From: Candidatus Hodarchaeota archaeon
GTDB lineage: Archaea > Asgardarchaeota > Heimdallarchaeia > Hodarchaeales > Hodarchaeaceae
Length of the DNA stretch: 57,359 nucleotides
Direction of reading: 5' to 3'
Assembly (NCBI GenBank): GCA_016839815.1
Contig: JAEOTM010000160.1
Span: 1-57,359, forward strand
Shown here: piece by piece, positions 1 to 57,359 of the stretch
Position numbering within the stretch: the stretch's first letter is position 1
Layout of the letters: every line of letters begins with the position of its first letter
Translations under genes and position numbers: made by a program
The notes under the pieces: generated by a model
What the model was told of the DNA's origin: nothing
Seen by the model: only the letters and a program-made list of their open reading frames with translations
The model's database searches: none

Positions 1-647
1 AATGTACTCATTATTAACCTCGAACCTATCTGGGAAACACTGAGAGACGTCTTTTCCTTTGATTGGCCTGAGTTTGCTATTCCTAATCTCTTTGATTGGC
101 TTAAAAATTCGCTTGTAACAATACTGGAGGAATTTATAGAGTCTCAACTTGCAGTCTTTGTATCTATCCTAGTTCCCTTATTACTACTGACAATTCCCTT
201 ATACTTCATTCTGACAACGACTTTCAAATTTATATCTATTTCCCTCTATACTTCAAGAGTGAAGAGTTTATCATCATTTACTGCACTTGTAACAACAGCT
301 CTTGTTCTAGTTCTCGTAGAAATCCTCAGTGACTTATGGAACATGCAAACAATGACTGATGTACCCCTTCGAGTTCTCAATGATACGAAAGTATTTAGTA
401 ATACGATGAGCATTGTTCAGCTGTTTGAAGCAGCCTTTTTCTTTATAGGGATCCCTTTGGGCGCGTATTTGATCATTCGTCGGTCTCCTTGGAAAGGAAC
501 TCAAGTGGTAATAAATGATACAGAAACATCAGAGTAACTGAAATCATTGTTGAAGGTAAAACCAAAGAATATCTAATTGATGGATTGAGTTTTCTTCCAT
601 CCCTCCCTTTTTCTACCTGCATTTATTGACCTAATCTCGATATGCTG

Positions 648-1616
648 CTATAAGAGATTATTAGCTAATTTAAATCCGAGTACCTCCCAATCTAGAACAT
701 CTCTGATCATGATATCAGCGGTTGATATAGGAGATTTTCTTATAATTCGCCTAACTGTGTTTATAATGCTTAACATCATACGCGTTGTGGGTTTGACTAA
801 TTTAAATTCAGGTATTGTAGGATTTATCTCATTGACAACCATATCATAAATATAGCCTTTATCATCCAATTTCTCGTTTTCTGCAGCGATCGTAAAGATT
901 TGCCACATTTGAGTAAAAACACTTTCTGCTTCATCCAAAATACTATGGGCCTCAGGACCAGTAATATACCCAAAGTGAGCTAAACTAATAGATTCATAGC
1001 TCAGCTGCCTCAGTTTTTGAATTGTTGAATAGAACTCATCTTTATTACAAAATGGAGGAAGAATAGGAGGTAAGTAGGCATTATCGCCTGCTTTCATACC
1101 AATGGCATCTCCCACAAATAAATTCTTGTTTTTTTCATCAAGGATAGAGATATGGTCAGTTATATGTCCAGGAGTATCATAAATCTTTAAAGAAATACCA
1201 CCAAGATCAAGGCTGTCTCCTTCGTTTAACGCTTGAACATCGGTAATATTTTGATACTTCTCTTTTGGGTGGAAAATCGAATTGAATGACTGATCTGCAA
1301 GGAGAGGAATCGCGTTACTAGAAGCGAATACATCAATTGTTTTTTGGTCTTTTTTGGCATATTCCAGTAATATTGGTACTCCTTGACAATGATCCCAATG
1401 AGAGTGAGTAAGTAAAATGTAATCAGGAGGAAAAGCATTTATCTCTTTTAAGTGTTTTATTATGCGTTTACCACCTGGTTTTGATCCTCCATCTATTAAA
1501 CAGGACTTTTCAGATTGAATAAGGTACACTCCTCCCGCTCCTGCGACATCTGCATAACCAAAGTCAATTAATGTCGTATCGGGGTTAATTTTTCCTGGTT
1601 CTCGTATCGAAGTCAA
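648..1616 (-). CDS. MBL-fold metallo-hydrolase
   Basis: HxHxDH motif (LLTHSHWDHCQG) plus downstream D/H ligands typical of the metallo-beta-lactamase fold. 322 aa with a C-terminal extension. Confidence 0.7.
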   Translation of the reverse strand: MTSIREPGKINPDTTLIDFGYADVAGAGGVYLIQSEKSCLIDGGSKPGGKRIIKHLKEINAFPPDYILLTHSHWDHCQGVPILLEYAKKDQKTIDVFASSNAIPLLADQSFNSIFHPKEKYQNITDVQALNEGDSLDLGGISLKIYDTPGHITDHISILDEKNKNLFVGDAIGMKAGDNAYLPPILPPFCNKDEFYSTIQKLRQLSYESISLAHFGYITGPEAHSILDEAESVFTQMWQIFTIAAENEKLDDKGYIYDMVVNEINPTIPEFKLVKPTTRMMLSIINTVRRIIRKSPISTADIMIRDVLDWEVLGFKLANNLL

Positions 1617-1811
1617 TTAAATATCTCCAGAAGATCCTTGATATTATCTAAATCAATGTAGATCCCTTTAATTTGGTTAATTCTCTTATAAAAGATTTTC
1701 GAGCTTAGACAATTAGAGGTTTCTAGTAGTTAGGAATATACATCCTACTCAAAAGGATGGAAAAACTAAAAAATAATGAGGGAGGACAATTCATTTAACA
1801 TGGGATAAATC

Positions 1812-2495
1812 TTGAATAGAGAGAAAATAGCTCAACTATTCCGAATTGAAAATAATCAAAAACTCCTCAGTTTCGCAATGATGCCGAGATCTTGTGGAGG
1901 AGGTGATGAATTCAAACTCTTAGCATTGTATGGCGATAAGATTATTGATTTAGCTCTTCTGACTAGCTTCTCAAACCAAGGAATTACCGATACGGGGGTT
2001 ATCTCCCCGGCCATCGATCGTTTTCATAATCAAGACACTTTATATGCATTAGGAAAACATCTGGAACTTAACCGATTAATGGTTCCCTTGGATTCTACAC
2101 AGCCAATCCCCCATAAAGATATAAAAGAGGGGATAGAAGCACTTTTAGGTGCAACTTATCAAACTCACGGTTTAACTGTATGTTTTGAAGTTGTTTGGGA
2201 GTTATATGAGAAAATTAAAACTCTTTTGCCTGAAATAGGGGCCAAAGAGGAGACGTTACTAAGTGAAAACGTAGTTGGTATGCTTCAAGAATGGTTTGAT
2301 ACACAGGGGTATGAAAAACCTGTATATGAAAACATAAGAGTCGGGGGAACGGACAATAATCCCCTTTGGAAGTGTCAGGTTACATTCCACTATCAAGGTG
2401 AACAGATCAAGGAATTGAGCGATAGTTTCCTCGGTACACGTAAAGCCAAGCGTGATGCAGCTCAAAAAGTGTTAACTAGATTAGGTATAAAGTAA
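1812..2495 (+). CDS. RNase III-like domain protein with C-terminal dsRBD
   Basis: KEGIEALLGATY matches the RNase III EAxxGA motif. LALYGDKIIDLAL resembles the signature box, but the N-terminal acidic catalytic residues are not clearly conserved. C-terminal ...NPLWKCQVTFHY...GTRKAKRDAAQKVLTRL matches the dsRBD consensus (GxxKKxAKxxAAxxAL). Confidence 0.55.
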   Translation: MNREKIAQLFRIENNQKLLSFAMMPRSCGGGDEFKLLALYGDKIIDLALLTSFSNQGITDTGVISPAIDRFHNQDTLYALGKHLELNRLMVPLDSTQPIPHKDIKEGIEALLGATYQTHGLTVCFEVVWELYEKIKTLLPEIGAKEETLLSENVVGMLQEWFDTQGYEKPVYENIRVGGTDNNPLWKCQVTFHYQGEQIKELSDSFLGTRKAKRDAAQKVLTRLGIK

Positions 2496-2619
2496 AAAAT
2501 AAGATCTACCCAAATTCTCTTCTAAAACTTATAAAAACTAAATTTCTAGGGACAAATTTTGAACATGGTTGAATTCTAGTATCCGAGTTGTCTGACAAAA
2601 TTAGTTATAGAGAAAAACA

Positions 2620-2994
2620 CTAGGGTAAAGATAAATTGGCTCCACACTTTATACAAAATTTTCCTTGATAGGTATTCTGGGTACCACATTCGCCGCAAAA
2701 ACTTGCTACCTGTCCTGTGGAAGACCGGGGAACAAGTCGTGCACCAGCATAGAATTGCTGTTGGGTATGTCGTTTATTACGAAATGGTTCAATCACCCAG
2801 TAATATATAGGGCCACCAACCATGATAATAAAACCAATAAAGATCATAAACATCCAAATGGGATTAACTAAGGAAGGGTCATATTCCTGATAGCTATCCT
2901 GTTCACCAATAAAAGAGAGAGCTCCAAAAATGGAAGCAACCATCCAAAAACCAAAACCCAGAGCTCCTACACCAAGACCACGTAAGAAACGCAT
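2620..2994 (-). CDS. membrane protein with C-terminal zinc ribbon
   Basis: Two predicted TM helices followed by CGECG...CIKCGANL (CxxC...CxxC). Confidence 0.4.
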   Translation of the reverse strand: MRFLRGLGVGALGFGFWMVASIFGALSFIGEQDSYQEYDPSLVNPIWMFMIFIGFIIMVGGPIYYWVIEPFRNKRHTQQQFYAGARLVPRSSTGQVASFCGECGTQNTYQGKFCIKCGANLSLP

Positions 2995-3099
2995 TTCCTC
3001 ATCAATCTCAAGTACAGACTAACAGTTCTAAAGGATTATAAAAAGATTTGGAAAAAAGACGAGAAAAATGTTTTTGAGGAAAGAGCTCCCTGAAAGTAG

Positions 3100-3174
3100 A
3101 AAAAAAAGAAAGGAGATACTGATTAAACAGTAATCTCAATACTCAGTCTGCGTACCAGCTCTTTATAGCAATTC
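3100..3174. repeat. ~85-bp tfb-3'-end repeat, copy 1
   Basis: A-rich run + GAAAGGAGATACTG-N6-CAGTAATCTCAATACT...CTCTTTATAGCAATTC. Minus-strand frame encodes NCYKELVRRLSIEITV*. Lies 15 nt downstream of the vapC stop. Confidence 0.8.
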
Positions 3175-3194
3175 TACAGCATAAAAAAACATCT

Positions 3195-3608
3195 TCATCG
3201 ATATTGTTTTATCTGTAGGTCCTGAACTCTGTTGAAATGGTTAACATTAGCAGTTAAAACTGGAAGATCTTCAACAAGAGCGATAGAGGCAATTGCAGTA
3301 TCTGCAAATCCAATATCTAAGCCTTTATCCACTAAAAATGCTCGTAGTTCTCCATATAGTTTGGAATGCTCTAAAGCGAACGGAAAAACAGTCAGTGTCG
3401 AGATAAGTGTATCTAGTTTTGTGTACCGTTTTTCCTGCCATTTTCGACGATATCGACCGTAATAGAGTTCTGAAACACTAATTGATGTCGTAACAACATA
3501 AATGTCTTCTCTAAGAAGGTGAAAGGTTGCTTGTTTTGCGGATGGAGTACCAGCAAGATAGTCGGACAGATAATCTGTATCAGCAATTATGGGGTGGGTT
3601 AATTCCAT
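3195..3608 (-). CDS. vapC: PIN-domain ribonuclease toxin (VapC-like)
   Basis: N-terminal IADTDYL acidic motif, ~137 aa, start overlaps the upstream small antitoxin-like ORF by 10 nt. Confidence 0.6.
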   Translation of the reverse strand: MELTHPIIADTDYLSDYLAGTPSAKQATFHLLREDIYVVTTSISVSELYYGRYRRKWQEKRYTKLDTLISTLTVFPFALEHSKLYGELRAFLVDKGLDIGFADTAIASIALVEDLPVLTANVNHFNRVQDLQIKQYR

Positions 3609-3811
3609 GCCTGACGAGCTTCCTTCTTAAATTCCGTCAGTTCTTTTTCATCTAGCTCGCTCTGTAGACTGCCGAACATTTCGAGGTACTTTTCAATGTT
3701 TGGTTTGGTCGTGAGTCGAATAACCGTCTCACTATACGACTCACCCTCCTTTTTAGCCTTTTTAAGAAGGTTATATGCCTTAGAATTTAAACTAATCGTT
3801 TTATAGGTCAT
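3599..3811 (-). CDS. vapB: VapB-like antitoxin (small DNA-binding protein)
   Basis: 70-aa basic/acidic protein immediately upstream of and overlapping the PIN gene, the classic TA arrangement. Confidence 0.5.
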   Translation of the reverse strand: MTYKTISLNSKAYNLLKKAKKEGESYSETVIRLTTKPNIEKYLEMFGSLQSELDEKELTEFKKEARQAWN

Positions 3812-3873
3812 TTAGATCCTCATATATTATTTCATCTATGAGCTTTATATTTCTTTTTAAAATCTAAAGTACA

Positions 3874-4428
3874 TCAGGAATGGCTATCTTCTGCAAGAGT
3901 AACGATCTCATTTTCATTAATATTCCAAGAAAATCTCTCACATGCGTCCTCAAAAACGTTTTTTGTCACTAGAATATCTAAAATTCCAGGATTATTTCCA
4001 ATCTTCAGAATTATAGCATTTTTCTGATGAACCCAATCACGAAGAACTCTTACTCTCTCGGTTAGATCTTCTAGTTTTAGTATGATTTCATCCAGTGGTT
4101 TTCTAACATCAATCGTGTATTTAAACAAGATAGAAAATACGATAGGTCCACGATACAGAGGAGAAGGGGAATCTTGGATTAAATGATTTTTAATGAAAGT
4201 TTTAACAAATTGAGAATTATGTAGAGGAATGGGATTTATCCAAGAATATGAGCCATTTTCATTCATCCGTCGTTGTACAATCACTTCTTGTACAAAATTA
4301 TGGTCAATTATAGAAGGAATTCCATCAAACAATAACTTTGGATTTATAAATTCCTTATAACTAATTTTGACATATCTTTCTTCTACCCCAGAGATAAATT
4401 CAGATAGGTTTTCATCTTGATTTTTCAT
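3874..4428 (-). CDS. hypothetical protein
   Basis: 184-aa ORF with coding-like composition and no recognisable motif. Confidence 0.3.
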   Translation of the reverse strand: MKNQDENLSEFISGVEERYVKISYKEFINPKLLFDGIPSIIDHNFVQEVIVQRRMNENGSYSWINPIPLHNSQFVKTFIKNHLIQDSPSPLYRGPIVFSILFKYTIDVRKPLDEIILKLEDLTERVRVLRDWVHQKNAIILKIGNNPGILDILVTKNVFEDACERFSWNINENEIVTLAEDSHS

Positions 4429-4553
4429 TCCTTATCCTCCATGGATTGTATCATTAATTAAGTCCTAAATTTAGACAAAAAAGTCTAGTGAGGAACAAAT
4501 ATTTAAGGAGAATGACCGCAAAGAAGAATCAACGATTAAAAACAAACGAAATA

Positions 4554-4632
4554 TAAAAAAAAGAAAGGAGCTACTGGTTAGACAATAATCTCGATACTTA
4601 GCTTGCGGACACGCTCTTTGTAGCGATTTCAC
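4554..4632. repeat. ~85-bp tfb-3'-end repeat, copy 2
   Basis: Same architecture as the other copies. Minus frame encodes *NRYKERVRKLSIEIIV*. Hairpin TACTG-N6-CAATA carries one mismatch. Confidence 0.8.
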
Positions 4633-4698
4633 GCCATTATTTCTTAAAACCTAATCCTTTAATATCATCAAAAAGCCATAAGTAATGGAAGGTTACGT

Positions 4699-5190
4699 AT
4701 GAAAAGAGCTCTTGTACTATTAATTTTGATTTTTCCTGTTTTTTTAATCACAGCCAATCCAATGACGTCAATAAATGACACTTTCTTAATTAACCCAGAT
4801 GAATATGTCTTTTATGAAGTTTTGTTGGAAAAAAATGAAACTTATTGGATTAGTATTACAGGAAACAATACATGGATCCTTATAACTGTAAATAATACTA
4901 ATTTTCAATTATTTCAACAAAAAGAGTCGTTTTATTCCCTAGAAAATAATCATTACTCCTTTTTAAATGGTAAATTTTGGATTCCAACAGGAGGGTTTGC
5001 AAATTTGACTACATTTTATGAGGAGACCAACGAAGGTGAAGCAATCTTCATACTCTATAATAGTAATGAGGATATACTAGCTGGAGAAATAGAATGGAGA
5101 AAAAAAGGAGGAAGCTCAACGTATATAGATTTACTTTCACTAGGACTGGTTGTTCCTTGTTTAGCGCTTATTAGAAAGGTTAAGCGATAA
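4699..5190 (+). CDS. small secreted/anchored protein
   Basis: N-terminal signal peptide (LVLLILIFPVFLITA), many N-x-T/S sequons, C-terminal hydrophobic segment plus basic tail. Confidence 0.4.
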   Translation: MKRALVLLILIFPVFLITANPMTSINDTFLINPDEYVFYEVLLEKNETYWISITGNNTWILITVNNTNFQLFQQKESFYSLENNHYSFLNGKFWIPTGGFANLTTFYEETNEGEAIFILYNSNEDILAGEIEWRKKGGSSTYIDLLSLGLVVPCLALIRKVKR

Positions 5191-5248
5191 ATTCAGATTC
5201 TTACCCCAAAATTCGAATGAAAATCAATGAACTCATGATAAACTCCCC

Positions 5249-5332
5249 AAAAAAGAAAAAAAGAAAGGAGATACTGGTTACACAGTAATCTCAATACTAA
5301 GCTTGCGAACAAGCTCTTTATAGCGATTTCGC
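5249..5332. repeat. ~85-bp tfb-3'-end repeat, copy 3
   Basis: Minus frame encodes ...HAKRNRYKELVRKLSIEITV*, identical to the TFB C-terminus with only synonymous differences. Perfect hairpins AGCTTG-CGAA-CAAGCT and TACTG-GTTACA-CAGTA. Confidence 0.85.
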
Positions 5333-5616
5333 TTTGCATGGTAAAAAAAAATATCATTACTACCAGTCCAAATAATTTTTAATAGTAACTAATATAGTAT
5401 CACATTCTTGATATCAGCATTTAAGTCTTATATTGCCCTCATGGAAAGTTTTATTTTGGTGATTTTTGGATTACTACATTATTATCCAAAGGGGATCTTC
5501 TAAGAAGACGTGATACGTAATAAGATTGAAAAGAGTTTTTTTTATGTTTTTAACAAATCGATACATCATTATTCCTCGAGTTCTGCCTAAAAAAATAGAT
5601 AGGGAATGAAAGGAGT

Positions 5617-7554
5617 TTGAATAATTCAAAACTACTTGGCAGAATAATCGGAGTTCTCCTCCTAACAAGTTTCTGCACTGATTCGGTTGTATCCACCATT
5701 GAGGAGGGGAACACGGCAAGATGGGCATCTGAGTTTCGTCCTCAAGGAGCTTATCTGGATGAAATACTCTTTCTGATCTATACTTCAACCGAAGAAGAGG
5801 ATGCAATGTTAGCTCTCCAATCGGGTAACTTAGATGTGAACGATCGAGATATTAGAAGTGAATTCTTGGAAGATTTATTCCCAGCTCTTACACTCCAAAC
5901 TAGTCTCGCGAACAGGTATCTAGCACTCTCACTGAATACACATCGATTCCCACTTAACATTACTGAGTTTCGACGTGCAATGGCTTTTGGCCTGGATAAA
6001 AACCCATGTAACATCCCTCCTTACTGTAGTGAGGTCCCTCTAGACACCTACATTCCCCTAGCTTCTACCGAATGGAACGTTGAAAATAGTCTTACTACTC
6101 ATTTTTATGATCAGGATATTGTTTCAGGTAACACTTCTCTTGTAGCAGCTGATTTTATCGATCTTGATGGTGATGGCTGGCGAGAATATGACAAAGATGG
6201 AAGTGGTACATGGACAGCAGGTGACTTAGATGATACCCATCCGCTAATGACAATTGAGCTGTGGTCATCAACCCAAACCATGGGATTTGTTCCTCCTCTT
6301 CAAGCAGCAACAATGATGGCGGAAGGGCTGATAAAAATGGGAATACATTCGACAGTAACAGAACATAGTTTCGACTGGATTCTTGATCAAATGATTCAAG
6401 GAACACATTGTGTGACAGCCTGGACAGAAAGTGTTCCAATCATTAACCCAACAAAGGCACTTTATGAGAAATTTAGAACAGAGACATCTTCTAATAAAGC
6501 CTATTATAAGTTTAGTAATAGCACCATTGATGAAGTTCTTGATAGAATGGTTACCGCGAATACTTTGGAGGAAGTGAAAAACCTGGTAAGGAATATTTCG
6601 ATTATGCTCGCGTATGAGCAACCACAAATTGTGTATGTGAATGACATCTATGTCAATGCCTGGCGTAATGACAAATTCATGGGCTTCGAGGAATTTGTTG
6701 GACAAGGATACACAGGTGATAATCCCTACTCAGGCACCCAGATTCGAAAATTGGATGGAACAATGGGTGGTTCAATTAAATACCGTATATCAGAGGATTT
6801 AGAAACTCCCAATGTCATGATGGTAAATGAGAAAACCACCAAGATGGTCATGGAATACATTTACGAAGGTCTCTGGCAAACTGATCCAGTCACATGGGAT
6901 CCCATTCCTCAATTAGCGTATACATGGGAGATTGAGAATGGGATCAATGATCTACTTAACAATGTTGTTGACGGGGATAAATACACCTTCTACCTGTATG
7001 AAAACGAAACTTGGCATGATGGGACACCGTTCACTTCAGCAGATGTCAAATTCTCAATTGAGGAAATCTGGCCCAAAAGTAATCATTACCCAACGACAGC
7101 TAAAGATATCTATAGAGTTACAATCCCTGATGACTATACTGTGGAGATCTGGGTTAATGGTTCTAATTATTTTCAGTGGAGTGAAGTAACAGGCATTCCT
7201 TATATTGTTCCTAAGCATATCTGGAATAATGTGCTAGATGTATCAACCTTTTTGCCATCTGATTCTCAAATCATTGGAACTGGTCCATATAAGTGGGATG
7301 AATACATCCCAGGTGAATTTATCAGCCTTATTCGTCATGAAAATTGGCGTTGGGATATTCGTGAAGTATCTGTAACAAGCACAACTCATACCACTACCCC
7401 AGATGACTCCTCTCCTACTTCAACAACAACATCTGTGACAAATCGTATACCTGGGTTCGTTGATTTCGTTCTGATTTTAGGAATAATCGGACCTATCCTA
7501 ACCAGAAAGTCAAAAAAAGAAAAAAAAAATAAAGAGATACTGCTTACACAGTAA
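5617..7554 (+). CDS. secreted surface protein (solute-binding-protein-like) with S/T-rich stalk and C-terminal membrane anchor
   Basis: Signal peptide, 645 aa, TSTTHTTTPDDSSPTSTTTS linker, then a hydrophobic helix plus KSKKEKK tail. Weak resemblance to ABC substrate-binding family 5. Confidence 0.45.
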   Translation: MNNSKLLGRIIGVLLLTSFCTDSVVSTIEEGNTARWASEFRPQGAYLDEILFLIYTSTEEEDAMLALQSGNLDVNDRDIRSEFLEDLFPALTLQTSLANRYLALSLNTHRFPLNITEFRRAMAFGLDKNPCNIPPYCSEVPLDTYIPLASTEWNVENSLTTHFYDQDIVSGNTSLVAADFIDLDGDGWREYDKDGSGTWTAGDLDDTHPLMTIELWSSTQTMGFVPPLQAATMMAEGLIKMGIHSTVTEHSFDWILDQMIQGTHCVTAWTESVPIINPTKALYEKFRTETSSNKAYYKFSNSTIDEVLDRMVTANTLEEVKNLVRNISIMLAYEQPQIVYVNDIYVNAWRNDKFMGFEEFVGQGYTGDNPYSGTQIRKLDGTMGGSIKYRISEDLETPNVMMVNEKTTKMVMEYIYEGLWQTDPVTWDPIPQLAYTWEIENGINDLLNNVVDGDKYTFYLYENETWHDGTPFTSADVKFSIEEIWPKSNHYPTTAKDIYRVTIPDDYTVEIWVNGSNYFQWSEVTGIPYIVPKHIWNNVLDVSTFLPSDSQIIGTGPYKWDEYIPGEFISLIRHENWRWDIREVSVTSTTHTTTPDDSSPTSTTTSVTNRIPGFVDFVLILGIIGPILTRKSKKEKKNKEILLTQ

Positions 7555-7597
7555 TCTCGATACTGAGCTTGCGTACAAGCTCTTTATAGCGATTTCG
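7512..7597. repeat. ~85-bp tfb-3'-end repeat, copy 4 (native tfb 3' end)
   Basis: Overlaps the last 16 codons of tfb (minus strand) and the last codons of the 645-aa ORF (plus strand). Confidence 0.85.
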
Positions 7598-8512
7598 CAC
7601 AGTTACCTCCGTAACATGTGCAACTTCACTTATCTCTCGTTGTGTTCGTCGTTCTCCGTTGATTATCCCGCTGATATAGATTGCCGCGGCGGCTAGCCCT
7701 GTCGGGTCTTTTCCTGCTGTCAATCCTCCTGCTTTTGCGCGTTTGAGGATTTCTGCCGCTTTTCGTTGACACACTCCTGAGAGTCGTAATTCTGTTCCAA
7801 AGCGTACCAGGTAATCTATGGGACTTGCTAATGGGATATTTAGATACAGTTCACGTAGTAACAGTCGGTAACATCTACCTAACTCTTTTTTCGTAATTCG
7901 TGATTCTTTTGCGATTTCATCCAGTGTTCGTGGGACTCGTCGTACTCGTGCTGATGCGTAGATTGTTGCCGCTACCATCGCTTCGATTGAGCGTCCTCGT
8001 ACTAACCGTTTTTCTATTGCTTTTCGATAGATGATTGCTGAAGTTTCTTTCACATTTCGTGGAATGCCTAGCTGTGATGCTAATCGATCCATTTCTGACA
8101 TGGCGAATGCTAGATTTCGATCCATCGAGCTATGGACTCTTGTTCTAATCTGCCATTTTCGTAAACGGTAGATTTGTGCACGTCGTGATGCAGTTAGTTT
8201 ATTCCCAAATGTATCACGGTTTTCATAACCTATGATTGTTGATAATCCTTTATCGTGAACTGAAAATGTACTTGGTGAACCTACACGACTTCGTTTATCT
8301 CGTTCTTCGCTGTTGAATGCTCGCCATTCGGGTCCTTCGTCAATTAGTCGTGTTTCCAGTACGTAACCACATTTTTCACAGATTAGTTCGCCTCGATTTT
8401 CGTCGGCCACAATATCTGTTGATCCACAGTTTTTACATTCGAGGATTTCTTCCTCGTCTTCTACCTGGCCTTTTTTCTGTGGTTTTGCTTTTGCCTCTTT
8501 CATAAGTGCCAT
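7544..8512 (-). CDS. tfb: transcription initiation factor TFB (TFIIB homolog)
   Basis: N-terminal Zn ribbon (CKNCGS...CEKCG), B-reader/linker, two cyclin-fold repeats, conserved C-terminal ...VTEVTVRNRYKEL. Confidence 0.92.
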   Translation of the reverse strand: MALMKEAKAKPQKKGQVEDEEEILECKNCGSTDIVADENRGELICEKCGYVLETRLIDEGPEWRAFNSEERDKRSRVGSPSTFSVHDKGLSTIIGYENRDTFGNKLTASRRAQIYRLRKWQIRTRVHSSMDRNLAFAMSEMDRLASQLGIPRNVKETSAIIYRKAIEKRLVRGRSIEAMVAATIYASARVRRVPRTLDEIAKESRITKKELGRCYRLLLRELYLNIPLASPIDYLVRFGTELRLSGVCQRKAAEILKRAKAGGLTAGKDPTGLAAAAIYISGIINGERRTQREISEVAHVTEVTVRNRYKELVRKLSIEITV

Positions 8513-9121
8513 TCCTGAGGGTTCCTTCTTATACTTGTGATTGTTTTATCAGGACGTTAGCGCTCCGTATTGGGATTTTCTACTATTTTCGATAGCGCGC
8601 TCTCACTTCCGTGCGACAAATAACTGCGAGAGTGTTCTCTTTCTTACTAAAAGTTTAGGTAAAATTAATTGCCACCTAGGGTGAGCGCCTGACCTCAATC
8701 ACCACTAATATCAAAGGCTTTTTCCTCCTTTATAAACCTTTTCGCAAGACTTATATATGGTTTCTGCTGTGCCGGGCTCTCTATTTTCCCCATCCCACCT
8801 TGTTTGTACTTCTCCTTCTGCCTTTTTTAAGTAAATCGATTTTCTTTGTATTTTATTGTGATTTTTGTAATTTATTACTTGTTTTACTAGAGAAATTCTT
8901 CATTAAATAAATTGTAAGGGAACTAATCATTTTCAGCATATTTCTTAGTTACAAAGCAATTCCAGTCACCATTATCCTAATATTGGATCAAGACAAGAGA
9001 GATTGATTTATGATCTATCTATAATATTTATTTGAATGTACAAATGGTTGTACGATTTTTATTCACTCCCTGTCTTCATTCTTTAAAAAAAAGAGATGAG
9101 AGAAGTTGCTGTCTTCCTTCT

Positions 9122-12100
9122 CTAATTATTTTTTCTTCTTCTTCCAATTACTCCTTTGATGCTAATTAAAGCAAAAGTAATAATTATGAACCCTGGGAAA
9201 TAACCACCTTTAGATGTAGTAGTAGTCTCATCATCTGTAGTGGTTTCTGGAATTGTTGTTGTGACAAATGTATCGATGATAAAGACAATTGTTGTATGAC
9301 CAGTATTCCCTGCTGTATCCACCGCAACGATTGTAATATTGTTTTCTCCTTCAGGAAGATTCGCAATAATACTCCCACTAGTAATCGCTGTACTATTTAC
9401 CACTCCATTAATATATACTGAAGTGGTCCCTTCTGAAACTGTATAGGTCAAAGTAACACTATCAACGCTATATGTTGTAGTTGTAGGATGAGATATTTCA
9501 ACTATTGGATTACTATCATCTGTGATAAATGTAAAAACCATTGTCTTTCCATTTCCCGCACTATCTATCGCTAGCAGATATAAAGTATGAACTCCTTCTC
9601 CAGAGGGTAAAGGTGTCTGATACGGGGGTTCTAATATTTGATATGTTCCTATATCCCAATAATATCGCAAAACATCCAGATGAATCTCTGTTACACTCAA
9701 GTCAATTAGAGTTCCGCTGTTGTGAATGGTGTTATTCATAGGGGTTTCCAGAGTGATGATTGGATCGATATCATCTGTGATGAAGCTATATGTTTCAGTT
9801 ACTAGGTGTCCTGCTGTATCATTCGCATATACATATAACCAATGTGTCCCCTCTCCTGACGGTAATGGCGTTTGATAGGGGGAATTCCATGTTTGATTTG
9901 GACTATTATCCCAATTGTACCAGACAGTATCTAGATATTCATCGGCTACAGCAATGTTCAGTACGATACCAGATGGATATATGGAGTTATTTTGGTGAGA
10001 AGCTAATGTTATTGTAGGGGCTATTTCATCGATAGTTAGTTTTGTGACAAAAACATCACTATCAAAAGCTCCACTATGTGTACTATTGAATGCCCGATAG
10101 GTAGGAAAATCTGGTGATTCGGTAAATCCGCTTATGTAACTGTTGTTATATGTATCTACAGTAATTGTTCTAGCCTCCTCATCTTCAGACCCGCCTAAAT
10201 AGGTACTAAATAATAAACCCGTACCTGTACTATTGAATTTGGCCATAAATGCATCTTTATTGTTAAGCCCTCCATTATTACTAGCATCATAGGCATTCAT
10301 AACAGGTAAATTGGATGATCTGGTAGTCCCTCCTACAAATGTATTATTGTACACATCTACACTGATATCCTCAGGGATGTCTGAAGCACTACCTCCAAAA
10401 AACGTACTAAACACAAATCCTGTACCAGTAGCATTTAATTTAGTTATAAAACCTTCAGCACCGTCAAAAATACTATCATATGCATTCACTACTGGATAAT
10501 CATCTGAAGTTGTTGTTCCACATATGTAGGTCTGATTATAGACATCAACTGCGAGAGCTGTTGGATTATCGTAATTATTACCTCCAAGATAGGTGCTAAA
10601 TATCAGCCCATCACCAGCTGCGTTCACTTTACTCACAAAGTAGTCTTTAGGTCCTGAAAGTGTGTCATTTATTGCATTTACCAGAGGAAAATTTGTAGAA
10701 CTGTAGGTGTCACCCGTGAGGTAAATATGGTTATAATCATCTATAGCCATATCCCTGATATAATCTTGCCCATCCCCTCCCAGATAGGAACTAAAAAGTA
10801 AGCCTGAACCTGTAGCATTAAGTTTGGCAACAAATGCCTCAGATCCCCCTGCAATAACATCATCAAATGCATTTACCTTGGGAAAATTTGCTGAATAAGT
10901 TGTCCCCCCAATATAGATATTAGAGGAACTATCTACGGAAATAATTATCGTATTCTCATTTGAGGAACCCCCAATGTAGGTGCTGAAAATAAGTTCATTC
11001 CCTGTACTATTGAGTTTTGTGATAAATCCATCTTCACCACCATTATGACTATTGTTTAATCCTTTATAGGTAGGAAAATTATTCGAATTAGTAGTTCCAG
11101 AAAGATAGATATTACTTTCTTCATCCACAACTAGTCCTCTTGCAGTTTCGTAACTCGTACCGCCTAAATATGTACTGAAAACTATTCCTGTACCTGTTGA
11201 GTTTAATTTCGTAATAAATGCATCACTAGATCCGTTCAGAGTATTATCATACTCATTGAAACTCGGAAAGTTTGTCGAAGATGTGCTTCCACAGATATAG
11301 GTGTTATTATCATTATCTATTGCTAAATTATAAGCAATTTCAAGATCATTCCCCCCTAAGAACGTACTATACGATAAGATAAGGGGATCGATAGTCACCG
11401 TTTGAGAAGAATCATAAGCTTCAAGATAAAAGCCATAACGACTTGTTTCTTGTACTAAAAATCGAGCTGGAATTTCTATTCCATCTGTTTGAAAAACACG
11501 AAGGGAACTATCCTGAATAAGGGGTTTATTCCTGTCACGAGACGTAAACACCATGTTATCATAGTCTAACTCAAGTTTGACTGTATTACTTGCTTCTAAA
11601 ATGATCTCATTTGGATCAGCTCCTGGATGTACTACAAATTCATATTTTAATCCATCCTCAGACATGTAGTATCTTAAATCTATTTTATCATACAGATCAT
11701 AATACCAAATCTCCTGATATGTAGGAACATTTACTAAGTGTAAATTTGGATAGAAGAAGTTAATATAATTCTTTTGTTCTTGTATTCCCTTTGGATTAAT
11801 TTTATTTGCATCTGGGAAAGTAATGGAAAAAGATTCTGAATTTGTGACAAAATCTATCTTTGAGCAACTAAATCCGATACTAATTCCGTTCATTGAGTAA
11901 TAATATCTAATTTCTTCATTATTTATTTGACCCTGGTTTTTAATAAAACCACTGAAGGGTACTTCGACTGGTTTGTTTCGTTTTTGCGCCTTAGGTGGAA
12001 AAAGAATTTCAAGAGGTTCACCCTTCGACAAAACTTGTGATAAAATCTCTTCACTATCAATTGAAGTTTTACTAATACCATGAAGTGAGATCACAAACAT

Positions 12101-12142
12101 GGAAATCAAAATAAACATTTGTATTTTCCTTTGGATAAACAT
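9122..12142 (-). CDS. large cell-surface protein with SBBP beta-propeller repeats, Ig-like domains and C-terminal TM anchor
   Basis: Signal peptide. More than eight repeats of the ...YxGGxxxDxxxxIxVDxxGNxYxxGxTxSxNFPxxNAxDxxxxG... pattern (SBBP/PF06739-like). T-rich stalk and hydrophobic C-terminus plus RRRKNN. Confidence 0.7.
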   Translation of the reverse strand: MFIQRKIQMFILISMFVISLHGISKTSIDSEEILSQVLSKGEPLEILFPPKAQKRNKPVEVPFSGFIKNQGQINNEEIRYYYSMNGISIGFSCSKIDFVTNSESFSITFPDANKINPKGIQEQKNYINFFYPNLHLVNVPTYQEIWYYDLYDKIDLRYYMSEDGLKYEFVVHPGADPNEIILEASNTVKLELDYDNMVFTSRDRNKPLIQDSSLRVFQTDGIEIPARFLVQETSRYGFYLEAYDSSQTVTIDPLILSYSTFLGGNDLEIAYNLAIDNDNNTYICGSTSSTNFPSFNEYDNTLNGSSDAFITKLNSTGTGIVFSTYLGGTSYETARGLVVDEESNIYLSGTTNSNNFPTYKGLNNSHNGGEDGFITKLNSTGNELIFSTYIGGSSNENTIIISVDSSSNIYIGGTTYSANFPKVNAFDDVIAGGSEAFVAKLNATGSGLLFSSYLGGDGQDYIRDMAIDDYNHIYLTGDTYSSTNFPLVNAINDTLSGPKDYFVSKVNAAGDGLIFSTYLGGNNYDNPTALAVDVYNQTYICGTTTSDDYPVVNAYDSIFDGAEGFITKLNATGTGFVFSTFFGGSASDIPEDISVDVYNNTFVGGTTRSSNLPVMNAYDASNNGGLNNKDAFMAKFNSTGTGLLFSTYLGGSEDEEARTITVDTYNNSYISGFTESPDFPTYRAFNSTHSGAFDSDVFVTKLTIDEIAPTITLASHQNNSIYPSGIVLNIAVADEYLDTVWYNWDNSPNQTWNSPYQTPLPSGEGTHWLYVYANDTAGHLVTETYSFITDDIDPIITLETPMNNTIHNSGTLIDLSVTEIHLDVLRYYWDIGTYQILEPPYQTPLPSGEGVHTLYLLAIDSAGNGKTMVFTFITDDSNPIVEISHPTTTTYSVDSVTLTYTVSEGTTSVYINGVVNSTAITSGSIIANLPEGENNITIVAVDTAGNTGHTTIVFIIDTFVTTTIPETTTDDETTTTSKGGYFPGFIIITFALISIKGVIGRRRKNN

Positions 12143-12378
12143 ATTTTATCATCAGCTGTTTTTTCTTCTGCTATTGACAGAATCTTTATTTCTATGAAGT
12201 CAAATTCCGTTGATAACAATATTTCAAGATTGGAATCAAGAACTAAATTATAAATCTTATTCCAACTGAGAACAGCTTATTCCTCACCAATCATTCATAA
12301 GAGTATGTATTGAACTCTCTTCCAGGTGAATTAGTAAGCTATTTCCTTTCTTGAAAATTACTTTTCTCTGGGAAGACC

Positions 12379-13728
12379 GTGACAGATACTACAATTACTC
12401 CTCCTATCGACCTTATTCCTGAGGAACCAGCGACTCTCGAGAATAAGAAGTCTACCCTCTATGGAATAGCGGTCGGAAAGGACACAGGTCACTTCATTGT
12501 AGCCACTTATTCTCAGATTTATGCGGTTTTTATTAATGCATCTCCCTTGTTTCTTTCAATAATCACCAGCATGAGAAATCTCATTCAATTAGCAGTTCAG
12601 CTTCCCTTTGGTAGGTTGAGCGATCGTTTTGGTAGAAAACCATTTTTAGTGTTCGGACTCTTTATCTCGGCATTCATGAGTTTTGCTATTCCTTTAATCA
12701 CTGAACCTATTCTTCTCCTTCTTGCCATGATAATCTATTCCCTAGCTTTCAGTATTTTTTCACCATCTTGGATCGCACTCTTAGGTGATTCTTCGCAAGA
12801 ATCGACTAGAGGGTCTTACATAGGTCGTATTACTACTATCACCGTTATTTTCACAATGTTCGTCTTTCTTGTCTCAGGATGGCTGATTCCTTTTCTCACA
12901 ACAGATTATGCCTCTCAATATCGAATAATCTATAACTTAGGAGGAATAGCATTTCTCCTAGCAGGACTGTTTTCTTTATTTTGGTTGCAGGAAACCAACC
13001 CAAATGCTTCTTCTAACGATAAGCTCCGATCTCATCTTTCCATGAATGGGCTCTCTTCTCGAATTTTCTCAAGAATTTCTTTTCGCAATATGTTATCTCC
13101 CTTCCGAGAGAACCCAACCTTCACTCGTTTTGTGATAATTAGTGCCTTTATGGATTTCAGTATGTCTACTGGGTGGCCTATTTTTGGGTTTATTCGTGAG
13201 CGATATACTACTCCCAGTCAATATAGCTTTCTTTGGGCGGTTCATATGGCATGTCAGATCTTTTCCTTATCTCTGGGTGGGAAATTAATTGATAAGTATG
13301 GAAAGAAAGTTGGATTCAATGGTCGAAAGATCATGTTTCTAATTCCATTAGTCTTATTTTTTGCACGAAATTGGGTAGAACTGGCGATTGGGAATTTTAT
13401 TGGGGGAATTGGGTATGGTCTATACTTTGTCACCACAACAGCCTATATCATTGATTCTGCTCCCGAAGAATCCAAAGGTAGATATGTTGGTCTGTATCAA
13501 CTAATTATGGGTTTATCTACGTTTCTTGGATCCTTTACCATGGGCATTGTGACGGAACTCCTTATTCCTATCCTTGGTAAATGGGATGCAATTTATACAC
13601 TTGTTCTTGTCGTAATGTTTTTACGAATTCTTGGAGGGTTAGCCTTCTATTTTGTTGAGGAACCTACCAAACCGAAAACTGGAGTAGGAAGTTCGGATAT
13701 TTCCTTTGGAGAAAGGTCAAAGAATTAA
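12379..13728 (+). CDS. MFS transporter
   Basis: About 12 TM helices and the FGRLSDRFGRKP MFS signature between TM2 and TM3. Confidence 0.75.
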   Translation: MTDTTITPPIDLIPEEPATLENKKSTLYGIAVGKDTGHFIVATYSQIYAVFINASPLFLSIITSMRNLIQLAVQLPFGRLSDRFGRKPFLVFGLFISAFMSFAIPLITEPILLLLAMIIYSLAFSIFSPSWIALLGDSSQESTRGSYIGRITTITVIFTMFVFLVSGWLIPFLTTDYASQYRIIYNLGGIAFLLAGLFSLFWLQETNPNASSNDKLRSHLSMNGLSSRIFSRISFRNMLSPFRENPTFTRFVIISAFMDFSMSTGWPIFGFIRERYTTPSQYSFLWAVHMACQIFSLSLGGKLIDKYGKKVGFNGRKIMFLIPLVLFFARNWVELAIGNFIGGIGYGLYFVTTTAYIIDSAPEESKGRYVGLYQLIMGLSTFLGSFTMGIVTELLIPILGKWDAIYTLVLVVMFLRILGGLAFYFVEEPTKPKTGVGSSDISFGERSKN

Positions 13729-13782
13729 AATAATAATTCTGCTATTAAGTCGTATTATTATTAGGATGAAGGTAAAAACACT

Positions 13783-14385
13783 ATGCTCTCTGAAGATGAT
13801 CGAAAAAAGGCCTATGATGAAGGATTAATTGTTAAAGAATCCGCTTTGGATTTACTGGGCCATTTCTCAACTGCTGCTGCTATTTTAGCTGGTTTTTTCC
13901 TAACTGCAGCAATATTTTTGGTTTCAGTTAATGCGGAACGACTGGGAACTGGTCAGTATGCTTTTTTAGATGAACCAATTGGAGATCAGTTCGGTCTGGC
14001 GGATACTATACGTGAATGGTTACCTGAGTCAATTATTACCGATTACTGGCCCAATCATTATTCTTATATGTTGATAATATTTATTATCTTATTTCTTCTT
14101 GCAATGTTCTCCTATGCCTGTTATATCCAAGCAGGTTTGTCCCACATGAAGGTTCTTGAAGGAAAAAGGAGTTCTCTTGACAGTGTTTGGTTTTGGCAAA
14201 AGTGGGGTCTTCGAATATTAATAATTGGTTTATTAGCAGCGTTTATTAGTCTTCCTTGGGCCATTCTTCGTTTTGCATTTGAACATGCTTTCTCTTGGAC
14301 AATCGTTCTGATCTCCATCGTTCTCCTCTGTGGTTTACTCCTTGGTCTTGGTATTAAACTTGTAAAGTTTCGTCGGTTAAAGTAA
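13783..14385 (+). CDS. membrane protein, unknown function
   Basis: Four hydrophobic helices, 200 aa. Confidence 0.35.
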   Translation: MLSEDDRKKAYDEGLIVKESALDLLGHFSTAAAILAGFFLTAAIFLVSVNAERLGTGQYAFLDEPIGDQFGLADTIREWLPESIITDYWPNHYSYMLIIFIILFLLAMFSYACYIQAGLSHMKVLEGKRSSLDSVWFWQKWGLRILIIGLLAAFISLPWAILRFAFEHAFSWTIVLISIVLLCGLLLGLGIKLVKFRRLK

Positions 14386-14412
14386 ACAGTCAGGCCAATA
14401 AACGTCTTTCCT

Positions 14413-15717
14413 TTGATAGATCTAGAGATTATAATAATGGTAATGAAAATTCGTCACCAATTGTTAGTTTTCATGTCAATTTCTCATTTTATACATCATG
14501 TGTTGTTATATGCCTTCCCCGCTTTATTAATTCTTATTGTCAATGACATTCCTCTTTCTTATCTTGAAATGGGTCTATTAGGCTCTCTTCCATCCTTGAT
14601 TATGGCCTTTACCTCTCCACTTATTGGTTATTGGGGAAAAAATGCCCGTTATGGATTTCTGATTGTCCTTGGGGGGATTATTCTTTTTGTTATGTCTTGT
14701 TTTTGTTTCTCAATTACTTCTGACTTCTTGGGATTATTTATTGGAAATCTAATTCTGGGTTTTGGTTGTACGACGTATCATCCTGTAGGATTAGGTGTGG
14801 CTGCAAATTCTTTCTCCGAACACAATCGTGGAAAAGCCATGGCAATTAATCATGCAGCTGGGGTAATCGGAACTGCAGTAAGCCCTTTTAGCACACTATC
14901 CTTGGCATTGTTTGTTTTTACTTGGAGGTGGACTTTCTTCATACTGGGTCTGGTGTGTGTTTTTCTTGTGAGTTTTCTAAGTATATGGCTTCTTTTCCAA
15001 AATTTGATAAGTCGTTTTGAATCATTAGTAGTAATAGCTAGAGAAAAACAGAAACCTATTAGCGAGGTATCGGAAAATTCCTCGATACTGCATTCACCTC
15101 ATCGAAACTGGATTTTAACAAGTTTAGCCATTATTATCTTGATTAGTGCACTACGAGGGGGAGTTTATCGGTCTATTAGCTATTTTACAGCAACTTTACT
15201 CAAAAATTTCTATGATCTTGATGCTTTCATGGCGGGTGCAACGACTAGTTTTATTCTCCTATTAGGATCTTTGTCTGATATCTATGGTGCTATCAATTCT
15301 GATAGACTAGGTCCACGTGGTAGAATTAGAATTGTCCTAATTTCCGCATTAATCTCAAGTTTGGCCATTGTTACTCTTATTGCGATTACTCTTGGTTTTC
15401 CAGAAATTATATTTGTTATTTTTGGATTTTCTGTCTTCGCTGTAGGTTTTTATCTTGCAGGAGGGACATTACAAGCATTGCAGGTTGATCTTGTCCCAGC
15501 TAGTGATAGAACTTTTTTCTACTCACTTGTTTTCTCTCTGGGCTTAATAGTCAGCTCTGTTTCCCCCACTATCTTCGGTGTGTTACTAGATATGTTTAAT
15601 TCCCCAGTTGGTGGATTATTCTTCATGCTAGCCTTAATGATGGCGTCTTTTGTTATTACAGAGTTTTTTCGACGTCGAATTCCCTTTGCTGAAAAAGAAA
15701 ATTTATTTTCTCATTAA
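14413..15717 (+). CDS. MFS-type transporter
   Basis: Polytopic (10-12 TM) protein with MFS-like loop motifs. Confidence 0.6.
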   Translation: MIDLEIIIMVMKIRHQLLVFMSISHFIHHVLLYAFPALLILIVNDIPLSYLEMGLLGSLPSLIMAFTSPLIGYWGKNARYGFLIVLGGIILFVMSCFCFSITSDFLGLFIGNLILGFGCTTYHPVGLGVAANSFSEHNRGKAMAINHAAGVIGTAVSPFSTLSLALFVFTWRWTFFILGLVCVFLVSFLSIWLLFQNLISRFESLVVIAREKQKPISEVSENSSILHSPHRNWILTSLAIIILISALRGGVYRSISYFTATLLKNFYDLDAFMAGATTSFILLLGSLSDIYGAINSDRLGPRGRIRIVLISALISSLAIVTLIAITLGFPEIIFVIFGFSVFAVGFYLAGGTLQALQVDLVPASDRTFFYSLVFSLGLIVSSVSPTIFGVLLDMFNSPVGGLFFMLALMMASFVITEFFRRRIPFAEKENLFSH

Positions 15718-15718
15718 A

Positions 15719-16489
15719 TTAGATGTAATAACTGGGGCCACGAGAACTATCTTCATCTGAACCACTTTCTGCTTCTTCTGCTTGGTGAAGTAGATCGTTC
15801 TTCTGAATGGCCTCCTTGATAATCCCATCCAGGTCTTCATACTTGTAATCTAGAGAGAATAGTTTAGCCAAGCGTTTTAGAAGAGCTTTACTCGCCAACG
15901 GATCAGTACCAACTAAGGTTAATTTTCCGAGTAATCCAAAACTACGTAATCCTTTTTCAGCTGCTAAAGCGGAAAAAACACCTACTGCTCCCGTTATTTC
16001 CCCACCTTTCAACGGAGTAATATCATAATCTTCGAGCCATTTCATGGTGGCTTCATTATATCCGAAGGCAGCAACTTCTGGACCTTCTTCTAAAGCTCTG
16101 AGACCGCCCAAACACACAACAGTTTTAGCGTTCATTTCGATAACAAAATCAAGAACTTCGTTTAGAACCTGAATAATTCCAATATCATGAGGTTGTGCAT
16201 CGCCTGTTAAGATCAAAAGGTTGGGAGTTGTTTTTGTGATAGCATAAATTTCCATTCGTGCTAATTGACCAACCCCTTGCTCATTATCTATTTGAACTAC
16301 AGGAGGAAAAAAAGAACTATAAATTCGTGCGATTTCAATGCCTTCGAACTGATCAATTAAGAAGTTTGCAGCAATCTTCCCAATTAGTCCCATACCGGGT
16401 AATCCTTGAATTACGACTGTATCAGGGGTTAAATCTACTTCAGCGAGCTTATGGAAGTAGCTGAACGAATTTCCATTTGATTGACTCAA
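15719..16489 (-). CDS. PAC2-family proteasome assembly chaperone-like protein
   Basis: QGLPGMGLIGKIA matches the PAC2 G-x-P-G-x-G-x-[VI]-G motif. About 250 aa, acidic C-terminus ending YYI (HbYX-like). Confidence 0.5.
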   Translation of the reverse strand: MSQSNGNSFSYFHKLAEVDLTPDTVVIQGLPGMGLIGKIAANFLIDQFEGIEIARIYSSFFPPVVQIDNEQGVGQLARMEIYAITKTTPNLLILTGDAQPHDIGIIQVLNEVLDFVIEMNAKTVVCLGGLRALEEGPEVAAFGYNEATMKWLEDYDITPLKGGEITGAVGVFSALAAEKGLRSFGLLGKLTLVGTDPLASKALLKRLAKLFSLDYKYEDLDGIIKEAIQKNDLLHQAEEAESGSDEDSSRGPSYYI

Positions 16490-16621
16490 GTTGGTACCTC
16501 AGTTACTTGTTTGTTCTTTGTATTTTATTGACTAGGTTGCGGAAAAACTATCGTTATATCCTTAGATATTGTGAGGATTTTGACAAAACATTTTATTATT
16601 AAAAAATGAGGATTAATGACT

Positions 16622-17599
16622 TCAATAATCTAGTGGAGGACCATCACGAATACCCTGAGGAGTTATATGATAAACTGCTTCCCTTTCTGCCAACTCGGGA
16701 GAATCAAATATACGTGCGATACGTGCAGTGCCTCTTGATTTCCGTAGCAATATTCTATGTGTTGGTCGATGGCCCCATGCAAATCCCAGTGCAGGTTCCA
16801 AATTATTTGCCCCCGAGAATAAATTATCAGGATTGCTGAGAATTTGATTGGTCGTTATCACTGCTAATTTGTAGGTTTCTGCGAGTCGCTGAAGTGTCTC
16901 GGCATGGGCCATTAACGTCTGCTGACGACGAGGGAGATTTTCTTTACCTGGAAATTCAGCACGAAAATGTGAGGCCATGGAATCTATAACTATCAATCGG
17001 ATATTATTTTCTTCAATAACTTTATCGGCCTTTTTCATAAGCTGGATCTGGTGGTCTGAGTTATACGCCCGGCTTACGAAGATATTATTCAGATAACTCT
17101 TTGGGTCACTTGTATAAGAGTACGCCATTTCAGCTACTCGGGCAGGAGCAAATGTATTTTCAGTATCGAGAAATAGGGCCTTTCCTTCTAACCCACCTTC
17201 TTCGACAGATCTTTGAACATTTAAACACAATTGAAAGGATATTTGGGTCTTTCCTGTAGCAAACGCCCCACTAAACTCTGTTATGGATCCTACAGCAATA
17301 CCTCCTCCTAATATGTCGTCTAGTGACTGGGAAGAAGTTGTAATTCTTGGTTTTTCCAGCTCTTGCTTTAATAATGAGGCTGCTGTGGTTGGTTGATCCA
17401 TTCCTAATAATTTTCGCGCCTGATTAACTGCTCGTTCCGCTGAAGATTTACTTACTTCACAGCGTGACATTACTTCGCTAGGAGGAGTCGCAGCTAGTGC
17501 CATCAGACTGGGAAACTCTTCCTGAAGACGGCTTCGTAGCTCTTTTGCTACATTCAGCTGAGTGAAATCGTTTGTATTACTCATCATTAATCCTTTCAC
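16622..17599 (-). CDS. radA: DNA repair and recombination protein RadA (Rad51/RecA homolog)
   Basis: N-terminal HhH, Walker A GAFATGKTQ, Walker B LIVIDS, C-terminal GFAWGHRPTHRILLRK. Confidence 0.9.
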   Translation of the reverse strand: MKGLMMSNTNDFTQLNVAKELRSRLQEEFPSLMALAATPPSEVMSRCEVSKSSAERAVNQARKLLGMDQPTTAASLLKQELEKPRITTSSQSLDDILGGGIAVGSITEFSGAFATGKTQISFQLCLNVQRSVEEGGLEGKALFLDTENTFAPARVAEMAYSYTSDPKSYLNNIFVSRAYNSDHQIQLMKKADKVIEENNIRLIVIDSMASHFRAEFPGKENLPRRQQTLMAHAETLQRLAETYKLAVITTNQILSNPDNLFSGANNLEPALGFAWGHRPTHRILLRKSRGTARIARIFDSPELAEREAVYHITPQGIRDGPPLDY

Positions 17600-17685
17600 T
17601 GGAATCAGTTATTATTTCCATAATATGTGTATTATGACTCCTGAGGATGAGGAAATTTCTCCTTAGGTTATATTAGGTTTTCTCT

Positions 17686-18597
17686 CTACTGATGGATTTT
17701 GGTTAATAAATAATCAATAATTTTCTCTGCTACATGAATCTTAGGATTAGCCATTTCAAATGCTTTCCAACCTGGACAGGCATTGACTTCAAGGACAAAA
17801 GTTCCGTTTTGGGTAGGAAAAAGATCGATTCCTGCCACTTCAATCCCAATTCTATCCGCTATCTGATGAACTAATTCTTCATCTTCAGAGGACAATGTAT
17901 ATGCTTCACATTCTGCTCCAAGGGCAAAGTTAGTTCTCCATTCTCCCTTTGGAGCGGTTCGTTTCATACTCCCAATGATCTCATTTCCAATGTAAATAAC
18001 CCGAATATCTGCTGACTGAGGAGCTTCATGTTGCGGACCAGAATAAAGATATTCTTGAATCATGATTGGTTCTGTTGATCTCATAAATAATGATTCAATT
18101 ATTTCTTCTGCGCTTTTTGGATTAAGAGCTAACATAGTTCCACTTCCCCTTGTTGCATCAGGTAGTTTGATAACTAAAGGAAATTTAAATGCCTTAAGTA
18201 TTTGATCCACCTGAAAAGGATTGTTAATTAAGATAGTTCTAGGTAATTGAATTCCCATTATCTTGGATAATGTCTGATAACAACGAAACTTATCTCGGGA
18301 GAGAAAAAGAGCTTCCGCAGAGAGAGTACTTGGAGTACCCATAAGCTCAAAGTGTTTTAGAATCAATAAGCCAAGATTAGTTTGAGATCTACCGATACGG
18401 GGTATAACTCCAAGAAGAGGAAGTAATGATTGGTTCGCAAACCGAGCATCAACCCCTGAAGAGCTTATTAAAGGAAAAATATATTGTGTGGAGAGGAAAA
18501 CCCCAGAAACATTATTTCGTCTATTGATGTCCTTAAGTAATTCCGTAGTTGGAAAATAATCCTTGTTTCGGCTTAGGACACCTATTTGCTTTGCCAT
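17686..18597 (-). CDS. ATP-grasp ligase, RimK/LysX-like
   Basis: ATP-grasp motifs (VIKLPDATRGSG, EYLYSG, GIDLFPTQNGTFVLEVNACPGW). Confidence 0.7.
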   Translation of the reverse strand: MAKQIGVLSRNKDYFPTTELLKDINRRNNVSGVFLSTQYIFPLISSSGVDARFANQSLLPLLGVIPRIGRSQTNLGLLILKHFELMGTPSTLSAEALFLSRDKFRCYQTLSKIMGIQLPRTILINNPFQVDQILKAFKFPLVIKLPDATRGSGTMLALNPKSAEEIIESLFMRSTEPIMIQEYLYSGPQHEAPQSADIRVIYIGNEIIGSMKRTAPKGEWRTNFALGAECEAYTLSSEDEELVHQIADRIGIEVAGIDLFPTQNGTFVLEVNACPGWKAFEMANPKIHVAEKIIDYLLTKIHQ

Positions 18598-18616
18598 ACA
18601 GGAATGTCTCCAGAGA

Positions 18617-18724
18617 TAGCCCCGCTCAGATTCGAACTGAGGTCAAAGAGTGTTTCTCCACGATTCATGTTTAATTAACTCGTGCAATAGAACTCTTTAT
18701 GATGGACCACTACACTACGGGGCT
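18617..18724 (-). tRNA. intron-containing tRNA, anticodon CUA by canonical parse (identity uncertain)
   Basis: Minus-strand read AGCCCCG-TA-GTGT-AGTGGTCCA-TCAT-A-AAGAG-TTCTAT[35-nt intron]A-CTCTT-TGAC-CTCAG-TTCGAAT-CTGAG-CGGGGCT-A. Acceptor, D-loop (A14, GG, A21), T-loop TTCGAAT and a BHB-like intron at 37/38 all fit. The anticodon loop reads U-U-C-U-A-U-A. Confidence 0.6.
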
Positions 18725-18728
18725 GAGT

Positions 18729-18932
18729 TTAACGAACTGGACTCGAAAAAGTAAGAATATCGTCAATAAGTTCTACATGTGTTATTAACATTCTTCTGCA
18801 GCAATATCGTTTCAATTCAAATGAATCGAGTAATTCTGATGCTTCCTTACCTGCTTTCAAGCCATCCAAAAAATCATCATAGTAATGAGCAATAACTTTA
18901 CCGCAGGTATAACATCGGATTGGAATCATCAT
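18729..18932 (-). CDS. rpoN: DNA-directed RNA polymerase subunit N (Rpb10 homolog)
   Basis: MIPIRCYTCGKVI...RYCCRRMLITHVELID matches the RpoN zinc-bundle signature. Confidence 0.85.
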   Translation of the reverse strand: MMIPIRCYTCGKVIAHYYDDFLDGLKAGKEASELLDSFELKRYCCRRMLITHVELIDDILTFSSPVR

Positions 18933-18948
18933 AGTTAATGGTCACCTT

Positions 18949-19602
18949 CTAGAATCCATCATCACTCATAGGACGTCTGCCGCGTGGTGCTCTGAAAAGT
19001 TCAACTCTCAATTGAGCATCTTTTTCTGGTGTTAACTCGCCGCGTTCACGGAGAATTTCTTTAGTTAACAACCAAAATATCATGGCTAATGAATTGCGCC
19101 CTTTGTTATTGCATGGAATTGCTAGATCGATATTCTTGATTGTATTATCAGTATCAACCAAGGAAATTACGGGTATTCCCATTCGATAAGCTTCTTTTAG
19201 GGCCTGATGGTCGAAATGAGGATCAGTAATCAAGATACTTGTGGGTTCAACAAAATTATAGCGCCCCTTGATATTTGGATTGGTGAAGATTCCAGGAATA
19301 AATCTTCCAGTTATCGGAACGGCTCCTGTCACTTTACAGAACATTTCTACAGGATAGATACCATAAGCTCTTACGCTACATGCCGCTACTCGTGACATAT
19401 CTTGTCGTGCGAGGAATTTTGCTGCGGTGCGTATACGATCATCAGTCTTATGGACATCAAGCACATATAGTCCATCGCTTCTTGTACGATAGATAGCCCA
19501 ATCCATGCTTTTCATTCCGCTGGACGTTCCTATATGAACACCAGCCTTTAAATAATCCTCTAGAGGCGTGAGCAATTCTTCTTCTTGTATAGGGGTTGTC
19601 AT
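18949..19602 (-). CDS. rps2: 30S ribosomal protein S2 (uS2)
   Basis: LKAGVHIGT...RVAACSV...ITDPHFDHQALKEAYRMGIPVISLVDTDN is the uS2 fold, archaeal length. Confidence 0.85.
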   Translation of the reverse strand: MTTPIQEEELLTPLEDYLKAGVHIGTSSGMKSMDWAIYRTRSDGLYVLDVHKTDDRIRTAAKFLARQDMSRVAACSVRAYGIYPVEMFCKVTGAVPITGRFIPGIFTNPNIKGRYNFVEPTSILITDPHFDHQALKEAYRMGIPVISLVDTDNTIKNIDLAIPCNNKGRNSLAMIFWLLTKEILRERGELTPEKDAQLRVELFRAPRGRRPMSDDGF

Positions 19603-19710
19603 TTGAAGAAACTCCTTATGTTAGCAATCCTTTCTGCATTTAAGTGACAGTTACCCTAGTAAAAAACGATGTTAAGAAGTTTTGTAGAAGTCTATAGAAA
19701 GTGAAATGGA

Positions 19711-20487
19711 TTAGGAGAAAAAATTGAATTCAATTGTTTTTTGTTCTGAGTCGGCCCACGAAGCTTTCTTCGATTTTACCATTAATTTCATTATAATAGC
19801 CAAATCTTTGGGAGGGAGGGATGACCACGATTGATTCATTTTAACCATATCGTATAATGTGATCATTTCAAATCCATTTTGAAAAGAATAATTGAAAATC
19901 TCTTCAGCAAAGGAGCTGAGTGTTTTCCAGTACACACGTAGACGTGTTTCATCACTATCCCACCAAGAGGCTTTTTCCTGTTCTATTAAATATTCTGAAA
20001 TCGTCTTTAATTGTGGGAGTGATAGTTTTTTATGCAATATTCCGTTTTGAAAAGGATAGACTAGACTAACTTCCTGTAGATCGAGAATATGCTGATTTAA
20101 CACTCGTGCAAAAGCGAGTATAAAATCTCCCCAAGTAATTAACCACTGTTGTTTCAATTCAGGATCTTCTGGAATCATCCATCGCCATGGTTTCGATACC
20201 CACCCAGGTAAGATCGGTTTTACATTCGGATGAACAGTACCAGGCTTCAACTCGGAGAGAGAAATCTTCTCTATGGATTTGGATAATGGTTTGTCGACAG
20301 TAGAGGATAGTTTAGGGACCTGTGATTGTGGTAAAGAACTAGTTAAAGGTTTTTCTTGGGTTTTTGGGATCTCTATTTTGGTTGGTTGTGATGTTTTCGC
20401 TGTTACTTCCTGAAGTACATCTTCGAGTACATCAATATTTGTTTTCTTTTTTTCGCCCTTTTCTTTCTTCCGTTGCATTTCTGCCAT
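19711..20487 (-). CDS. ESCRT-II subunit Vps25/EAP20-like (tandem winged helix)
   Basis: Aligns with human VPS25 (W-W...PED...KQQWL..W..IL.F.R...LDL.E, C-terminal ...IEFNFFS vs GVKFF). Lys-rich N-terminal extension. Confidence 0.65.
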   Translation of the reverse strand: MAEMQRKKEKGEKKKTNIDVLEDVLQEVTAKTSQPTKIEIPKTQEKPLTSSLPQSQVPKLSSTVDKPLSKSIEKISLSELKPGTVHPNVKPILPGWVSKPWRWMIPEDPELKQQWLITWGDFILAFARVLNQHILDLQEVSLVYPFQNGILHKKLSLPQLKTISEYLIEQEKASWWDSDETRLRVYWKTLSSFAEEIFNYSFQNGFEMITLYDMVKMNQSWSSLPPKDLAIIMKLMVKSKKASWADSEQKTIEFNFFS

Positions 20488-20529
20488 TAATTAGCAACTC
20501 AAAACTAGGTGAAAACAGATGAGTCCTTG

Positions 20530-21675
20530 TTACCCTCCGAATTTATCACACCACTCATCATATCGGGCTAGCTCACTTGGAGCAACTGAAGGACGAATAT
20601 GCATCATAGCATTATGAAAATCTGCAGCATTTGGGGCTCGTACTTGAACACTCATATCAGTGAGAGCTCCTTCTGCGTCCAGTTCCCTTATTGGCTGCAT
20701 TAGAGATTCACGACATAATAGAGCTATATCAGCGGCTGTATATCCTCCTGTTATTTCGGCTAAGGAGCTGAAATCTACATCTGCTCCCATTTTAATCCCT
20801 TTTGTGTGAATAGAAAACATTACCTCTCTCGCATCTCTTTCTGGTAGGGTAACATATACACGACGTTCAAAACGTCTACGCATTGCGGCATCAATATCCC
20901 AAGGTGTATTCGTTGCACCAACAGTAACAAGTAATTCGTCCCCTGTGGCAAAACCTTCTACAGCCTGCAGTAATTGAGTTTTTACCCTTCTCATGGCTTC
21001 CCCTTCTGAGCTTCCACCACGTGTTCCCGCGAGGGCATCGATTTCATCAAAGAAAATTATGGAGGGAGCTTCTTCAACCGCACGCTCATAAAGTTCATTG
21101 ACGAGTTTCTCTGACTCACCAAGCCATTTACTTATTAAATTCGCCGCACTTACTGAAAAGAAGGTTGAATCCACTTCAGAAGCAACGGCCTTACACAAGT
21201 AAGTCTTCCCACAACCAGGTGGACCATACATAAGGATACCCTTCCATGGACGACGAGCACCCTTAAATAAATCAGGACGAGACATGGGTAGAATAACTGC
21301 TTCTCTTAGTGCTCGTTTTGCTTCCTCCATCCCTGCAACATCTTCCCATTTAACATTAGGCTTTTCTCTGACAATAACACTAGAAATTGCATCGGAAATT
21401 TCATCGCTGGCTTGAGTTGTGGAAGAAGAGGAGGGAGTAGGGGATTCAGAAGGTTCAATGATGCCTCTAATTTCCTTCACTCGCAAGATGTACTCCATTG
21501 CCTTATGATAGTAGAGATTTTTCATATTTGGATCATCAGTAAAATTGATTAGTTTCTGTAATTGTTCAGCTGCAGAGACATAGTATTTTACTGCCTGCTG
21601 GGTTTGTCCGCTTTGATCCAGTTTGTATGCTAGGCTAGCATTCTTTTTAGCTGCTTCGAATAATGGAGAACCCAT
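20530..21675 (-). CDS. vps4: Vps4-like AAA+ ATPase (MIT domain + AAA)
   Basis: N-terminal MIT three-helix bundle, Walker A GPPGCGKT, Walker B IIFFDEIDAL, second region of homology. Confidence 0.9.
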   Translation of the reverse strand: MGSPLFEAAKKNASLAYKLDQSGQTQQAVKYYVSAAEQLQKLINFTDDPNMKNLYYHKAMEYILRVKEIRGIIEPSESPTPSSSSTTQASDEISDAISSVIVREKPNVKWEDVAGMEEAKRALREAVILPMSRPDLFKGARRPWKGILMYGPPGCGKTYLCKAVASEVDSTFFSVSAANLISKWLGESEKLVNELYERAVEEAPSIIFFDEIDALAGTRGGSSEGEAMRRVKTQLLQAVEGFATGDELLVTVGATNTPWDIDAAMRRRFERRVYVTLPERDAREVMFSIHTKGIKMGADVDFSSLAEITGGYTAADIALLCRESLMQPIRELDAEGALTDMSVQVRAPNAADFHNAMMHIRPSVAPSELARYDEWCDKFGG

Positions 21676-21728
21676 GATTTCATCACATATATTTACTTAC
21701 AGACGTCGGAGAAAAAGTATCCCAGACT

Positions 21729-22340
21729 CTAACTCTTTTTAATTTTTTCAAGTTCCTTCTGTAGTTCCTGGGATCGAATATCAGGAGAGGGAAGTCCAAA
21801 ATCAGCAGTTGCAGCTTTCGAGGCACTGATTTCTCCAAGGATTTTTTCTACTAATTCATCTTCTTCAACATCAGATGTCATCATTTCAAATCCTTCATCC
21901 ATTGCTTCTGTTGCTACATCTACACGTTCTGTTTCGATTTCCATCTGTTGTAAAACCCCTTCAAGCTGTGGAATTTTCAATTGAGCATTCATTTGATGTA
22001 ATGTACGGACAAGACCCTTCAAATCTTTACCAATCGCTTGCGTAGCAGCTGCCTGTTCAAGCTTGAATTTAATAGCTTTAACACGGCTTGCCATCTGTTG
22101 ACAAGCGCGGGCCATATTTCGGTTTTTAGCAACATCTTTGGCCAAAAGACGAGCCGTGGACATGTCACCATCTTCGATAGCTTTTTCGACCTCTTTTAAC
22201 ATGCTTCTTTCTTCTTTTTGCAGTTTCTTTCGTTGCCGAAGCATGCGTTTTTCAACCATACGAAGCCGAACAATCCACTTTCGGGTTGAACCTGATCCAC
22301 TTCCACCCTTTAACCATTGACCAAATTTATCAAAAACCAC
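21729..22340 (-). CDS. ESCRT-III (Snf7/CHMP family, Vps2/24-like)
   Basis: About 200-aa all-helical protein with basic N-terminal and acidic C-terminal halves and an MIM-like tail. Adjacent to Vps4. Confidence 0.8.
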   Translation of the reverse strand: MVFDKFGQWLKGGSGSGSTRKWIVRLRMVEKRMLRQRKKLQKEERSMLKEVEKAIEDGDMSTARLLAKDVAKNRNMARACQQMASRVKAIKFKLEQAAATQAIGKDLKGLVRTLHQMNAQLKIPQLEGVLQQMEIETERVDVATEAMDEGFEMMTSDVEEDELVEKILGEISASKAATADFGLPSPDIRSQELQKELEKIKKS

Positions 22341-22342
22341 GT

Positions 22343-23011
22343 TTATGACCTCAATCCTTCTTCAATTTGTTTTCGCATCTCGTCTAATTTCTTTTTGTCA
22401 GCCTCACGTTTTGTTCCGTCAGCAGGCTCTGAAATAGGAGAAGTAGGTGAAGTTGAGACGCTCGCATCACCAGTCGAAACGGTTCCTGTAGATAATTCAG
22501 CTTCTAATTCTGCCATCTGCATGGATATCCTATCATCAGCTTCCACATCCATTCCTATTTCTGTAATTGACGTATCGGTTAATGATTCTTCCATATCAGA
22601 CACCATTTCAATAGAATCTTCAAGGGCCATCATTACTTCTTCTGTCTTCTCAGGAGAGGCCGCCTCTATATTACCGTCAATTGCGGTCTGAGCTTGTGCA
22701 AGAGTTTCAGTCAGAGTAACGTTATCGGCTGAAATATCCAATGTTTCAATGGTTCTCTGTAAATTTGCAATTTTACTATGGGTGTTCGTTATCTGAGTCA
22801 GATATAGCTCACGTCGTTTTAATGCCTGATGAGCCCCAGGCTTGTTACCAGACTTTAGTAATTGCCGTGCTAACTCATACTGCTCATCAGATTGCCTTTG
22901 ATAATTTTTAACTTTAACTTCCATTTGATTAATGGTTCGTTTTAACTTAGCTTTTGTCTCAGTTGATGAAGATGGTTTTGATCCCGTTAAGAACCCTTTA
23001 AGTCGTTTCAA
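22343..23011 (-). CDS. ESCRT-III (Snf7/Vps20/32-like)
   Basis: Second Snf7-like coiled-coil protein with basic N-terminus and acidic C-terminus. Confidence 0.75.
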   Translation of the reverse strand: MKRLKGFLTGSKPSSSTETKAKLKRTINQMEVKVKNYQRQSDEQYELARQLLKSGNKPGAHQALKRRELYLTQITNTHSKIANLQRTIETLDISADNVTLTETLAQAQTAIDGNIEAASPEKTEEVMMALEDSIEMVSDMEESLTDTSITEIGMDVEADDRISMQMAELEAELSTGTVSTGDASVSTSPTSPISEPADGTKREADKKKLDEMRKQIEEGLRS

Positions 23012-23220
23012 TTGATTTTCAACTCTTATTTCGCTTATCTGAAATGAGTAATTTCTTTCAGTTAAATATCTTAAGCTAGGTAAACAGGGAGTTCTTCTTA
23101 AGACTTACCATAGAGCTCCTCTAAATGTTATTAGAATCTTTTCCAAAGAAAATAGAGAATAGATTCAAGTCCATTAATTTCTAAAATTAAAAAAAATAGA
23201 CCTCATCATATATCCAAAGG

Positions 23221-23943
23221 TTAACCTACCCCTGGAAATGAAATTACTACCCCGTCTAAGGTATTTGATTTAATCGCAATTTTTTTATCCGTCAAGACAT
23301 CTATGGAACGTTCTACTCGTTCTATAGTCCATGCTGTTTTTTGAACCAATTCTGTCATTGAAAGTTGCCCATTAGCTTGTGCGGCGATTTCTAGTATTCG
23401 TTGATGATCTTGTGTTAATTCCGGATCAGTAAACTCAATTATTTTCATTCCTGCAAGTGTACGTATTTGATGAAGGAGTCCATTCGAGCTTAATAACTTT
23501 AGTGCATTATTTGCATCTTCTATGGATACTACGATTCCTTTACTTTCATCATTAAGCTGTAAAATTAAATCTGAAACACTTAATATCCCTCCCGTTTTAT
23601 TCCGAGTCATTTTTCCTATTTCTAGAATTCTTAATCCCAAGTAGTTAACGTACTCATCTTTGCCCTTGAGTCTATCCTTAAATGACGTTTTACTGCCAAC
23701 ATCATAAATACCAATGGCAAGAGGAAGACCAAGCTCCTCACGTAGGGTCAAAACCTTCTGGGCTAGGTCGGGATTCTTTTTAATATCCGATTTATATTGT
23801 GCTTCGAGTTTCTGTAATTCTTTGTGCAGGTTCCGTATTCTCTTACTCATTTCATCTAGAGATTTCAGAGCCAGTTGACTTCCTTTCACTTTCATTGCTG
23901 CTTCTTGAGTAATTTTCTCTTCAATACGTCTAAGGCCCATCAT
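23221..23943 (-). CDS. ESCRT-II subunit Vps22/EAP30-like
   Basis: Aligns to SNF8/EAP30 (LGLPLAIG...LGLRILEIG..TRNKTGGILSVSDL vs IGVDPLAS...LGVQIIEVC..HRNGGLITLEEL). Tandem WH domains. Confidence 0.7.
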   Translation of the reverse strand: MMGLRRIEEKITQEAAMKVKGSQLALKSLDEMSKRIRNLHKELQKLEAQYKSDIKKNPDLAQKVLTLREELGLPLAIGIYDVGSKTSFKDRLKGKDEYVNYLGLRILEIGKMTRNKTGGILSVSDLILQLNDESKGIVVSIEDANNALKLLSSNGLLHQIRTLAGMKIIEFTDPELTQDHQRILEIAAQANGQLSMTELVQKTAWTIERVERSIDVLTDKKIAIKSNTLDGVVISFPGVG

Positions 23944-24283
23944 TCTACTCCTCGAAATGTGATTTCCACAGGCTTATTTTAACAAAGTATATGTTTATTT
24001 ATAATTTTTTACAAAACGATACAAGAAAATATAGTAGACGACTCTAGATTATATTTCAATATCATATTTTCCACGAAAGACTGAAAGAAGGTAAAACAAC
24101 GGATTCATAATATGGTTCAGTCTATGAGGATTTACACATACGATTTTAATTGTCTTAGGGGTGGTAAATAGAGATTAAAGTCTGAAATTATTCCCTATAC
24201 ATTGAATTAAATTCGTCATCTTACTGTAGTGTTATATTCACTTAAATATCAACATCCTGTATAAGCTAGGTAGGGAACGTGTA

Positions 24284-25627
24284 TTGATCGGTTCGTCTTC
24301 TTCTGACTCGACGGGTTACTGTTCTTTCTGTGGCGCTACTCTCGTTTCTTCAGAAGTTCACAAATGTCTTGATTGTCGTGCTACTTTCTGTCAAACCTGT
24401 GCAACCCGATCTCTTATGAATGGTTCCCGACTCAAGTGTTCCTGTGGATCACCCAATATTGAAGCGTTCGATCATAACAAGAACGGAAAGGCTGATCTCT
24501 TAGAAGAAATTTTTAACCTGAAACGTTCCCTTAAACATGTAGGCTATCGTCCAGTTATTTTACTAAAGAGAACTGGGCAATTAGAGACCCGATTACGCTC
24601 TTTTCGTAAACAATTCCTAGTTCCGGGAAATTTAGTCGATAAGATTTTTCTTGAAACAAAGAAAATTGAGAATTTTACTCTGAATGAATTTCAAGAATAC
24701 GCTTCAAAACTCCAAAGAATCTATCATAATATAGTTCGTCATCCAATATCAGAAAATTCATTTCGGAATTCGGCTTTACAAATCTCTCTTTTTCAAAAAC
24801 ATATAGAAAGTTTTGATCAAACCGTATTATCAAAACTTGAAAGTATTTCCAAGCTTATAGAGCAAGTAGAAAAGCAATGCGATTTGTTCGATGAAATGCG
24901 GAAGCGTTTAGCCCGGTGTATTGATATTTTCGTATTAATTCCCGGTGAACTGGGGATTGGATATTTTCCCAACTTGGATCTTCATAATGATAGCTTCAGA
25001 AAATCTATGATTGATTTAATAATAACTACGGATAGAATTGCTCTACTTCAAAGGAAGAGAATTAATTTTCTAAGCCATAAGACTATAATTTTTGATGAAT
25101 TTACGCCTAAAGCATTATTGGATGTACAAAAAAAGAATTCTGGATTTTTAAAAAGAGATAAACTATTGATTACGGCAATAAAAAGAGATTTTGTAATTCA
25201 ATCTGATTCTCCAACTCTACTTCGGATATTCAACTCATTAAAGCTTAGTTATTTAGGTCGTCCTAGTGACCTTTACATTAATGAACCCTTCCGTGACTGG
25301 TCTTCCGAGATTTATCAAGAAAAGCTTCTCTCAGCATTAAACTTCCAAAACCAAAAGAGTTCTTCCTCTTCCTCGCTCACTGCTAAGAAAAAAAGTCCCG
25401 AAAACCTTCCTGATTTTGTCAATGGGTTTTTAGAAGAAAGATTACGTGATTTAAGGATTCATGAGCTTGCTGCGAAAAGGGCTCTTCAGGAACTAAAGGA
25501 AGGCCGTAAAAAGGTAGCTGGCCGAGAGTACTTTGAACTCTTGAAACAATTCGAATTTGAACTGGCAAAGATTGCAGAGGAACGAACGGAATTACTGTTG
25601 AAGACAGGAAAAACTAATCTCTTATGA
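24284..25627 (+). CDS. zinc-finger/coiled-coil protein, unknown function
   Basis: N-terminal Cys cluster (CSFCG...CLDC...CQTC...CSCG), remainder helical. Sits inside the ESCRT cluster. Confidence 0.35.
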   Translation: MIGSSSSDSTGYCSFCGATLVSSEVHKCLDCRATFCQTCATRSLMNGSRLKCSCGSPNIEAFDHNKNGKADLLEEIFNLKRSLKHVGYRPVILLKRTGQLETRLRSFRKQFLVPGNLVDKIFLETKKIENFTLNEFQEYASKLQRIYHNIVRHPISENSFRNSALQISLFQKHIESFDQTVLSKLESISKLIEQVEKQCDLFDEMRKRLARCIDIFVLIPGELGIGYFPNLDLHNDSFRKSMIDLIITTDRIALLQRKRINFLSHKTIIFDEFTPKALLDVQKKNSGFLKRDKLLITAIKRDFVIQSDSPTLLRIFNSLKLSYLGRPSDLYINEPFRDWSSEIYQEKLLSALNFQNQKSSSSSSLTAKKKSPENLPDFVNGFLEERLRDLRIHELAAKRALQELKEGRKKVAGREYFELLKQFEFELAKIAEERTELLLKTGKTNLL

Positions 25628-25634
25628 TCTATTC

Positions 25635-26255
25635 CTATAAGTTCTTTAATTCTCTTCTAAAGTCAGAAAGCCAACGGGAAGCTTGAAGCTCTAATTTTTT
25701 CAGTTCATCGGATTTTAATAATTGTCCTGGTTTTTGTTTATCCATCCAGCTTATCCACTGATTTATATCCTGAGTAACCCAGTGGTTATTCCCATACATT
25801 GGCGCTCTAACTAAAATATCATGAATTTCATCCAAGTAAGGTAATACTCGATCAACAGTGGCTATTGATTCTAGATGGAGAAGATCAAGAAGTTCAATGG
25901 CATTAGCAACAAATTCTGCAGCTATAGTGGGGAGCTTTTTTATGTGTGAATAATCAATTTGATTGTAGGCATTATCATCCGAGCCCTCGGTCAATTTTAG
26001 TTTAGCAAGGCCAGATGGAAATAGCTCAGCAATTCCTTCTTCTTCGATAAATTGATCAACATCAAAATTATACTGATCTAATTGCGCGCGTGTCTCAATT
26101 ATACTAGTTAGAAGGGTTCTATGTTGTTTATGATATGTACTCGAATCAATTTCCCCGCGATCATATGTTCGCGAAATTAAATCAAGTGTACCAATATTCG
26201 CAAATAATCGGGCTTCTAGATCCCATCTGTGTGATAAGTTCTGGGGGAATGACAT
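25635..26255 (-). CDS. ESCRT-I subunit Vps28-like
   Basis: N-terminal L..IGTLDLISRTYDRGEI...Y resembles the Vps28 core. C-terminal QWISWMDK...SDELKKLELQASRWLSDF resembles the Vps28 C-domain (W..L......L.E.Q...L.DL..AY..F). Confidence 0.55.
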   Translation of the reverse strand: MSFPQNLSHRWDLEARLFANIGTLDLISRTYDRGEIDSSTYHKQHRTLLTSIIETRAQLDQYNFDVDQFIEEEGIAELFPSGLAKLKLTEGSDDNAYNQIDYSHIKKLPTIAAEFVANAIELLDLLHLESIATVDRVLPYLDEIHDILVRAPMYGNNHWVTQDINQWISWMDKQKPGQLLKSDELKKLELQASRWLSDFRRELKNL

Positions 26256-26264
26256 TGTTTTAAC

Positions 26265-27008
26265 CTAACTCAAATATTGAAGCTGTTTACGGAGTAAATA
26301 CAACTCTTTGGTGTATTTCTTGTAGAGACGTGAATATTCAAAGATTGAAATCTCACCTGCAGCATACCTGTCTTCAAGAGAGGACAAGAGATCGGAAATT
26401 GCTATTCGTTCAGATTCTAATTCCTCTTGATCTGTTACCTTCATTTTCACTGATCTCGACGATTCCTCAGTTTTCATCATAGATCGGGCTCTAAATCTTG
26501 CCAATTCTTCATCCTTTGCAGTTAACCTAGCATTCAATGAAGATAATTCTGTTCGTAATGCTTTTGTTTCTACAGTTGATCTAGAACCTGGTTTTTCAGA
26601 AGTTGGTTCAGTTAATCTTACCATTGTATCACGTACAGATCTAGCGGTCTCACCACGGGGAGCTGGTGGTACTCGTGACATGAGGTTCTTTAATGCAATT
26701 ATTACCTGATATAGATGAAATTCCGCTCTCCAATTATCCAATATTCTTAATTGAATAAAACCATCTTTATCAATATTAGGATGATCCATCCACCCAATTG
26801 CTGTTACAACAGGAGGTACATTTGGAAAATATTCTGGAAGGAAAAGTTCAAATGTGAACATATTCCTTCCCCTATTTGTTGTATATGTTAATGTTCCTTG
26901 CCAACGAGCAAGAGATTCTCCTACTGGATTAAATCCTGATGCAGCATTATTTGAATATGTTAATTGGGCCTCTCTCGCTAATATAAAGTCTCTATCCATT
27001 AATTTCAC
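26265..27008 (-). CDS. ESCRT-I Vps23/Tsg101-like UEV-domain protein
   Basis: UBC-fold HPNIDKDGFIQLRIL with Gln in place of the catalytic Cys (E2 variant), followed by a coiled-coil stalk and C-terminal box. Confidence 0.6.
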   Translation of the reverse strand: MKLMDRDFILAREAQLTYSNNAASGFNPVGESLARWQGTLTYTTNRGRNMFTFELFLPEYFPNVPPVVTAIGWMDHPNIDKDGFIQLRILDNWRAEFHLYQVIIALKNLMSRVPPAPRGETARSVRDTMVRLTEPTSEKPGSRSTVETKALRTELSSLNARLTAKDEELARFRARSMMKTEESSRSVKMKVTDQEELESERIAISDLLSSLEDRYAAGEISIFEYSRLYKKYTKELYLLRKQLQYLS

Positions 27009-27200
27009 CTAAAACTATGGAAATAGGGAGGAAGATTACTTTTCTTCAAGAACACTCCGCTATTGTTTTTTCTCTTAGTCAGGGTAACATTACTTAGAAT
27101 GCTTAAAAAATCCTCACAATTAGGAAGAGAAAAAGCCCTTACTTAAGAGTAAATTCCAATCAATAACGTAATCTCTTATAATGAGCTTAATCAGTACTTA

Positions 27201-28433
27201 TTATTTATTTACTGATTCAAAAAAGTCTAATATGGCTTCTCCTAATAACTCAAATGCCAAATTAATGTTTAAACCTGTTTTAGCACTCGTAGGAAGATAA
27301 TGGATATCAAACCCTCTATATTCCTTTGCTACATGAGAAAGAGTTTGAGCAAATTTTCTCGCTTTTGCATCAGAAACACCAATAATACCCTCATCACGTA
27401 AATCTGCTTTGTTTCCGAGAATAATGATAGGTACTGGTCCTCTACCATTAAGCTTCCAGAATTCGTTCATCCATCCAACTATATTTTGAAAACTCTCTAC
27501 ACGAGTAGTATCAAACACAACGATAGCACCCATGGCGGACATATAATAGGCTTTTCGAACTCCTTCAAATCGAGGTTGCCCAGCAAGATCCCATATTAAA
27601 TATTTAACTTGTCTTCCACCAGAATAGAGAACTGGGGATTCTTTACTAGCTAGATCCGCTCCGATAGTCATCTGATAATCATTTCTAAATCCTTCTCCCA
27701 GATATTGCCTTCTAATTGATGTTTTTCCAACTGCTCCATCACCAATCAGAATAATTTTTAATGTGTGATGCTCTTGTACAAAAGAAGCCTGAAACGCTGA
27801 AATTTGATTGAGTACCTCTTGTCTGAATTCAGAGCTATTTCGTAATGAATCTTCAGAGTATTTCTCCATAATTGATACGATTTGTATCGTAAGAGGTTCA
27901 ACTCTGTCTCGTGTAATTTGCTTAGTAGTCACAATTGCAAAAATATATTTTTCAGCAATGACAAAAAAATGAATTGTCTGAGATTCAAGCGATAATTCTT
28001 CAATAAGTTCCCCAAGTTTATGACGAACATAGTTCTTCATTGCATTTAAGATAAAACTTACTGATGTTTGACAACTGGCTTTATCTGAAAGGCAAATTTC
28101 AAACAATGGTAAACCAGAGTCTCTAAAGCAATTCACCATTACAATTTCTTCAGTCTTTTCAGAGTGAAATAATCCAAATTGCTCTAGTTTCTTCTTTTCT
28201 TCCTCCTCTGTCGGTAGAGAATGGGAATACACATCTTCTAGAATGTGAAGAAAATCACCACCGTCAGTTAAAGCATCTTCCAGATCCACTTGTACCTTTA
28301 AATAGAATTCTTCCATTTCCATGGCAGCAATATCTGATTCTATTTGTTTTTCAAGCATGGTAGTGTAATCTGGGCTATCAGGAGGTGAAGATTTCTTATC
28401 ATCTTCATCCGACATAATATACCTCCATTTCAA
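27201..28433 (-). CDS. Ras/Rab-like small GTPase with N-terminal roadblock/longin-like extension
   Basis: C-terminal G1 GDGAVGKTS, G3 WDLAGQ, G4 GNKADL. N-terminal ~200 aa alpha/beta region with a roadblock-like pattern. Confidence 0.8.
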   Translation of the reverse strand: MKWRYIMSDEDDKKSSPPDSPDYTTMLEKQIESDIAAMEMEEFYLKVQVDLEDALTDGGDFLHILEDVYSHSLPTEEEEKKKLEQFGLFHSEKTEEIVMVNCFRDSGLPLFEICLSDKASCQTSVSFILNAMKNYVRHKLGELIEELSLESQTIHFFVIAEKYIFAIVTTKQITRDRVEPLTIQIVSIMEKYSEDSLRNSSEFRQEVLNQISAFQASFVQEHHTLKIILIGDGAVGKTSIRRQYLGEGFRNDYQMTIGADLASKESPVLYSGGRQVKYLIWDLAGQPRFEGVRKAYYMSAMGAIVVFDTTRVESFQNIVGWMNEFWKLNGRGPVPIIILGNKADLRDEGIIGVSDAKARKFAQTLSHVAKEYRGFDIHYLPTSAKTGLNINLAFELLGEAILDFFESVNK

Positions 28434-28615
28434 TTTGGGGTTAACTCTAATAACGCCTCTTTTCCTTAAATAGGGTACTATATTCCTATTGAGATGAGCG
28501 TGAATTTTATAAGGAAAACGGTCTTGTGGTCTCTACAAAGAAATAAGTTGCGCATATATCAGAATTCGGGGAAGATAGAGTAATCGTTACGCTTTGTTAA
28601 ATGTACATTCCACGT

Positions 28616-29620
28616 TTACTCAAATTTGGAGAACAACCAAGGTATTAAATAAGCGAGACAAAAAGCAATTACAAAATACGATAAAAAATTGGTTGCTTGA
28701 GTTATCCATAAGAGATCAGACTGAAATTCCAGAACCAAATCCTCTATCCACTTTGCAGTAAAATATAAAATTGATATTGAAACAATACCAATAACAATGC
28801 GAACTGATAAGGATTTCTTATCAATATTTTCTGTAGAAAAGTTCACATATTTTAATTCAAACACTCGACCAACTACAATACCCGCAAATAATCCAGGATA
28901 TGTCCCAATATCTGCTTCAACCCAAACAACTGGATCAGATATTGAAATAGCTTCATTAAATGGGAATAAGCTTCCAATAATAAAGGCTATAACTCCTAGA
29001 AAGAATAGAAACAAACTAAATCCGAGTCCATACAGAATTTTCTCAGAATCAGTCCACTTCTTTGCTCTCATTTCTAACCATGGTTCGACTCGAATAAACA
29101 TCCAAGACAAAAATAGTCCGAATAAGACTCCTACTAGGATATCACCAGGCCAATGCACACCTAAGTACGACCTACTAAGGGGAATCGATATCAGAAGTAC
29201 TATACCTAAAACAAATAAGGGTAGATATTTAATTTTTTTTAGAATATAACCCCAGATTGCACCTTGAGTTTGTGAATGTCCCGAAGGGAAAGAATATCCA
29301 GCTGCGCCCCAAATTGTTTCTTGGTTTAACACATTAGTAGTTACCTGAAATTTTTCAGCGTTGTGTACGAATGGACGAGGATTATGAAAAAAGATTTTTG
29401 CTACATAGTTTAAATGAGCCGAGAAAACAAGTAAATAGATCAAATTTGTCATAAATTCTCTATCTAAAGTATAGTAAAGTAGTACAAGGATTATCAGAAT
29501 TGGAAGTGTGTTACCAAAAGTTGTTACTACTCCGAAGTATATATCTAGTAATATATTGGAAGTACTTTGTATTAAATCTAAGATAGTTTCCCCCAACGGG
29601 CCTAACAGTAGATCGGACAC
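28616..29620 (-). CDS. PAP2-family membrane phosphatase
   Basis: KIFFHNPRPF (KxxxxxxRP), FPSGHSQ (PSGH), SRSYLGVHWPGD (SRxxxxxHxxxD), multiple TM helices. Confidence 0.75.
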   Translation of the reverse strand: MSDLLLGPLGETILDLIQSTSNILLDIYFGVVTTFGNTLPILIILVLLYYTLDREFMTNLIYLLVFSAHLNYVAKIFFHNPRPFVHNAEKFQVTTNVLNQETIWGAAGYSFPSGHSQTQGAIWGYILKKIKYLPLFVLGIVLLISIPLSRSYLGVHWPGDILVGVLFGLFLSWMFIRVEPWLEMRAKKWTDSEKILYGLGFSLFLFFLGVIAFIIGSLFPFNEAISISDPVVWVEADIGTYPGLFAGIVVGRVFELKYVNFSTENIDKKSLSVRIVIGIVSISILYFTAKWIEDLVLEFQSDLLWITQATNFLSYFVIAFCLAYLIPWLFSKFE

Positions 29621-29805
29621 TTCTTAACACCAGTTTCCATAAAGCGCGAAAGATTACATTTAAACTTTCTTCTGAAATACTAGAAGAAATGGATAAGTTA
29701 TCCTACCTAGTATAAGTAAGATATGAAAATGATTATCAATAAGTGAATTTGATAAATCATTATTAAGGAATTAGTGGATTACCCATCCTTTTGATGTGAT
29801 CTCTC

Positions 29806-30555
29806 GTGAGTGAATCTGAATCAATAGTATGTCCAAATTGTAGTGAAAGAAGCCCAGCTGGGTATATTCTATGTCCTTACTGTGGATTTGATCTTACTAA
29901 AATTTTACGTCAAAGACAAAAAATAGGAATTACATTCAAAGAACGATTTTCGCGTATATGGAGAAGTCTTTCAGATCCCCGTGATAGTAAAATTCTGTTT
30001 AACGAGATTGGTGTCAACCCTGACCGTCTGGGTGTTATTATCTTATTGTACCTAGTTTCAGTTTCATATGCAACCGCTACAGTTGGAACACTCGTTATAA
30101 AGGGAAGCAGTTCAACTTGGCATGATTTCCATTTCTTCTACTTTTTGATTCAACCCTGGTTAACTGGAATAGCATTTTTCATTTTAGCAGTTTTTGGATG
30201 GATAGTCTCAACAATCATTATATGGCTAGTTGCTAAGACCCTTGGGGGAAAGGCAAGTTTGCGAGATACATACAGTATTGTAGGCTATTCGTTGGGCCCA
30301 CTGATTACTGCATGCTTGATTATTTCATTGGTTACGATTTTACTAGGTAAACCTCTTGATGTTACGGATACTCGTCTCTCCTCTGGTTATGCGATTTTTG
30401 ATATTATCTATTTACCGTTTTTAGCAATATGTGCTTATCATTGCGGGAATGGTCTTCAATCTGGTCATTTACTCAACCCTACATATTCTTATATACTTTC
30501 AGGCTCAGTAGCAGGAGGTTATGCCTTACTCTACCTTATCCCTGCTCTAGTTTGA
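29806..30555 (+). CDS. zinc-ribbon + polytopic membrane protein (Yip1-like)
   Basis: CPNCS...CPYCG N-terminal ribbon followed by five hydrophobic helices. Confidence 0.4.
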   Translation: MSESESIVCPNCSERSPAGYILCPYCGFDLTKILRQRQKIGITFKERFSRIWRSLSDPRDSKILFNEIGVNPDRLGVIILLYLVSVSYATATVGTLVIKGSSSTWHDFHFFYFLIQPWLTGIAFFILAVFGWIVSTIIIWLVAKTLGGKASLRDTYSIVGYSLGPLITACLIISLVTILLGKPLDVTDTRLSSGYAIFDIIYLPFLAICAYHCGNGLQSGHLLNPTYSYILSGSVAGGYALLYLIPALV

Positions 30556-30572
30556 GAATATATATTACAATC

Positions 30573-31694
30573 TCACGAATCAAATGATATTTCAAACTTT
30601 AAGGGTTTAGACAAAGAGGGATCTATAACACGAATAATATCTGCAGAACTAAGCAAATTTGAAAGTTTTTCCTTTGAAGAATCAATTGTTATTGTCCCAT
30701 GAATAATTATCATTTCCTTTCCGAGATTGAAGGAATAACGTAATTGATCTATAAAATCATCTATTTGTTGATCAATGGCTGATCTAACGGGAATAGCATT
30801 CAGTTGATATTCACTAGAACAGACAAAACAGTCTTCGCGGCGTGAGAGTTCGATAGCTGTAAATACACCTGCAGATCCATCCCAAAATAAGTATTCCTTA
30901 AGGGAAGGTAATTTTAAAAGAATTTTTAATGTTTCCTGCGCCATTAATCCACCTATCACGAATGAAACACTCGATACTGATGGAATAACTTCATCAACGG
31001 ACTCTTCTTGGCGACTTTCTTTCCTTTGCTCTCCAAAAGGTGTACAAGCCTTTTGTAATTCTTCTTCAGGAATTAAGGATTGACATTCCAAACAGGCATT
31101 CTTACGAGGAATAATGACCTGTAGATTTCCTAAGAATCCAAACATTCCTCCAGAAATTAAGGGAATGTTATGTTCAACTATGAAGGAATTTACCCATCTT
31201 CTATCTACGAATGTATCTAGCCCTTCTACAATAACTTCTGCTGTTTCTAGATCAGATGTTGGTACTACTTGAATTTTCATGTTCAAAGCTGTAACTTTTA
31301 AGTCTGAATTGATTTTCAACAACTCTCGAGCTGCTACTTCAACTTTGGATTTTCCAATATCTTCCATACGGAATAATAATTGACGATTCAAATTACTAAT
31401 TTCAATTGTATCAAAATCTACTAATATTAATTCTCCTACTCCAGCCATTGCTAGTGAAACAGCAGCTACTGAGCCCAATGCCCCCATACCTACAATTATA
31501 ACCTTACCGTCCCGAATTTTCTCTTGATCCCAGTTTTCGATAAGTGTTTGCCTATCATATCGAATTTTTTGAGATTCTTGAGTAAAATTGTCCATTTTTT
31601 TCCCCAGATTGAAGTAGGTAATAATCTTATAATTTCTCCAGCCTGTTTTATTTATATCTATAGAGATTTTATAATGTCTTGGAAACTGAAACAA
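30573..31694 (-). CDS. ubiquitin-activating E1-like enzyme (ThiF/MoeB/UBA fold)
   Basis: Nucleotide-binding GMGALGSVAAVSLAMAGVGELILVDFDTIEISNLNRQ, and a Cys-rich CxxC...CxxC insert. Confidence 0.85.
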   Translation of the reverse strand: MFQFPRHYKISIDINKTGWRNYKIITYFNLGKKMDNFTQESQKIRYDRQTLIENWDQEKIRDGKVIIVGMGALGSVAAVSLAMAGVGELILVDFDTIEISNLNRQLLFRMEDIGKSKVEVAARELLKINSDLKVTALNMKIQVVPTSDLETAEVIVEGLDTFVDRRWVNSFIVEHNIPLISGGMFGFLGNLQVIIPRKNACLECQSLIPEEELQKACTPFGEQRKESRQEESVDEVIPSVSSVSFVIGGLMAQETLKILLKLPSLKEYLFWDGSAGVFTAIELSRREDCFVCSSEYQLNAIPVRSAIDQQIDDFIDQLRYSFNLGKEMIIIHGTITIDSSKEKLSNLLSSADIIRVIDPSLSKPLKFEISFDS

Positions 31695-31819
31695 AAGAAC
31701 AATTTCGAGTTTGGATGAGTGTAAAAGAAAACTGGGAGTTTCATCAATATAAACTCCCCCTGAAATACAAAAAAGAAATGAAAGAAAGAGTCAAAAAAAG
31801 AGGGATGATAAGAGGACGA

Positions 31820-32062
31820 TTAACGATTTGTACCGCCAGTTGTTCTCGTAATCATGTATAATTTATCTAAATCTTCAATTCCTGCGGATTTTAGCGTTTC
31901 GCTCTCATCAAGTTGTTTTCCCTGAAACACGAGAATAACTGAACGAGCAGGAATTCGTTTTTGTTGAGCAACACGCTCTTTGATTGATGCTAAAGATTCA
32001 GTTTTCTCACAGGTAAGTGTAATTTGTCCTCCTCCAATTGCTTGAACTATGTTTATCTGCAT
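31820..32062 (-). CDS. ubiquitin-like protein with GG motif and C-terminal propeptide
   Basis: MQINIV...ITL...SIKERVAQQKRIP...ILVFQGKQLDESETLKSAGIED...LYMITRTTGG-TNR is the ubiquitin beta-grasp pattern, with GG followed by a 3-aa tail. Confidence 0.75.
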   Translation of the reverse strand: MQINIVQAIGGGQITLTCEKTESLASIKERVAQQKRIPARSVILVFQGKQLDESETLKSAGIEDLDKLYMITRTTGGTNR

Positions 32063-32242
32063 TTTTTGGTCCCAGCGGTTTGTTGTTTATCTAACTAGAC
32101 GACATATCCCATGTCGCTTATTGAAATTAACTTGGTATATCTCAAATTTATAATATGAATCTGATTTTATAAACGATACGAAAGGGGATATTGATACTTG
32201 GGAGAATTGTATTCTTGGTCTGAATTACAACCTAAGATACCT

Positions 32243-33034
32243 CTATTTATCTTTATCAATTTCGAGAAATATTATCCCATCATTAGTGATCTGAAACGTT
32301 AATGTTTTCGTTGTATGCTTAGTTCCCCTCATCTTTGTGATTCTAAGGATTCGCATCATTTCTCCTCGTACAGATAGCATATCCAAATGGATAATTGAAT
32401 CGGCAATATACTCTTCTCCAAAGATTGAGGCTCCTGTATTGCTAGGTAACTCTGATATTGCGATTGTGGTAACATTTAATGAGGCTATATTCGCTAAAAA
32501 TCCTGTAGTTATTTTCCTCAGAAAGCCTTCATCATTACCATAATCATAAAAACGAAAAGCAGCAAGGGGATCTATTACAATCCTCTCGATCTTCTTTTCC
32601 TCCACTACTTGGCTAATATGATAGAATACACGATGCAAAAACGTTGGTAGGGAAGTCTCATCATAGGGTACACCTTCTGCTTCAATAATGAACGGAGAAT
32701 CTTCACCAATATTTAGACTATCAGGATCCCATAATTCCCAACCTGATGGGGTAAAATCGAGCATAACTATTTTTTCTGGTTCTACATAGTGATTATGATC
32801 AAAAAACGAAAAATTACTAGCATCACGACGAATAGCCCACGGAGGTTCCTGCATAGCTATAAGTAGACCATTTTCATTCTTCAACGCACCTTCTGACAAA
32901 AAATGCAAACCGAAGATGGTTTTTCCAGCTCCAGCTGGTCCAATTACTAAATTTGTTGAACCTTTGATAAATCCACCTTGAGTGAGTTCATCTAGATAGG
33001 GAATACCACTGGTTACACGAACTTTTTCGAACAA
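32243..33034 (-). CDS. KaiC/RadA-like RecA-superfamily ATPase
   Basis: IPYLDELTQGGFIKGSTNLVIGPAGAGKT Walker A in a KaiC-like single-domain context. Confidence 0.65.
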   Translation of the reverse strand: MFEKVRVTSGIPYLDELTQGGFIKGSTNLVIGPAGAGKTIFGLHFLSEGALKNENGLLIAMQEPPWAIRRDASNFSFFDHNHYVEPEKIVMLDFTPSGWELWDPDSLNIGEDSPFIIEAEGVPYDETSLPTFLHRVFYHISQVVEEKKIERIVIDPLAAFRFYDYGNDEGFLRKITTGFLANIASLNVTTIAISELPSNTGASIFGEEYIADSIIHLDMLSVRGEMMRILRITKMRGTKHTTKTLTFQITNDGIIFLEIDKDK

Positions 33035-33153
33035 ATGAAGGCCACATATCCTCTAAGGGTTTCTAGTGGAAAATTGGATTTCATTCCTTATTAGTTGAAC
33101 TTAATTCGATTGTCCAATAATAAAGCTAAATACGACTAAGGATCAGCTGAAAT

Positions 33154-33723
33154 TCAAACTTGGGTTTGTTCAACCACTACTCTTCGATATTTTATCATTT
33201 CTTTGACCAAATATTTGAAAGCTGCTTCAAGATTCTCCCCACTACGAATCCCACCAGGATCTGTTGCTACAGTCCCAAAAATTTGATATGCATACTCCTT
33301 AAGATGTGCTTCAACAAATGCTTTGTGAATGAAATCAGGTGATAAAGCTATAGGCAAGTCTTGTTTATTAGCGATTACTAAAATTGGTATTTTTCCAGGG
33401 ATTAATCGTAATGCCTCATCTAACCATTGTTCGTCGTATCTGAAATTTCTTTGGGAGCTATCCACAACAAATACGATGCCATCAGCAGTTCGTACAAACC
33501 GTTCATGATACCGCATATCTAAGAAACGCTTTTGCCCACCAACATCAATTAACCCAATTACAGCAGAATCGATTTCAACATGGGATACTCCAAAGGCAAT
33601 CGTTGGTTTTATATTACTTGGTGCAGGATATCCATGTTCTAAGTAAAAAGCGATGGAGGATTTTCCTACTCCACTCGTACCAAGCAGTATTACCGAAAAA
33701 ATGTTCTCAGATGAGGTTTGCAT
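33154..33723 (-). CDS. Arf/Sar-family small GTPase
   Basis: G1 GTSGVGKSS, Arf-type G3 DVGGQ, G4 NKQD. Confidence 0.8.
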   Translation of the reverse strand: MQTSSENIFSVILLGTSGVGKSSIAFYLEHGYPAPSNIKPTIAFGVSHVEIDSAVIGLIDVGGQKRFLDMRYHERFVRTADGIVFVVDSSQRNFRYDEQWLDEALRLIPGKIPILVIANKQDLPIALSPDFIHKAFVEAHLKEYAYQIFGTVATDPGGIRSGENLEAAFKYLVKEMIKYRRVVVEQTQV

Positions 33724-33959
33724 ATGGAAATTAATCCTTTCTTTATTACAAACGTCTGATAAATGGCTCAGACATTAAAGATACACGTGTAAATTAAATC
33801 TCCGACACACGGATTAAAAATGGAATAGAAACTTTAAAAGAGATTCCAAACTAAAAATTAGTTCAGGGATGTATAAAATTTATCAGGTATTTCAATAGAA
33901 ATTTATGTTTAGAATCCTGAATTAGATTAATTAATACTTACTCCTTTCAGGTAATTATA

Positions 33960-34343
33960 ATGAGTCAAAGACCTCGCGAATTCAATATTGAGTCGTTAAA
34001 AACTCCGAAAGGAGACGTACCAACCGTAAAAGGACTAGAAACGCTAATTGAGCTTATTTTCTCTGAAAATCACAAAATCGATCAAAATTTTACTATTCTT
34101 AATCAGAAAATTGAAGATTTCAGCGCTATGATTTCCCATCAAACAAAGCAGATCTCAGATCTAGCAAAGAATTTCTCTGATCTAGTTGTCATATTAGGAG
34201 GTTTGGAACGAAAATTTGAACAGCAACAATCTGCTTCAACAAATAATCGTTTCATTGAAACTATCGATTTATTAACATTAAAGAAGGATATATCACAAAT
34301 TCTAAATAAAATAGAATCCCTCTTTGTAGTTAATGAGAGGTAG
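33960..34343 (+). CDS. hypothetical coiled-coil protein
   Basis: 127-aa helical ORF with no motif. Confidence 0.25.
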   Translation: MSQRPREFNIESLKTPKGDVPTVKGLETLIELIFSENHKIDQNFTILNQKIEDFSAMISHQTKQISDLAKNFSDLVVILGGLERKFEQQQSASTNNRFIETIDLLTLKKDISQILNKIESLFVVNER

Positions 34344-34352
34344 AAGTTCTCT

Positions 34353-34565
34353 ATGAACAAAAACAGAATAAAACTAATTTCTCGTCCAATTGGATCTTGG
34401 GATCCGTTTCAAGCTCCCTCACGATGCATAATATGCTGGAAACCAATGAAGGAAGGTGATGCATTAATGGAATGTCCCCATTGTCATAGCAGGGGGCATC
34501 AGGAGCATATGTTACGCTGGTTGTCAAAAAAGGATTATTGTCCTTACTGCAATAACAAGTGGTAA
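34353..34565 (+). CDS. small RING-like zinc-finger protein
   Basis: C-x2-C-x13-C-x3-H-x3-H-x2-H-x10-C-x2-C spacing approximates a RING-H2 cross-brace (ligand 6 is His). Confidence 0.4.
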   Translation: MNKNRIKLISRPIGSWDPFQAPSRCIICWKPMKEGDALMECPHCHSRGHQEHMLRWLSKKDYCPYCNNKW

Positions 34566-34566
34566 T

Positions 34567-35019
34567 ATGAAAAAGATATTAGATTTACCTAAAGTCCTTC
34601 AAGACTTGGTACGGGCACTAGAGGAATATTTAGATCAAATTCTTTCTACCCGTGAAAGAACTCTGCCTGTTAAAATCAAATCTCTTAACCAAAATACCAT
34701 TTTAACTTGGAATATATATCCAGAACCTCAAAGCGAAATTAAAAAGATTTTCACACAACTAAAAGAGATAATCTCACATATTTTGGAACAGCCTCTGGAC
34801 GGTGAGTTGATTCATTCTGAACTAAGGAAAGGACGAATTCTTGATGGCGGAATCAACGCTTTTTCGATTATCCAGGGATTTTCTTGGGATTTATATCTGT
34901 ATCAACCTGAAACTTTTGTATATTTCCGTTTATTACACGAATCCACTCTTGATATCACAAATGAATGGATTTCAATTGATATCGATTTGATAGAAAACTC
35001 AGCATGGTTTGTTGAATAG
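34567..35019 (+). CDS. hypothetical protein
   Basis: 150-aa ORF with a 2-nt gap to the upstream ORF and no motif. Confidence 0.25.
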   Translation: MKKILDLPKVLQDLVRALEEYLDQILSTRERTLPVKIKSLNQNTILTWNIYPEPQSEIKKIFTQLKEIISHILEQPLDGELIHSELRKGRILDGGINAFSIIQGFSWDLYLYQPETFVYFRLLHESTLDITNEWISIDIDLIENSAWFVE

Positions 35020-35030
35020 GTTTTTTTTCC

Positions 35031-35975
35031 TCAAATAGTCTTCCATCTTTTTGAATAACTTTCGTATTCGGTACGTCCCTCACTCTCTATCTCTTTAAGA
35101 AACGCTGTTGCAGTAGTTGATGCAACCCCCAAATCACTGAATGGGGATTCCCATGAAATCCCAATAGTATTTATGTATTCTTCTGCGATATATTGTACTT
35201 TTGCTTCTCCTTTGCTTACAAGTACATCATATATAGTATCTTTTGTGTGATTATGCTCAAAAATTAAATTGTGTAAATAGAGCTCAAAAGGATGAGGAAT
35301 AGGACTCTGGTGGGCTGGACAGATTATTTCAGTTGAAAGATTGGTTAACATTTTTAATAATTTCAATCGCTTTTTAGCGCTTCCTGTACCGTCTATATAG
35401 AATGACGCAGGCTGTTCTGGTGCAATATTCCCCTCATCACCAATAAATGTGCATTTAGCAGAATAAGCTTGAATTAGGATTGAATCTTGTGAATGTCCTC
35501 CCGTCGATTGTAAAATGAGTTCTTCTGAACCTAAATCTATAGTTTCACTATCTCCAACACACGTAATCAGTTCTTCTTTCACTTTACTAATCTTCGAAAA
35601 TAAAGATGACTTCATTGCCAAACTAAATTTTGACGGATTTGGAAATTGTTCCTCTAGAATGTATTTCTGCCCTTCAGTCAGTGCTCTTTTACCCGATTCG
35701 TGTACAACAATTTGGGGTTTGACTTTTGATAATGCACTTATTCCAGCCCAATGGTCAGGATGAGTATGTGTTAGAATTAAATATTTGATTTCAGACGTAT
35801 TTCTACCTGATTTTTTTACAAATGAAAGGATATCCTTCCCGACTGATCTGGAGGGTAAATCGATTATGGCTATTTTTTCCCCCATGACTAAATAGCTTGC
35901 AAACTCTTCTTTTTGTTTACCAGTTTTCCCTACAATCCGAAATACTCCAGGTGCCCATTCTACAAAGTTCCCCAT
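35031..35975 (-). CDS. MBL-fold metallo-hydrolase
   Basis: LILTHTHPDHWAG HxHxDH motif, 314 aa. Confidence 0.7.
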   Translation of the reverse strand: MGNFVEWAPGVFRIVGKTGKQKEEFASYLVMGEKIAIIDLPSRSVGKDILSFVKKSGRNTSEIKYLILTHTHPDHWAGISALSKVKPQIVVHESGKRALTEGQKYILEEQFPNPSKFSLAMKSSLFSKISKVKEELITCVGDSETIDLGSEELILQSTGGHSQDSILIQAYSAKCTFIGDEGNIAPEQPASFYIDGTGSAKKRLKLLKMLTNLSTEIICPAHQSPIPHPFELYLHNLIFEHNHTKDTIYDVLVSKGEAKVQYIAEEYINTIGISWESPFSDLGVASTTATAFLKEIESEGRTEYESYSKRWKTI

Positions 35976-36148
35976 GATTTTTCACAACTGTCACTTAAAA
36001 ATGATTTTTTTCGCTTATTAATCTCACAATTTCTTTATTAATGCCTTTTGGTGGAGGAGGTAAGATTTCTGTTAAAGATTTTCCCTGCACTAATAAAGGA
36101 TAATTTTTAAAAAGAATCTCTAGAATCAAGATCGTATACGAGAGTCCT

Positions 36149-37180
36149 TTGAGGGATACCATATTGAACTTAGACGAATTAATCGAACATGGTTTTATTC
36201 CTGTAATTGATCCTACAACACCTGATTCACTAGCAGGCCAAGGAGCAAACGCATTTCTTGCTGAATATGGAGGGGTGGTTGAAGAAGTAGCACTCGTTTG
36301 CAAGAAAGAGGACGGATTAGTTACTTTTCGAAGTGGGGCAGCACCTAGTGATCGGAATTATGAAAACTTTTTTACAGATTTTACAGAATTAGCAAATGAT
36401 CTTGGAATGAAAACACACGCCTTTTCCTATGCTTTTGGCGACTCTTATCTTGGATCAGATCCAAACTATTCAATTGGTCGTTCAGATGGCACATTAATGA
36501 CTACCTATGTGGATCCAAGCATGGATGGATACTGGAAACACCTAAGTCAGATTTCTCGTGAGGTTGCTCGTAAACCTATTAGATCAATGATTTTACAAGA
36601 ATTTCTCTTCCCACGTCAGGAGTTTTCATTTTCAAAACGAGCAGTACGAAAATTTGCAGAATTGTCTGGTGTAAGCTTGGATACTAGTTATCTCGATATA
36701 CAAAAAGATCCATCTATTCAACGAATGTTTGAAGACTGGCGAGCTGATTTAATAAGTAGAGCGTTCCGTCAGACTGTTGAAGATGCTAGGAGTGAACGTC
36801 CAAGTTTGGATATTGGTATGGTTGTTCCCGTTGATCCTGAAACCGAGTGGCACGATGGTTTCAACCGTCATTATGGAATCAATCTCGATAGAATTATAGA
36901 AATTTGTGGATATGTCATTTACCATATTATGCCTTATTCTCCAATGTACCCTGAACCTGGTTCTCCAAGCTGGGATATATTAACTCAAGCCCTTCGTAGT
37001 TCAACCCTCTATGAGGAAAGTGGATATAAGAAAGCACTATTTGTCTGGGGATTGGATGCAGAAGATGATGTCAGCTGGATTGAAAATCTAAAACAGGAAG
37101 TTAATGCGGATAAAATTTTCGCCCGACTTGAATATCCTGATAAATATTCTATTAAACGTGAAATCCATCGTGGAGTTTGA
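36149..37180 (+). CDS. hypothetical protein
   Basis: 343-aa ORF with coding composition and no recognisable domain. Start uncertain. Confidence 0.3.
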   Translation: MRDTILNLDELIEHGFIPVIDPTTPDSLAGQGANAFLAEYGGVVEEVALVCKKEDGLVTFRSGAAPSDRNYENFFTDFTELANDLGMKTHAFSYAFGDSYLGSDPNYSIGRSDGTLMTTYVDPSMDGYWKHLSQISREVARKPIRSMILQEFLFPRQEFSFSKRAVRKFAELSGVSLDTSYLDIQKDPSIQRMFEDWRADLISRAFRQTVEDARSERPSLDIGMVVPVDPETEWHDGFNRHYGINLDRIIEICGYVIYHIMPYSPMYPEPGSPSWDILTQALRSSTLYEESGYKKALFVWGLDAEDDVSWIENLKQEVNADKIFARLEYPDKYSIKREIHRGV

Positions 37181-37187
37181 ACTTCCC

Positions 37188-37640
37188 CTATTTTTGGTTC
37201 CAGTGTGCATAACGTCGGATATAATCCACCACTTGATTCTGAAATAAACTACGATTCCGTTTCCACTGACGTGCTGCAGTCGCATTTAGAGGATCATCTG
37301 GATTTGGACTTGTTAAGAGAAATCGAATTGTTTCAACAACTTGAACCAAGCTATATGCAGGACTCCAATCCTTCCCGAGAATACCCACACATACCTTTTC
37401 TCTAAATATATTTACATGCCAAATAGGAGTCTTGAATCGAACCTTTGGTGGTTCAAATGGATAACTACGAGGGATTTTTATTTCTATTACAAACACCCCT
37501 CCTTCATATAACCCCGAACCAAGAATCTCGCCTTTCCAAAATGTTAAATCATTTCCCACAGATCGGAAGGTAGGTTGTTCCCGAGTTAGCTCTTGAGCTT
37601 CAATTGCCAGTCGATCCAACCATTCTTCTTCCGTTAACAA
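37188..37640 (-). CDS. ubiquitin-conjugating enzyme E2 (UBC fold)
   Basis: PPKVRFKTPIWHVNIFREKVCVGILGKDWSPAYSL is the UBC core with the active-site Cys, then the SPNPDDPLN helix. Confidence 0.8.
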   Translation of the reverse strand: MLTEEEWLDRLAIEAQELTREQPTFRSVGNDLTFWKGEILGSGLYEGGVFVIEIKIPRSYPFEPPKVRFKTPIWHVNIFREKVCVGILGKDWSPAYSLVQVVETIRFLLTSPNPDDPLNATAARQWKRNRSLFQNQVVDYIRRYAHWNQK

Positions 37641-38896
37641 CCTAGTTTCACCGCTCTTTTTGTCTATATCAGTGAACTGCCACTTAGTTAATAAATATAA
37701 GTGAATAGGACTCTGGTGAAACTACGTTCTATAAGGGTAAAAAATTAGGTTTATAGGAAAGGTGATTTCTGCTAGAAACATAATCTGACAGTAACACTTT
37801 TATTTATTTTAGAAGTGAAAAACATTCAAGCATACTCCCTAAGTTCTTAACATTTTAAGCAAATTACTGGTAAGGTGGCTCTGTTATTTGAGTGAAGCAT
37901 ACTTAGATATTCTTGATCGATTTACAAAGATCCAAGAAATAATGATTCTCGATGACAAGGAATATCGGAAGAATCCGAAAAAGACGGCCAGAATCGCTAG
38001 TATGCTTGTGATGGCTAGCTTATATTCAAGATTTTCTTTGGATCGCCAATATGCAGTGTTCAAAGCTATGAAACAATCAATGCGTGAAAAACTTGATAGC
38101 TATAAAGCTCTAGGTGATTCAGTTGATGATATTGCAGCTACGTTGATCTACGCATCTGAAGTCAACAAGAGTAAAACAGGTTAACGCAGAAACATCCCAT
38201 TTTCTTTGTAGCCCCTCCTCTACGTGAGGAAGACCATTAAAGAATTTCTCCGTTCTTTCAATGTTTAATTTTGAAATCGAATTAATAACTTCAGCAGTTC
38301 AATGTTTAGTCCAAAAAATGAATATACTTGTTAAATTAAAACCGATTTTATATTCAAATAACCCATTGCAGCATTTAAGAAAAATAAAATACAGAAACAG
38401 TAAGAGGGGGGAGGGAGGGGATCCAGCGCTAATAAAAAACAAAGTTTTTTGGCACGCTGAATCCCAAAACATCTTAGTTTTTGAACCACTTTGACCTTAA
38501 GGGTCTAACTGGTTATGCAAGCTTCCTTTGCACAACTTTATAATATTTTTTATAAGTTACACCAAAAAAGCCTTGCTTCTCTTCGTAGACAAATTAACTA
38601 CTTCGTAGTACTCTATTTTTATCCAATTCTATCTTTGAAAGACAATGCGTTTAGAAGTATATCTGCTAAAGTCTTTTTAACCTCGAAAGAATTTTAAATT
38701 CTCATTTTTCTGCTTTTGTAGAGGCGATAAAACATGTGGGATTGCCAAATGCTTGAATTACTATGAATTCTTTTTTGGTTTTTTTCAAGATATAGTTCTA
38801 GGTCGCCTTAGTAGATTTGAATATCATATTTCTCTTTATCTCTCAATTTCTTTCACAATTATACTTATTGTTTATTTTAAAATTAATTATTAGGAT

Positions 38897-40987
38897 GTGT
38901 TACTTCTGGAAGACTTAACTGATAAGAAATTTGTTGTGTGTCCAGCGTGGCCGTATATGAACGCCGTTCCTCACCTTGGAACTGTTCTGCATCTTCTCAG
39001 TGCAGATATTTACGTCCGTTACCTAAAACTCCGAGGAGCAAATGTTATTTCAGCTACAGGATCCGACTGTCACGGAACGCCGATTGAAGTCGCGGCCCTA
39101 GCCGAGGGGATTTCACCTGAAGAGTTGGTCAATCGTAATCATTCTCAAATTACACAACTACTTCGGGAATGGAATATCGACCTTAATTACTCAAAAACTG
39201 CCAATCCATTCCATTATCAATGGGTTCAGGATTTCTACAGGAAATGCTTTGAAAATGGTTACATTTTCAGTAAGGAAATCGATCAGCTTTATTGTAAGAC
39301 AGATAAACGATTTTTACCCGATAGATTTGTAGAAGGTACCTGTCCTTATTGTGAGACTCCAGGAGCACGTGGAGATCAATGTGATTCCCCAACCTGTGGG
39401 AAACCTCTCAGTCCTGTCGAATTGATCAATCCTGTTTGTAAAATTTGTGGGAAACCACCTGTGAAAAAAACCACAACTCAATGGTATTATGATTTTAGTG
39501 CATTTCAAGAGGAATTATCAGATTACATAAAACGAAATCAAACTCTTCCAGATAATGCCCGAAAGTTCTCAAATCATATTCTTGAAGAAGGATTACAAGC
39601 ACGAACACTTACCCGAGATTTAGCATGGGGTATTCCAGCTGGTCCCTCTATTCCTGGAGCTGATGCAAAAGTGATTTATGTTTGGCTAGAGGCAGTCTTG
39701 GGATATGTTTCCGCATCAGCTGAACTAGGATTACGTTTATACAAAGATCCTGACTATTGGAAGCAATTTTGGCTTGATCAAGATACTCAAACAATTTTTT
39801 TCATCGGAAAGGATAATATATTCTTTCATACTCTACTCTTTCCTGCACTCCTATTGGGGACAAAAGAGAGCTATGGAAAGCCATTTGTTCTTCCCTACAA
39901 TGTTAGCACAACCGAATTTTTGATATTCGATGATGATAAGTTTAGTAAATCTAGAGGTATTGGAGTGTGGATTGATGAAGCAGCACAGCTTCTTCCAACT
40001 GATTATTGGCGGTACTTTTTAGCGGCTACACGCCCAGAAATTAAGGATACTTCATTTACTTGGTCGGAATTTGAACAACGGATTAATAATGATCTTAATG
40101 ATGTCCTAGGCAACTATATCCATCGTGTTTTTGTGTTGATTCATAAATATTTTGAAGGAAAGATTCCAGAGTGCCACAGATTAGATGCTACGGACAGAGA
40201 ATTTGTTTCCGCAATCCACAATGTTCCCGAGTCTGTAGCTGATTATTTTGATAACTTTGAGTTTAAAAAAGCTGTAGCTGCGATAATTGATTTTGCTCGT
40301 ACAGCAAATGGCTATTTGAGCACAAAAGAGCCATGGAAATTAATTAAATCTGATCCTACCACCGTTGAAACTACTTTATATCTTTGCGCTCAATCAGTTG
40401 CCACTTTGAGTGTTCTTTTAGGACCAATCATTCCTGATTCTGCAGCAAAGATATGGCAAATACTAAAACAGGAAGGTAGTATCCATATTCAGCTTTTTCA
40501 GGAAGCAGGAAAGCTCAAATTAAATCCTGGTTCACTCATCTTAGAATCAAAACCTCTATTTGAAAAAATAGAGAGTGAGGACCTGCAGAAAAAACTTGAT
40601 GTAATTCAAAAGAAAGCAAATAAGAAACCAAAAAAGGTGAAAAAAGTGCCAGATAGGGACATAATTCCATTTAAAGATTTTGAAAGGCTGGATATTCGCA
40701 TAGGAACAATAACCAAGGCTGAAAAGATACCTAAAGCTAAGAATCTTCTTAAACTAAGGGTTGATCTGGGGGAAGATCTTGGAGAGAGACAATTAGTGGC
40801 TGGACTAGCATCATTCCGTGACCCTAAAGAGTTAATTGACCAAAGAATTACTGTAATAGTAAATCTTGAACCAGCGACAATTAGAGGTGTAAGATCAGAA
40901 GGAATGCTTCTCGCGGCAGTTGAAGGCAAAGATTTAGGCTTATTAATTCCTGACAAAGACATTCCTAACGGTACAAAAGTAAGCTAA
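38897..40987 (+). CDS. metG: methionyl-tRNA synthetase with C-terminal tRNA-binding (EMAP/Trbp111-like) domain
   Basis: P-YMN..PHLGT HIGH region, Zn knuckle CPYC...CDSPTCG, KFSKSRG KMSKS motif, C-terminal DIRIGTITKAEKIPKAKNLLKLRVDLGE OB fold. Annotated start is a non-ATG start. Confidence 0.9.
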   Translation: MLLLEDLTDKKFVVCPAWPYMNAVPHLGTVLHLLSADIYVRYLKLRGANVISATGSDCHGTPIEVAALAEGISPEELVNRNHSQITQLLREWNIDLNYSKTANPFHYQWVQDFYRKCFENGYIFSKEIDQLYCKTDKRFLPDRFVEGTCPYCETPGARGDQCDSPTCGKPLSPVELINPVCKICGKPPVKKTTTQWYYDFSAFQEELSDYIKRNQTLPDNARKFSNHILEEGLQARTLTRDLAWGIPAGPSIPGADAKVIYVWLEAVLGYVSASAELGLRLYKDPDYWKQFWLDQDTQTIFFIGKDNIFFHTLLFPALLLGTKESYGKPFVLPYNVSTTEFLIFDDDKFSKSRGIGVWIDEAAQLLPTDYWRYFLAATRPEIKDTSFTWSEFEQRINNDLNDVLGNYIHRVFVLIHKYFEGKIPECHRLDATDREFVSAIHNVPESVADYFDNFEFKKAVAAIIDFARTANGYLSTKEPWKLIKSDPTTVETTLYLCAQSVATLSVLLGPIIPDSAAKIWQILKQEGSIHIQLFQEAGKLKLNPGSLILESKPLFEKIESEDLQKKLDVIQKKANKKPKKVKKVPDRDIIPFKDFERLDIRIGTITKAEKIPKAKNLLKLRVDLGEDLGERQLVAGLASFRDPKELIDQRITVIVNLEPATIRGVRSEGMLLAAVEGKDLGLLIPDKDIPNGTKVS

Positions 40988-41031
40988 AGTTTTTTAGAAA
41001 CCATTCCCATTCGAGATTTAGGGATGACCTA

Positions 41032-42165
41032 ATGTCTGAATGGGATTTAATTCTTTACACAGATGATAAGCAGAAAAATGTCAAGAATAAGCTAAAGCTT
41101 TCCGATAAAACCTTGTCTGCTGCAGGACAACACGGAAAAGCCACGATTTTGATTGATAATAAAGGGAAAGAATGGCTTCTTAAAGTCTTTTCAAAGATTC
41201 TTGACCTAGATGTGAAAAAAGTATCTGACCTAGACATCGATATCAAAGATACACCTGAACGTAGTCGTGATCGACTTCATTTATGGAGAGTACTAAACGA
41301 AATCACTGCTTCACGACTTGGCAGGCGGTTATACTTAAATGTACCAGAAACACATCTTATTTGTTCTGGGAAAATTGCTAAACTCGCACTTACACCCTCC
41401 ACTATCCTGAAAGAGGAAGATGTCGTTGTTTTGGATGAGGAAGAGGAAGAGGGAGAGACAGCCGAGGAATTCTATTTGTACTCGGAACGAGAAGTTGGAT
41501 CTTTAAAAACTTCAACTCGTTTTGAAAATCTTCTTGCTAAAAAAAGTAGTCGTGAAGATTCCACCGATGTACTGGCATTACTCCAAGAAAAAATTCCGAA
41601 TAGTCAAAATATTGATGAATACTTGGAAACTCAAAAAGCGGACTTAGATGGAGCTTTTGCTACAATACAAAGTATTGATGATGCTTTTCTACTTTTACCG
41701 TTTGATATCTGGTTAAATGACCCTGATCGTAATGCTGGAAACTATTTAATTCAGTTGAACCAAAAGAACGTAGCTTCAAAAATATGGGGCATTGATTACG
41801 AAATGTGGTCCTTTGGAAGTGATATTTGGATGGAAGAAGATAATATAACTCAAGGTAGAAGTTATCTCACTGCTATCATTCATCCTAAAAGCCATATATT
41901 TGATTCACGAGTTAATCAAACTTTTTATCGAATACGAATGCTTTCTGATGAGGAAGTTATTAAAATGACGAAGGCTCCACAGTTAGCCTGTAAATTTTTT
42001 GAATATCATGTAAATAAAGAAAATTTATCTTCTGATGAAAGAGAAAAATTGAAACAGGTGGAAGTTAACTTAGAAGATTTTCTTATTGAGTCACGACCAC
42101 GATCAGATAAACTTAGCGAAATCATAGCGAGGCAAATTGGATTACCAAAGGATTTTAAAACGTGA
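41032..42165 (+). CDS. hypothetical protein, possible HipA-like/atypical kinase fold
   Basis: LPFDIWLNDPDRNAGNYLIQ resembles a HipA-type catalytic loop (DxxxxN). Weak. Confidence 0.3.
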   Translation: MSEWDLILYTDDKQKNVKNKLKLSDKTLSAAGQHGKATILIDNKGKEWLLKVFSKILDLDVKKVSDLDIDIKDTPERSRDRLHLWRVLNEITASRLGRRLYLNVPETHLICSGKIAKLALTPSTILKEEDVVVLDEEEEEGETAEEFYLYSEREVGSLKTSTRFENLLAKKSSREDSTDVLALLQEKIPNSQNIDEYLETQKADLDGAFATIQSIDDAFLLLPFDIWLNDPDRNAGNYLIQLNQKNVASKIWGIDYEMWSFGSDIWMEEDNITQGRSYLTAIIHPKSHIFDSRVNQTFYRIRMLSDEEVIKMTKAPQLACKFFEYHVNKENLSSDEREKLKQVEVNLEDFLIESRPRSDKLSEIIARQIGLPKDFKT

Positions 42166-42172
42166 GAGGTCC

Positions 42173-43348
42173 CTATCCATTTAGTTCCAGTAGTTTCTGA
42201 GATTTTAACGCCATCAGGTATTCTTCATTAGTTGGTATTACTAGAACTTGAACTTGAGAATTATTGGCTGAAATTGTTGTTTCTTCTTCCCCAATTGCTT
42301 CTTTATTACTAGAAGAGTCTAGAATTACGCCTAAACTTCCTAATCCATCCATGATTAATTCTCGGAAATACGGGGATCTTTCACCTATTCCACCCGTAAA
42401 TATAATTACATCTAATCCTCCCAATACAACAGAGTAGGCTCCTATATATTTCTGAATCCGATAAACAGCCATTTGGATAGCTAACTGCTCTTTTGAGTGT
42501 CCGCTCTGAGCACGGCTCTGGATATCACGCATATCTCTAAATCGGCCTGTAATTCCTAAGAAACCACTTTGAGAATTCAGTTCATAATCAATTTGATCTA
42601 TTGACAAGTTTTCAGATCGCATCATGGCAAGCATTATTCCTGGGTCAAGATCCCCAGAGCGAGTACCCATTATCAGTCCTTCAAGAGGAGTTAATCCCAT
42701 ACTTGTATCGACAGATTTTCCATCGTAGATAGCTGTTACTGATGCTCCATTACCGAGATGTAAAACGATAATTCTCTTACAATTTTCTGATTCCAATTTA
42801 TCTATAGCTCTATTGGTTACATATTCAACAGATGTACCATGAAAACCATATCTTCGATAAGAGTATTTTTCATACCATTTTCTTGAGATCGCATACTGAA
42901 AGGCATATTCTGGAATAGTATTATGAAATGAGGTGTCAAAAACAGCAATATGAGGAATTTTTGGGAGTTTCTTCTTACTAGCACGAATTCCCATGAGATT
43001 TGCAGGATTATGAAGCGGAGCAAGCTCAGAAAGATTTTTTATTTGGTTTTCAATCTCATTATCAATGACCACTTCTTTCCGGAACTCTTCACCACCATGT
43101 ACAACTCTATGGGCTACCGCGGCAATATCCTCTAAATTGAAAAATTTTAAAACATAATCAAGAGCATCTTCATGGTTCTTACAGCTTATTTCCTTTTTAA
43201 GCTCTTTATCTTCACCATTATGGACAATTTGAGAATTGGATAAACCAATCCTTTCTACTAATCCTTTAGCTAATAGCTGTTCAGATTCCATATTGTAAAT
43301 CGAATATTTGAGAGAAGATGAACCAGAATTTATGGTTAGGATAATCAA
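42173..43348 (-). CDS. ackA: acetate kinase
   Basis: MIILTINSGSSSLKY N-terminal ASKHA motif, VHGG, HLGNG, IFTGGIGE signature motifs. 391 aa. Confidence 0.9.
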   Translation of the reverse strand: MIILTINSGSSSLKYSIYNMESEQLLAKGLVERIGLSNSQIVHNGEDKELKKEISCKNHEDALDYVLKFFNLEDIAAVAHRVVHGGEEFRKEVVIDNEIENQIKNLSELAPLHNPANLMGIRASKKKLPKIPHIAVFDTSFHNTIPEYAFQYAISRKWYEKYSYRRYGFHGTSVEYVTNRAIDKLESENCKRIIVLHLGNGASVTAIYDGKSVDTSMGLTPLEGLIMGTRSGDLDPGIMLAMMRSENLSIDQIDYELNSQSGFLGITGRFRDMRDIQSRAQSGHSKEQLAIQMAVYRIQKYIGAYSVVLGGLDVIIFTGGIGERSPYFRELIMDGLGSLGVILDSSSNKEAIGEEETTISANNSQVQVLVIPTNEEYLMALKSQKLLELNG

Positions 43349-43358
43349 CCAAAACCCT

Positions 43359-44807
43359 CTAATAAGTACCTGACTTCGAATCGGTTCCTTTTACGATAGC
43401 TATTGAGGCAGAAGCTCCAATTCTAGTTGCACCCGCGTTGATCATTTGTTCTGCAATTTCATGAGTTCTAATTCCACCTGCAGCCTTTACTCCCATTTCT
43501 GGACCTACTGTTTTGCGCATGAGTGCGATATCCTCAACTAATGCTCCTGCGGTGCTAAAACCAGTGGAAGTTTTCACAAAATCTGCACCACTTAATTTTG
43601 TTAAAAGGCTACCTTTCACAATTTGCTCCTTGGTTAGTAGAGCAGTTTCAAGAATAACTTTAACAATAGCTTTTCCAGCCGCAGCATTTACAACAGCTTG
43701 GATATCTTCCCTAACTAGATCGTCATTTCCTGATTTTAAAGCACCAACGTTAATCACCATATCTACTTCTTCTGCACCATTTGCTATAGCATCACGTGTC
43801 TCAATGGCTTTTACTGTTGGAGTTGTGGCTCCTAAAGGAAAACCAATTACGGTACACACTTTTACAGAACTACCTTTCAGATATTTTGCTGCTTTTGAGA
43901 CGTTTGTTGGATTAATACACACTGTGGCAAATTTATACGTAGCTGCTTCTTCACAAAGCTGTTTAATCTCTTCATCCGTCGCATCTGCACGTAAATTCGT
44001 GTGATCGATGTATTGAGCCAACCCCATATCATAACCGTTAATTCCCGTTTCAGAGGTTATCCTTGTGGCTCCTCCATTAACTAATGCTTTGACTGCAACT
44101 TGAGATTTTCCATCTAAGCCAATATCTTTTCCTGCAGTCCCAACTGTGTAGGTACGACTAGAGGGGGATGGAATATAAGAAGAAGGATCCTGATCGGTAA
44201 GATTTTGTACCTCTACAATTTTTATTCCCATAGATCTTAATTGATCTACAATCCCTTCAATTCTTCTATTCATAGCTGGTGGCACTTGATCTTTTTCAAT
44301 TTGACAACAATATATTGAATCATAAGCAGCAATCACAGGTTTTCCATACATCAATCCGAAAACAAGTGTAATTGTACCAAGAGTATCTGCATTTAACGCA
44401 GCCACCTTAGCTGCTGTATTTAAAGAAAGAATAGGCACATAGATAACATCAATTTTTCCTAAGATGTTTTCAAAATACTCTTCGGAATAATCTGTGATAA
44501 TCATAGCTCCTTCAGAGACTTTTCTAATATCAGGCATTCCGATGATTTTGATAGCTGCACGAGTCATAACGATGTACGTATTTGTATAGGATTTAGTTAT
44601 TAGTTCTATTTGATGCATTACTTCATTGATTTCTTTATTTCCACCGCATAGGAGAATCAAAGCAGAGGTTCCTGAGGAAATACTGTAATTTACTTTCTTA
44701 TTAGAAGTCTGTAACCTTGGGTTTGACTGTGTTGGAGGAGTAAGTGAATCCTGATCAAGCTTTCTCATAACCTCCTCTGTAATTTTTTGTATCATTTCAT
44801 TACTCAT
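43359..44807 (-). CDS. deoC: deoxyribose-phosphate aldolase (DeoC) with N-terminal encapsulation-peptide-like helix and ~200-aa extra domain
   Basis: C-terminal ~230 aa align with DeoC, including Schiff-base Lys in FVKTSTGF. N-terminal [17 protein letters not shown] amphipathic helix plus linker. Middle alpha/beta domain unassigned. Confidence 0.8.
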
Positions 44808-44826
44808 TTAGTATACCTTCTTGACC

Positions 44827-45117
44827 TTAACTTAATTCTATTTGTTTTCCGTTGACTTCGACGTAGTCCACGACACCTATTATTAATGCATCAACCGCTG
44901 CTTTATCATTTTGCATTATCCCTCGTATAGAGTTACCTTCGCGAATCACAAGAACACAATCTCCAATTCCGGCTTTTGCTGTATCCAACGCGATAATTGA
45001 TGGATCAGTAAACTCTCCTTTCAAATCTATCGGACGTACTACTAGTATCTTTCCATTTTCATGACTTTCCGTCTTGATTGGAGCTACTACATTCCCAATA
45101 ACTTTAGCAAGAATCAT
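44827..45117 (-). CDS. BMC vertex protein (BMC-P, EutN/PduN/CcmL family)
   Basis: 96 aa, MILAKVIGNVVAPIK...GIGDCVLVIREG...IIGVVDYVEV is the EutN fold. Confidence 0.85.
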   Translation of the reverse strand: MILAKVIGNVVAPIKTESHENGKILVVRPIDLKGEFTDPSIIALDTAKAGIGDCVLVIREGNSIRGIMQNDKAAVDALIIGVVDYVEVNGKQIELS

Positions 45118-45656
45118 TCTGACTCACTCACTACAGGTTCAGGCTCAATTTCTTGAATTTTTTTTGGTATTTTCTTTCTAACTGATTTTTTCCTAGGTTT
45201 TTTCTTAGGAATAGGTTTCGTTTCTTCATCTACTTCCGCAGGAGGAACTTTAGATTTAGGGATCGATTCTAGAGCTGTTTTTTCTGTAATTTCCCTGATT
45301 TCTTCCTCAGGTTCTTCCTCAAGTGGTTTCAGTGTGGGTGGTGGTGCTTTCTTCTTCCGTTTTCTCTGAGGTTTTCGTTTTGCACTTTTAGTTACATAAT
45401 ACTCCTCTACATAACCTACAATACACTCATCAATTGGAACAAGCTCTTTCGGAAATACAATAGCTGCTTCTTTTTTACTGACAACATATACAATATCTCC
45501 AGGTCCTGCCGTCTCGATTCCATCAGCAGCAACATAAGGGGTTCCTAAGGGCTGAAGATTATCGTCTAATCCTTGGACTATTAGAAGTCGTAATGAATTC
45601 AAACCTGGATCTTTTGTCGAGGCAACAACATTTCCTATTACTTTACCAAGTTTCAT
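45114..45656 (-). CDS. BMC-P vertex protein with ~90-aa Lys/Glu/Pro-rich C-terminal tail
   Basis: N-terminal 90 aa EutN-like (MKLGKVIGNVVAST...). C-terminal KRKPQRKRKKKAPPPTLKPLEEEPEEE...KKKPRKKSVRKKIPKK is low-complexity. ATGA overlap with the downstream gene. Confidence 0.8.
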   Translation of the reverse strand: MKLGKVIGNVVASTKDPGLNSLRLLIVQGLDDNLQPLGTPYVAADGIETAGPGDIVYVVSKKEAAIVFPKELVPIDECIVGYVEEYYVTKSAKRKPQRKRKKKAPPPTLKPLEEEPEEEIREITEKTALESIPKSKVPPAEVDEETKPIPKKKPRKKSVRKKIPKKIQEIEPEPVVSESE

Positions 45657-45660
45657 ATAA

Positions 45661-46119
45661 TCACGCTGACTTCAGATATTTTAATTCAATTTCAGTAATT
45701 TTATTCACTCTCGTTTCATGCCTTCCTCCACCAACTGGAGTAGTCAACCAGATTTTAACAATATTTTGAGCAATACCAGGTCCGATAACTCTTGCACCTA
45801 AAGTTAGGACATTTGAGTTATTGTGTTCTCGTGCAGAATTAGCAGTAAATTCATCAGTACATGGAGTAGCTCTGATTCCTTTTATCTTGTTGGCAATAAT
45901 TGCACTAGCAACTCCTGTTCCATCGATTATAATTCCTACGGATTCTAAGGACACAGCTACTGTCTGAGCCACTAATAAAGCGATATCAGGATAATCCACA
46001 GGATCAGTAGAATAACATCCATAATCTGTAACGTCATATCCTAATCCTTTAAGGAATTTAATCAAATCTTTCTTCAGATGATATCCTCCATGATCGGATC
46101 CAATTATTATTTTCTTCAT
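45661..46119 (-). CDS. rpiB: ribose-5-phosphate isomerase B / sugar-phosphate isomerase (RpiB/LacAB)
   Basis: MKKIIIGSDHGGYHLK...GCYSTDPVDYPD...GTGVASAIIANK...VLTLGARVIG is the RpiB family, 152 aa. Confidence 0.85.
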   Translation of the reverse strand: MKKIIIGSDHGGYHLKKDLIKFLKGLGYDVTDYGCYSTDPVDYPDIALLVAQTVAVSLESVGIIIDGTGVASAIIANKIKGIRATPCTDEFTANSAREHNNSNVLTLGARVIGPGIAQNIVKIWLTTPVGGGRHETRVNKITEIELKYLKSA

Positions 46120-46144
46120 TTGAATTCAACATGTTAAATAGACT

Positions 46145-46690
46145 TTAAAGTAGAGTTTTCACTAAATCGGGGTGAGGAGCAGGAATTATTGCTATAGAGA
46201 GTATTAATCCTTCGCCCTTTACGCGATTAACCCCTGCTTCCACAGCTGCTCTTACAGCACCAACTTCTCCTGTTAAGACTACGAAAGCTTTTCCACCAAT
46301 TGCACGACTCATCCGAATTTCGACTAGCCGCACCTGTGCACTTTTCACAGCCTCATCACCAACCATTATGGCCGTTGGAGCAGAATATGTTTCGACGACT
46401 CCGATTGCACCAACTTCATCGATATTTGTTGAACCTGCAATTGCGGGGAATACCTCAGGGTGAATGTTTGGTATCACTGTATAATTTACTAGGGTTTCAC
46501 CAGCGATTTCACTTCCAGCAATCAAGGAGCTTTGAACAGCTGCAACTGCTCCTTGAATTATTATCAAATACTTCCCAGGGCATACTGGTGATGCGAATAG
46601 CAGCTCTACGTCAGCTGTTTTTACAATCGTATCCGCACTTAATATACCTCGAGCAATTACATTCGTCTCAAGAACTCCGATTGCGCGCAT
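46145..46690 (-). CDS. BMC-T tandem-domain shell protein, PduT-like with conserved Fe-S cysteine
   Basis: Two BMC domains in 181 aa. SPVCPGKYLII matches PduT ICPGKFLL (the Cys that ligates the trimer 4Fe-4S). Second domain AIGVVETYS... Confidence 0.8.
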   Translation of the reverse strand: MRAIGVLETNVIARGILSADTIVKTADVELLFASPVCPGKYLIIIQGAVAAVQSSLIAGSEIAGETLVNYTVIPNIHPEVFPAIAGSTNIDEVGAIGVVETYSAPTAIMVGDEAVKSAQVRLVEIRMSRAIGGKAFVVLTGEVGAVRAAVEAGVNRVKGEGLILSIAIIPAPHPDLVKTLL

Positions 46691-46766
46691 TTATCTTACC
46701 TCTTTGACCGTAAATAAAGATGAAAGTAGTGAATATTAGCTGCTTTATCCACAGCTAATCGTTCAT

Positions 46767-47045
46767 TCAACCTTTCTTTGGAAGTATACTCTCAACTTCA
46801 TCATGAGGTCGTGGAATCACATGAGCTGAAGTTAATTCACCAACTTTTCGCGCAGCAACTGCACCAGCTTCAACAGAAGCTTTGACAGCACCTACATCAC
46901 CTCTAACCATTACAGTGACGAATCCACCGCCAATAACTTCGCGTCCCATTAGATGAACGTTCGCTGCTTTCACCATAGCGTCAGCCGCTTCAATAGATGC
47001 AACTAACCCTTTTGTTTCTATTAATCCAAGTGCTTCTTTAGCCAT
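46767..47045 (-). CDS. BMC-H hexameric shell protein (PduA/EutM-like)
   Basis: [27 protein letters not shown]...[23 protein letters not shown] is the canonical Pfam00936 sequence. Confidence 0.9.
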
Positions 47046-47071
47046 TTTTTATTTCACCAATTTTTCTTGTT

Positions 47072-48397
47072 TTATTTTGTCTTTTCAATGACAATTTCTT
47101 GTCCAATATGCCGGATAATCCCGCTGATACTCGCGTGAATTACCGCACCTAGTGACCCATCAGGAATTTTCCCAATGAGTGCACCTTTTTCTACCGTTTC
47201 TCCTACTTTCACAATGGGAATAGCAGGGTCACCGATATGTTGTTTGAGAGGTATTGAGACTTGTCGAACCTGCATCTTCCGTTTTTGAATTGGACAATCG
47301 TGATTATAACTAATTAAATCCAATCGAGAAATTAGTCGTTTTACAGGTAGTTTTCGGTATTCCCTCTCAGGATGAATCGATAGTACTTTTCGATTATGAG
47401 AATTTTTTAATCCTTCCGCTCTCAACTGTTCTTTAACTTCTGTCATCATTTTACAGGGATCTAAACCCATAGGACATCCATAATAAGTACAGGCTCCACA
47501 TTCTACACAAAGGAATGTTCCAGTCATATATTCAGGTCTTTCGGGTGCTCCCCAAGCTATACCTCGCATGACTTTATCAGGGTATAATTCATGACCTAAC
47601 AAAAACCTAGGACACACTTCTGTGCATAATTGGCATCTTATACAGGCCGCTTTGGTAACTATAACTTTAGAGGAAATCCTTTCATTTTTCATTTTTAAAA
47701 CGAAATGATCCTTAGGTAAGACTATAATTCCAGAAGTTAATTTTGTAATAGCTTCTTTAGGATCAATAGCTTTACCCATCATTGGACCATTAATTAATAT
47801 ACCATAATTATCGATTGTAGCTCCTCCTGCGGCTTTGATTGCATCTTTTATGGAGGTGCCTATTGGAAAATCCATAGTAGTGGGATTTTTTACTGCACCT
47901 GTAATAGTAACGTATCGAGAGACAATCGATTTGCCTTCAGAAGCTTCAGAAAGGTTTATTAACGTGTATACATTATTAACTACCACCCCTATATCAAGAG
48001 GAAGCCCACTTTCCGGAATTATTTTCCCTAAGGCCTCATACACTAGAACATGCTCATCTCCAGCAGGATAAACATCATCTAGTAGGAGAATTTCAAGTCG
48101 TGAATCTGTTTTTATTACCTGTTTTAGCTTCTTAATTGCAGCTTTATATTTTCTTTTTACTGCAATAATCCCTCTTTTTGCCCCAGTTGCTTTCATCCCT
48201 AATTGTAGTCCATTCACTAATTTTTCTGGGAAAGCTACCATTAATTGTTGATCTACTCGTAAAAGAGGTTCACATTCTGCTGCATTCACAATGTAGGTAT
48301 CCACTTTTGCAGATAGCTTTATATGAGTAGGAAAGCCAGCTCCTCCTGCTCCTACTATACCAGAATTGCGAGCCATTTCTACAATATCGGAACTCAA
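47072..48397 (-). CDS. PduS/RnfC-like Fe-S flavoprotein oxidoreductase
   Basis: GAGGAGFPT NAD(H)-binding motif and two 4Fe-4S motifs (CIRCQLCTEVCP, CVECGACTYYGCP). 441 aa. Confidence 0.75.
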   Translation of the reverse strand: MSSDIVEMARNSGIVGAGGAGFPTHIKLSAKVDTYIVNAAECEPLLRVDQQLMVAFPEKLVNGLQLGMKATGAKRGIIAVKRKYKAAIKKLKQVIKTDSRLEILLLDDVYPAGDEHVLVYEALGKIIPESGLPLDIGVVVNNVYTLINLSEASEGKSIVSRYVTITGAVKNPTTMDFPIGTSIKDAIKAAGGATIDNYGILINGPMMGKAIDPKEAITKLTSGIIVLPKDHFVLKMKNERISSKVIVTKAACIRCQLCTEVCPRFLLGHELYPDKVMRGIAWGAPERPEYMTGTFLCVECGACTYYGCPMGLDPCKMMTEVKEQLRAEGLKNSHNRKVLSIHPEREYRKLPVKRLISRLDLISYNHDCPIQKRKMQVRQVSIPLKQHIGDPAIPIVKVGETVEKGALIGKIPDGSLGAVIHASISGIIRHIGQEIVIEKTK

Positions 48398-48423
48398 CTA
48401 ATTTTGCCTCTTTTATGATAATA

Positions 48424-49851
48424 TCATATTATTCTGAAAGCATCTACAAGAGTACATCGTCTTTGTCTTGTAAAGGTTCTTGCAGAGGTAAGTCCTTCTC
48501 CTGTTGGACCTGCTATCGTCATGGTAGTGTACCCCTCTCCTCCGAAACCTATTCCAGCCAATGATGGTGCATTTTTAACGAAGATGGTTGTTTCTATATT
48601 TTTTGCTACTAAACTCATATTCCCTACTGAATCACTCCACATCATTGCTGTATGCTTAAATCCATGTTCTGCTTTCTTAGCCTTTCGTAACGCTTCCTCT
48701 ATTGTCTTAACCCGAACTATTGGGAGAACAGGCATTAACATCTCAGAAATCACAAATGGGTGTTCATCATCAGGCACCTCAGCAATTATTAAGCGAATAT
48801 TATCGCTAACTTGGATACCTATTCCCTCAAGAATTACTTTAGCATCTTTCCCAATGAAATCTCTATTGACGATAGGAAATCTTCCCTTCTTCCCTGTAAA
48901 CACAAGATTCTCCAATTGAATGATTTGGTCTCCAGTAAGTTCATATGCCCCATAATTCTTCATTTCTGCCTTTAATCGGTTCGTAATTGCGTCAAATGCA
49001 AAGACTTCCTTTTCAACAATGCAAACAATATTATTATCAAAACTTGCACCTTCCACAATCCCCCTCGCTGCTTTTTGAATATCAGCTGTATCATCCACAA
49101 TGACAGGAGGATTTCCTGGACCAGCACAGACTGCTTTCTTTCCAGATTGCATAGCCGCTTTAACAACCGCACTACCCCCAGTTACTACCAAGCATCTTAT
49201 TTTCTTGTGGGTCATTAGAGTCTGTGCTGACTTGATTGTGGGGGATATTGTTGACGTAAGCACATTCTCTGGACCTCCAGCTTCTAAAATTGCCCTATTC
49301 AATAATCTGACTGCTTCATTACTTGCTCTTTTAGCTGAGGGATGAGGATTAAAAACTACTGAATTTCCTGCAGTAACCATTGAAATTCCGTTGTTAATAA
49401 CGGTTGCAGTTGGATTGGTCGAGGGCGTAATAGATCCAATTACACCGTATGGGGCCATTTCAACTAATGTTAATCCTTTATCTCCTGTCCATGTATTTGG
49501 TACTAAATCTTCTAGCCCAGGAGTCTTACGGGCACATAATAAGTTTTTTGCAACCTTATCCTCTAATCGTCCTAAATTAGTCTCTTGAATTGCTAATTCA
49601 GCAAGATATCGGGAATGTTTGATGGCTGTATCACGCATTGATTGGATAATTTCTTTACGCTTTTCAAGTGAAAGATCCATTAATGCAGTTTGACTTTTTT
49701 CTGCAGCTTCAATGGCCTGCTCAATGTTCTGAAATATACCCCCTCCTGCAACGGCGGGGAGATTTTCTAAACCCGAATAAACCTGATAAGCACGTATTTT
49801 TTGTACAACAGTATTGACGATTTTGGCAATTTGTTGTTCATCATATGTCAT
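48424..49851 (-). CDS. CoA-acylating aldehyde dehydrogenase (EutE/PduP family) with N-terminal encapsulation-peptide-like helix
   Basis: Strong EutE-like blocks (GPGNPPVIVDDTADI, catalytic Cys in DNNIVCIVEKEVF, C-terminal TSARTFTRQRRC). N-terminal EQQIAKIVNTVVQKI amphipathic helix. Confidence 0.85.
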   Translation of the reverse strand: MTYDEQQIAKIVNTVVQKIRAYQVYSGLENLPAVAGGGIFQNIEQAIEAAEKSQTALMDLSLEKRKEIIQSMRDTAIKHSRYLAELAIQETNLGRLEDKVAKNLLCARKTPGLEDLVPNTWTGDKGLTLVEMAPYGVIGSITPSTNPTATVINNGISMVTAGNSVVFNPHPSAKRASNEAVRLLNRAILEAGGPENVLTSTISPTIKSAQTLMTHKKIRCLVVTGGSAVVKAAMQSGKKAVCAGPGNPPVIVDDTADIQKAARGIVEGASFDNNIVCIVEKEVFAFDAITNRLKAEMKNYGAYELTGDQIIQLENLVFTGKKGRFPIVNRDFIGKDAKVILEGIGIQVSDNIRLIIAEVPDDEHPFVISEMLMPVLPIVRVKTIEEALRKAKKAEHGFKHTAMMWSDSVGNMSLVAKNIETTIFVKNAPSLAGIGFGGEGYTTMTIAGPTGEGLTSARTFTRQRRCTLVDAFRII

Positions 49852-49899
49852 TTAATTACCTTCACTTAAATGTAATTTCTATGTTGAATGAGGGAATCA

Positions 49900-50190
49900 T
49901 CACTTTCTATAGCTTTCTTTTCCATTTATCTGTATGAAATCAATTATTGCTTGAATTGTTGCATCAGTTGGTCGATCTTTAGTCATTGCAGTCAGACGAG
50001 AGGAGCTACCTGTTACAACTAACACTAATTCATCTTCTCCTGCTCCAACTGCATCAATAGCTACAAAGGGAGAGCTCTCTGGTTTTAGGTCAGTCATGTC
50101 CACTGGTTGAACAATTAAGAGTTTAAAACCTTTAATACCGGCATCCTTCTCAGTACTTACTACATTTCCGATAACCTTACATACTTTCAT
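49900..50190 (-). CDS. BMC vertex protein (BMC-P)
   Basis: MKVCKVIGNVVSTEK...GAGEDELVLVVTGSS is the EutN/CcmL fold, 96 aa. Confidence 0.85.
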   Translation of the reverse strand: MKVCKVIGNVVSTEKDAGIKGFKLLIVQPVDMTDLKPESSPFVAIDAVGAGEDELVLVVTGSSSRLTAMTKDRPTDATIQAIIDFIQINGKESYRK

Positions 50191-50201
50191 GTATTTTTCA
50201 C

Positions 50202-50921
50202 CTAAATCTTAATGATTTTTATATCTAGCATTTTGGCCTTTTCGTGAGCTAGAGGCGTTATAATAGTTGAATGTGGTACAAATATTTCATGAGTTTTACC
50301 TTGTAAATTCTCTAAATAATCTTCAGTTATTAAATCTGGAATAGCGGGAGTATGTTTGACAAATTGGTCAGCTAAATCGTCAACATTTACTAATCTAAAT
50401 CCCATTTCAATCAAAGTGGAAAGGTGTTTGCTCAATTGATTGGTCAATATCCCAGACGGCCCATAAGCAAACGTTAGTTCTGTTGGAGGAAATGGAGTAA
50501 CTATATAAACTGGAATTTGAGATAACAAGCCTTGAAGTAATAAATTAACTGTTGAATTAGAATCTTCTAAATGGGTGATTTTGTTAGCAAGCTCAAAACT
50601 AAAAGCACCATACATTACTGATTCAAGGTCGTTGTAAAACTGTAAACAAAAATCTCCGCTCGATTTAATTATAATATCCATAGTTGGAATTGATGCAGCT
50701 CGTGATGTGAATTTGAGGGCATCATTAATATCTTTCTTAGTCCAAATTAGAATCTTCGCCTGTTTTTGAGCTAGTCTGACAAGAGCATTGAACAAATCAT
50801 CCAGTCCTTGCCCCATATGTGTTAAGATGCCTAGTATTTCATATGGTCCAAGTTTTTGGTCAGGTGTGAGAACACTTCTTACTTGCTGAGTTACAAGTGA
50901 TTCAAGCTCTTTCTCATTCAA
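50202..50921 (-). CDS. BMC-associated protein of unknown function with N-terminal encapsulation-peptide-like helix
   Basis: KELESLVTQQVRSVL amphipathic N-terminus plus linker, then a 200-aa alpha/beta domain with no recognised motif. Embedded between shell genes. Confidence 0.4.
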   Translation of the reverse strand: MNEKELESLVTQQVRSVLTPDQKLGPYEILGILTHMGQGLDDLFNALVRLAQKQAKILIWTKKDINDALKFTSRAASIPTMDIIIKSSGDFCLQFYNDLESVMYGAFSFELANKITHLEDSNSTVNLLLQGLLSQIPVYIVTPFPPTELTFAYGPSGILTNQLSKHLSTLIEMGFRLVNVDDLADQFVKHTPAIPDLITEDYLENLQGKTHEIFVPHSTIITPLAHEKAKMLDIKIIKI

Positions 50922-50938
50922 GATGATAACCTTCTTCC

Positions 50939-51259
50939 TTAATCTCTACCAGGATCTTCTTCTACACTTGAGGTCCGCTTTCTGACTTTCTCAATTAGCT
51001 CGATTGTCACCTTATCTGGCCGTGGAATCACATTGGTAAGTAACCCACAGGAAATCTTACGAAGTTGCTGTTTTGCAGCTTCAATTGCTTCATGAACTGC
51101 TGCAACCTCACCCTCAATGATCACTATCACAAGACCACCAGAAACACGTCTTAATGAAATTAGATTCACATCAGCAGCTTTCATAGCTGTATCTGTGGCT
51201 ACAATAGCACCGATGCGTCCACAAGTCTCCATGAATCCAATTGCGTCCATAATTTTCAC
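50939..51259 (-). CDS. BMC-H hexameric shell protein
   Basis: DAIGFMETCGRIGAIVATDTAMKAADVNLI...GGLVIVIIEGEVAAVHEAIEAA. 106 aa. Confidence 0.85.
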   Translation of the reverse strand: MKIMDAIGFMETCGRIGAIVATDTAMKAADVNLISLRRVSGGLVIVIIEGEVAAVHEAIEAAKQQLRKISCGLLTNVIPRPDKVTIELIEKVRKRTSSVEEDPGRD

Positions 51260-53112
51260 CTGAATGGAGAAAAAGCCTCTTTATCTAAATCCGTGATTAA
51301 TGTCCCCATTTCTCCATTATTCAGTGCTAAGGCATTACCCTCATCAAGGTCCAGATGCAACTCCAGACTATAATCAGGATGAACTCTAATCATGACCTCA
51401 TCTAATATTCCTGCTCGTGTTCCTGGAAATTTAACCGCTACTACCTGTTTATCATTTACACTTAGTCTTTGTGCATCTTTGGGTGACATGTGAATGTGTC
51501 GTGCAGCAAATATAACTCCTTTTTCTAGTGTGATTGCTCCTTTGGGGCCAAGAAGATGTACCCCAGGAGTACCTGCTAAATTTCCTGATTGACGTGTAGG
51601 TGGATTTATCCCTAAAACATACCCATCACTACGAGAAATTTCTACTTGGGTCTCTTTTCTAAAAGGACCAAGAATTCGTACCCCATAGATTGCTCGTTTA
51701 GGACCAATTAAATCAACTACTTCTTCACATGCATATTCTTTCGGCTGGGAAAGGGAATTTAGAGGAGTTAGAGATGCATCTTCTCCAAAAAGTTTATGGA
51801 AATCACTCTTTTCCAAATGAATATGCCGTGCAGAGAGAGAGACTGGAATCTGGTTATCGCTAATAACTTTGGACAACTCTTGAGTAATAATCCTTCTTAC
51901 TAAGTTTTTATTACTTGGAGAACTATTTCGGTGAGTAATCGGTTGATACTCACACCCTAGAGGACCACAATATCTACCTACATACTCCGCAGATGGTCGA
52001 TAAATTACAGGCTTAACTGAAGGTGTTTCTGGATATTTTTCTTCCAATACATGAGCTGTCCACCCTGCTACTCTTGATGTTGTAAAGATTGGTGTAAATA
52101 AATCTACAGGTATGTTAAGACTCGTATAAACTGTAGCTCCATATAAATCTACGTTGGGATAGATCCCCCGATTCTTTCTCCGCTTAAATTCAGCCTGCGT
52201 AATCTCAACCATTTTATTTGTAGTTTCGTACATCCACTTAGCAATTCCCCCCTTCTGTTTAACAAGATCACCTGCCATTTCCTTGAGTATTTTGGCCCTT
52301 GGATCAATTGTTCGATAAACAGCATGACCCATTCCCATAACTCGTTTACCAGCATTAAAACGATTCTTTACCCATTCTTCAATACTTGGGGCTTTTTTGA
52401 TTTCCATTAAACTCTCATAGACAAGATAATTCGCTCCTCCATGATATTGTCCTGATAATGATCCGATTGCTCCAGAAATAGCTGCATAGAGATCTGCTCC
52501 TGTTGAGGCGATGACTCTTGCAGTAAATGTGGATGCATTAAAGGAATGTTCAGCATGCAAAATTAATGAGACATCAAAGATTCTTGTTTCTTCCTTTGGG
52601 GGGATTTTTCCATGAAGCATAAAAAGAAAATTAGCTGCATAGTTTAATTTGGGATTCGGCGATATAGGATCCTTATTATTTCTTATTCGTTCCCATGCAG
52701 TCACTATTATAGGGAGAAGCGCAATGATTTTTACTGCAATATTTCGATCTGACTCTTTTGTCCCTCTCCCTATCTCAGTATCATATCCTGCTAATAAGGC
52801 TAAAGACGATTGAAGAACACTCATGGAAGGAGTTGCTTTTGTAGTTTTTTGTAAATGAGTTATCAACTCTGAAGGGAGCTTTTGGTTTGATCGAATTGAA
52901 GTCTTGAATGATTTCAATTTGTCTAAAGAGGGGAGTTTTCCAAACAAAAGTAAATATACTACTTCTTCGTACGTTGAATTTCTCGCTAAATCCTTTATGT
53001 CATATCCACGAATAAAAAGATTCCCCTTATCTCCTTCAATCAAGCAAATATTAGTATCTGCAACTTCGACTCCACGGAGACCAGTTGATTTGTGGCTATG
53101 TTCTTCAATCAT
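51256..53112 (-). CDS. fusion protein: citrate-synthase-like domain (N) + PduL-type phosphotransacylase (C)
   Basis: Residues 1-~390 carry citrate-synthase-family blocks (LILHAEHSFNASTF, GMGHAVYRTIDPRA, RVAGWTAHVLEE). Residues ~400-618 carry two PduL (PF06130) repeats (ARHIHL, ARHIHM). ATGA overlap with the downstream BMC-H. Confidence 0.75.
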   Translation of the reverse strand: MIEEHSHKSTGLRGVEVADTNICLIEGDKGNLFIRGYDIKDLARNSTYEEVVYLLLFGKLPSLDKLKSFKTSIRSNQKLPSELITHLQKTTKATPSMSVLQSSLALLAGYDTEIGRGTKESDRNIAVKIIALLPIIVTAWERIRNNKDPISPNPKLNYAANFLFMLHGKIPPKEETRIFDVSLILHAEHSFNASTFTARVIASTGADLYAAISGAIGSLSGQYHGGANYLVYESLMEIKKAPSIEEWVKNRFNAGKRVMGMGHAVYRTIDPRAKILKEMAGDLVKQKGGIAKWMYETTNKMVEITQAEFKRRKNRGIYPNVDLYGATVYTSLNIPVDLFTPIFTTSRVAGWTAHVLEEKYPETPSVKPVIYRPSAEYVGRYCGPLGCEYQPITHRNSSPSNKNLVRRIITQELSKVISDNQIPVSLSARHIHLEKSDFHKLFGEDASLTPLNSLSQPKEYACEEVVDLIGPKRAIYGVRILGPFRKETQVEISRSDGYVLGINPPTRQSGNLAGTPGVHLLGPKGAITLEKGVIFAARHIHMSPKDAQRLSVNDKQVVAVKFPGTRAGILDEVMIRVHPDYSLELHLDLDEGNALALNNGEMGTLITDLDKEAFSPFR

Positions 53113-53346
53113 TGGTAGGCCTTTTTTTGTCAGCTATTATTTCTGTATCAGAAGGAAAAATCTGCTTTCCTTAAAACAGTTTTTTGTGAATCGTCTGACG
53201 ATTCAAAATTAGGAATCTCTCACAAACTTCTTGAATGCTACTCTGGTTAAATTATGAGACTTGTTTTGCAAACTAGAAAACCAATATTACTATATAATAG
53301 TGAGTAGCTTTCTCTAGAAGATTGTACATTACAGAAGGTTCAATTA

Positions 53347-54291
53347 GTGTTAATTAGAGGTTTTTCACTTGACACATCTTACCATTGTTCTGATTGTCAT
53401 TTGAAATGTTGTGCAACTGAATTCAATCTACCCCTGTGTGGATCAGAAAAATCGATTCTGAGTCAATATTACCCCGAATATCAGTTTTACCTTCAATCAA
53501 CTACAGATGGAGATTATATCCTTCGTGGGAATTCATGTCCGTTTTTAACAAACAATGGTTTGTGTCAGCTTCATTCTAAACATTTGAAACCACTCACATG
53601 TCAAATTTACCCGTTATTGTTTTGGCGATATTCCACCACCGATACTTTAGTCTCAATTCATCCTTGTCGGGGAAATGGGTTCAGTTGGTACTCAAGAAGT
53701 AATTCGCAGATCAGCAATCCTCAGCTTGAAGAACTTTTAACCAAGGCAAACATGCATTTTGAATCCTATTGGGGAGAAAATATAGACAAAAATAATCCCT
53801 ACGCAGGTATTTCCCCTACAAGGATTGAATCCCAAATAGATTACTATAATACCATTCCAGAAGACCAGTTATTGGTAAAAATAACAAGTGATTCTAATCT
53901 ACCTTCTCGATTTCTGGATTCTCAATCATCCTCTGAAAAAACCCTTATTATGATTAAAGATGGTATAGTAGGGAGATATCTAAATTCTGTACTTAATTGG
54001 CTGATTTGGAGTCCCGTAGGACTTCAGCTATCAATAAAAAACGCTCAAATGATATTTTCTGTAGCAGCTTTCTGGTTGATTAAACAGACAGAATTGAATC
54101 CTAAAATCAAAACCACTATCTTAAACAGTACTGACTATACCGAGCAAGTGGCTTCATATTATGCGAGTTCCATCCTTCCAACGTTCTGGCTTAAGATCGT
54201 CTCTGAGAGAGAAAATAAGGCTCTAAGTTCTTTCGCTAAAAAAGTATACTTAATTCTCATGGGAAAACTCTCTCAGGAGGATTTACTATAA
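53347..54291 (+). CDS. YkgJ/UPF0153-family Cys-rich (putative Fe-S/Zn) protein
   Basis: CSDCHLKCC (CxxCxxxCC) plus later Cys pairs. 314 aa. Confidence 0.45.
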   Translation: MLIRGFSLDTSYHCSDCHLKCCATEFNLPLCGSEKSILSQYYPEYQFYLQSTTDGDYILRGNSCPFLTNNGLCQLHSKHLKPLTCQIYPLLFWRYSTTDTLVSIHPCRGNGFSWYSRSNSQISNPQLEELLTKANMHFESYWGENIDKNNPYAGISPTRIESQIDYYNTIPEDQLLVKITSDSNLPSRFLDSQSSSEKTLIMIKDGIVGRYLNSVLNWLIWSPVGLQLSIKNAQMIFSVAAFWLIKQTELNPKIKTTILNSTDYTEQVASYYASSILPTFWLKIVSERENKALSSFAKKVYLILMGKLSQEDLL

Positions 54292-54394
54292 CTAATCAAG
54301 TCTCAGAAAACAGTGAGACCGAGAAAGTAAAACATTAAGAACCAATTTAAAAAGAGAATAGAATAACGAAGAATCGTTATATGAGTGAATTATT

Positions 54395-54577
54395 ATGGCA
54401 GGAAGTCACGGAAGCCTTACAAAAGCTGGCAAAGTCCGAAATCAAACTCCTAAAGTTGAAGGACGTAAAAGGAAAGGATTAACACCTATATTACGCAATA
54501 AAAAGAACTTTTACAAAAGAATCGTCAAAGAGATGCCAGTTGGCCAACCTGAATATCGTCAAGAAAGACGAAGATAA
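54395..54577 (+). CDS. rps30e: ribosomal protein S30e (eS30)
   Basis: SHGSLTKAGKVRNQTPKV is the conserved eS30 N-terminal block. Basic, 60 aa. Confidence 0.75.
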   Translation: MAGSHGSLTKAGKVRNQTPKVEGRKRKGLTPILRNKKNFYKRIVKEMPVGQPEYRQERRR

Positions 54578-54643
54578 GTATTATTATTTCTTATCATTAT
54601 AGGGAGTTTTAACATAAGCTTTACTGAAAGTAGAGCTCATTTC

Positions 54644-55231
54644 TCAGATTTTGTTTCTGTCTATATTTCTTACTACTCCATACTTTCCTCTAGAGTAAGT
54701 TAGCATTCCAGGATATCCATCTGTTTTCCACTGATCGTCAAGATGTAGTGCAACAATTCTTCCAAGGAATAAATCATGTGTACCCAGACTGATGATTTGG
54801 TCTACCTTACATTCCATACTAGCTGGGCATTCTTTAATTTGAGGAACATCAACAATTTTACTTTTCACTCTAGTAAAATTACATACTGACCACTTATCAA
54901 TCTCTCGTCCAGATTTAGTTCCACAGAGTTCCACTTCTTTAAGTATTAATTCTGTAGGAAAGTTGATTACAAATTCTTCTGTCTCCTTAATTATATCGTA
55001 AGTATATCTTTCAGGTCTTACGCCTATTGAGACTATTGGAGGATTTGAACAACTCGTTCCTGCCCAAGATAGTGTTATTATTGATTCTTTTGTATTGTGT
55101 TTTGCTGATACTAAGATCACAGGATTAGGATAAAAGAACGTACTTATACTTACCTCATTCTTCATAGATAAACTCTTCCTATACTTCCTTTTATGGAATA
55201 ACTTGAAATTGATTGTCTTATCAATTCCCAT
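54644..55231 (-). CDS. flavin reductase-like FMN-binding protein
   Basis: NPVILVSAK...SIITLSWAG...PPIVSIGV...TEEFVINFP...CGTKSGREIDKW is the flavin_reduct split-barrel pattern. Confidence 0.7.
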   Translation of the reverse strand: MGIDKTINFKLFHKRKYRKSLSMKNEVSISTFFYPNPVILVSAKHNTKESIITLSWAGTSCSNPPIVSIGVRPERYTYDIIKETEEFVINFPTELILKEVELCGTKSGREIDKWSVCNFTRVKSKIVDVPQIKECPASMECKVDQIISLGTHDLFLGRIVALHLDDQWKTDGYPGMLTYSRGKYGVVRNIDRNKI

Positions 55232-55316
55232 AAGTCAGAATAAAAACCTATGGAGGTGAAAACACCTCCTTTCAAAATAAGATTTTGCTTTACTTTGAGT
55301 ACAATCTTATCTGAAT

Positions 55317-55577
55317 TTATTTTCTGATATGATTTCCACATCGTTCACAAAAACGTGACTGTGGAGTGATCTGAGCTCCACACTGAGTACAGAAACGGAG
55401 GGAGGTGTTTTTTTCTACTTTTTCTTCATCTGGACGTTTTTTATTTGCATAGTCAGCCCAAACTGACTTATGAGGATCTAATCCTTTATCTTCTGCAAAT
55501 TTAAACCATACAGATTTTTCTGTTCTCTTTTTTTTCAAATCAGCACCTCTAGATGCCACGAGATCTGTTACCACCAT
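55317..55577 (-). CDS. small zinc-ribbon protein
   Basis: C-terminal CTQCG...CERCG. Basic, 86 aa. Confidence 0.35.
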   Translation of the reverse strand: MVVTDLVASRGADLKKKRTEKSVWFKFAEDKGLDPHKSVWADYANKKRPDEEKVEKNTSLRFCTQCGAQITPQSRFCERCGNHIRK

Positions 55578-55808
55578 TTACAATTATACAATTATTAAAT
55601 GCCCAAAGCACTAAAAAAGATTTATCATTACGGAAATCAAATCCGATTTTCGAGAGAAGATGAAAGACTTGAAGGAGATTTTTTTAAATGCCTATAATTT
55701 TGGCCTAGTAGAGAAATATAGCGAATGTTCTCTTGTACACCGAATAAATCCTCCACAACTAGATTTAAAGTCTCATAAACAGTATTTGAATAGAAAAAAA
55801 TTAGGTGA

Positions 55809-55903
55809 TAGCGGCTGGAGGATTTGAACCATCCGATCTCGGGGTTTCGCAAGAATTCCTTCTTTATGAGCCCCGCGGGATAACCTAGCTACCCTAAGCC
55901 GCT
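55809..55903 (-). tRNA. initiator tRNA-Met (CAT) with 19-nt intron
   Basis: Minus read AGCGGCT-TA-GGGT-AGCTAGGTTA-TCCC-G-CGGGG-CTCATA[AAGAAGGAATTCTTGCGAA]A-CCCCG-AGATC-GGA(T)GG-TTCAAAT-CCTCC-AGCCGCT-A. A1:U72, three G:C pairs closing the anticodon stem, A73. The T-stem needs one bulged T. Confidence 0.8.
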
Positions 55904-56214
55904 CTCCAAATCAAGCAAGGAAATTGACTCGTATACAAGGAAAAGAACGTTACTTTCGTTAGATGCTTGTTATGAGCGTTTCCGAGCAATAAAATATTGC
56001 TAACAGTTTAAATTTAACCTTTTCTAACAATCATTTCAACCAACTTAGGTGCAAGAAAGATCGTAAAATGTCAGTTGGTAAGTGGGTTAGGTCATTTTCT
56101 AGTCTTTCAATTAGCGAATTTTATATTAAGCCTGAAATGTCGTTTAATGTTGGTTATATTAAGAAATGGTGGACGACCACTTTTCATTTTCTGGATATTT
56201 GCGTGGGCGTTAGA

Positions 56215-57105
56215 TTAGAGGTAGGTTTCAGGTTCCTTTCTGTCTGAGTAACCTTTATTCAGATCACTTTGTGATTTGAGGACGCGGTGGCTCATAACGC
56301 GTGCACCAGTGGGACAGTTTTTGACGCAGGCACAACACCAGATACATGCATTGTGGTCGGTAGAAATCAACCGAAGATTATAACCAATCATTGGTGAGGG
56401 ATTGGATGATACATGTTGGATTCGAATCGCGGCCGTAGGGCATACATCAACACATGTTCCGCATTTCGTACATTGGTCCTCGCTGGTGGAAGGAGTGGCT
56501 AATTCGCCGTAGTCGTACCAGGTGAGATTAGCCCGCATCGACAACGAGTATGGGCTTGTGCCAGGGGGAGTTACGGGGGAGAGGTTCTCAATCGTATCAG
56601 CTTTCGCATATTTGGCTCGGATCTGTTTTCCAAAGGCTTCTGCTTTGGCGAGATCCTTTGCGTCTGGTCGTCCATGCGCGGTTGGCACCTCTGGGAGGCT
56701 AAACGAGTGTTCACATAAGAAGACGCCCGCAGCGATGGGTTGGAATCCTACTTCCGAGACGATGTCACCTAATTCATATAATGCATCCTCATAGGCTCGG
56801 TTGCCGTAGGTAACCACAATGACGGCGGGGATTTTGTGTGGACGTTTGGTACCGTAGGGTTCTCGGTTGCTTGTTAGCCTGCGTATCCGATAGGCAGCTT
56901 CAGTAGGTACACGCCCTGCATAGACTGGTACAGAGATGATGGTGAGCTCATCGGTGAATTCTGAAAATTTCTGAGTTCGTGCACTCGGTGGGGTCAAATC
57001 AACATATTCTATGGGGGCTTGGATGCCTTTGGCGATAGTTTCAGCCACTTTTCTTGAGCCCCCCGTTGGGGAGAAACTGATAACTTGTACTGCCTTAATT
57101 TTCAA
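56215..57105 (-). CDS. flavodoxin-like domain + 2x[4Fe-4S] ferredoxin-domain protein
   Basis: N-terminal flavodoxin-like fold, C-terminal CTKCGTCVDVCP and CIWCCACVKNCP. Gene GC markedly higher than its surroundings. Confidence 0.7.
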   Translation of the reverse strand: MKIKAVQVISFSPTGGSRKVAETIAKGIQAPIEYVDLTPPSARTQKFSEFTDELTIISVPVYAGRVPTEAAYRIRRLTSNREPYGTKRPHKIPAVIVVTYGNRAYEDALYELGDIVSEVGFQPIAAGVFLCEHSFSLPEVPTAHGRPDAKDLAKAEAFGKQIRAKYAKADTIENLSPVTPPGTSPYSLSMRANLTWYDYGELATPSTSEDQCTKCGTCVDVCPTAAIRIQHVSSNPSPMIGYNLRLISTDHNACIWCCACVKNCPTGARVMSHRVLKSQSDLNKGYSDRKEPETYL

Positions 57106-57359
57106 TCGAAATTACCTCAGGCGGGTTTGATTTCCTCAAAGATATATAAATCTACTATGAGATATGAGGAACCTGCCATTTGATTACATCCAACTTTCGC
57201 AAATTTTCTTATTCAAAATGTCGTAAAATATCTGTTTGAAGACATAAAAGGAATATCAATAACTGACTACAGATTCTTTAGGAAATTCTTTTAATTGTCC
57301 CATTTTCGAAGTTTGATAGCAACCCTTGAACAGACCTTTAAACATGCCCCACAAGCCAG

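Follow-up and report, generated by a model that had tools for sequence, protein, structure and literature searches.

An MNdh/BMC-T^SE pair, probably an electron-export module, in an SPU-type microcompartment operon of a Hodarchaeales archaeon

Closest described systems

The MNdh/BMC-T^SE module was defined and biochemically tested by Sutter et al. 2024, PNAS (PMC11626177), where EPR showed that NADH reduces the BMC-T cluster, and modelling gave a cluster-to-cluster spacing of 7–9 Å along a straight line from FMN. In Citrobacter freundii, PduS co-purifies with PduT, and the midpoint potentials are −262 mV for the flavin, −150 mV for the combined PduS cofactors, and +99 mV for the PduT cluster (PMC2982820); electron flow along this series is therefore downhill outward. 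The biochemistry of the cofactors, NADH oxidation, and the BMC-T cluster is known only from proteins of C. botulinum and C. freundii (PMC11626177, PMC2982820). The locus described here resembles the module of Sutter et al. in having the four permuted MNdh domains, two 4Fe-4S motifs, a CP(G/S)K BMC-T^S, and an aldehyde dehydrogenase (AldDh), with no alcohol dehydrogenase, as in their class of 361 loci. It differs in that the host is an archaeon and a BMC-H gene lies between the two genes.

For Hodarchaeales, a preprint (Du et al. 2025; PMC12747264) described AMC type I operons, including that of B3_Heim (GCA_003144275), with an MNdh/AMC-T^s (CPGK) electron conduit. For these operons, the authors found matching motifs, modelled the complex with AF3, and assembled shells; the electron conduit there is a proposed one. 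The window analysed in the present study (57,359 nucleotides of contig JAEOTM010000160.1) comes from a different genome and carries the same gene order as B3_Heim, with the same chromosomal neighbours, namely MetRS, E2, a zinc-ribbon protein, and a flavin reductase. Its MNdh and BMC-T are 89% and 96% identical, respectively, to those of B3_Heim, and the K/R-rich tail of BMC-P2 and the Flav-DERA fusion region are also common to both. Citrate synthase and PTAC form one 618-aa ORF (CS-PTAC) in the window, a fusion reported for 'some lineages' by Du et al. (PMC12747264).

Among bacterial systems, the SPU loci (Dwyer et al. 2024, Commun Biol; PMC11585597) likewise contain DERA, RpiB, AldDh, PTAC, and three BMC-P genes, and a PduS homologue is found in every SPU subtype except SPU6. 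Unlike these loci, the window has an archaeal host, a citrate synthase-PTAC fusion, a flavoprotein-like domain on DERA, and a K/R-rich disordered pentamer tail. The Salmonella pdu operon is B12-dependent, encodes the alcohol dehydrogenase PduQ as well as PduO, and has adjacent pduS and pduT genes, in all of which it departs from the window locus. The RnfC subunit of Rnf (9eri_C, 7zc6_C) shares with MNdh an FMN/NADH domain, an SLBB domain, and two 4Fe-4S clusters, but RnfC has an N-terminal RnfC_N domain and docks on membrane subunits, whereas the predicted partner of MNdh is a shell trimer.

The oxidoreductase and the tandem-domain shell protein

The oxidoreductase gene (47072..48397, minus strand) encodes a 441-aa PduS homologue, hereafter MNdh, whose domain order, identity to PduS, and AF2 model point to an NADH dehydrogenase with FMN and two [4Fe-4S] clusters. 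The domains were arranged as PF01512 (residues 10–149), PF10531 (162–208), a Fer4_17 4Fe-4S dicluster (251–313), and PF13375 (366–438). Annotated PduS and PduT comparators were taken from the Salmonella pdu operon, which was found by tblastn against plasmids; the Salmonella PduS match was collinear over 99% of the MNdh query (40.9%), and direct alignment gave 42% identity. A 12-residue N-terminal extension of Salmonella PduS was absent from MNdh.

The glycine-rich loop GAGGAGFPT (G16 to T24; 48326..48352, minus strand) of the FMN/NAD(H)-binding domain was conserved in 117–118 of 120 aligned sequences at most positions and in 114 at Thr24, the remainder being mainly gaps, and its aligned counterpart in RnfC was GLGGATFPT. 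The first-pass annotation had named this motif an NADH site; the motif itself was present, but the wording is too narrow because PF01512 is an FMN/NAD(H) domain common to NuoF and RnfC. The first 4Fe-4S motif, CIRCQLCTEVCP (CxxCxxCxxxC; C252, C255, C258, and C262; 47609..47644, minus strand), follows the same pattern as C. freundii PduS (PMC2982820), and the second, CVECGACTYYGCP (CxxCxxCxxxxC; C297, C300, C303, and C308; 47471..47509, minus strand), has the x4 spacing of both C. freundii and Salmonella PduS. All eight cluster cysteines were kept in 120/120 aligned sequences.

The RnfC_N barrel-sandwich domain (PF13375; 47084..47302, minus strand) is C-terminal in MNdh, whereas it occupies residues ~20–90 in RnfC structures; MNdh is thus circularly permuted relative to RnfC, as is typical of PduS. 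The AF2 monomer model (pLDDT 91) had RnfC 9eri_C as its best solved-structure match (E = 4.6e-27, rmsd 2.8 Å), and because RnfC_N sits C-terminally, the match covered only ~339 aligned columns with a TM of 0.65. The permuted four-domain order, the eight cysteines with the glycine loop, and an acylating aldehyde dehydrogenase in the same BMC locus together place the protein in the MNdh family. It is predicted to bind FMN and two [4Fe-4S] clusters, to oxidise NADH, and, working from the lumen side, to reduce the BMC-T cluster.

The shell protein gene (46145..46690, minus strand) encodes a 181-aa, PduT-type tandem-BMC protein, assigned to BMC-T^SE (AMC-T^s) from two PF00936 domains (E = 3.7e-43 in the Pfam profile search), matches to PduT structures, and an AF2 model. 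Over its full length, the chain matched 3nwg from D. hafniense (E = 7.6e-48), 3pac, the PduT of C. freundii (E = 2.6e-41), and 3n79, the C38S variant of Salmonella PduT (E = 1.3e-38). The entry 3pac is a PduT structure titled '4Fe-4S cluster binding site'. The monomer model (pLDDT 94) superimposed on 3nwg with a TM of 0.96 (1.1 Å) and on 3pac with a TM of 0.92 (1.9 Å). Wild-type annotated Salmonella PduT was 40% identical in direct alignment, with an N-terminal offset of one residue.

In this alignment, Cys37 of BMC-T (SPVCPGKY) corresponded to Cys38 of Salmonella PduT (KTICPGKF), and also to Cys38 of Citrobacter PduT. Cys37 is the sole cysteine of BMC-T and was kept in 121/121 homologues, so that the PduT cysteine context proposed in the first-pass annotation was borne out and the homology to Cys38, on which that proposal depended, holds. 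The alignments suggested there likewise found both proteins collinear with PduT and PduS of Salmonella and Citrobacter, with the Cys38 equivalent and the cluster cysteines kept. The CPGK motif (46571..46582, minus strand; Cys37 codon 46580–46582) would supply, through Cys37, the pore ligand of a [4Fe-4S] cluster that three subunits have in common. In the monomer model, Cys37 lay in the loop joining strands 28–35 and 41–48; that it lines the trimer pore is predicted from homology to PduT structures, as is a BMC-T trimer whose three-fold axis carries a single [4Fe-4S] cluster.

The assignment to BMC-T^SE reflects two PF00936 domains in ~180 aa with a single-layer PduT-type fold, a CP(G/S)K motif whose cysteine is homologous to PduT Cys38, and a gene second downstream of MNdh with one BMC-H between. 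The NCBIfam PduT equivalog TIGR02526 was not reached (124.4 bits vs a cut-off of 250.3); BMC-T is PduT-like by fold and motif, not a Pdu/Eut equivalog. For both proteins, the E-values and the residue invariance are far beyond chance.

Operon setting and pairing across genomes

The two genes belong to an SPU-type microcompartment operon of 13 genes on a single strand (42173..53112, minus strand), delineated by profile searches and synteny. Its members are CS-PTAC, BMC-H1, DUF, BMC-P1, AldDh, MNdh, BMC-H2, BMC-T, RpiB, BMC-P2, BMC-P3, Flav-DERA, and AckA, with intergenic gaps of −4 to 76 nt and a K/R-rich tail on the BMC-P2 pentamer protein. That a single operon combines DERA, AldDh, and RpiB with BMC-H, BMC-T^s, and three BMC-P genes identifies it as SPU-type, corresponding to Hodarchaeales AMC type I. 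The signature enzyme is a class I aldolase, deoxyribose-phosphate aldolase (TIGR00126 deoC, 289 bits). The 'flavoprotein' label of the N-terminal domain fused to it is weak (PF02441, 18.4 bits vs a cut-off of 22.7), and no PDB relative of this domain was found. Kinship of the 239-aa DUF protein (50202–50921) to this domain was also considered, but BLASTP gave short patches only and the two are not detectably related.

The CoA-acylating AldDh (48424..49851, minus strand; NF011927, 656 bits vs a cut-off of 403; PF00171) is encoded directly upstream of MNdh across a 26-nt gap and is proposed as the luminal NADH producer. No alcohol dehydrogenase was found among the window ORFs of at least 120 aa (all but two, of 124 and 137 aa, were scanned). 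Neither a lyase for diols or ethanolamine, nor an adenosyltransferase of the PduO type, nor a reactivase was found in the operon or the window ORFs searched. The operon order was syntenic with B3_Heim and with the 3.16-Mb contig CP070760.1, and the tightly packed shell operon with its MNdh gene was kept in four archaeal contigs. The Asgard origin of the contig, on which the first-pass annotation did not remark, was deduced from synteny with B3_Heim, from cluster membership, and from archaeal and eukaryote-like genes on the contig; ESCRT and ubiquitin genes lie ~11–22 kb from the operon. The Asgard (Hodarchaeales) host is a more remarkable fact about the locus than the electron-export pair.

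As noted in the first-pass annotation, the PduS-like enzyme is encoded two genes away from BMC-T; a 92-aa hexamer shell gene, BMC-H2 (46767..47045, minus strand; PF00936, E = 7e-29), stands between them, with gaps of 26 nt on the MNdh side and 76 nt on the BMC-T side. BMC-H2 held the same position in three contigs encoding Hodarchaeales relatives (L001, from B3_Heim; L082, CP070760.1; and L083), whose contexts were taken separately from the survey described below. By comparison, MNdh and BMC-T genes are adjacent in 97% of bacterial loci, unlike in the window, and are separated by a BMC-H gene in 1.8% (PMC11626177).

Cys-bearing BMC-T strictly accompanies MNdh in the ~2,170 published loci (PMC11626177). 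We surveyed the pairing in 80 MNdh loci from GTDB genomes, among the matches listed, none of them from Hodarchaeales. In 69 of these listed loci we found a tandem-BMC gene whose aligned residue is Cys (C[PSA]G[KR]), and in 64 of the 69 it was directly adjacent to and downstream of MNdh. Among the remaining 11 listed loci, five were ended by a contig edge and four were without any BMC gene.

Proposed electron export and competing interpretations

We consider it likely that the pair is an MNdh/BMC-T^SE electron-export module of an SPU microcompartment in a Hodarchaeales archaeon. This reading builds on what was computed here, namely homology, intact cofactor motifs, the fold, the operon setting, and the joint occurrence of both genes from genome to genome. 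In the proposed scheme, deoxyribose-5-phosphate aldolase inside the shell would release acetaldehyde, which AldDh would convert to acetyl-CoA with reduction of NAD+ to NADH. As the shell pores would be impassable to NADH, MNdh, docked against the BMC-T trimer from inside, would oxidise it at FMN and pass the electrons through its two [4Fe-4S] clusters to a third in the trimer pore, held by three Cys37 ligands. This pore cluster would then reduce a cytosolic acceptor (ferredoxin or a flavodoxin-type protein, or O2), and luminal NAD+ would be regenerated without acetaldehyde being lost to alcohol.

Because the operon has AldDh and neither an alcohol dehydrogenase nor a B12 enzyme, electron export for NAD+ recycling is the best reading, which favours the earlier suggestion of export rather than a second dehydrogenase. 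Since the only pair for which electron transfer has been demonstrated is from Clostridium botulinum, we infer it for the archaeal pair; cofactor loading, inner-face docking, outward flow, and the nature of the acceptor are likewise extrapolated from bacterial homologues. The non-adjacent genes, the score of BMC-T below the PduT equivalog cut-off, and the AF2 modelling of bacterial complexes, in which MNdh came out on the outer face in half of the solutions (PMC11626177), count against the module.

We regard it as unlikely that the Hodarchaeales conduit feeds a dedicated cytosolic acceptor and not the generic ferredoxin pool. Candidates for such an acceptor are a Cys-rich 314-aa protein (53347–54291), divergent from and directly adjoining the operon and also found in B3_Heim and CP070760.1; the neighbouring flavin reductase (54644–55231); and a protein of 296 aa that has a 2x[4Fe-4S] domain (56215–57105). 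The Cys-rich protein had no significant Pfam match (best DUF3109, E = 0.034). The published screen was confined to genes on the same strand and would have passed over this divergent gene. On this same unlikely reading, the one or two BMC-H genes inserted between MNdh and BMC-T in this lineage could represent a modified docking platform.

The conduit might instead run inward, with low-potential cytosolic electrons reaching MNdh via the BMC-T cluster and MNdh making luminal NADH, so that acetyl-CoA would be reduced to acetaldehyde and condensed to deoxyribose-5-phosphate. In principle, DERA, aldehyde dehydrogenase, and RnfC-type enzymes can each work in either direction, and the direction of flow is not fixed by sequence. 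We nevertheless judge this improbable: the operon encodes PTAC, acetate kinase, and citrate synthase, all consumers of acetyl-CoA, which indicates the catabolic direction, and both the C. freundii potentials (−150 mV for PduS and +99 mV for PduT) and the reduction of the BMC-T cluster by NADH favour outward flow.

A comparably low probability attaches to the pore cluster acting as a redox- or oxygen-sensitive permeability gate or as an Fe-S supply route, with BMC-T a mere anchor for MNdh. Pore-cysteine mutations have been linked to raised permeability, and the pore region of PduT is disordered without its partner (PMC11626177); however, the Cys-bearing BMC-T accompanies MNdh in both the published loci and most of those listed in our survey, and the modelled spacing in line from FMN, together with the NADH-reduced cluster, suits electron transfer.

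PduS was originally described as a cobalamin reductase; that MNdh acts in this way, regenerating B12 for an encapsulated B12-dependent enzyme with PduT as an accessory, seems very improbable. The Salmonella PduS to which it is 42% identical is annotated 'cobalamin reductase', but the class I aldolase needs no B12, and no B12-dependent signature enzyme, adenosyltransferase (PduO), or reactivase (PduGH) was found in the operon or window, in contrast to the Salmonella locus with its pduO; moreover, MNdh occurs in many non-B12 BMC types and NADH is oxidised without cobalamin (Sutter et al. 2024, PMC11626177). Finally, MNdh passed the NCBIfam rnfC subfamily TIGR01945 (262 vs 246 bits), its best solved-structure matches were RnfC chains, and its relatives are publicly annotated as RnfC, but we effectively dismiss a true RnfC of a membrane Rnf complex with a coincidental shell-gene neighbourhood, given that the RnfC_N domain is at the C-terminus and not the N-terminus, that genes for RnfA, B, D, E, or G were not found in the window, and that the MNdh gene lies within the conserved shell operon.

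The MNdh/BMC-T^SE pair is real and homology-supported, but it is already known (PMC11626177 for bacteria; PMC12747264 for Hodarchaeales). What the window contributes is a further intact and syntenic case on a clearly archaeal contig, and our survey is an independent small-scale check of the MNdh/BMC-T co-occurrence rule. If the electron-export reading is true, the shell would both divide two NAD pools and serve as an electron conduit, and all acetaldehyde would go to acetyl-CoA (and ATP or citrate), whereas half would otherwise be spent on ethanol. It would also mean that a bacterial-type organelle exports reducing power in an Asgard lineage, which is counted as one of the nearest relatives of eukaryotes among archaea; this point and that on the NAD pools are both already in the literature (PMC11626177, PMC12747264). 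Electron export in an Asgard archaeon would, in turn, be relevant to hypotheses on the energetics of eukaryogenesis.

The shell protein and its partner oxidoreductase

The 181-aa shell protein BMC-T (46145-46690, minus strand) contained two BMC domains and aligned over its full length with C. freundii PduT (3pac, E 2.6e-41), Salmonella PduT C38S (3n79, E 1.3e-38), and a D. hafniense homologue (3nwg, E 7.6e-48). Direct alignment, with the annotated wild-type Salmonella pdu operon as reference, gave 40% identity to PduT with a single one-residue N-terminal offset, placing PduT Cys38 (KTICPGKF) on Cys37 (SPVCPGKY), the sole cysteine of BMC-T. Cys37 and G39 did not vary across the 121 aligned homologues, of which 111, 120, and 118 retained P38, K40, and Y41, respectively. 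Cys37 of an AlphaFold2 model (pLDDT 94) fell in the loop joining strands 28-35 and 41-48; this model superposed on 3nwg (TM 0.96, 1.1 Å) and on 3pac (TM 0.92, 1.9 Å), the latter titled 'trimeric BMC protein with 4Fe-4S cluster binding site'. Since Cys37 aligns with PduT Cys38, is invariant, and belongs to a model that fits the PduT folds, the test named in the first-pass annotation, a cysteine not homologous to that of PduT, failed to refute its claim that the PduT cysteine context is conserved. BMC-T scored 124 bits, under the NCBIfam PduT equivalog cut-off of 250 bits.

The 441-aa oxidoreductase (MNdh, metabolosome NADH dehydrogenase; 47072-48397, minus strand) comprised, from the N- to the C-terminus, Complex1_51K FMN/NAD(H), SLBB, 4Fe-4S dicluster, and RnfC_N barrel-sandwich domains. 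It was collinear with annotated Salmonella PduS over 99% of its length (40.9% identity by tblastn and 42% by direct alignment). The GAGGAGFPT loop (48326-48352) and the eight cluster cysteines (C252xxCxxCxxxC262 and C297xxCxxCxxxxC308) were intact, the latter being invariant in 120 of 120 sequences, and the second motif had the same unusual x4 spacing as that of C. freundii PduS (PMC2982820). The earlier description of a PduS-like flavo-Fe-S enzyme with a GxGGAGFPT site was thus borne out. No solved PduS/MNdh structure appeared among the structure-database sequence and Foldseek matches. Foldseek aligned only 339 columns with RnfC (9eri_C; TM 0.65, rmsd 2.8 Å), because the RnfC_N domain is N-terminal in RnfC structures; given this permuted order and the absence of Rnf genes from the window, a true RnfC carries low weight.

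The operon and its archaeal host

The operon, a sugar-phosphate utilisation (SPU)-type metabolosome locus, comprised 13 minus-strand genes (42173-53112) with intergenic gaps of -4 to 76 nt. The first transcribed gene (CS-PTAC, 51256-53112) was one 618-aa ORF joining citrate synthase (residues 11-373) to a PduL-type phosphotransacylase (residues 423-597). Such a fusion has been reported for 'some lineages' (Du et al., PMC12747264). The two are separate genes on the 3.16-Mb contig CP070760.1 (L082). CS-PTAC was followed by a BMC-H (50939-51259), a 239-aa protein (50202-50921), a BMC-P (49900-50190), a CoA-acylating aldehyde dehydrogenase (AldDh, 48424-49851), MNdh, a second BMC-H (46767-47045), BMC-T, RpiB (45661-46119), two further BMC-P genes (45114-45656 and 44827-45117), deoxyribose-phosphate aldolase (DERA, 43359-44807), and, last, acetate kinase (42173-43348). 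The 239-aa protein had no Pfam family, its sole match being a faint C-terminal one to TIGR02536, a hypothetical eut protein (E 1e-4); it was conserved in the B3_Heim locus (L001), L082, and a type II Hodarchaeales locus (L083), and weakly in the Thermoplasmatota-labelled L002. The BMC-P at 45114-45656 carried a ~95-residue K-, R-, P-, and E-rich tail (residues about 85-180); the AMC-P2 tail has been reported as a DNA/RNA-binding disordered region (PMC12747264). The extra N-terminal domain of DERA (residues 1-250), called 'flavoprotein' in the literature, matched PF02441 below the cut-off (18.4 vs. 22.7 bits) and had no PDB relative, while weak relatives occurred in about 14 bacterial MNdh loci (tblastn, 43-81 bits). 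PF02441 proteins have been floated as possible electron acceptors (Sutter et al., PMC11626177), a role that would be surprising in a domain joined to luminal cargo.

Neither a B12 enzyme nor an adenosyltransferase was encoded in the operon, in contrast to Salmonella pdu; with this context absent, MNdh is unlikely to be a cobalamin reductase. The enzyme should be called neither that nor an Rnf subunit, and the pair is best named 'MNdh' and 'BMC-T^SE'.

Eukaryote-like genes (19711-31694, 33154-33723, and 37188-37640), about 11-22 kb from the operon, show that the host is an Asgard archaeon, a point missing from the first-pass annotation. This cluster comprised ESCRT components (Vps28, EAP30/Vps36, an ESCRT-II subunit, two Snf7, and Vps4), a ThiF-type E1, two E2 ubiquitin-conjugating enzymes (one termed E2-like), Ras/Arf-type GTPases (including Ras/Roc and Arf-like), and Yip1; TFIIB and RadA were also encoded in the window. 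The closest relatives of BMC-T and MNdh were labelled Hodarchaeales or Heimdallarchaeota. Synteny with NJBF01000010.1 of B3_Heim (GCA_003144275, L001) extended across the operon into its flanks (MetRS, E2, zinc-ribbon protein, flavin reductase), and L082 shared the operon and some of the flanking genes (MetRS, zinc-ribbon protein, Cys-rich gene). These findings rule out a mis-binned bacterial contig.

Pairing of MNdh and BMC-T across genomes

An MNdh alignment was scanned against GTDB species genomes, and the best 80 loci were searched for tandem-BMC genes. A tandem-BMC gene with a cysteine aligned to Cys37 was found in 69 of these 80 (CPGK 42, CSGK 23, CAGK 3, CPGR 1), lying downstream on the same strand in 68 and directly adjacent in 64. 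Among the other 11, five stopped no more than 540 nt from the MNdh gene, two were BMC loci with only ~2 kb of downstream sequence, and four had no BMC gene. This survey reproduces on a small scale the rule of Sutter et al. (adjacent in 97%, two genes apart in 1.8%, CP(G/S)K universal; PMC11626177). Such strict co-occurrence is a poor fit to BMC-T acting as a redox-gated pore, which we consider improbable. In Hodarchaeales, one BMC-H gene (window, L001, and L082) or two (L083) separated the pair, a pattern of this lineage that few bacterial loci share.

Among GTDB representatives, MNdh was matched best (55% identity) in L002 (JASLWR010000064.1), where an 18-kb contig binned as Thermoplasmatota carries an SPU-type locus whose CPGK BMC-T adjoins the MNdh gene; the order JASLWR01 is also listed as a carrier of BMC genes (PMC12747264). 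Many MNdh and CSGK-type pairs, in Ignavibacteriota, Acidobacteriota, Bacteroidota, Verrucomicrobiota, and others, had neither an aldehyde dehydrogenase nor a BMC-P gene within 10 kb (L023-L026, L030, L040, L046, L050, L051, L054, L058, L060, L063, L069, L076, L079, and L081) and look like the 'satellite' MNdh/BMC-T^SE modules of Sutter et al. (PMC11626177).

Proposed electron export and candidate partners

The idea of electrons passing from PduS through PduT to the compartment exterior dates from 2010, when C. freundii PduS was co-purified with PduT and midpoint potentials of -262 mV (flavin), -150 mV (combined PduS cofactors), and +99 mV (PduT cluster) were reported (PMC2982820). A 2024 study broadened it to the MNdh/BMC-T^SE module and put it to the test: the purified C. 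botulinum complex oxidised NADH (kcat about 20 per s), NADH reduced the BMC-T cluster (EPR), and voltammetry resolved three clusters and FMN (PMC11626177). That year the idea was also raised for SPU loci (PMC11585597). A bioRxiv preprint (Du et al., Nov 2025, PMC12747264) has since described 'archaeal microcompartments' in 66 out of 111 Hodarchaeales genomes, with the B3_Heim operon, whose MNdh and BMC-T are 89 and 96% identical to those of the window, as experimental material. The MNdh/BMC-T finding is thus real and correctly interpreted, but already known from the bacterial work and the Hodarchaeales description.

Candidate cytosolic partners lie beside the operon. Directly upstream and divergent, a 314-aa Cys-rich protein (53347-54291, plus strand; CxxCxxCC ... 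CPFL ... C ... C ... HPC) had no significant Pfam match; orthologues occupied the same position in L001 (2854-3759) and L082 (4089-5045) but not in L083. It may bind metal or Fe-S as a regulator or redox partner, and is by position a candidate for the conduit. Du et al. do not mention it; their operon definition took same-strand genes only (PMC12747264), so a divergent gene would have escaped. Just past the operon are two possible electron partners, both on the minus strand: a flavin reductase-like protein (54644-55231), whose gene also flanks the operon of B3_Heim (L001 1996-2505) though not that of L082, and a 296-aa protein (56215-57105) bearing a 2x[4Fe-4S] ferredoxin domain.

In the archaeal compartment, NADH would be made at the AldDh step, and the CS-PTAC fusion represents two alternative CoA-recycling routes within a single polypeptide. 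MNdh would dock on the BMC-T trimer from the luminal side and oxidise NADH at FMN, with electrons passing through its two clusters and the BMC-T pore cluster to a cytosolic acceptor. Inward flow is improbable, as the acetyl-CoA-consuming enzymes of the operon and the potentials measured in C. freundii (PMC2982820) argue against it. AldDh is present, and no alcohol dehydrogenase was detected in the operon or among the window ORFs of >=120 aa that were scanned (all except two of 124 and 137 aa). Apart from sequence, fold, and context, we infer all the archaeal steps from the published MNdh/BMC-T electron-export model, which is the best explanation and agrees with the first-pass proposal that the redox cofactor would be regenerated by electron export rather than by a second dehydrogenase.

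Follow-up and report, generated by a model that had tools for sequence, protein, structure and literature searches.

Bacterial metabolosomes recycle their CoA through the phosphotransacylase PduL, an enzyme that forms dimers, and hexamers when its encapsulation peptide (EP) is present (Erbilgin et al. 2016, PMC4784909). Sugar-phosphate-utilisation (SPU) microcompartment loci have been described in bacteria by Dwyer et al. (2024, PMC11585597), in an account that never mentions citrate. Archaeal microcompartments of Hodarchaeales are the subject of a November 2025 preprint by Du et al. (bioRxiv 2025.11.08.687404; PMC12747264), which lists a fusion of citrate synthase (CS) and PduL, termed CS+PTAC, as a core enzyme and proposes two CoA-recycling routes. 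In E. coli, these authors report, enzymes that carry an EP, including CS+PTAC, reach the shell only if the peptide is present, and they describe, for a related genome, the assembly of closed shells that enclose enzymes. Myxococcota loci have been proposed as donors, and the preprint claims a sister relationship of PduL. It devotes one sentence to the fusion and offers no residue-level, distribution or origin analysis of it. The archaeal type I citrate synthases, finally, are dimers in which a C-terminal arm wraps the partner subunit, as in the Metallosphaera sedula enzyme (MsCS; PMC6386500).

The window, that is, the whole stretch of 57,359 nucleotides analysed here, holds another member of CS+PTAC. 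Architecture, operon type, gene order and lineage are the same, homologs are 58–83% identical, the same dual release of CoA can be proposed, and the peptide again lies in the inter-domain linker; nothing essential sets the two apart. When the initial annotation stated that it knew of no description of this fusion as a microcompartment core enzyme, it was therefore outdated. The fusion is real and interesting biology, already known and not a new discovery. With the discovery public, the remaining value lies in the biochemistry and in the details of distribution and origin. What we add here is the distribution of the fusion, its absence from bacterial relatives, the states before and after fusion, and the correspondence of the linker helix.

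Operon and host

The fusion gene heads an SPU microcompartment operon (Table 1). Its gene set is complete for the Hodarchaeales SPU type—DERA, AldDH, RPI, PduS-like dehydrogenase and two H, one T and three P shell genes—and its gene order is that of the related loci L003, L087 and L084–L086. EP-like helices are found at the N-termini of DeoC, which also has a weak flavoprotein-like N-terminal domain, and of the 239-aa protein, whose C-terminal motif of ~40 aa is common to the long unfused CS variants discussed below. P2 shows a trait reported by Du et al., a vertex protein fused to a Lys/Arg-rich disordered tail. The fusion's stop codon shares nucleotides (GTGA) with a potential GTG start of the gene that follows, and an ATG is found 8 nt downstream, which is ordinary operon packing.

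Table 1. Operon features in the window, with positions counted from its first nucleotide.
Feature	Position	Strand
CS-linker-PduL fusion ORF, complete, 618 aa + stop codon, first operon gene	51256..53112	-
Citrate synthase half, aa 1-395; R372 on C-terminal arm serving partner subunit	51928..53112	-
Linker amphipathic helix, aa ~401-417, NLVRRIITQELSKVISD; presumed internal encapsulation peptide	51862..51912	-
PduL phosphotransacylase half, aa 422-605	51298..51849	-
C-terminal tail, conserved, aa 606-618, ...DLDKEAFSPFR	51259..51297	-
BMC-H shell hexamer protein (H1)	50939..51259	-
239-aa protein, no Pfam family ('DUF' of Du et al.)	50202..50921	-
BMC-P vertex pentamer protein (P1)	49900..50190	-
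CoA-acylating aldehyde dehydrogenase (AldDH), N-terminal EP-like helix; putative acetyl-CoA source	48424..49851	-
PduS/RnfC-like NADH dehydrogenase, FMN + Fe-S domains	47072..48397	-
BMC-H shell hexamer protein (H2)	46767..47045	-
BMC-T tandem-domain shell protein	46145..46690	-
RpiB-type ribose-5-phosphate isomerase (RPI)	45661..46119	-
BMC-P vertex protein (P2), 180 aa, EutN-family; 95-aa tail 28% Lys+Arg	45114..45656	-
BMC-P vertex protein (P3)	44827..45117	-
Deoxyribose-5-phosphate aldolase (DeoC, DERA), operon signature enzyme	43359..44807	-
Acetate kinase; would use acetyl-phosphate from PduL half	42173..43348	-

The contig also carries genes for ESCRT-I/II/III, Vps4, ubiquitin E1 and E2, RadA and TFIIB, and all named homologs of the fusion belong to Hodarchaeales/Heimdallarchaeota. 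Judged by these sequences, the host is a Hodarchaeales-type Asgard archaeon, which the initial annotation had missed, and the microcompartment thus archaeal, not bacterial.

The two enzyme halves and the helix between them

The initial annotation had read a single 618-aa ORF that begins with a complete citrate-synthase-like fold and ends with a two-repeat PduL domain, and all three points are borne out. The frame starts with ATG, runs uninterrupted and fills exactly the interval given in Table 1; it lies on the minus strand, which had gone unstated, and the plus strand of the same interval has stop codons throughout. Every CS motif quoted at the time was found again, namely LHAEH at 185, GMGHAVY at 260, PNVD-LY at 319 and GWTAH at 350.

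The N-terminal half is a full-length match to Pfam Citrate_synt (PF00285; residues 11–373, E 3.4e-119, 398.5 bits, model 1–356/357), and superposition of its AlphaFold model on experimental CS structures gives TM 0.83–0.89. Alignment to CS families had been suggested as a check; compared with MsCS (PDB 6abx; ~39% identity across the whole domain, same fold, TM about 0.87), the half retains the catalytic residues H224, H263 and D322 (His214, His253 and Asp307 of MsCS) along with the oxaloacetate/citrate ligands N192, R272, R347 and R372 (Asn182, Arg262, Arg332 and Arg351'), and these checked residues are invariant in 18 homologous fusions. Unlike MsCS, the CS of the fusion belongs to a microcompartment operon and continues at its C-terminal end into a presumed targeting helix and a second enzyme, and its scores stay under the NCBIfam equivalog cut-offs. 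The best NCBIfam model, TIGR01800, describes a mixed '2-methylcitrate synthase/citrate synthase II' subfamily and gave 404.9 bits, just under its cut-off of 421.3, while the fusion fell far beneath every cut-off of the citrate-synthase equivalog models. Membership of the CS family is secure; with scores under the cut-off of every named citrate synthase or 2-methylcitrate synthase model, the exact subfamily and substrate specificity can be assigned only tentatively. An invariant CGPxGC pair at the CS C-terminus was rejected as a fusion-specific feature: unfused CSs, including one named Nitrososphaeraceae (P0113), share it, and the pair is a trait of the CS subfamily.

The C-terminal half matches Pfam PTAC/PduL over its full length and in both repeats (PF06130; residues 423–597, E 3.8e-71, model 1–175/176), passes the cut-off of NF011652 (247.7 against 209 bits) and aligns without gaps to the Rhodopseudomonas palustris enzyme rPduL (PDB 5cuo; PMC4784909). 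All six ligands of the two zinc ions are present (H430, H432, E491, H539, H541 and H586, equivalent to rPduL His48, His50, Glu109, His157, His159 and His204) and invariant across the 18 fusions. Equally conserved with respect to rPduL are the phosphate contacts R485 and S509 (Arg103, Ser127), and the further contacts Q489, R576 and N593 correspond to Gln107, Arg194 and Asn211. In one subclade of fusions (P0021–P0029), the phosphate-contacting Arg is replaced by Lys and the PduL half carries a 6-residue deletion. The protein differs from rPduL in its archaeal host, in the exchanges of Lys70 for Asn and Phe116 for Tyr, and in an additional conserved C-terminal tail ending in SPFR, which also occurs in unfused Hodarchaeales PduL and is absent from Myxococcota PduL.

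In rPduL as in the fusion, an amphipathic helix immediately precedes the PduL domain, but in the fusion it is internal, with 395 aa of CS ahead of it. Both AlphaFold models place this helix at about 401–417, and its hydrophobic moment of 0.51 is among the highest ~3% when all 14-residue windows of the fusion protein are ranked. It aligns with the N-terminal helix of unfused Hodarchaeales PduL and resembles the N-terminal helices of the AldDH, DERA and DUF proteins of the operon. The helix is the counterpart of the PduL N-terminal encapsulation peptide and presumably an internal one itself, and its presumed targeting function draws on the recruitment experiments of Du et al. Across the fusions the linker is conserved, with L404, E412 and P423 invariant.

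A structure prediction, proposed in the initial annotation as a further check, succeeded for each domain but not for the two-domain geometry: in the model built from a 121-sequence mixed alignment, both domains exceed pLDDT 90 and are joined by a low-confidence tether containing the helix (401–416), with an inter-domain arrangement that is not confidently predicted (pTM 0.62). From the 18-sequence fusion alignment alone, the PduL half came out at pLDDT <50, and this model was unusable in that region.

Possible roles in CoA recycling

What might such a protein do in the compartment? Our preferred reading, which we consider probable, is that the protein is bifunctional, using up acetyl-CoA and setting CoA free again within an archaeal SPU microcompartment, with two exits for the acetyl unit and targeting by the linker helix. 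Deoxyribose-5-phosphate aldolase would yield acetaldehyde, which the aldehyde dehydrogenase would convert to acetyl-CoA, drawing on a CoA pool private to the compartment. At the first exit, the PduL half would form acetyl-phosphate for export, from which the acetate kinase of the operon would then yield ATP; at the second, the CS half would join acetyl-CoA and imported oxaloacetate to form citrate, which would leave for the TCA cycle or biosynthesis. The inter-domain helix, as a legacy of the encapsulation peptide at the PduL N-terminus, may target the whole protein to the shell, and CS would get into the compartment through its covalent attachment to PduL. Both catalytic activities are inferred; the model further supposes that the fusion resides in the lumen in its native host, that oxaloacetate and citrate can cross the shell, and that flux is divided between the exits.

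Acetyl-CoA condensation within the compartment was one of two options raised in the initial annotation and is the best-supported reading; the other, a repurposed, non-catalytic CoA-binding scaffold, is disfavoured by the invariance of every catalytic and substrate-binding residue checked. Operons with CS only (L001 and L002, without PduL and acetate kinase), with PduL only (L084–L086, without CS) and with both enzymes (L003, L087 and the window) all exist, as would be expected if either enzyme alone recycles CoA. On the other side of the ledger, it is unusual to fuse two competing enzymes: gene fusions more often join consecutive steps.

Consecutive steps would be at hand if the PduL half made acetyl-CoA from acetyl-phosphate and CoA and the CS half condensed it with oxaloacetate, for a net conversion of acetyl-phosphate and oxaloacetate to citrate and phosphate with CoA cycling between the active sites, for example in acetate assimilation via the acetate kinase. 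The PduL reaction is reversible and that of CS strongly exergonic, acetate kinase is encoded in the same operon, and both active sites are intact, all of which speaks for such a channel. However, the operon's AldDH already supplies acetyl-CoA and needs CoA back, PduL serves to recycle CoA in bacterial metabolosomes, and the CS-only and PduL-only operons indicate that the two enzymes are not mutually dependent. We therefore deem a channel in this direction improbable.

Little credence is likewise given to a mainly architectural role, in which obligate CS dimers and PduL oligomers would cross-link cargo and nucleate the compartment core, catalysis being secondary. The arm-wrapped dimer of type I archaeal CS (PMC6386500), the dimers and EP-dependent hexamers of PduL (PMC4784909) and a tether that is long and flexible in the predicted model would all suit this purpose, but a purely structural role would not need the CS catalytic and substrate-binding residues to be invariant throughout, and related operons assemble without CS (L084–L086) or without PduL (L001).

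The chances are slim that the CS half, instead of making citrate, works as a 2-methylcitrate synthase or condenses some other acyl-CoA. The mixed subfamily of its top NCBIfam model, the equivalog cut-offs it does not attain, and PrpC structures nearly as similar to it as CS structures would allow for this, yet the DERA–AldDH pathway of the operon gives acetaldehyde and acetyl-CoA, not propionyl-CoA, the nearest relatives, all archaeal, bear the annotation citrate/2-methylcitrate synthase, and the top match among solved structures is a characterised citrate synthase. Reversible CS does operate in reversed oxidative TCA cycles, but splitting of citrate by the CS half, with PduL draining the acetyl-CoA to acetyl-phosphate, is very unlikely in an operon whose context is catabolic and acetyl-CoA-producing, and CS reversal plus acetyl-phosphate formation is strongly endergonic by standard free energies.

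Distribution and origin of the fusion

Searching other genomes for the same fusion, as the initial annotation had advised, was fruitful: the identical single-frame architecture recurs in more than 30 protein clusters (58–83% identity) from independent NCBI, JGI, ENA and Logan assemblies, on contigs that include ones of 1.39 and 4.9 Mb. Some relatives keep both genes separate with merely 20–80 bp between them, but a merger of two neighbouring genes through sequencing or assembly error has next to no chance and can be regarded as excluded for practical purposes, because the continuous frame recurs in more than 30 independently assembled clusters with a linker that is itself conserved, and because the CS of unfused relatives ends otherwise, with an extra C-terminal domain or with a stop and then a spacer interrupted by stops in every frame. 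Among 1.84 billion representative proteins, the CS-PduL architecture was confined to one cluster at 50% identity. A contig scan with the PduL half, used as a negative control, matched mostly generic Firmicutes PduLs and just one Hodarchaeota genome.

Sister genomes retain the states before and after fusion: a long CS with a separate PduL, a bare CS with PduL, and PduL only. In the CS domain, the unfused enzymes of sister Hodarchaeales (P0037–P0042, long; P0035, bare) are 55–60% identical to the fusion, and their place in the operon is that of the fusion, with PduL or the first shell gene following immediately downstream. The long form possesses EP-like helices of its own, at the N-terminus and after the domain, and a small domain at the C-terminus (...ITPLARDRA..GI.I); the fusion has none of these elements, and its covalent link to PduL stands in their place. 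Recombination between the post-CS helix and the similar N-terminal helix of PduL may have produced the fusion; that the stop codon and spacer were merely lost is at least as likely, given that a stage with bare CS and EP-bearing PduL exists (L087). No remnant of CS turned up in the DNA upstream of operons that have PduL only.

With the bacterial SPU loci of the Dwyer et al. type (PMC11585597; L088–L090), the operon shares DERA, RpiB, AldDH, a PduS-like protein, PduL, the DUF protein and H/T/P shell proteins, as well as the common core order PTAC-DUF-EutN-AldDH-MNdh. It differs from them in its CS, which tblastn did not find in any of these three donor-like Myxococcota loci; nor was a CS present within 10 kb of PduL in any of 80 bacterial loci. 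In light of both absences, the recruitment of CS looks like an archaeal addition to the compartment, and an archaeal origin of the CS is suggested by a few named matches (Nitrososphaeraceae, Ranarchaeia, Hodarchaeales) together with its absence from the bacterial loci. In place of the N-terminal peptide, Myxococcota PduL bears an extension at its C-terminus. The sister relationship to Myxococcota appeared in 4/100 bootstraps of a PduL distance tree, which, for a short domain and a method as crude as neighbour-joining, is not evidence against the claim of the preprint.

Tentatively, and with rather less confidence than for the two-exit enzyme itself, one may envisage that an archaeon, and not the bacterial donor, added CS to an imported microcompartment and welded it to PduL, giving rise to a protein-bounded compartment that sends out acetyl units in the form of citrate. 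On the current view, the acyl product of metabolosomes leaves as acyl-phosphate, or as acyl-CoA via a large pore. With a condensing enzyme at work in the lumen, citrate would become a third exit, which would require a shell that passes oxaloacetate and citrate and would tie a catabolic compartment directly to central anabolism. If so, the supply of oxaloacetate would decide whether carbon exits as citrate (for biosynthesis or respiration) or as acetyl-phosphate (for ATP), and the archaea most closely related to eukaryotes would possess a system with the logic of the citrate shuttle of mitochondria. The archaeal compartment would then document functional remodelling after gene transfer between domains. 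ATP-citrate lyase was not found in the window. In one type II lineage, it is encoded directly upstream of the compartment CS, where it would complete the shuttle, if real: citrate would leave the compartment and acetyl-CoA would be regenerated in the cytosol.

Fusion gene, operon and host

The operon is headed by a single ORF of 618 codons, as the initial annotation had it; it runs unbroken from an ATG start on the minus strand, and the plus strand of the same interval holds stop codons throughout. Both proposed parts proved complete: Pfam matches Citrate_synt (residues 11-373, E 3.4e-119) and PTAC/PduL (residues 423-597, E 3.8e-71) over their full length, and every citrate synthase (CS) motif quoted earlier is present. 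The C-terminal half also passes the NCBIfam phosphate propanoyltransferase model NF011652 (247.7 against a cut-off of 209). A possible GTG start of the downstream gene overlaps the stop codon; at the other end, 235 bp of AT-rich spacer lie between the ATG and a gene transcribed divergently.

Could this be an artefact of assembly? A search of other genomes found the same architecture in more than 30 protein clusters (58-83% identity), drawn from independent NCBI, JGI, ENA and Logan assemblies and including contigs of 1.39 and 4.9 Mb; the linker is conserved in an alignment of 18 fusion proteins. Recurrence and conserved linker together argue that an artefact is not credible, and we give it next to no weight.

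Features of the operon and its surroundings (window coordinates unless a locus is named)
Feature	Positions	Strand
Whole operon	53112 down to 42173	-
1, CS-PduL fusion	51256-53112	-
Cys-pair motif in fusion (aa 381-386)	51955-51972
Conserved tail in fusion	51259-51297
2, BMC-H shell hexamer		-
3, 239-aa protein, no Pfam family	50202-50921	-
4, BMC-P (EutN-family) vertex protein		-
5, aldehyde dehydrogenase (AldDH)		-
6, PduS/RnfC-like flavo-iron-sulfur protein		-
7, BMC-H		-
8, BMC-T tandem-domain shell protein		-
9, RpiB		-
10, BMC-P vertex protein with long tail	45114-45656	-
11, third BMC-P vertex protein		-
12, DeoC aldolase (DERA) with N-terminal extension		-
13, acetate kinase		-
Divergent 314-aa protein, no Pfam family	53347-54291	+
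Eukaryote-like gene cluster	19711-31694
Second E2	37188-37640
Conserved PduL tail, locus L003	12140-12179
ATP-citrate lyase genes, locus L001	6731-9866
ATP-citrate lyase genes, locus L002	2-988

The operon is that of a sugar-phosphate-utilisation (SPU) metabolosome. The remainder of the contig encodes ESCRT-I, -II and -III, Vps4, a ubiquitin E1, two E2-like proteins, a Ras-like GTPase, RadA, TFIIB and PAC2, and the named homologs of the fusion are all from Candidatus Hodarchaeales/Heimdallarchaeota; the ESCRT, ubiquitin, RadA and TFIIB genes and these homologs identify the host as an Asgard archaeon. Just 5-20 kb from the operon on this contig, a eukaryote-like cluster groups genes for ESCRT-II Vps25-like, Vps4, two Snf7, EAP30 (Vps22/36-like) and Vps28 proteins with those for a UQ_con E2-like protein, a 410-aa Ras/Roc GTPase, Yip1 and a ThiF-type E1; a second E2 is encoded separately.

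Active sites and domain arrangement

Aligning the CS half to M. sedula CS (PDB 6abx), with its published residue roles, places catalytic His214, His253 and Asp307 at H224, H263 and D322 of the fusion. The oxaloacetate/citrate ligands Asn182, Arg262, Arg332 and Arg351', the last contributed by the C-terminal arm of the partner subunit (PMC6386500), correspond to N192, R272, R347 and R372. The checked residues are invariant in 18/18 fusions, which renders a degenerate CS kept solely as a scaffold unlikely and disfavours the repurposed CoA-binding scaffold that had been offered as an option. The end of the domain holds an invariant Cys pair (Y-C-G-P-x-G-C) within a 4-residue insertion relative to solved archaeal CS structures. 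We rejected it as a fusion-specific trait: because unfused CS relatives carry it too, including the Nitrososphaeraceae-named P0113, it is a trait of the subfamily.

For the PduL half, ungapped alignment to R. palustris PduL (PDB 5cuo, PMC4784909) and its published active site recovers six zinc ligands (H430, H432, E491, H539, H541 and H586) and the phosphate contacts R485 and S509, with two changes only, Lys70 to Asn and Phe116 to Tyr. Ligands and contacts are invariant in the 18 fusions, except that R485 is Lys in one subclade. That fused subclade, P0021-P0029, to which the proteins of the 1.39 and 4.9 Mb Heimdallarchaeota contigs belong, has lost 6 residues from its first PduL repeat and carries Lys in place of Arg103 and GSKRSIKGVCVLKP in place of GPKRAIYGVRILGP; properties of its PduL half may be altered. 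Fused and unfused Hodarchaeales PduLs end in a conserved tail, D-x-D-x-x-S-[FY]-S-P-F-R, that Myxococcota PduLs lack. The latter also lack the N-terminal helix and carry instead of the tail a C-terminal extension of ~30 aa that contains Cys.

How are the two halves arranged? A structure model built from the 18 fusions alone gave a poor PduL half; adding single-domain homologs (121 sequences) raised mean pLDDT to 85.9, with each domain above 90 and pTM 0.62. Confidence stays low at the N-terminus, the CS C-terminal arm (365-380) and the linker (397-417), inside which a helix is predicted at 401-416. Two independent domains joined by a flexible tether would produce such a pattern. Against solved CS structures the modelled CS half reaches TM 0.83-0.89, and structure comparison found no PDB chain spanning both halves. 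The amphipathic linker, NLVRRIITQELSKVISD, lines up with the helix at the N-terminus of unfused Hodarchaeales PduLs (e.g. MANDQLTDLVRRLVLLELSS...QVIPV) and resembles the N-terminal helices of the operon's AldDH, DERA and 239-aa proteins; it is best read as a PduL encapsulation peptide (EP) turned internal.

Origin of the fusion

When 1.84 billion representatives were searched exhaustively with HMMER, one 50%-identity cluster (P0025) matched the whole length (residues 2-617), and the other top matches were CS alone. Outside one Hodarchaeota genome, no CS lies within 10 kb of PduL in the 80 PduL loci from reference genomes. For the operon's AldDH, the nearest bacterial relatives that carry a name belong to Myxococcota, and three Myxococcota loci (L088-L090) share with window-type operons the gene order PTAC-DUF-EutN-AldDH-MNdh; neither gene calls nor tblastn found a CS in them. 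The lack of CS from these bacterial loci suggests that it was added within the archaeal lineage. Where named, the nearest non-operon CS relatives are archaeal (Nitrososphaeraceae, Ranarchaeia).

Related operons fall into four states. The first has a long CS of 496-534 aa that bears a small C-terminal domain and additional EP-like helices, one behind the CS domain and, in some of the proteins, another at the N-terminus; a separate EP-PduL follows after 20 bp in L003, and the type II operons L001, L002 and L091 have no PduL. In the second (L087), a bare 402-aa CS is separated from the EP-PduL that follows it by 80 bp in which every frame contains stops. The third is the fusion itself (window, L004) and the fourth PduL only (L084-L086), with no CS remnant found in those operons. 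In neighbour-joining trees, operon CSs all cluster together and Asgard PduLs form one clade (100/100 bootstraps) with L003-type PduLs basal. Fused PduLs alone are never monophyletic (0/100), because PduL-only and L087 forms nest among them. One fusion, then a fission and a loss, would be the simplest reading; the trees are crude, and repeated fusion is also conceivable.

L003 (GCA_048885365.1) bears the NCBI label Candidatus Odinarchaeota and yet holds a full microcompartment operon, with a PduL and an AldDH that cluster with Hodarchaeales counterparts, suggesting either a mislabelled bin or a system reaching beyond Hodarchaeales. In L001 and L002, of a type II lineage with CS and without PduL or acetate kinase, two ATP-citrate lyase genes immediately precede the compartment CS and share its strand; they are absent at that position in the close relative L091 and go unmentioned by Du et al. 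(PMC12747264).

Function of the fusion and neighbouring genes

The fusion is real and its functional reading reasonable, but it is not new: Du et al. (bioRxiv 2025.11.08.687404, PMC12747264) described it in 2025 in "archaeal microcompartments", which they regard as SPU metabolosomes acquired from Myxococcota, and proposed that it offers two routes for recycling CoA. The original observation is confirmed and its interpretation holds for the most part, with predicted acetyl-CoA condensation inside the compartment as the favoured reading. The preprint, in which GFP-tagged enzymes were recruited to shells in E. coli in a peptide-dependent manner, offers neither enzymology nor a residue analysis of the CS and proposes no origin for it. 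Our literature search returned no further paper in which citrate synthase is tied to a metabolosome; the bacterial SPU characterisation (PMC11585597) does not mention citrate.

We consider it probable that the fusion is a bifunctional, encapsulated CoA-recycling enzyme with two acetyl-group exits: one would lead through acetyl-phosphate and acetate kinase to ATP, the other through citrate to the TCA cycle or biosynthesis. Its chief purpose would be to let the PduL peptide carry CS into the compartment at fixed stoichiometry. Some operons have CS only and others PduL only, which supports the view that the two enzymes act in parallel and that either suffices by itself; against this, a sequential channel from acetyl-phosphate to citrate seems unlikely. 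Equally unlikely is a mainly architectural cross-linker, given the invariant active-site residues of the CS half. Among NCBIfam models, TIGR01800 ("2-methylcitrate synthase/citrate synthase II") comes closest to the N-terminal half, which at 404.9 bits falls short of the cut-off of 421.3. A 2-methylcitrate synthase is distinctly improbable, and reverse citrate cleavage more improbable still.

Three neighbouring products deserve mention. A motif in the C-terminal ~40 residues of the 239-aa protein (LITEDYLENL...IITPLAHEKAKMLDIKI) recurs in the small domain that ends the long unfused CSs P0037-P0042 (BLASTP E 0.002), and both regions show a weak likeness, below threshold at Pfam E 0.1-0.25, to the E3-binding (peripheral subunit-binding) domain; the motif may be a docking module common to cargo proteins. 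In the second vertex protein, the C-terminal 95 aa form a tail of 28% Lys+Arg with acidic stretches between, in agreement with the disordered DNA-binding tail of AMC-P2 reported by Du et al. (PMC12747264). The divergent 314-aa protein upstream of the operon, matched by divergent position and approximate size to no-Pfam genes (318-335 aa) in L084, L086 and L087, could be a regulator or accessory factor.
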